A DNA stretch of 20,000 nt from an uncultured virus (IMG/VR IMGVR_UViG_3300026198_000079) (IMGVR_UViG_3300026198_000079), one strand, 5' to 3'; numbered from the stretch's first letter, positions 1-20,000 are shown. Notes: generated by a model not told the origin, from the sequence alone. A program made the numbers and translations.

Positions 1-2
1 CC

Positions 3-1130
3 TTAATCTTCTTTGAAATCTTCTGCTGCCGTATTCATTACCGGACGCTTGTCCGTAATCGGCACTAATGTGGGTTTGCCCTGCGGCTTATAGGTAAGGG
101 AGCCGAGCAGTTCCTCAAACTTCCCTTTGCCGAGGAGTTTCGTCATCGCCGTGATGCCCAGAACTTTATGTTCGTAGGGATCGTATCCGGCGTCCTGCAC
201 CGTCTGTGCGACGGCGTCATCGTTTGTGTACTTCCTGTTGGAGCGGCCTTCGACCACCTTCCAGTCCTGCCATTGCTTTCCCTGCAGAGCCGCCTGGAGA
301 GCAAATTCCTTGACGTCGCCCGCCCAAGAAACCAGTTCATCCGCTCTTGCGAGGATCGCCTCGATCTCGGCGTCCTCCAGGTTAGCCGGAGGCTCGAAGT
401 CGTAGCGGGCAAGCTCCAGGTTATGTTCCGCTCGTTTCCTGCAGGTGGCTTTCACCTTGCAGAACTGGCAGTGTTCCCCGGCGCAGTATTCGCCCTCGCC
501 CTTTGCGGCAAGCTGCGCGGTCGGTGCAAGCACCTCTTTTGCCCAGGTGAGCAGTTCCTCCTTGGGGATGGTGTATGTGCTGACATTCTCGCGCCTCGGT
601 TGGAAGATGGTCATGGATACCGTGTCGATATCGTAGATCCCGTCAAACAGCGCCAGCGCACCGAGCGCGTAACACATCATCTGCGGATTCTTCTCTGCCT
701 CGACCACGATCCCTACGCCGTACTTGAAATCGATCACCGAGAGCGTCCCATCCCCGACAATGACGCAGTCCCCGGTGCCGAAGCCCTCCGGCACATACTC
801 GGAGAAATCAAGCCGCTGTTCCACCAACACGATGGGATCGGCGCATTTCTGCTTTGCCGCCTCAACCTGCTCCTGTACAAACTCTGCATAGGCATCGGCG
901 CAGCCCACCATCTCCTCATCGAAATAGGTAAGGTTCTCGGTCGGGTCTTCTGCTTTCTGTCCCAGGGATTTCAGAAGCTTATACTCGCAAAGGCTGTGCG
1001 CGTCCGTCCCTTGCTGGGCATACTCGCTTGCGGTATCCTTCACGCTGGCACAGGCCAGAGCAGAAGGCGGGCAGGCAAGCCACCTGTGTGCCGAGGATGC
1101 GGAAAGCACCGCGTGTTTCTTCTCACTCAT
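3..1130 (-). CDS. DUF2800-family PD-(D/E)XK (Cas4/RecB-like) nuclease-like protein of a phage-like replication module
   Basis: 375 aa. N-terminal HAVLSASSAHRWLACPPS, EQRLDF..GFGTGDC..VIDFKYG nuclease core and C-terminal CQFC cysteine cluster are typical of DUF2800. Confidence 0.85.
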   Translation of the reverse strand: MSEKKHAVLSASSAHRWLACPPSALACASVKDTASEYAQQGTDAHSLCEYKLLKSLGQKAEDPTENLTYFDEEMVGCADAYAEFVQEQVEAAKQKCADPIVLVEQRLDFSEYVPEGFGTGDCVIVGDGTLSVIDFKYGVGIVVEAEKNPQMMCYALGALALFDGIYDIDTVSMTIFQPRRENVSTYTIPKEELLTWAKEVLAPTAQLAAKGEGEYCAGEHCQFCKVKATCRKRAEHNLELARYDFEPPANLEDAEIEAILARADELVSWAGDVKEFALQAALQGKQWQDWKVVEGRSNRKYTNDDAVAQTVQDAGYDPYEHKVLGITAMTKLLGKGKFEELLGSLTYKPQGKPTLVPITDKRPVMNTAAEDFKED

Positions 1131-1513
1131 CCCAGCACCTCCGCATCCGCAAGCAGGGCGGCGTACTCCGTTTCCGGCACTTCCGACAGCCTGTCCGCGC
1201 CGTGTTTTGCGATCAGCGCCTTGACCTCTTCGGTAAACCCGGCTCTGGACTTCTCGGCAAGCACCGCCCTGACATCCGCAAGGGTGAGTTTCTTTTCTGG
1301 CTCCGCAGGCTTTTCAGGTTCCGGCTCCTTTGCGGGAGCAGTCTTTTCCGCCTTTGCCTTGCCCTTCGGCTTTTCCGCAGGCGTTTCCTGTGTCACCGTC
1401 ATATCATCGCCGCCGCTGAACATCTCACGGAGCGTATCGGAAATCCCGATCAGGACTTCACCGCAGTGGCGCAGCTCATCAAGTTCCGCTGCAAGTTGGC
1501 TCATTTTTGGCAT
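1127..1513 (-). CDS. Small conserved phage-type hypothetical protein upstream of DUF2800
   Basis: ATG at 1513 (MPKMSQL) follows RBS AAGGAGGT. Pro/Glu/Lys linker and C-terminal LTLADVRAVLAEKSRAG..LSEV motif. 4-nt overlap with the DUF2800 start. Confidence 0.75.
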   Translation of the reverse strand: MPKMSQLAAELDELRHCGEVLIGISDTLREMFSGGDDMTVTQETPAEKPKGKAKAEKTAPAKEPEPEKPAEPEKKLTLADVRAVLAEKSRAGFTEEVKALIAKHGADRLSEVPETEYAALLADAEVLG

Positions 1514-1715
1514 CCGTTTTACCTCCTTCCTTGACCTCACTGATATTCACGGATTCAACTGTCTGCCCCGGCGAGAGGAGGTAGACCTGCTGGAAGTCCC
1601 CGAAGAGGAACCTCACGAGCCTTGCAGGGAGCCGCATATCCGCCCCGCGCAGCACGGCAGCCTTCTTTCCGTTCGGATCAGTGACATTGATGGTGATTCT
1701 GTGTTTCATTGCCAT
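1479..1715 (-). CDS. Small hypothetical protein (78 aa)
   Basis: RBS GAGGTG upstream; overlaps the next gene; first gene after the sigma factor. Confidence 0.65.
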   Translation of the reverse strand: MAMKHRITINVTDPNGKKAAVLRGADMRLPARLVRFLFGDFQQVYLLSPGQTVESVNISEVKEGGKTDAKNEPTCSGT

Positions 1716-1750
1716 GTGTCACCTCGCTTTCTGTAAGGTCATCTGCCTTA

Positions 1751-1787
1751 CAAGTCACAGTCAAAGAAAATGGGCGGGATTTTAACC
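1751..1787 (-). repeat. Copy 1 of a 37-bp direct repeat (33/37 identical to 2733-2769); candidate alternative-sigma promoter
   Basis: + strand CAAGTCACAGTCAAAGAAAAT-GGGCGGGATTTTAACC; the first 21 bp are identical in both copies. Confidence 0.85.
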
Positions 1788-1793
1788 CCGCCC
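1763..1793 (-). terminator. Probable intrinsic terminator after the sigma gene, overlapping repeat copy 1
   Basis: Minus strand GGGCGGG-GTTAAAAT-CCCGCCC-ATTTTCTTT, starting 7 nt after the stop at 1801. Confidence 0.5.
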
Positions 1794-1800
1794 GGAAAAA

Positions 1801-2349
1801 TCACATTTTTTCTTTCTGTTCCTCGATTCGCTCCATCGCTTTCTTCAGATGCTTGTTGATGTTCGGAATGCTTGTCCCCAGGATATCCGCCGCCTCTGTC
1901 TGCGTGTGTCCCACGAGCTTTACCAGGCGGTACACCTCGCGCTGGATGTCGGTCAGGAACCACAGGATGCGGTCGAGCATTTCTTTTTCGGTCTCGTCCT
2001 CCGTTTCCATGTAGGTGCAGGTTTCCGAAAGGATGCGGCTCTTGTCCAACTTGTCCTCGTCGCCGTCATCGCCCGCCATGTAGTCGAAGGAAAGGTTCCA
2101 GTTTGCGGGGTACCGCTCTCCTGGATGCTCCGCCTCCCACTTCCTTTTCTCCGCTTTCTCTGCGTCTGTCATCGGAGGACGGCTATTTTTGATGTTGTTG
2201 TAAACCTCGGCATCGTCCAGGGAGTGCAGGACTTTGATGTCCGCCTCGGTCACGCCGTCTTCGCCGGGTCTGACGGTAACGCTGCTGCCGTCATTAAAGT
2301 TGAATGTGTAAGTGCCTCTCTTGTCCCATCTTGTCTTTTTGGTTTTCAT
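1801..2349 (-). CDS. Sigma-70 region 4 / ECF-like sigma factor-like regulator
   Basis: Likely start MKTKKTR at 2349 (RBS AAGGA). C-terminal LTDIQREVYRLVKLVGHTQTEAADILGTSIPNINKHLKKA is a sigma region-4 HTH. Confidence 0.8.
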   Translation of the reverse strand: MKTKKTRWDKRGTYTFNFNDGSSVTVRPGEDGVTEADIKVLHSLDDAEVYNNIKNSRPPMTDAEKAEKRKWEAEHPGERYPANWNLSFDYMAGDDGDEDKLDKSRILSETCTYMETEDETEKEMLDRILWFLTDIQREVYRLVKLVGHTQTEAADILGTSIPNINKHLKKAMERIEEQKEKM

Positions 2350-2412
2350 TGATTGTCCTTTCCCCTGATTCTTGGGAAAGGGCATCAGATACAGATAAAG
2401 GCCGGAGTGCCT

Positions 2413-2540
2413 GTGGAGCATCCCCGACCTTACTTGCCTGCAAAAGGGTATAAGGAAGAAAGGGTACTCCATATCGCACTTTCGCCGCCGCAGCAGCTTG
2501 TCCGATATATGTATCCTTTGCCCTTATACGTAATCAGGCA
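2413..2540 (-). ncRNA. Candidate structured cis-regulatory leader RNA of the sigma gene
   Basis: Nested pairings on the minus strand: TGCCTG/CAGGCA, GTATAAGG/CCTTATAC, AAAGG/CCTTT, ATATC/GATAT. Confidence 0.45.
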
Positions 2541-2732
2541 TTGAAATATTTTGTTATGTAAAAGCGGTCGCCCGCCTTTTACCTTGTTTGTGTGGCTCCT
2601 ATCAGGTAGCCTTGGGAGAAGGGTAAATCTGACGGTTTCCTTCTACTTCCTGCCGAAAAATTCAACCCCCTCACTATCCACTGGAGATGAACTGCCGGTT
2701 TGAGCGGACTCTTCTGAAAAATTCTTAGTCCT

Positions 2733-2769
2733 CAAGTCACAGTCAAAGAAAATCAGCGGATTTTTAACC
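2733..2769 (-). repeat. Copy 2 of the 37-bp direct repeat, upstream of the sigma gene
   Basis: + strand CAAGTCACAGTCAAAGAAAAT-CAGCGGATTTTTAACC. Confidence 0.85.
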
Positions 2770-2891
2770 TCCTGCGAAATTTTTCTGTTCACAGGTAGCG
2801 CACGAGAGATTGGAAACTGAAGTCCACGCACCGTGATTTTCTCAGTATTCCTGTTCATGATCTTGCTGCGTCCTTTTCGCAAATAATTTAT

Positions 2892-2920
2892 TTGACATTT
2901 GAACTCATTTGTGGTATACT
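2892..2920 (+). promoter_or_regulatory. Sigma-A/70 promoter for the ABC-3C operon
   Basis: TTGACA (2892-2897), 17-bp spacer, TATACT (2915-2920), with extended -10 TG at 2912-2913. Confidence 0.75.
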
Positions 2921-3006
2921 ATCTTTGGTGTCTTTTGACCCACCCACTGTCGTTTCAGAAGTCGTTTTCATTATAGAAAATGAGACCTCTCGATCTGGGG
3001 ATGGTT

Positions 3007-3033
3007 TGGTGCATCGTGGTGCGTCGTGGTGCA
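3007..3033 (+). repeat. 10-bp tandem repeat, about 2.7 copies
   Basis: TGGTGCATCG TGGTGCGTCG TGGTGCA, between the promoter and the RBS of the effector gene. Confidence 0.8.
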
Positions 3034-3061
3034 AATCTTGGTAAAGGAGTGTCAGGCCAAC

Positions 3062-4195
3062 GTGGAATTTAAAACGCTGTTTCCTATCATGAAAAAGCAT
3101 TTAGCCGATGGCGACGATGTTCCGTACTTCTTCCGCGAGCTTATGGCGATGATAACGACTGTGAACGAGGATGAGTGGGGAACCGGGAAAGACCCGTCTG
3201 TTAAGCTGAGTGATGAGACGATCCGCAGTTACACAAAAAGAAAGCTGCCAAAGAAACTGGCAGGCTCCATCGTGTACAGGCTTACGCCGGAGGTTATGGT
3301 CGAGCGGATCAACGAACACAGTGACACTTCCCGGAGCCTCCTTGCTGACGATTTGAAGGGTTATGACCCAACGCTTGATGCGGATAATGTCGCAGACACC
3401 ATTTCCGGCTGGATGGTTGAGATCGTCCAGGAGTCTGCCGGACTTGTTCCGCAGGACGCTTTGCAGAAACAGCAGCAACAACAGCTTGCATCAGACCTAA
3501 AAATCAGATATGGGGATTACCTTCTTGGAGAAACGGACGGTTACTGCCCGTTTCCCGGCTGCGGCAGACAACTGACCATCACCAATAGAGGCAAAGCGGT
3601 TCATACATACGAGGTAAGCCTGATAGACAAACAGAAACCCGCCACGCCGGATAACCTGATGGCGATGTGTCCGCAGTGCTACGCTACATATCTTCTGGAT
3701 GACAGCAAGAAACTGTCCAAAGAACTGAAAGAGATAAAGAACATCCTGTCCACGCATAAGCAGAGCGTCCACTTGCTGGATGACCTTCCGCTTGAAAAAG
3801 GCATCGTGGGCGTAATCAAGAAGGTCAAAAAGCTCGGAGAAAAAGAGCTTGTTGGAGCTTCCCTTGACCCGAAAGAGATCAAACAGAAACTGAGTCCCAC
3901 ACAGGACATGGCGTTATACATAGCCGTGAACGGGTACGTCACGACCTACTATCCTCGGATCAGGGAAATCATGATGAACCTGGATAAGCGCGGAGAAATC
4001 GACTACGATGAGATACAGGATCAGATCCACGCTTTTTATAAAAGACTGAAAAAGGCAAATAAGTCACGCCTGGAGATATTTAACGAGATTGCGGGGAAGA
4101 TACACCGCGTTACCCTGCAGGACGATATCTACTGCCAGATCGTTGTCTCCTATTTTGTTCAGAGCTGCGAGGTTTTCGATGCAATTACCGAATAA
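3062..4195 (+). CDS. ABC-three-component (Lamassu LmuA-like) effector: unknown N-terminal domain + degenerate HNH/zinc domain + C-terminal ABC-3C CTD
   Basis: Probable GTG start at 3062 after AAGGAGTG (ORF open from 3026). CPFPGC...NLMAMCPQC HNH-like scaffold. C-terminus IVVSYFVQSCEVF is typical of ABC-3C CTDs. Overlaps the middle-component gene. Confidence 0.75.
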   Translation: MEFKTLFPIMKKHLADGDDVPYFFRELMAMITTVNEDEWGTGKDPSVKLSDETIRSYTKRKLPKKLAGSIVYRLTPEVMVERINEHSDTSRSLLADDLKGYDPTLDADNVADTISGWMVEIVQESAGLVPQDALQKQQQQQLASDLKIRYGDYLLGETDGYCPFPGCGRQLTITNRGKAVHTYEVSLIDKQKPATPDNLMAMCPQCYATYLLDDSKKLSKELKEIKNILSTHKQSVHLLDDLPLEKGIVGVIKKVKKLGEKELVGASLDPKEIKQKLSPTQDMALYIAVNGYVTTYYPRIREIMMNLDKRGEIDYDEIQDQIHAFYKRLKKANKSRLEIFNEIAGKIHRVTLQDDIYCQIVVSYFVQSCEVFDAITE

Positions 4196-4403
4196 ACTGT
4201 ATTCATATAAAGCAAGCACCCTGGAACTGGTTCCCAAGGTGCTGACCGAACTGAAAAACGGTCCTAAAGAAGTGAAGGACTTATTCCTTGTGATGAGACC
4301 GGCTCTGGCCGATGCTACGGACTTTTTGTCCGTCATGGACTGCCTGTATGCTCTCCGGGCGGTTGATATCAATGAAGATGGGGAGGTGTACTCATGCTTA
4401 TAG
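4179..4403 (+). CDS. ABC-three-component middle component (MC7-like; LmuC-like)
   Basis: 74 aa MQLPNKLYSYKASTL...FLSVMDCLYAL; RBS GAGGT; coupled to both the effector and ATPase genes. Confidence 0.75.
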   Translation: MQLPNKLYSYKASTLELVPKVLTELKNGPKEVKDLFLVMRPALADATDFLSVMDCLYALRAVDINEDGEVYSCL

Positions 4404-4497
4404 AAATGACCTCACCTGCGTTTAAGGAAAAAGGAAAAGAACGGCCTCCAATCCGTTTCAAAGACGGATTGAACGTCGTTCTTGGAAAAGAGGATGG
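4394..4497 (+). pseudogene. 5' fragment of the SMC-like ABC ATPase (LmuB-like), interrupted by IS21
   Basis: RBS GGAGGTG, ATG 4394, MLIEMTSPAFKEKGKERPPIRFKDGLNVVLGKEDG; joins in frame to 7017 once the IS and one TSD copy are removed. Confidence 0.9.
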
Positions 4498-4602
4498 TGT
4501 TAATGATAATCTAAAACTACCCCATATTAATAATTGAAAAGTACCCCAGGATAAAATAGACTTTCCTATGTGTCTAAAAGATATATAGGGGGTTCTGGGG
4601 AG

Positions 4603-6186
4603 ATGATCAGCCTGGAGGAGAAACAGCAAATAATATTACGTCATTATCATGATGGGGAGTCCCAGCGAAAAATACATAAGGAAACAGGGATATCCAGAAA
4701 GACGATTAGAAAATATATCAAGAACTATGAACAAGCCAAGAGAGAACTTCTTGAAAATAATAGTGGCTGCCATAGCGAATTAGTGGCAGATATTATGGAT
4801 AAGCCCCAATATGATACCAGTAATCGCAAGAAAACTAAATTAACCGAGGAATTGATGGCCCGGATAGAATTTTATGTAAAGGAGAACGAAGCCAAAAGAG
4901 CCGAAGGGAAAGCCAAGCAACAGAAGAAAAAAATAGATATATACGAGGAGTTGATTAATGAAGGTTTCAGTATTAGTTATCCATCCGTATGTAATGCAGT
5001 AAGAGGGCTGTATCAAAAAAACAAGGAGGCATATATAAAACAAGAATACCAATTAGGCGACCAATGTGAATTTGATTGGGGTGATGTTAAGCTAAAAATA
5101 GCCGGTAAAAACAGAGTCTTGCAAATGTCTGTCTTGGCCAGTGCCAAAGGTAATTATCGGTATGCCAAACTCTTTTACAATCAGAAAACAGAAAGCTTCT
5201 TAGAGGCTCATGCTCTGTTTTTTGAAAATATAAAAGGTGTTTACCACACCATGGTCTATGACAACATGAAAGTAGCGGTTAAGAGATTTGTCGGGCCAAC
5301 CGAAAAGGAACCCACTGAAGCTCTACTAAAATTATCTTTGTATTACGGTTTCAAGTTTAGGTTTTGTAATACCTGTGCCGGGTGGGAAAAGGGCCATGTA
5401 GAAAAAAGTGTGGAATACGTAAGGAGGAAAGCCTTTAGTCGCAGAGATGAATTTGCTTCCCTGGAGGAAGCTCAAGAATATTTGGATAGTGTAGTAAATG
5501 CCCTAAATCAAAAAAACCAAGCGCATAAAGAAGGTAAAAGTGCCATGGAAATACTAAACGAAGAACGGCCATATTTGCTGCCGGCAATGCCTCAATATGA
5601 TGCCGCGCGGATTCAGGAACCAAGAGCAGATAAATACTCCACCATTTGTGTGGATAACTGCCATTACTCTGTTCCCGATGTATATGTGGGTGAATTTATC
5701 TTTACTAAAGTATATACATCACAGATTCATTGTTACCATAACGGTGAGAAAATAGCCCAGCATGAAAGAAAATACGGGCACAACGAATGGAGCATAAAGA
5801 TAGAACACTATTTAAGAACGCTCAAAAAAAAGCCTGGTGCCCTTGCAAGGAGTACTGCCCTCCAGCAAGCTCAACCAGAGCTGCAAAAAATATACCAAAG
5901 CTATTATACCGGAAAGGAGAAGGAATTTATACAGCTACTTGAACTTATCGGAGAAAAAGGCTTATTAGCTGTAACTAATGCTATAACTCTGCTGCAAAGA
6001 GTTAGTCCTATAGACATAAGCACTGAGAAGATAACTGCTATTTGCAACCGCAGCACTGCAACTGAGCCCAATAAATCAGTAAAAATAATAACTGATATAG
6101 AAACAAAGTCCAGAGACATCCTAAAATCCTATGGTTTGCTGTTAATATCTGCCGGAGAAGAATTTAAGGAGGTATCGATAGCATGA
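4603..6186 (+). CDS. istA: IS21 transposase IstA
   Basis: N-terminal HTH (GESQRKIHKETGISRKTIRKY); DDE residues in CEFDWG, VYDNMK and KGHVE. Confidence 0.93.
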   Translation: MISLEEKQQIILRHYHDGESQRKIHKETGISRKTIRKYIKNYEQAKRELLENNSGCHSELVADIMDKPQYDTSNRKKTKLTEELMARIEFYVKENEAKRAEGKAKQQKKKIDIYEELINEGFSISYPSVCNAVRGLYQKNKEAYIKQEYQLGDQCEFDWGDVKLKIAGKNRVLQMSVLASAKGNYRYAKLFYNQKTESFLEAHALFFENIKGVYHTMVYDNMKVAVKRFVGPTEKEPTEALLKLSLYYGFKFRFCNTCAGWEKGHVEKSVEYVRRKAFSRRDEFASLEEAQEYLDSVVNALNQKNQAHKEGKSAMEILNEERPYLLPAMPQYDAARIQEPRADKYSTICVDNCHYSVPDVYVGEFIFTKVYTSQIHCYHNGEKIAQHERKYGHNEWSIKIEHYLRTLKKKPGALARSTALQQAQPELQKIYQSYYTGKEKEFIQLLELIGEKGLLAVTNAITLLQRVSPIDISTEKITAICNRSTATEPNKSVKIITDIETKSRDILKSYGLLLISAGEEFKEVSIA

Positions 6187-6950
6187 CCACAAAGAAGGAA
6201 ATGTCCAGGTTGATAATAGAGTATTGTAAAGCCCTTAGATTGCCTTCTATTAGGCGCTTGTTTGAAGCAGAAATTGCCGAAGCTAGACTGCGTGATATTT
6301 CTTATGAAGAGTTCTTATTTAATCTTCTTCAAAAAGAGAATGATCTAAGATATGAAAATGGCAGAAAGAACCGGATTAGAATAGCCAACTTCCCTTGTAA
6401 AAAATATCTGGAAGACCTGGTTGTGGAATATTTGCCCGAAGATGCCCGCAAAAAATTGAAAACCTTAAGCTCATTAGAATTTATTAAGACTGGTCAAAAC
6501 GTGATACTGGCAGGTAACCCAGGTACGGGAAAGTCCCATATTGCCATAGGCTTAGGCATTAAAGCCTGCATGGAAGGTTACAAAGTTCTTTTTACAACCG
6601 TTCCTCTACTGATAAATCAGTTAAAAGAGAGCCGTTCGGCCAAGACTTTGAGGGCTTATGAAAACAAGTTCGAGAAATATGATCTGGTTATCGCGGATGA
6701 ATTAGGATACATATCTTTTGACAAGGAGGGATCGGAACTTTTATTTACCAATCTATCATTACGAGCTGGCAGAAAATCAACCATAATCACTACCAACCTT
6801 TCTTTTGAAAGATGGGAAGAAATATTTATGGATCCGGTCATGACCGCTGCTATGATTGACCGGCTTACACATAAGTCCTATATGATTAATATGAATGGTA
6901 ATTCCTATAGATTGAAGGAGACTCAAGATTGGCTCAAAAATCAAAAGTAA
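6183..6950 (+). CDS. istB: IS21 helper ATPase IstB
   Basis: Walker A GNPGTGKS, Walker B LVIADELG, AMIDRLTH and GNSYRL motifs; 4-nt overlap with istA. Confidence 0.95.
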   Translation: MTTKKEMSRLIIEYCKALRLPSIRRLFEAEIAEARLRDISYEEFLFNLLQKENDLRYENGRKNRIRIANFPCKKYLEDLVVEYLPEDARKKLKTLSSLEFIKTGQNVILAGNPGTGKSHIAIGLGIKACMEGYKVLFTTVPLLINQLKESRSAKTLRAYENKFEKYDLVIADELGYISFDKEGSELLFTNLSLRAGRKSTIITTNLSFERWEEIFMDPVMTAAMIDRLTHKSYMINMNGNSYRLKETQDWLKNQK

Positions 6951-7016
6951 TTTTTTTAGCTTAATGTGGGATACTTTTCGTTTATTATCTGGGGGATTTT
7001 TCGGTTGACAAAAACA

Positions 7017-8576
7017 GATGGCGAGAACTCCATCGGCAAGTCCTCCGCCATGCTTGCTATTGATTTTGTATTCGGCGGCAACACCTATCTTGCCAGCGAT
7101 GGTGTAAAGCATATCGGCGACCATACGATTTTCTTCACCTTTGCTTTTGACGGAAAGCCGTACTACTTTGCCCGCAACACTGCGTCCCCTGATGACATCC
7201 ATGTGTGTTCCGAGGGATACCAGCTGACCGGGGATGTCTGGACAAAGCAGGAATTTGCCAACTGGCTCAAAGAAAAATATCATATCGACTTCTCCGGGCT
7301 TTCGTTCCGTGAGACCATGAGCAGTTTCTTCCGCATCTACGGCAAAGAAAATACGGACGAGCGCCGTCCGCTCAAAGGGCTCCCCGGCGAGAGCATGCAG
7401 AAGTCCATCGACATACTTGTGAAGCTGTTTGACCGCTACAAGGACGTGGAGGTATTTAACGGCCGCCTTGAGGAACAGAAGAAAAAACTGGCGGCATACC
7501 GCGAGGCTCGGAAATACCGCTTTGTTCCCGACTTGGTTGGCGGCAAGACGCAGTACGACGAAAATGTTGCGCAGATTCGCAGCCTGCAGGTAGAACTCGA
7601 CAATCTGACCGCAGAGCAGGTGGAAGATCAAAAAGGTATAGATATAGAAAAAAGCCGCATCAAGTCTCAGCTGCAGGCAAGCAAACTGCGCCTTGAGACT
7701 GAAATGCAGTCCAAGCAGCGCAGGCTGAACCTGCTGAACATGAGCCTTGAATACGGCTTATACCCAACGGAAGCGGATCTGTCCGCCTTACAGGAGTTTT
7801 TCCCGGAGGTGAACATCCGCAAACTATATGAAGTTGAAAAGTATCACCAGAAACTGGCGGCTATCCTTGACGAGCAGTTTTCTGCCGAACGTCAGTCTGT
7901 TGAGGGAGAAATCGCCGATCTGCAGGAACAGATAAAGGCATTGCAGACGCAAATCAGCGAACTCGGTTTTGTCGGAAACCTCTCCAAGGAGTTTCTGGAC
8001 AAGCACTCCGAGATCAAAGGTCGCATCGACGCATTGAAAGCACAGAATGAGGCTTACCTTACGTTGACCGACCTGCAGGATGCCCGCAAGAAGGCAGATG
8101 AAATGCTGAAACGCGCTATCGAGGATATCCTTGCGGACATTGAGCGTTCCATCAACGACAAGATGAAGGAATTCAACGACTCCCTCTTCACGGAGTCGCG
8201 CAAAGCTCCTCATCTGCACTTTAACGAATACAACAGCTACAGATTTGAAACGCCGGACGATACGGGAACAGGATCCAATTACAAGGGTATGGTGGTTTAC
8301 GACCTCGCCGTTCTGTATCTTACGGCACTCCCGGCTATCGCGCACGACTCCCTTATTCTGAAGAATATCGGTGACGGAGCGGTTGACGGCATTATGAAAA
8401 TATACGCGCAGAGCAGAAAGCAGGTGTTTATAGCGTTCGATAAGCAGGCGGCTTATATGCCGGATACTCAGAAAATATTAGCTGACAACACCGTATTGAA
8501 ACTGTCTGATGGTAACTGTGAACTTTATGGTGAGTCATGGAATAAAGAGGTATCTCAAAATGAAGATGAGTTATAA
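7017..8576 (+). pseudogene. 3' part of the DUF2326-type SMC-like ABC ATPase (LmuB-like); 552 aa when reconstituted
   Basis: Walker A GENSIGKSS at the junction, long coiled-coil region, signature DTGTGSNYK, Walker B AIAHDS, QVFIAFDK. Confidence 0.88.
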
Positions 8577-8769
8577 GAAACTGTGGAAGCTACTGATTGA
8601 CAAAGATATGAAGAAGACGGATTTGCGAAAAGCGGCGGGCATCAGTTCATCTTCTCTTGCGAAACTCGGCAAGGATGAGAATGTCACTACGGATGTACTG
8701 CTTCGCATCTGCAAAGCACTCGACTGTGAGCTTGATGACATCGTGGAGATTGAACGAACAGAGGAATAG
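8560..8769 (+). CDS. XRE/Cro-C1 family HTH transcriptional regulator (69 aa)
   Basis: MKMSYKKLWKLLIDKDMKKTDLRKAAGISSSSLAKLGKDENVTTDVLLRICKALDC; RBS GAGGT; overlaps the ATPase stop. Confidence 0.88.
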   Translation: MKMSYKKLWKLLIDKDMKKTDLRKAAGISSSSLAKLGKDENVTTDVLLRICKALDCELDDIVEIERTEE

Positions 8770-8905
8770 GCGGAGAGACCGATTATATTCTGACCATACT
8801 GCTTTGGTGTTCAGTGGATATCTGTCGCAGTCGAGGTTGAGGATAAAGAATAATATTATCGAATAATAACCGCTAACGACCATTCATTAAGATGAAGGGA
8901 TGAAC

Positions 8906-9252
8906 TGAACGACCCTCGCCTAAAGGCGAGGGGTTCACTTAAGCGACTGAAAGTCGCCCACCAGCTAAAGCAGGTATATAGTGGTTACTCTTCATCAATC
9001 GTGAAATTATCTACAGGGTGTTCTTCATTGTGATGTTTTATATAATGCTTTATTGTTTCTTCATCGACCGCACCAACTGTTGCGCAAAAATATCCTCGTG
9101 CCCACATATGCTGTCCCCAGTAGCGTTTTTTCAATTCCGGGAACTCGCTTTGTAAATCGTGTGATGTTTTCCCTTTTAGCTTCTGCATTATATAGCTTGG
9201 TGATAGATTGGGCGGACATGATAGTATCAAGTGTATATGATCTTTTCCTATG
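8906..9252 (-). mobile_element. Truncated IS200/IS605-family element (right end plus 3' half of tnpA)
   Basis: Subterminal hairpins CCCTCGCC-TAAA-GGCGAGGG (8913-8932) and GCGACT-GAA-AGTCGC (8943-8957) downstream of tnpA. Confidence 0.8.
8985..9252 (-). pseudogene. tnpA: IS200-type HUH (Y1) transposase TnpA, 5'-truncated
   Basis: IGKDHIHLILSCPP (HUH), KLKGKTS, YWGQHMWARGYFCATVG and IKHYI (catalytic Tyr). Resemblance to TnpA ends upstream of IGKD. Confidence 0.85.
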
Positions 9253-9377
9253 AGAAGGTTTCCGCCATATTCCCTGACTCTCCCTATTTCTTTCCGAGAT
9301 ACGATGGCAACGGGCCATATACCAAGCTGTGGACAGAGGAAATGTTCTGGAAATGCTTTGAAATGGTCGGAGTGTAA
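9249..9377 (+). pseudogene. Short internal fragment resembling a tyrosine recombinase
   Basis: YEKVSAIFPDSPYFFPRYDGNGPYTKLWTEEMFWKCFEMVGV* resembles the YFFP...F...GI segment preceding the HxLRH box. No start codon and no catalytic box. Confidence 0.45.
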
Positions 9378-9457
9378 TTATAGGATCTGACGTAACCCAG
9401 TAATACCAATGGTTTGCAGACCGTCAACAAGAGATTTTATCCAACAAACAGAAAATG

Positions 9458-9501
9458 AAAGGGACACCGCTCAATTTTTCTTGGGTAGCGTCCCTTTTTT
9501 T
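9458..9501 (+). terminator. Intrinsic terminator-like hairpin at the ICE left end
   Basis: AAAGGGAC...GTCCCTTT followed by a T-tract. Confidence 0.5.
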
Positions 9502-9591
9502 ATAAATGAAAGCAAGCACCGCCCGAGGGGACTATGGGCGGTACTTCTATATAAAACCCAACACCGAAAGGAGGAGTTCATCTCCACCGTT

Positions 9592-9618
9592 GCCAGCCAT
9601 TTTCAGGCTGGCTTTTTT
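9592..9618 (+). terminator. Terminator/attenuator-like hairpin just upstream of parB
   Basis: GCCAGCC-ATTTTCA-GGCTGGC-TTTTTT, ending 28 nt before the ATG. Confidence 0.5.
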
Positions 9619-9646
9619 CATACCACGACAAGGAGGTATTTAGTGA

Positions 9647-11032
9647 ATGGCAGAAGATAAGAAACAGTCGCCCGTCCCGGAGGCGCATACCACGCCCGAG
9701 GCCCCGGCTCCTAAAACGCCGGGCGGCCCCGCCGTGGAGGAACAGGCCACGATCCCCGGCATGGAGAGCGGCCCCGCTCCCTCTGGTAAGGTGATCGACC
9801 TGTCCGATGTGCGGGCCGCTGGTGCGGACAAGGCCAAGGCCGCCGAGCCTGATAAAGTGGAGCCGCCCGCCTCGAAAGCAGACAAACAGCCCGACAAGCC
9901 CGCGCCCGCCGCTGATGCCAGGGCTGGTAAGGAAATGCCCAAACAGGCCCGCCCGCCTAAAGCGGATAAAGCCCCGTCAGCCGATAAGGGGGCCAAGAAA
10001 GCGGAGCAGGCTGACAAGCCCCGCCGTGGCCGTCCTCCCAAGGATCAGGCTACCCCGGAGAAAAAGGGTAAGGCGGCCCCGGCCAAGGCTCCCGCAGAAG
10101 CGGCAAAAGCCGATCCCCCGGCCCCGGAGGTTCCTCCCGCTCCCCGCGACGCTACCCGCGCCGTCAAGGAGGAAATCGTATATATTAACCTTTCCGAGCT
10201 GCATCCGTTCAAGGAACATCCCTTTGGTGTCCGGGACGATGCGGAAATGCAGGGCCTTGTGGAGTCCGTCCGTTCTGGCGGTGTGCACCAGCCTGCGCTG
10301 GTGCGTCCTCTCGAAGATGGCGGCTATGAGATTATTGCGGGCCACCGCCGCCAGCGGGCCAGCGAATTGGCCGGATTTATGAATATGCCCTGTATCGTCC
10401 GCAACATGACGGACGATGAAGCCATCCTCGCTATGACGGATGACAACCTCCGCCACCGCGAAACGATTTTGCCCAGCGAAAAGGCCCTTGCCCTGAAAAA
10501 GCAGTATGAGGCGATCAAGCATCAGGGATCGCGTGGGGATGATGCGGCGGCGGGTAAGCTCTCGCTGGAAAGCGTGGGCCAGCGCAACGGCATGAGCGTG
10601 AAAACCGTTCAGCGGTATATTTGGCTCAATGACCTTGTTCCCGAGTTGAAGCAGACCATGGATGCGGGAAAGCTGTCCTTTACCCCCGCCGTGGAAATCT
10701 CCCGCATCCGTCCCACCCACCAGAAGTATATCGCCGTTTCCATTGAGGGCCAGCAGTCCTCGCCCTCCAAGGGACAGGCAAACAGGCTCCGGGAGCTGGA
10801 TAAGGACAACAAGCTGACCCCGGATGTCATTGATGGCATTTTGAGTGAAGAAAAGAAAAAGGAGGATCGTGACGTGATTATTACCGGCTCTGAATTGGAA
10901 AAGTTCTTCGGCAAGGAGGCCACGCCCCGCCAGATGAAGGATCAGATCATGACCCTGCTGGCCGACTGGAAAGAGAAGCAGCCGCCCGAGCTTGCCAAGC
11001 CCGACAAGAAAAAAACGGATAAGGAGAAGTAA
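9647..11032 (+). CDS. parB: ParB/RepB/Spo0J family protein with a long Pro/Ala/Lys-rich N-terminal extension
   Basis: RBS AGGAGGT; LHPFKEHPF, GVHQPALVRP, YEIIAGHRRQRA (arginine patch), DDNLRHRE, HTH MSVKTVQRYI. Confidence 0.9.
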   Translation: MAEDKKQSPVPEAHTTPEAPAPKTPGGPAVEEQATIPGMESGPAPSGKVIDLSDVRAAGADKAKAAEPDKVEPPASKADKQPDKPAPAADARAGKEMPKQARPPKADKAPSADKGAKKAEQADKPRRGRPPKDQATPEKKGKAAPAKAPAEAAKADPPAPEVPPAPRDATRAVKEEIVYINLSELHPFKEHPFGVRDDAEMQGLVESVRSGGVHQPALVRPLEDGGYEIIAGHRRQRASELAGFMNMPCIVRNMTDDEAILAMTDDNLRHRETILPSEKALALKKQYEAIKHQGSRGDDAAAGKLSLESVGQRNGMSVKTVQRYIWLNDLVPELKQTMDAGKLSFTPAVEISRIRPTHQKYIAVSIEGQQSSPSKGQANRLRELDKDNKLTPDVIDGILSEEKKKEDRDVIITGSELEKFFGKEATPRQMKDQIMTLLADWKEKQPPELAKPDKKKTDKEK

Positions 11033-11035
11033 GCA

Positions 11036-11058
11036 CCTCTGGCCATCGTGACCAGAGG
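11036..11058 (-). repeat. Palindrome copy 1 (inverted relative to the others); also forms a terminator after parB
   Basis: CCTCTGGCCATCGTGACCAGAGG followed by TTTTTT. Confidence 0.85.
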
Positions 11059-11077
11059 TTTTTTCGTCCCCCAAAAC

Positions 11078-11184
11078 GGGGTGCCCCATGAAGTCGCAGA
11101 CTTCATGGGGAGAGGAGGCGCAACGGAGCGTGTGGATTTTGGGCGCTTGCGCCCAAAGGAACAAAGCGAAGTTTGTACCGACGA
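11078..11184 (+). repeat. Structured ~107-nt repeat, copy 1
   Basis: CCCCATGAAGTC-GCA-GACTTCATGGGG hairpin, then GAGGAG, inner hairpin TTTGGGCGC-TT-GCGCCCAAA, and terminal CGACGA. Confidence 0.85.
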
Positions 11185-11185
11185 A

Positions 11186-11344
11186 GGCTCCTGTGGTATA
11201 TATCCCCCGTCGCCGCCCATCACCGGGCGCAGCCGGGAGCTGGCCGTCAAGGGGGCGTAGCCCCGCCAAGGGCGGCTTGCCCTTTACGGTCTGCCCCGGC
11301 TGTGCCATATTCAGCGGCGCGGCGGGGGTATATCCTCCAGAGCC
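11186..11344 (+). promoter_or_regulatory. Long imperfect hairpin containing -35/-10 boxes (Frpo/ssi-like single-strand promoter candidate)
   Basis: GGCTC/GAGCC, CCCCCG/CGGGGG, GCAGCCGGG/CCCGGCTGT, CCGTCAAGGG/CCCTTTACGG. TTTACG (11283) - 17 bp - CATATT (11306). Confidence 0.5.
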
Positions 11345-11430
11345 GCCCCCTTTTCCAAGACTGGAAAAGGGCGGGGGAAAAAGGTTGAACCGTCCCCTGT
11401 AAAACTAACTTTGAAATGGAGGTATTCCTT

Positions 11431-11772
11431 ATGAAAAGGCCCCTTGCCTATATCACCGCCGCATGGTGCGGCGATCCCCATGAAATGACCGAACAGGCGG
11501 CCAAGTATTGCCGAGCCGTCTATGACGCGGGCTTTTCCCCGATTTGCCCCACGCTCTATCTGCCCCTGTTCCTCAACGATGCGGTTCCCGAGGAACACAA
11601 AAGCGGCATCGATATGGGCCGCAATCTGCTCCGCCGTTCTCATGTGCTGGTGGTGTGCGGTCATACCGTCACCGAGTCCATGAAGAATGACATTGCCGTG
11701 GCCCAGCGGCTGGGTATCACTTCGACCACGCTGGAGGGCATCCTGACCGTCAAGCGTCAGGGCCACCGCTGA
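11431..11772 (+). CDS. DUF4406-like protein (nucleoside 2-deoxyribosyltransferase-like fold)
   Basis: RBS GGAGGT; MKRPLAYITAAW, YCRAVYDAGFSPICP, LLRRSHVLVVCG, ESMKNDIAVA. Confidence 0.65.
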   Translation: MKRPLAYITAAWCGDPHEMTEQAAKYCRAVYDAGFSPICPTLYLPLFLNDAVPEEHKSGIDMGRNLLRRSHVLVVCGHTVTESMKNDIAVAQRLGITSTTLEGILTVKRQGHR

Positions 11773-12488
11773 TGTCAGCCCTGATTGAAGCCTATGTTAC
11801 CAACCTCGGGAAATACGCCGAGTATGGCGTGGAGGCTGGAGAAACCCTAAAGTTTCCCGCCACCACCGAGGAGGTACAGGCACTTTTGAAGCGGATCGGC
11901 GTGGATGGTGTGCGGTATGAAGAAATCTTCATTACCGCGTTTGACGGCGATGTGCTGGGCATCTGCGACTGTTTGGGTGAGTACGAAAGCATTGACGAAC
12001 TGAACTATTTGGCCCATCTGCTCTCCGAGTTGGACACCTCTGAGCTTGAAAAGTTCGAGGCCGTCATTGACAGCGGCGAGTACACAGGGAGCGTCAAAGA
12101 CTTAATCAACCTGACGCAAAATCTGGATTGCTTTGAGTTTTACCCCGATATTGACGATGACGAGGCGCTGGGGCGAATGTACGTCCAGGACTTCGGCTCC
12201 ATTCAGATCCCAGAGCATCTCATTGACTATATCGACTATGAGGCATACGGGCGGGATATGCGGATCAACGAGGACGGCCACTACGCCCCCGGCGGCTATG
12301 TGTTCAATAACAACAGCAGTTTTATTGAGCACTACTCCGGCAGGGATGACATTCCTCCGGAGCACCGCATTTTCGCCTATCCCAAACTGAATATCCGGGA
12401 GCAAATGGCAGCCTATCAGGAAATCATTGACCGCTCCGCGCTGAACGAGGACAAGCAGCGGCTCCCCATCAGCCGAGAGGACAGATAG
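11772..12488 (+). CDS. ardA: Antirestriction protein ArdA (DNA mimic)
   Basis: Highly acidic; AYVTNLGKY, GEYESIDELN, IPEHLIDYIDYEAYGRD. Confidence 0.9.
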   Translation: MSALIEAYVTNLGKYAEYGVEAGETLKFPATTEEVQALLKRIGVDGVRYEEIFITAFDGDVLGICDCLGEYESIDELNYLAHLLSELDTSELEKFEAVIDSGEYTGSVKDLINLTQNLDCFEFYPDIDDDEALGRMYVQDFGSIQIPEHLIDYIDYEAYGRDMRINEDGHYAPGGYVFNNNSSFIEHYSGRDDIPPEHRIFAYPKLNIREQMAAYQEIIDRSALNEDKQRLPISREDR

Positions 12489-12493
12489 CGCCG

Positions 12494-12516
12494 CCTCTGG
12501 TCACGGTGGCCAGAGG
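12494..12516 (+). repeat. Palindrome copy 2
   Basis: CCTCTGGTCACGGTGGCCAGAGG just after the ardA stop; stem extended by GCCG/CGGC. Confidence 0.9.
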
Positions 12517-12524
12517 CGGCAAAT

Positions 12525-12631
12525 GGGGTTCCCCGCAAAGTCGCAGATTTTGTGGGGAGAGGAGCCACAACGTAGTGTGCGGATTTTGGCCGCCTGCGGC
12601 CAAAGGAGCAAAGCGCAGTTTGTGGCGACGA
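12525..12631 (+). repeat. Structured ~107-nt repeat, copy 2
   Basis: CCCCGCAAAGTC-GCA-GATTTTGTGGGG, GAGGAG, TTTGGCCGC-CT-GCGGCCAAA, CGACGA; abuts the pcfB RBS. Confidence 0.85.
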
Positions 12632-12646
12632 GAGGAGGTGGTTTAG

Positions 12647-13120
12647 ATCGTAGGTGACGAAGTTTCCCGTCAGACCATTGCCGTCAGCGTTCAGGCATCC
12701 AAGCTGACGGCCCGGAGCCTTGCCTATGCGCTGGCCGCCGTGGGCCGCCAGATTGCCAAGGAGCACCGCAAGGCCCAAGCTCCCCACGGCAAGCAGAGCG
12801 TAAAAAAGCTCATGGGCCACGGCGGGTCCACAAGCAGTATCGAACTGTCCGGGGCTACCCGGCACTTTGACCGGGTGGCCCGGAAGTGGGGGGTTGACTA
12901 TGCCTTTCGCCGGGTGGACAAGGGCAAATATCTGTTACTGTTCAAGGCAAATCAGGCCGACGCCATCACGGGCTGTTTTGCTGAGTATTCCCGCAAGGAA
13001 CTGAACCGGGCCAAGTCCTGGCGCACCCCGATCCGTGAACAACTCAACCGGGCCGAGGAACAGGCGCGGAAACAGCCCCAGCGGGAGCTGGAAAAGGAGG
13101 CGGTGCATGGGGACAGATAA
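12647..13120 (+). CDS. PcfB-family (DUF3801) protein, probable ATC start
   Basis: RBS AGGAGGTG at 12633-12640. Frame reads IVGDEVSRQTIAVSVQASKLTARSL...HGKQSVKKL...FDRVARKWGVDYA...YLLLFKANQADAIT. Confidence 0.8.
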   Translation: MVGDEVSRQTIAVSVQASKLTARSLAYALAAVGRQIAKEHRKAQAPHGKQSVKKLMGHGGSTSSIELSGATRHFDRVARKWGVDYAFRRVDKGKYLLLFKANQADAITGCFAEYSRKELNRAKSWRTPIREQLNRAEEQARKQPQRELEKEAVHGDR

Positions 13121-14945
13121 GCTCCGCAAATATGTACTTCCCAATATCCCGTATCTGTTCATCGGCTGGGCCTACCTGAAAGTGGGGACGGCCTACCGTC
13201 TGGCCGCTGGTGCGGGCTTCGGCCAAAAACTGTTGGGGATCATGCAGACCATCGGCGTGGCCTTTGCGGATTTTGCACCGGGCCTGAACCCGGCAGACTG
13301 GCTGGTGGGTATCGTGGGGGCCGTGGGCTTTCGGCTCCTGATCTACTGCAAGGCGAAAAAGGCCAAGAAGTTCCGCCACGATGCGGAGTACGGCACAGCC
13401 CGCTGGGGGACGGAAAAGGACATCAAGCCCTTTATTGATCCCAAGTTTGAAAATAATATCATTCTGACCGCCACGGAGCGGCTGACTATGAACACTCGCC
13501 CGGCCAACCCCGCAAACGCCCGAAATCTGAACACCTGCATTATCGGGTCGAGCGGATCTGGAAAAACCCGCTTCTGGCTTACTCCCCAGCTACTGTCCGC
13601 TCATTCCTCCTACGTCTGCGTAGATCCCAAGGGCGGCGTCCTCTCCCAAGTGGGCTATTTCCTGCAAAAGAAGCGGGGGTACAAAATCAAGGTGTTCAAC
13701 AGCATCGACTTTTCCAAGTCCATGCACTATAACCCGCTGGCGTACATCAAAAACGAGGCCGACATTTTGAAGTTCGTGGACACCCTGATCGCCAACACCA
13801 AGGGCGAGGGCAAGGAGGGTGATCCATTTTGGACGAAAGCAGAAACGCTTTTATACTGCGCTCTCATTGCCTACATCATTTTTGAAGGCCCCGCCGAGGA
13901 TCGGAATATGAACACGCTGGTTGATATGATCTCCGGGATGGATGTCAAAGAGGACGATGAAAACTACAAAAACGCCGTGGACTATATGTTCGATGGTCTT
14001 GCCAAGCGCAAGCCGGATTGTTTCGCCGTCAAGCAGTACCGCAAGTACAAATTAAGCAGCGGCAAAACGGCCAAGTCGATCCTGATAAGCTGCGGCGCAC
14101 GTCTGGCCCCCTTTGACATCCCCCAGCTCCGGGAGATTATGAGCTATGACGAGCTGGAGCTTGACCGCATGGGCGATAAACGGACGGCAACCTTTTTCGT
14201 GATCTCCGACACCACGCAGACCTATAACTTCATCGTTGCGCTGGCCTTTTCGCAGATGTTCAATCTTCTTTGTGAACGTGCCGACAACGTACACGGCGGG
14301 CGTTTGCCCCATCATGTGCGGGTGCTTTGGGATGAGGCCGCCAATACGGGACAAGTCCCACAACTGGAGAAGTTAGTAGCCGTCATCCGCTCACGCGAGA
14401 TCAGTCTGGCGCTTCTGTATCAGGCGCAGTCCCAATGCAAGGCCATTTACAAGGACAATGCCGAAACGATCTTCGGCAATATGGACACCATGATTTTCCT
14501 TGGTGGCCGGGAAAGTACCACCATCAAGGAGATTTCCGAAAACTGGCTGGGCAAGGCCACGATCTCCATGCAGACCGAGGGCCGCTCCCGAGGGCAGTCG
14601 GAAAGTTTCAGCCAGAACACCCAGCGGCTGGGCCGGGAGCTGATGACCCCCAGCGAATTGGCTACCATGCCCGGAGATCGGTGCATTTTACAGCTTCGGG
14701 GCCTGCCGCCGTTCTACTCCAAGAAATACGATTTGAAACAGCACCCCAACTACAAGTACACCGCCGAGGCTGACAAGCGCAACGCCTTTGACCTGCAAAG
14801 TCTTGTCACCCGGCGCATGGACAAGCTCAACCCCAATGAGCAATACACCGTTTACGAGGTGGCCGTACCAGACGAGGCGCACATGGAAGAGGACGAGGAC
14901 ATCCTCAACTATGACGACCTCGACGACCCGGACACCTTTGTATAA
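13107..14945 (+). CDS. virD4: VirD4/TraG-like type IV coupling protein
   Basis: RBS AAGGAGG; N-terminal TM segments, YGTARWG, Walker A GSSGSGKT, DPKG, WDEAAN, IRSREIS, GRELMTPSEL. Confidence 0.93.
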   Translation: MGTDKLRKYVLPNIPYLFIGWAYLKVGTAYRLAAGAGFGQKLLGIMQTIGVAFADFAPGLNPADWLVGIVGAVGFRLLIYCKAKKAKKFRHDAEYGTARWGTEKDIKPFIDPKFENNIILTATERLTMNTRPANPANARNLNTCIIGSSGSGKTRFWLTPQLLSAHSSYVCVDPKGGVLSQVGYFLQKKRGYKIKVFNSIDFSKSMHYNPLAYIKNEADILKFVDTLIANTKGEGKEGDPFWTKAETLLYCALIAYIIFEGPAEDRNMNTLVDMISGMDVKEDDENYKNAVDYMFDGLAKRKPDCFAVKQYRKYKLSSGKTAKSILISCGARLAPFDIPQLREIMSYDELELDRMGDKRTATFFVISDTTQTYNFIVALAFSQMFNLLCERADNVHGGRLPHHVRVLWDEAANTGQVPQLEKLVAVIRSREISLALLYQAQSQCKAIYKDNAETIFGNMDTMIFLGGRESTTIKEISENWLGKATISMQTEGRSRGQSESFSQNTQRLGRELMTPSELATMPGDRCILQLRGLPPFYSKKYDLKQHPNYKYTAEADKRNAFDLQSLVTRRMDKLNPNEQYTVYEVAVPDEAHMEEDEDILNYDDLDDPDTFV

Positions 14946-14968
14946 CCTCTGGTCATGGTGGCCAGAGG
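14946..14968 (+). repeat. Palindrome copy 3
   Basis: CCTCTGGTCATGGTGGCCAGAGG directly after the virD4 stop. Confidence 0.9.
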
Positions 14969-15001
14969 ATGACGCGCCGCCCTTATGGGCGGCTATTATT
15001 A

Positions 15002-15106
15002 TGGGTTCCCGCAAAATCAAAGATTTTGTGGGAAGAGGAGCCGCAACGGAATGAGTGATTTTTCGCGCTTGCGCGGAAATGAACGATATGAAGTTTGCGG
15101 CGACGA
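15002..15106 (+). repeat. Structured ~105-nt repeat, copy 3
   Basis: TTCCCGCAAAATC-AAA-GATTTTGTGGGAA, GAGGAG, TTTTCGCGC-TT-GCGCGGAAA, CGACGA. Confidence 0.8.
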
Positions 15107-15141
15107 GGCCGGGGTATGGCCCCGGAGAAATGGAGGCATAT

Positions 15142-15354
15142 ATGGCTTTTTTCACTTCCGCTGTTACTACCTTGCAGACCCTCGTTGTGGCTCTGGGCGC
15201 TGGCCTTGCTGTGTGGGGCGTAGTCAATCTGCTGGAGGGCTACGGCTCCGATAACGCAGCGGCCAAGAGCCAGGGCATCAAGCAGCTCATGGCGGGTGGC
15301 GGCATCATCGTGCTGGGTACTACCCTGATCCCCCTGCTGTCTACCCTGTTTTAA
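15142..15354 (+). CDS. Maff2-family small membrane protein (VirB2/pilin-like position)
   Basis: MAFFTSAVTTLQTLVVALGAGLAVWGVVNLLEGYGSDN..KSQGIKQLMAGGG; RBS GGAGG. Confidence 0.88.
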   Translation: MAFFTSAVTTLQTLVVALGAGLAVWGVVNLLEGYGSDNAAAKSQGIKQLMAGGGIIVLGTTLIPLLSTLF

Positions 15355-15366
15355 GGGCAGCGGCCT

Positions 15367-16233
15367 ATGGGTATTCTCACCGAATGGATCACGGAATGGC
15401 TCAAAGAGCTGTTGATCTCGGGGATCATGGACAACCTCGAGGGGCTGTTTGACACGGTGAATACCCGGGTCGGGGAAATATCCGTACAGGTGGGAACGAC
15501 CCCGGCGGCATGGAACGCCGGGGTTTTCTCCCTGATACGGCAGCTTTCCGAAACGGTCATTTTGCCGATTGCCGGACTGATCCTAACCTTTGTCGCAACC
15601 TATGAGCTGATCCAGATGATCCTGGAAAAGAACAATATGCACGAGTTCGACGTGGCGAATATCTACAAGTGGGTATTCAAAACGACTTGTGCCATCCTCA
15701 TTCTCTCCAACACCTTTAATATTGTCATGGCGGTTTTTGACGTTTCCCAAAGCGTGATCGCAAGCTCGGCGGGAATTATCGGCGGCAGTACCGATGTCAC
15801 CCCGGATATGCTGGACACGCTGGAGGCCAGTCTGGAGGCGATGGAACTTGGCCCTCTGCTGGGGCTGTTCCTGCAATCCTTTGTCATTAAGCTGACCATG
15901 TTTGCCCTGAATATATTTATTTTCGTGATCGTGTATGGCCGTATGGTGGAGATCTATCTGCTGACCAGTCTGGCCCCGATCCCCGTGGCCACCCTCACCA
16001 ACCGGGAGGCCGGACAGATGGGCCAGAATTATCTCCGCTCCCTGTTTGCCGTGGGCTTTCAAGGTATGCTGATCCTTGTATGCGTGGCCATCTATGCGGT
16101 GCTCGTTCAGGGCATTGCCACAGGCGGTGATCCTATCGGGGCCATTTGGGGCTGTATCGGCTATACCGTCCTGCTGTGCTTTATCCTGATGAAAACCGGA
16201 ACAATCGCAAAAAGCGTATTCAACGCCCATTGA
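15367..16233 (+). CDS. VirB6/TrbL-like conjugal transfer membrane protein
   Basis: Multiple TM segments; YGRMVEIYLLTSLAPIP, NYLRSLFAVGFQG. Confidence 0.85.
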   Translation: MGILTEWITEWLKELLISGIMDNLEGLFDTVNTRVGEISVQVGTTPAAWNAGVFSLIRQLSETVILPIAGLILTFVATYELIQMILEKNNMHEFDVANIYKWVFKTTCAILILSNTFNIVMAVFDVSQSVIASSAGIIGGSTDVTPDMLDTLEASLEAMELGPLLGLFLQSFVIKLTMFALNIFIFVIVYGRMVEIYLLTSLAPIPVATLTNREAGQMGQNYLRSLFAVGFQGMLILVCVAIYAVLVQGIATGGDPIGAIWGCIGYTVLLCFILMKTGTIAKSVFNAH

Positions 16234-16250
16234 GAAAGGACAGGTGATCC

Positions 16251-17036
16251 ATGCAAGACAACTTCACTTCTGGTCACGGTGGCCAGAACATTACCCCGGA
16301 GGGCCTGTACCTGATGGATGGGATCGAGGGACTGCGCTCCTTGCCCCGTCATTCTGTGGATATGCTTTTGACCGATCCGCCCTACGGCACGACCCGGAAT
16401 TATTGGGATGTTCCCTTGCCCCTGCCGGAGCTGTGGGAGGCGGTGCGCTGGGCGGTGAAGCCCGAGGGCGCGGTGCTTCTGTTTGCCCAATGTCCCTATG
16501 ACAAGGTGCTGGGCGCGTCCAACCTCCCCATGCTCCGCTATGAGTGGGTGTGGTACAAGAGCCGATGCACCGGGTTTCTCAACGCCCGCCGCGCTCCGCT
16601 GAAAAAGACGGAGAACATTCTGGTGTTCTATCAGAAGTCCCCGGCTTACTACCCACAATTTGAGCAGGGAGAGCCGTACAAGAAAATCCACCCCCGCAGC
16701 GGTCACAGTCCCAATTATGGAGCCTTTGAACGTATCAGCGGCGAGTCGGACGGGCGGCGGTTCCCCGGCAATGTGCTGGCGTTCCCCACGGTGGCGAATA
16801 CCGTTCATCCCACGCAGAAGCCCGTGGAGCTGTGCGAATATCTCATTAAAACCTACACCCGCGAGGGACAGGTGGTAGCGGATATTTGTGCCGGGAGCGG
16901 CACAACGGCCATCGCCGCTCTGAACACGGGCCGTCGCTTTATCGGTTTTGAGAACGCCCCGGCCTTTTACGGCCCGGCGGCTGAACGTATCCAGCGGGCG
17001 CGGGAGGCCGTTGCCCGCGGCGAGAAAGGAGTGTAA
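16251..17036 (+). CDS. Orphan N6A/N4C DNA methyltransferase (beta class)
   Basis: TDPPYG precedes HPTQKP and DICAGSGTT; no restriction nuclease adjacent. Confidence 0.9.
   Translation: MQDNFTSGHGGQNITPEGLYLMDGIEGLRSLPRHSVDMLLTDPPYGTTRNYWDVPLPLPELWEAVRWAVKPEGAVLLFAQCPYDKVLGASNLPMLRYEWVWYKSRCTGFLNARRAPLKKTENILVFYQKSPAYYPQFEQGEPYKKIHPRSGHSPNYGAFERISGESDGRRFPGNVLAFPTVANTVHPTQKPVELCEYLIKTYTREGQVVADICAGSGTTAIAALNTGRRFIGFENAPAFYGPAAERIQRAREAVARGEKGV
16268..16288 (+). repeat. Palindrome copy 4 (within the first codons of the MTase)
   Basis: TTCTGGTCACGGTGGCCAGAA. Confidence 0.9.
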
Positions 17037-17038
17037 TC

Positions 17039-17626
17039 ATCGGAAGATATTCTATCATCTACGCCGATCCCCCTTGGCGGTATTCCCAAAAGGGCTTGCA
17101 GGGGGCGGCGGAGCACCATTACCCCACAATGGGGATTGACGATCTGTGCGCGTTACCCGTGGCCGAGCTTGCGGCCCCGGACAGCGCACTCTTTTTATGG
17201 GCTACGTTCCCCCAGCTCCCGGAGGCCCTGCGGCTGATCCGCGAGTGGGGCTTCACCTACAAGAGCGTCGCTTTCGTCTGGCTGAAGAAAAACCGCAAAG
17301 CGGATAGCTGGTTTTACGGGCTGGGCTTTTGGACGAGGGGCAATGCCGAGGTCTGCCTGCTGGCAACCAAGGGCCACCCCAAACGTCAGGCGGCAAACGT
17401 CCACCAGTTCATTATTTCCCCCATCGAGGCCCACAGCAAAAAGCCCGACGAAGCCCGCGACAAGATCGTGGCCCTCATGGGTGATCTGCCCCGTGTGGAG
17501 CTGTTCGCAAGGCAGACCCCGCCCGGATGGGACGTATGGGGCAACGAGGTGGAGTCCACGGTTCCCGGCTTCTGGTCACGGTGGCCAGAGGATGGCGGAA
17601 AGGAGGACGAGTCATGCCGTATGTGA
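17039..17626 (+). CDS. MT-A70 family adenine methyltransferase, probable ATC start
   Basis: Frame reads IGRYSIIYADPPWRY...HYPTM...LFLWATFP...WTRGNAEVCLL...HSKKP...VELFAR. The DPPW motif lies upstream of the first canonical start (17096). RBS AAAGGAG. Confidence 0.88.
   Translation: MGRYSIIYADPPWRYSQKGLQGAAEHHYPTMGIDDLCALPVAELAAPDSALFLWATFPQLPEALRLIREWGFTYKSVAFVWLKKNRKADSWFYGLGFWTRGNAEVCLLATKGHPKRQAANVHQFIISPIEAHSKKPDEARDKIVALMGDLPRVELFARQTPPGWDVWGNEVESTVPGFWSRWPEDGGKEDESCRM
17569..17591 (+). repeat. Palindrome copy 5 (within the last codons of MT-A70)
   Basis: CTTCTGGTCACGGTGGCCAGAGG. Confidence 0.9.
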
Positions 17627-17994
17627 ACGTCCCTAACGATCTGTCCAAGATCAAGACGAAAATCGCCTTTAACCTCACCAAGCGCCAGTTGATCTGTTTC
17701 GGCGGCGCGGCGGTGGTGGGCATCCCTGTGTATCTGCTGACCCGCAGCACACTTGGAAATACCGGGTCGATGTTCCTGATGATCGCGCTCATGCTCCCGG
17801 CCTTTTTCATGGCGATGTATGAGCGGGACGGCCTGCCTTTTGAAAAGGTGGTGCGGAACATCCTCCGGGCCAAGTTCACCCGCCCCGGCGTGAGGCCCTA
17901 TCAGACGCAGAACATTTACGCCCCATTTGCGGGAAAGGAGGATGCTTTTGACCAGAAGCCCCAAGAAAAGAAAAAGCCTGATTCGGGCCGGTAA
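17614..17994 (+). CDS. prgI: PrgI-family (VirB3-like) protein
   Basis: RBS AAGGAGG; MPYVNVPNDLSKIKTKIAFNLTKRQLICF, two TM segments, YERDGLPFEK, RPYQTQN. Confidence 0.88.
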   Translation: MPYVNVPNDLSKIKTKIAFNLTKRQLICFGGAAVVGIPVYLLTRSTLGNTGSMFLMIALMLPAFFMAMYERDGLPFEKVVRNILRAKFTRPGVRPYQTQNIYAPFAGKEDAFDQKPQEKKKPDSGR

Positions 17995-20000
17995 TCGCCC
18001 GGCCACCATATCAGCCCAGCAGACCGTCCCCTATGTGCGGATGCTCCCGGACGGCATTTGTCAGCTCCCCAACGGTCTGTTCACAAAAACCGTGGAATAC
18101 GAGGACATCAATTACTCCGTGGCTTCGGCGGAGGATCAGACGGCCATCTTCGGGGGCTGGAGTTCGTTCCTCAACTACTTTGACAGCTCCTTGCCGTTCC
18201 AGCTCTCCTTTATCAATCGCCGCTCCCGCTCCGGGGGCCGCTATAAGGTGAATATCCAGCCCGCCGAGGACGAGTACAACAGCGTCCGGGCCGAGTTCAC
18301 CGGGATGCTGAAAAACCAGATTGCCAAAAGCAACAACGGTATTGAGCGATCCAAGTACATCACTTTCGGTATCCCCGCTGAGAACGTGGCCGCCGCCCGC
18401 CCCCGGCTGGAGCGTGTGGAGGCCGATGTTATGGGCAACTTTAAGCGGCTGGGGGTGCAGTCCCAGCCCCTCGACGGACGGGAGCGTCTGGCCCTGCTCC
18501 ACGGTCAGCTCCACCCCAGCAGCCGGGAGCCGTTCCGCTTCAAGTGGGCCGACATCGCCCATACCGGGCTGGGGACGAAAGATTTTATCGTCCCGGACAG
18601 CTTCGACTTCCGACAGTCCCGGCTGTTCCGCGTGGGCCAGACGTGGGGCGCGGCGTCCTACTTGCAGATCATGGCGTCGGAAATGTCGGACAAGCTCCTG
18701 TTAGAGATTTTGGAATTGGACGCAGAGCTGACCGTCACCATGCACATTCAGACGGTGGATCAGGTCAAGGCCATTAAGACGGTCAAGGGCAAAATCTCCG
18801 ACATCGACAAAATGAAGGTGGAGGAACAGCGCAAGGCCACCCGCGCTGGGTACGATCCCGATATTCTCCCGCCAGACCTCGTTACCTTTTCCAAGGACGC
18901 GGCAGACCTGCTGGCCGAGCTCCAGTCCCGAAATGAGCGAATGTTCCTCCTGACGTTCCTGATCGTCAACACCGCCCCCACGCGGGAGCGGTTGGAAAAC
19001 GATATTTTCACGGTGGGCGGCATCGCGCAGAAGTATAACTGTGCTTTGAAGCGGCTGGACTGGCAGCAGGAGCAGGGCTATATGTCCTCGCTGGCGCTGG
19101 GCTATAACGGCGTTGAAATCCAGCGGGGCATGACCACCAGCTCCACGGCCATCTTTATTCCCTTTATGACGCGGGAGCTTCGCATGGATGGGCCATCCCT
19201 CTATTACGGCATGAACGCCCTTTCCCATAACGTCATCATGGCTGACCGCAAAAAACTGAAATCCGCCAACGGAATGTACCTCGGCTCGACGGGTAGTGGT
19301 AAGAGCTTCGCCGCCAAGCGGGAGCTGCTCAATGTGTTTCTGACAATTCCGCAGGATCGGATTCTGGTGGTAGATCCGATGGGAGAATATGCCCCGCTGG
19401 TGCGGCGGCTGGGCGGTCAGGTGATCGAGATTGCCCCGGACAGCCCGAACCACATTTCCCCGATGGATCTGCAAATGAGCGTCAACGACGAGGACAGCCC
19501 CCTTTCCATGAAAGCGGACTTCCTGCTGTCCCTGTGCGAGCTGATCGTGGGCGGCAAGGAGGGCTTGCAGCCCATTGAGAAAACCGTGATTGACCGCTGT
19601 GTGCGTCAGGTGTACCGGGAGATCGCGCTGGGGCTGGAAACGGCCAAGCCGCCCCTGCTCCAAGATTTGTACGAGGAGCTGCTGAAACAGCCCGAACCCG
19701 AGGCCAAGCGGATCGCCACGGCATTGGAGCTTTACTGCACAGGCTCCCTCAACCTGTTCAATCACCCCACCAACGTCAACCTCAATTCCCGCGTGGTGTG
19801 CTTCGTGCTGAAAGGCATGGGTGAAAACCTCCGCAAGATCGCCATGCACATCACCAACGATTTTGTCACTTCGGCGGTCAATGCCAACTACAAAAACGGC
19901 GTTTCGACGTGGTGCTACTTCGACGAGTTCCATATTCTTCTGCGCGATCCGCTGACCGCCAGCTACTTCGTGGCCGTCTGGAAGATGCTTCGCAAAAAGG
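17948..20000 (+). CDS. virB4: VirB4-like conjugal transfer ATPase (partial, runs off the window)
   Basis: TTG start after AAGGAGG. SAQQTVPY..PDGIC, Walker A GSTGSGKS at 19283 and YFDEFH at 19916 are all in the same frame. Confidence 0.9.
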   Translation, partial: MTRSPKKRKSLIRAGNRPATISAQQTVPYVRMLPDGICQLPNGLFTKTVEYEDINYSVASAEDQTAIFGGWSSFLNYFDSSLPFQLSFINRRSRSGGRYKVNIQPAEDEYNSVRAEFTGMLKNQIAKSNNGIERSKYITFGIPAENVAAARPRLERVEADVMGNFKRLGVQSQPLDGRERLALLHGQLHPSSREPFRFKWADIAHTGLGTKDFIVPDSFDFRQSRLFRVGQTWGAASYLQIMASEMSDKLLLEILELDAELTVTMHIQTVDQVKAIKTVKGKISDIDKMKVEEQRKATRAGYDPDILPPDLVTFSKDAADLLAELQSRNERMFLLTFLIVNTAPTRERLENDIFTVGGIAQKYNCALKRLDWQQEQGYMSSLALGYNGVEIQRGMTTSSTAIFIPFMTRELRMDGPSLYYGMNALSHNVIMADRKKLKSANGMYLGSTGSGKSFAAKRELLNVFLTIPQDRILVVDPMGEYAPLVRRLGGQVIEIAPDSPNHISPMDLQMSVNDEDSPLSMKADFLLSLCELIVGGKEGLQPIEKTVIDRCVRQVYREIALGLETAKPPLLQDLYEELLKQPEPEAKRIATALELYCTGSLNLFNHPTNVNLNSRVVCFVLKGMGENLRKIAMHITNDFVTSAVNANYKNGVSTWCYFDEFHILLRDPLTASYFVAVWKMLRKK

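What the first reader, a model, noticed from the sequence alone, without database searches (positions are those of the whole stretch)
11078..15106. Three dispersed ~107-nt repeats with compensatory base changes: conserved ssDNA/RNA structure
Seen: copies at 11078-11184, 12525-12631 and 15002-15106 diverge in sequence but keep every stem. Stem 1: CCCCATGAAGTC/GACTTCATGGGG vs CCCCGCAAAGTC/GATTTTGTGGGG vs TTCCCGCAAAATC/GATTTTGTGGGAA. Inner stem: TTTGGGCGC/GCGCCCAAA vs TTTGGCCGC/GCGGCCAAA vs TTTTCGCGC/GCGCGGAAA. Outer stem: GCCACAA/TTGTGGC vs GCCGCAA/TTGCGGC. GAGGAG and CGACGA are invariant, and G-T wobbles favour the + strand. Each copy follows a palindrome copy and precedes a new gene block. Inference: a selected single-stranded structure, such as a priming site (sso/ssi) on transferred DNA, an antitermination/processing RNA for the long tra transcript, or a non-autonomous HUH-mobilised element.
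Basis: partly seen in the sequence, partly recalled or inferred. Interest (0 to 1): 0.72.

Follow-up and report, generated by a model that had tools for sequence, protein, structure and literature searches.

The report
Widespread two-hairpin interspersed repeat family
The three look-alike stretches are copies of a small self-folding DNA repeat that is scattered by the dozen through chromosomes, phages and conjugative elements of gut Clostridia, so here they are passengers in the transfer operon rather than part of its machinery.

Summary
Three ~110-nt copies (11076-11186, 12523-12633, 15002-15108 region) share a 13-bp hairpin, a GAGAGGAG linker and a long irregular hairpin ending in GACGA, and the stems are kept by compensatory changes. 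No Rfam 15 family matches.

The element is not specific to this transfer operon. A covariance model found:
- 68 copies in 62 viral contigs, lying between many different phage late genes;
- 89 copies in 80 bacterial loci;
- 7 to 48 or more copies per genome in ten genomes;
- a match in 77 of 121 genomes of one family (Oscillospiraceae by record title) and in 38 of 151 Clostridia.

Covariation is strong (about 90% of cells paired against 37-50% when partners are slid; 0 of 500 shuffles reach it). The gene-sense strand folds better in 130 of 130 copies.

Two syntenic conjugative elements lack the copies: one has all three sites empty, the other has two empty. Homology resumes exactly after GACGA.

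Copies tend to sit directly behind stop codons in the gene's direction (34 sense against 2 antisense). Ten or more are flanked by 31-90-nt duplications of the gene end.

No link to Y1 (HUH) transposases was found, and only a weak one to reverse transcriptases.

Verdict: an undescribed REP/MITE-like structured repeat. Its way of moving is unresolved.

The parts
11076..11186 (+). It lies between the ParB_N gene (9647-11032) plus its palindrome and the 149-nt hairpin ahead of the DUF7768-ArdA block.
   Evidence: R1 gives 112.3 bits; repeat families D1, D2 and D4. The site is empty in G001 (L227) and in the S. variabile record (L068), and homology resumes at 11185/11186.
12523..12633 (+). It lies between ArdA (11772-12488) plus its palindrome and the Shine-Dalgarno-like GAGGAGG ahead of the DUF3801 gene.
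   Evidence: R1 gives 114.3 bits. The RNA fold is -52.2 kcal/mol with z = -3.29, against -36.7 for the complement. The site is empty in G001 and S. variabile, and homology resumes at 12633.
14999..15108 (+).
   Evidence: R1 gives 126.7 bits. The site is filled in G001 (L001/L003, 124 bits) and empty in S. variabile L072: 122 nt of the window stand against 15 nt there.
11036..11058 (.). Palindrome copy 1 of 5 (others at 12494-12516, 14944-14966, 16265-16287, 17569-17591). These are terminator-like hairpins behind gene blocks. They neighbour the repeat but are not part of it. This first copy is inverted relative to the others and is followed by a T-run.
   Evidence: Family D3 and inverted pairs I1, I2, I5 and I6. 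The hairpins are kept by compensatory changes in the two sister elements that lack the repeat. This copy is listed as terminator-like on the minus strand.

Best explanation
The three stretches belong to a large family of small (about 105-125 nt) structured interspersed repeats. The family is not in Rfam 15, and my literature searches turned up no description of it. It populates chromosomes, prophages and phages, conjugative elements and mobilisable elements of Oscillospiraceae and other Clostridia.

Shown:
- The unit is discrete: 5' GGGG-NN, a 13-bp hairpin P1, a GAGAGGAG linker, a roughly 22-bp irregular hairpin P2 whose base holds tandem G.A pairs that some copies replace with Watson-Crick pairs, and a GACGA end.
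- Its fold is kept by covariation on one strand only.
- It is gained or lost as a block at orthologous sites.
- It amplifies within genomes and within single phages or conjugative elements.
- When it abuts a gene end it does so just behind the stop codon and in the gene's direction.
- Its 3' end always abuts GG in the flank.
- In 10 or more cases it sits between two copies (31-90 nt) of the 3' end of the gene in front.

Inferred:
- It is a non-autonomous mobile or recombining element that moves through a single-stranded copy of the sense strand with a fixed 3' end. That end joins to target DNA at GG microhomology, while the 5' side is resolved less precisely, sometimes by homology with the gene end it carries along.
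- No dedicated enzyme has been identified.
- In this conjugative element the copies are passengers that landed between a gene-end hairpin and the next ribosome-binding site.
- They are most likely transcribed within the operon, where the sense RNA forms a very stable two-hairpin block that could protect the upstream cistron's 3' end. They carry no T-run, so they are not intrinsic terminators.
For: Family size and spread:
- 68 R1 matches in 62 viral loci.
- 27, 23, 36, 15 and 44 matches in five genomes, and 18, 7, 30, 48 and 20 in five more. These are floors, since only 150 candidates were scored per genome.
- A match in 77 of 121 genomes of one family, 38 of 151 of its class, and 1 of 61 relatives of G001.

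Structure. Strand asymmetry: 130 of 130 copies.

Presence or absence as a block: 0 matches in 6 related conjugative-element loci with filters off. Homology breaks exactly at the repeat edges at all three sites in S. variabile and at two sites in G001. At the murF site, 12 of 12 relatives' loci examined have a single gene end and no repeat. At the alaS site there are filled, empty and independently filled alleles.

Varied contexts: 28 of 32 flanking ORFs on the repeat's strand match PHROGs for different late genes. Housekeeping neighbours in both orientations appear.

Stop-codon anchoring: of 148 distinct copies, 34 have a coding-like ORF ending within -20 to +10 nt of the 5' edge in sense, against 2 antisense at the 3' edge.

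Long flanking duplications: of 133 flank pairs, 20 score above the 95th percentile of mismatched pairs and 10 above their maximum. The downstream copy starts 0 to -5 nt from the repeat's end (sequences).

Within-genome variants and mosaic clusters with GTAG-type hairpins.

Transcription: contigs from RNA libraries of three studies run through the copies into both flanking genes.
Against: - No mobilising enzyme was found. Y1_Tnp shows no association (19 of 77 against 9 of 44, p = 0.66). Most of these genomes are draft assemblies.
- No terminal inverted repeats and no short fixed target duplication are visible, so classical transposition is not shown.
- About 45 positions are nearly invariant across genera, and unpaired loops are conserved. 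That is more than hairpin-only parasites usually keep and could mean a function of its own, such as protein binding or catalysis.
- In phages, copies sit at orthologous junctions in diverged relatives. That fits vertical retention of something useful.
- The long duplications could arise from recombination between alleles rather than from insertion. Upstream copies often carry a foreign-looking tail.
- The RNA evidence is contigs only. Strand, transcript ends and DNA carry-over cannot be judged.
Confidence: 0.65

Rival explanations
1. A functional intercistronic RNA module. Transcribed in sense, the two-hairpin block would act in the mRNA as a 3'-end protector or processing site that sets the relative stability of operon segments, or as a device that re-tethers ribosomes through its GAGAGGAG tract for re-initiation at the next gene. 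On this view phages and conjugative elements keep it because it is useful, and the chromosomal copies are spill-over.
For: - In phage contigs the upstream stop lies -5 to +4 nt from the 5' edge and the next start 0-15 nt after the 3' edge at many different late-gene junctions.
- Sense bias is 34 to 2 at gene ends.
- The sense RNA is on average 12.6 kcal/mol more stable than the antisense.
- Unpaired loops and a Shine-Dalgarno-like tract are conserved.
- Up to three copies lie at successive junctions of one phage (L006).
- RNA-library contigs span the copies.
Against: - Sister conjugative elements with the same genes do without it.
- Antisense and within-ORF copies exist: L095 between purH and purD, L103, L042, L015.
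- Dozens of chromosomal copies lie in mosaic repeat clusters.
- No RNA ends could be seen, because only contigs were available.
Confidence: 0.2
2. A REPIN/PATE-type element mobilised in trans by an HUH Y1 transposase (RAYT or IS200/IS605 TnpA), which would recognise the folded sense-strand DNA.
For: - The strand-specific fold is also seen with DNA parameters (129 of 130 copies).
- There are no terminal inverted repeats and no short target duplication.
- Copies lie among GTAG-headed REP-like hairpins in G067.
- One copy lies about 320 nt from a Y1_Tnp gene (G098 contig 25).
Against: - Y1_Tnp is found in 19 of 77 genomes with the repeat and 9 of 44 without (p = 0.66).
- The top-copy genomes G067, G072, G117 and G180 show no Y1_Tnp.
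- The two hairpins of the unit are unlike each other, and no conserved target tetranucleotide precedes the 5' end.
- Long flanking duplications are not expected from peel-and-paste transposition.
Confidence: 0.12
3. An RNA-mediated (SINE-like) element. A stable RNA ending at ...GACGA(GG) would be reverse-transcribed after priming on a nick at GG. The cDNA would switch to, or already include, the 3' end of the mRNA in front and be fixed by homology. This would give sense orientation, stop-codon anchoring and long duplications.
For: - The architecture matches target-primed insertion: a precise 3' end with 2-5-nt GG microhomology at the start of the downstream duplicate, an imprecise 5' junction with 0-48 extra nt, and duplications of variable length from 31 to 90 or more nt.
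- Sense bias is 34 to 2.
- RVT_1 is weakly enriched in genomes with the repeat (26 of 77 against 7 of 44, p = 0.036).
Against: - 51 of 77 genomes with the repeat, including the top-copy ones, show no RVT_1.
- Most copies have no duplication (113 of 133 are at or below the null 95th percentile).
- Upstream tails that differ from the native tail (L112, L232) need an extra transfer between lineages.
- No RNA ends were observed.
Confidence: 0.1
4. A device of the conjugative element itself: a single-strand origin or priming site on transferred DNA, or a processive antitermination RNA for the tra operon. These are the first reader's first two options.
For: Three co-oriented copies lie in the leading or transfer region, each after a hairpin and before a gene block. 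The structure is strand-specific.
Against: - The same element occurs in tailed-phage late operons and in chromosomes.
- It reaches 7 to 48 or more copies per genome.
- It is absent from the same sites of syntenic elements and from five other related conjugative regions.
Confidence: 0.03

Closest known systems
bcr1 repeat of the Bacillus cereus group (about 155 bp, 'Group A' bcr repeats)
   Same: Both are small non-coding interspersed repeats in a Gram-positive lineage. Both are unevenly distributed between relatives, are transcribed, and fold into two independent stem-loops kept by compensatory changes (passages of the review PMC3184786).
   Different: bcr1 is flanked by 5-bp direct repeats and is confined to one species group. 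Here there is no short duplication. Some copies have 31-90-nt duplications. The spread covers a whole class plus phages and conjugative elements, and there is no sequence likeness.
REP/BIME elements and REPINs with their RAYT (HUH Y1) transposases
   Same: Both are high-copy extragenic structured repeats behind genes, clustered in mosaics. In G067 this repeat lies among GTAG-headed hairpins of REP type.
   Different: A REP is a single hairpin of about 20-35 nt with a GTAG or GTGG head (recalled). This unit is about 110 nt with two unlike hairpins and about 45 conserved positions. No association with Y1_Tnp was found.
SPRITE, BOX and RUP repeats of Streptococcus pneumoniae
   Same: Both are small interspersed repeats that fold tightly. 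SPRITE is enriched close to the 3' ends of genes, and no mobilising enzyme or target duplication could be established for it (passages of PMC3049150).
   Different: SPRITE is AT-rich and looks like a long Rho-independent terminator with a T tract. BOX and RUP have terminal inverted repeats and target duplications. This repeat is GC-rich, has no T-run and no inverted termini.
Target-primed (LINE/SINE-type) insertions, and homology-facilitated illegitimate recombination
   Same: The architecture of the duplicated cases matches: a fixed 3' end joined at microhomology, a variable 5' junction, and long duplications of variable length. This is a resemblance in how it works, not membership. Both comparators are recalled from general knowledge.
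   Different: There is no poly-A or simple 3' tail, no reverse transcriptase was tied to it, and most copies have no duplication.
Integron attC sites
   Same: Both are strand-specifically folded elements lying directly behind the stop codon of each gene or block, in one orientation, with structure conserved.
   Different: No R''/L''-L'/R' organisation and no GTTRRRY core can be read in the copies. Sequence is strongly conserved. Neighbouring genes are fixed structural genes, not shuffled cassettes. Integron integrase genes were not sought in the genomes that hold the repeat, and none turned up among the flanking ORFs scanned.

Membership tests
Any Rfam 15 family | A match to a curated covariance model at its gathering score | tested here: not met
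   There were 0 matches at gathering thresholds over the whole window. With E up to 10 over 10900-18000, only two chance-level hits appeared and neither overlaps a copy.
Classical MITE | Terminal inverted repeats matching an IS | tested here: not met
   The ends read GGGG-NN-CCCC... and ...GACGA. The only shared letters (CCGCAA/TTGCGG in copies 2 and 3) vary independently across copies.
Classical MITE | A short target-site duplication of fixed length | tested here: not met
   None is seen at the three filled or empty sites of the conjugative elements, nor in the flanks of 132 distinct copies. Ten or more copies have long variable duplications instead.
Classical MITE | Small, non-coding, multi-copy, with presence/absence differences between relatives | tested here: met
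REP/REPIN-RAYT | A short GTAG/GTGG-headed palindrome, often as inverted pairs | tested here: not met
   The unit is about 110 nt with two unlike hairpins. GTAG-headed hairpins occur beside it in G067 but are separate units.
REP/REPIN-RAYT or IS200/IS605 PATE | Co-occurrence with a Y1 HUH transposase | tested here: inconclusive
   Y1_Tnp is present in 19 of 77 genomes with the repeat and 9 of 44 without, p = 0.66. Draft genomes may miss genes.
Single-strand origin (sso) or ssi of rolling-circle plasmids and ICEs | Tied to replicons that pass through a single-stranded stage, with one or a few per replicon | tested here: not met
   Copies lie in tailed-phage late operons and at 7 to 48 or more per chromosome.
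Processive antitermination RNAs (put, EAR, conAn type; names recalled) | Sits in the leader of the operon it serves and is conserved with that operon | tested here: not met
   It is absent from syntenic operons of two sister elements and from five other related regions. It is present at unrelated loci.
Intrinsic terminator / SPRITE-like | A GC-rich hairpin followed by a T-run | tested here: not met
   No terminator-like site falls inside a copy, and the 3' end reads GACGA-GG.
Self-cleaving ribozyme or riboswitch class | Catalysis or ligand binding | not testable with these tools
   Only the lack of a match to known classes in Rfam can be stated. Conserved loops leave this open.

The most novel reading that the evidence does not exclude
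The repeat would be a bacterial counterpart of a SINE, seeking transcript ends and needing no transposase. A nuclease-resistant single-stranded copy of the sense strand (RNA or DNA) with a fixed 3' end would prime on GG in target DNA. On its 5' side it would join to, or carry along, the 3' end of the message in front. This would explain three things at once: anchoring on stop codons, the 34-to-2 sense bias, and the 31-90-nt duplications of gene ends. It would also explain how one element colonises chromosomes, phage late operons and conjugative operons alike. Earlier notes of this scan describe similar stop-codon-anchored hairpin repeats in unrelated phyla, so this could be a general and undescribed mode of spread.
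Probability: 0.15. Interest if true: 0.85.

Novelty: new variant of a known kind. Interest (0 to 1): 0.6.

Why it matters
The family is one of the commonest structured non-coding elements in a dominant group of gut bacteria. It is present in 77 of 121 sampled genomes of one family and often exceeds 30 copies per genome. No Rfam 15 family matches it, and my searches found no paper that describes it.

It matters for four reasons:
- It marks points where phages, conjugative elements and chromosomes exchange DNA.
- Its strict placement behind stop codons, its one-strand fold and its duplications of gene ends point to a way of moving or recombining that the known MITE and REP models do not cover.
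- If the sense RNA also protects or punctuates operon messages, it would be a portable expression module shared by phages and conjugative elements.

Tried and rejected
- Rfam at gathering and at permissive thresholds gave nothing.
- The window's own assembly is not held. Relatives of the nearest genome gave 1 of 61 positives, which first made the element look rare. Sampling around a high-copy genome corrected this.
- Two naive ORF-based context scripts were too noisy in GC-rich DNA. I replaced them with a codon-usage score trained on 22 genes that have family hits. That score is still crude: 112 of 148 copies had no confident gene end at either edge.
- The idea that copies land behind terminator hairpins failed. 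Folds of -15 kcal/mol or lower occur in 26 of 126 upstream windows, 22 of 126 downstream and 43 of 252 controls.
- Y1_Tnp and RVT_1 association tests gave none and weak, respectively.
- The repeat finder on a G067 flank returned nothing, although hairpins can be read there by eye.
- RNA libraries were available only as contigs. They run through the copies but cannot show strand, ends or level, and DNA carry-over is possible. One loose end at 12516 in X15 may be a relative without copy 2; I did not follow it.
- Literature searches found no paper on this family: 'Maff2' with 'RNA motif' gave 0 papers, and the Oscillospiraceae/Flavonifractor/Oscillibacter search with repeat terms listed 20 of 2,126 papers, none relevant by title or abstract.
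- Look-ups of earlier scan notes by sequence and by place gave nothing.
- An attC-like reading and a DGR (VR/TR) reading of the duplications were considered and dropped on reading the sequences. There are no attC core sites, and the differences between duplicates are not confined to adenines.
- Protein structure, complex, atlas and homology tools were not used, because the element is non-coding.

Full report
1. What is in the window

Pfam scans show a Clostridia-type conjugative element on the + strand:
- a ParB_N protein (9647-11032)
- DUF7768 (11416-11772)
- ArdA (11772-12488)
- DUF3801 (12740-13120)
- a VirD4-like coupling protein (to 14945)
- Maff2 (to 15354)
- TrbL_2 (15367-16233)
- two DNA methylases
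- a VirB4-like ATPase

The three repeats lie at 11076-11186, 12523-12633 and 14999-15108. Each sits 17-33 nt after a copy of a 23-nt palindrome and before the next gene block.

2. The structure is real and belongs to one strand

Each copy folds into three parts: a 13-14-bp hairpin (P1), a GAGAGGAG linker, and a long irregular hairpin (P2).
- RNA folds of the + strand give -44 to -54 kcal/mol with z = -3.3 to -3.5. The complement gives -32 to -48.
- A covariance model (R1) built from the three copies and two from the nearest held genome scores them at 112-127 bits. The best other hit in the window is 17 bits.
- On 47 distinct phage-contig copies, 89.4% of cells pair against 38-50% when partners are slid. 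23 of 35 pairs change on both sides, and no shuffle of 500 reaches the covariation score.
- On 87 distinct bacterial copies the figures are 90.7%, 30 of 35 pairs and 0 of 500. These alignments were fitted to the model, which favours the structure. The slid controls and the 5-sequence MAFFT/RNAalifold result (16 of 35 pairs compensated) do not depend on that.
- Three positions are mostly G-U (for example 43 of 47 and 57 of 87 at one P1 pair).
- The sense strand folds better than its complement in 130 of 130 copies with RNA parameters (mean -49.0 against -36.4) and in 129 of 130 with DNA parameters (-24.0 against -19.6).
- The base of P2 holds two tandem G.A/A.G blocks in most copies. Window copies 2 and 3 replace one block with C-G pairs, so the helix is continuous.
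- About 45 positions, several of them unpaired, are nearly invariant.

3. It is not in Rfam

There are no matches at gathering thresholds and none of substance at E up to 10.

4. It is not a device of this operon

An IUPAC pattern from the invariant columns found 62 stretches in viral contigs, and R1 confirmed 68 copies there. Of 32 flanking ORFs on the repeat's strand, 28 match PHROGs families. The junctions differ from contig to contig:
- tape measure | Dit
- major head | Ad1
- Ad1 | Hc1
- Hc1 | Neck1
- TerL | head-tail adaptor
- adaptor | portal
- baseplate wedge pairs
- minor tail | holin
- behind an HNH endonuclease gene
- behind a primase gene

One phage contig has three copies at successive junctions (L006).

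R1 confirmed 89 copies in the 80 loci fetched.

Whole-genome searches gave 27, 23, 36, 15 and 44 copies in five genomes, and 18, 7, 30, 48 and 20 in five more. These are floors, because only 150 candidates were scored per genome.

Across wider samples:
- 77 of 121 genomes have a match in the family around G067, which is Oscillospiraceae by its record title and the taxonomy look-up.
- 38 of 151 genomes of its class have a match.
- Only 1 of 61 relatives of the genome nearest to the window has a match.

Pfam on ambiguous flanks shows chromosomal neighbours and both orientations:
- antisense between purH and purD (L095)
- antisense between a kinase and a hydrolase (L103)
- behind a Mur ligase facing a carboxypeptidase gene (L096, L105)
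- inside an open C5-methylase reading frame (L015)
- next to an IS110 transposase (L079)

In G067 the copies lie in mosaics of GTAG-headed REP-like hairpins. They share a genome-specific P1 variant, which points to amplification within the genome.

5. It comes and goes as a block

R1 with filters off finds no copy in six related conjugative regions, among them an Enterococcus plasmid region and loci from Vescimonas, Monoglobus, Pusillibacter and Subdoligranulum.

A syntenic element in Subdoligranulum variabile (about 73% nucleotide identity) has all three sites empty. BLAST homology stops before and resumes exactly after each copy:
- window 11003-11184 against 69 nt
- window 12432-12632 against 86 nt
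- window 14998-15119 against 15 nt

The element in the nearest held genome (G001) is empty at sites 1 and 2 and filled at site 3.

The palindromes are present in all three elements and are kept by compensatory changes, so they are independent gene-end hairpins. The insertions lie between such a hairpin and the next Shine-Dalgarno sequence. No target duplication is visible at these sites.

6. Where it sits, and what flanks it

Reading the flanks of 132 distinct copies, the host stop codon often touches the 5' GGGG, and GACGA is followed by GG.

With a codon-usage score, 34 of 148 copies have a coding-like ORF ending within -20 to +10 nt of the 5' edge in sense. Only 2 have one abutting the 3' edge in antisense, and 112 have neither.

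In 20 of 133 flank pairs the upstream and downstream flanks share a direct repeat that scores above the 95th percentile of mismatched pairs. In 10 pairs the score exceeds the mismatched maximum. These repeats are 31 to 90 or more nt long and have four regular features:
- The downstream copy starts 0 to -5 nt from the repeat's 3' end, overlapping its GG.
- The upstream copy ends 0-48 nt before the 5' edge.
- The duplicated piece is the last 10-30 codons plus the stop of the gene in front (murF-like, murC-like, alaS, deoC-like, an SMC-like gene), or a tRNA end with its terminator.
- The downstream copy runs on into the native terminator or the next gene's ribosome-binding site.

One case (L147) is a plain tandem array of gene end plus repeat.

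Two loci were checked against relatives:
- At the murF end, 12 of 12 relatives' loci examined have a single gene end and no repeat. The arrangement in L127 (a 69-nt duplication) is therefore derived.
- At the alaS end, two related genomes share one filled arrangement. A third has a single gene end with the same tail and terminator as their downstream copy. A fourth has an independent filled arrangement whose downstream copy is all but identical to the native end of its relatives, while the upstream copy differs.

The downstream copy is thus the resident one. The repeat arrives together with a gene end that can look foreign: in L127 the two copies differ by 5 synonymous changes, 1 amino-acid change and the stop codon.

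7. How it most likely works

Shown: a discrete unit, a sense-strand fold, block gain and loss, amplification, stop-codon and sense bias, a fixed 3' end at GG, and long duplications in a minority of copies.

Inferred: movement or recombination through a single-stranded sense copy whose 3' end is fixed a few bases beyond P2 and joins at GG microhomology, with the 5' side resolved loosely or by homology.

Two known processes give this architecture: target-primed reverse transcription and homology-facilitated illegitimate recombination (both recalled). I could not tell them apart.

Enzyme tests were negative or weak:
- Y1_Tnp: 19 of 77 against 9 of 44, p = 0.66.
- RVT_1: 26 of 77 against 7 of 44, p = 0.036 uncorrected, with 51 of 77 carriers lacking it.

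Upstream hairpins are not a general target. The copies have no T-run and are not called as terminators.

Contigs from four metatranscriptome runs of three studies run through the copies into the flanking genes. That fits co-transcription but cannot prove it or show transcript ends.

8. Comparison with what is known

Passages of PMC3184786 and PMC3049150 were read.
- bcr1 of the Bacillus cereus group is the closest in kind: two stem-loops, transcribed, compensatory changes, mobile-like. It has 5-bp direct repeats and a narrow host range.
- SPRITE shares the 3'-of-gene habit and the unknown mobiliser, but it is an AT-rich terminator look-alike.
- REP/BIME shares the mosaic habit, but not the size, the head motif or, here, the enzyme link.

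Earlier notes of this scan describe stop-codon-anchored, sense-oriented hairpin repeats in CPR bacteria, Saccharibacteria (one said to duplicate tens of bases of its target), rumen Clostridia, an archaeon and Alphaproteobacteria. These are unchecked leads. I reached my reading before seeing them, and none shares sequence with this family.

9. Verdict

The reading as a selected single-stranded structure is right, but its function is not tied to conjugation. The copies belong to an abundant repeat family that no Rfam model or paper I found describes. It is of the REP/MITE kind but has unusual features: no inverted ends, no short duplication, stop-codon anchoring in sense, long duplications of gene ends, and residence in phage late operons and conjugative operons. 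The way it moves and any RNA role remain open.

Noticed in passing
window 11036-11058, 12494-12516, 14944-14966, 16265-16287, 17569-17591: A five-copy 23-nt palindrome family lies behind gene blocks. The first copy is inverted and followed by a T-run. In two sister conjugative elements the hairpins sit at the same places with compensatory changes, so they are conserved gene-end hairpins (terminators, stabilisers or a protein site), independent of the repeat.
   Followed up: partly
window 11192-11340: A 149-nt long imperfect hairpin lies just after copy 1 and upstream of the DUF7768-ArdA block. The DNA fold is -48.3 kcal/mol with z = -4.6. Its base (GGTATATATCCCCCGTCGCCGCC) is conserved in all three related elements. 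It is a candidate single-stranded promoter or origin-of-transfer-like site for early anti-restriction expression.
   Followed up: partly
window 3026-8576: An IS21-type pair (istA-like 4570-6186, IstB 6183-6950) sits between a gene with the ABC-3C CTD11 domain (3026-4195) and a DUF2326/AAA_15 gene (6966-8576). It looks like an insertion into an ABC-three-component defence-like locus.
   Followed up: no
window 8001-9062 vs L227 (reverse strand 50-1111): This 1,062-nt stretch is 100% identical to the element in the nearest held genome, while the neighbouring conjugation genes are only 69-74% identical. That suggests a recent exchange of this segment.
   Followed up: no
L015 1457-1567 (minus strand) within ORF 555-2792: A copy lies in antisense inside a 746-codon open frame whose N-terminal part is a C5 DNA methylase. 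The frame stays open through the 111-nt insert.
   Followed up: no
L147; G063 contig 22 at 31633, 31797, 31961; L076, L143, L062: Tandem arrays of the repeat occur with short spacers, with periods of about 117-207 nt. L147 repeats the unit 'gene end plus repeat'.
   Followed up: no
L195-L214 (genome G067): Intergenic regions are mosaics of several short GTAG-headed palindromes (REP-like) together with the 118-nt repeat. Similarity between loci extends over 350-690 nt.
   Followed up: partly
window 12516, run X15: One RNA-library contig follows the window up to the end of palindrome 2 and then continues with other sequence holding a ribosome-binding site and an ATG. It may come from a relative without copy 2.
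   Followed up: no
L028 and L084 (viral and bacterial loci): A copy lies 14 nt upstream of the start of a 328-aa ORF. Judged by eye from its N-terminal sequence, it resembles a Mob_Pre/MobV-type relaxase, whose origin of transfer is usually found there. Its only family scan, PHROGs, gave one weak hit to a family of unknown function. A link to relaxases was not tested.
   Followed up: no
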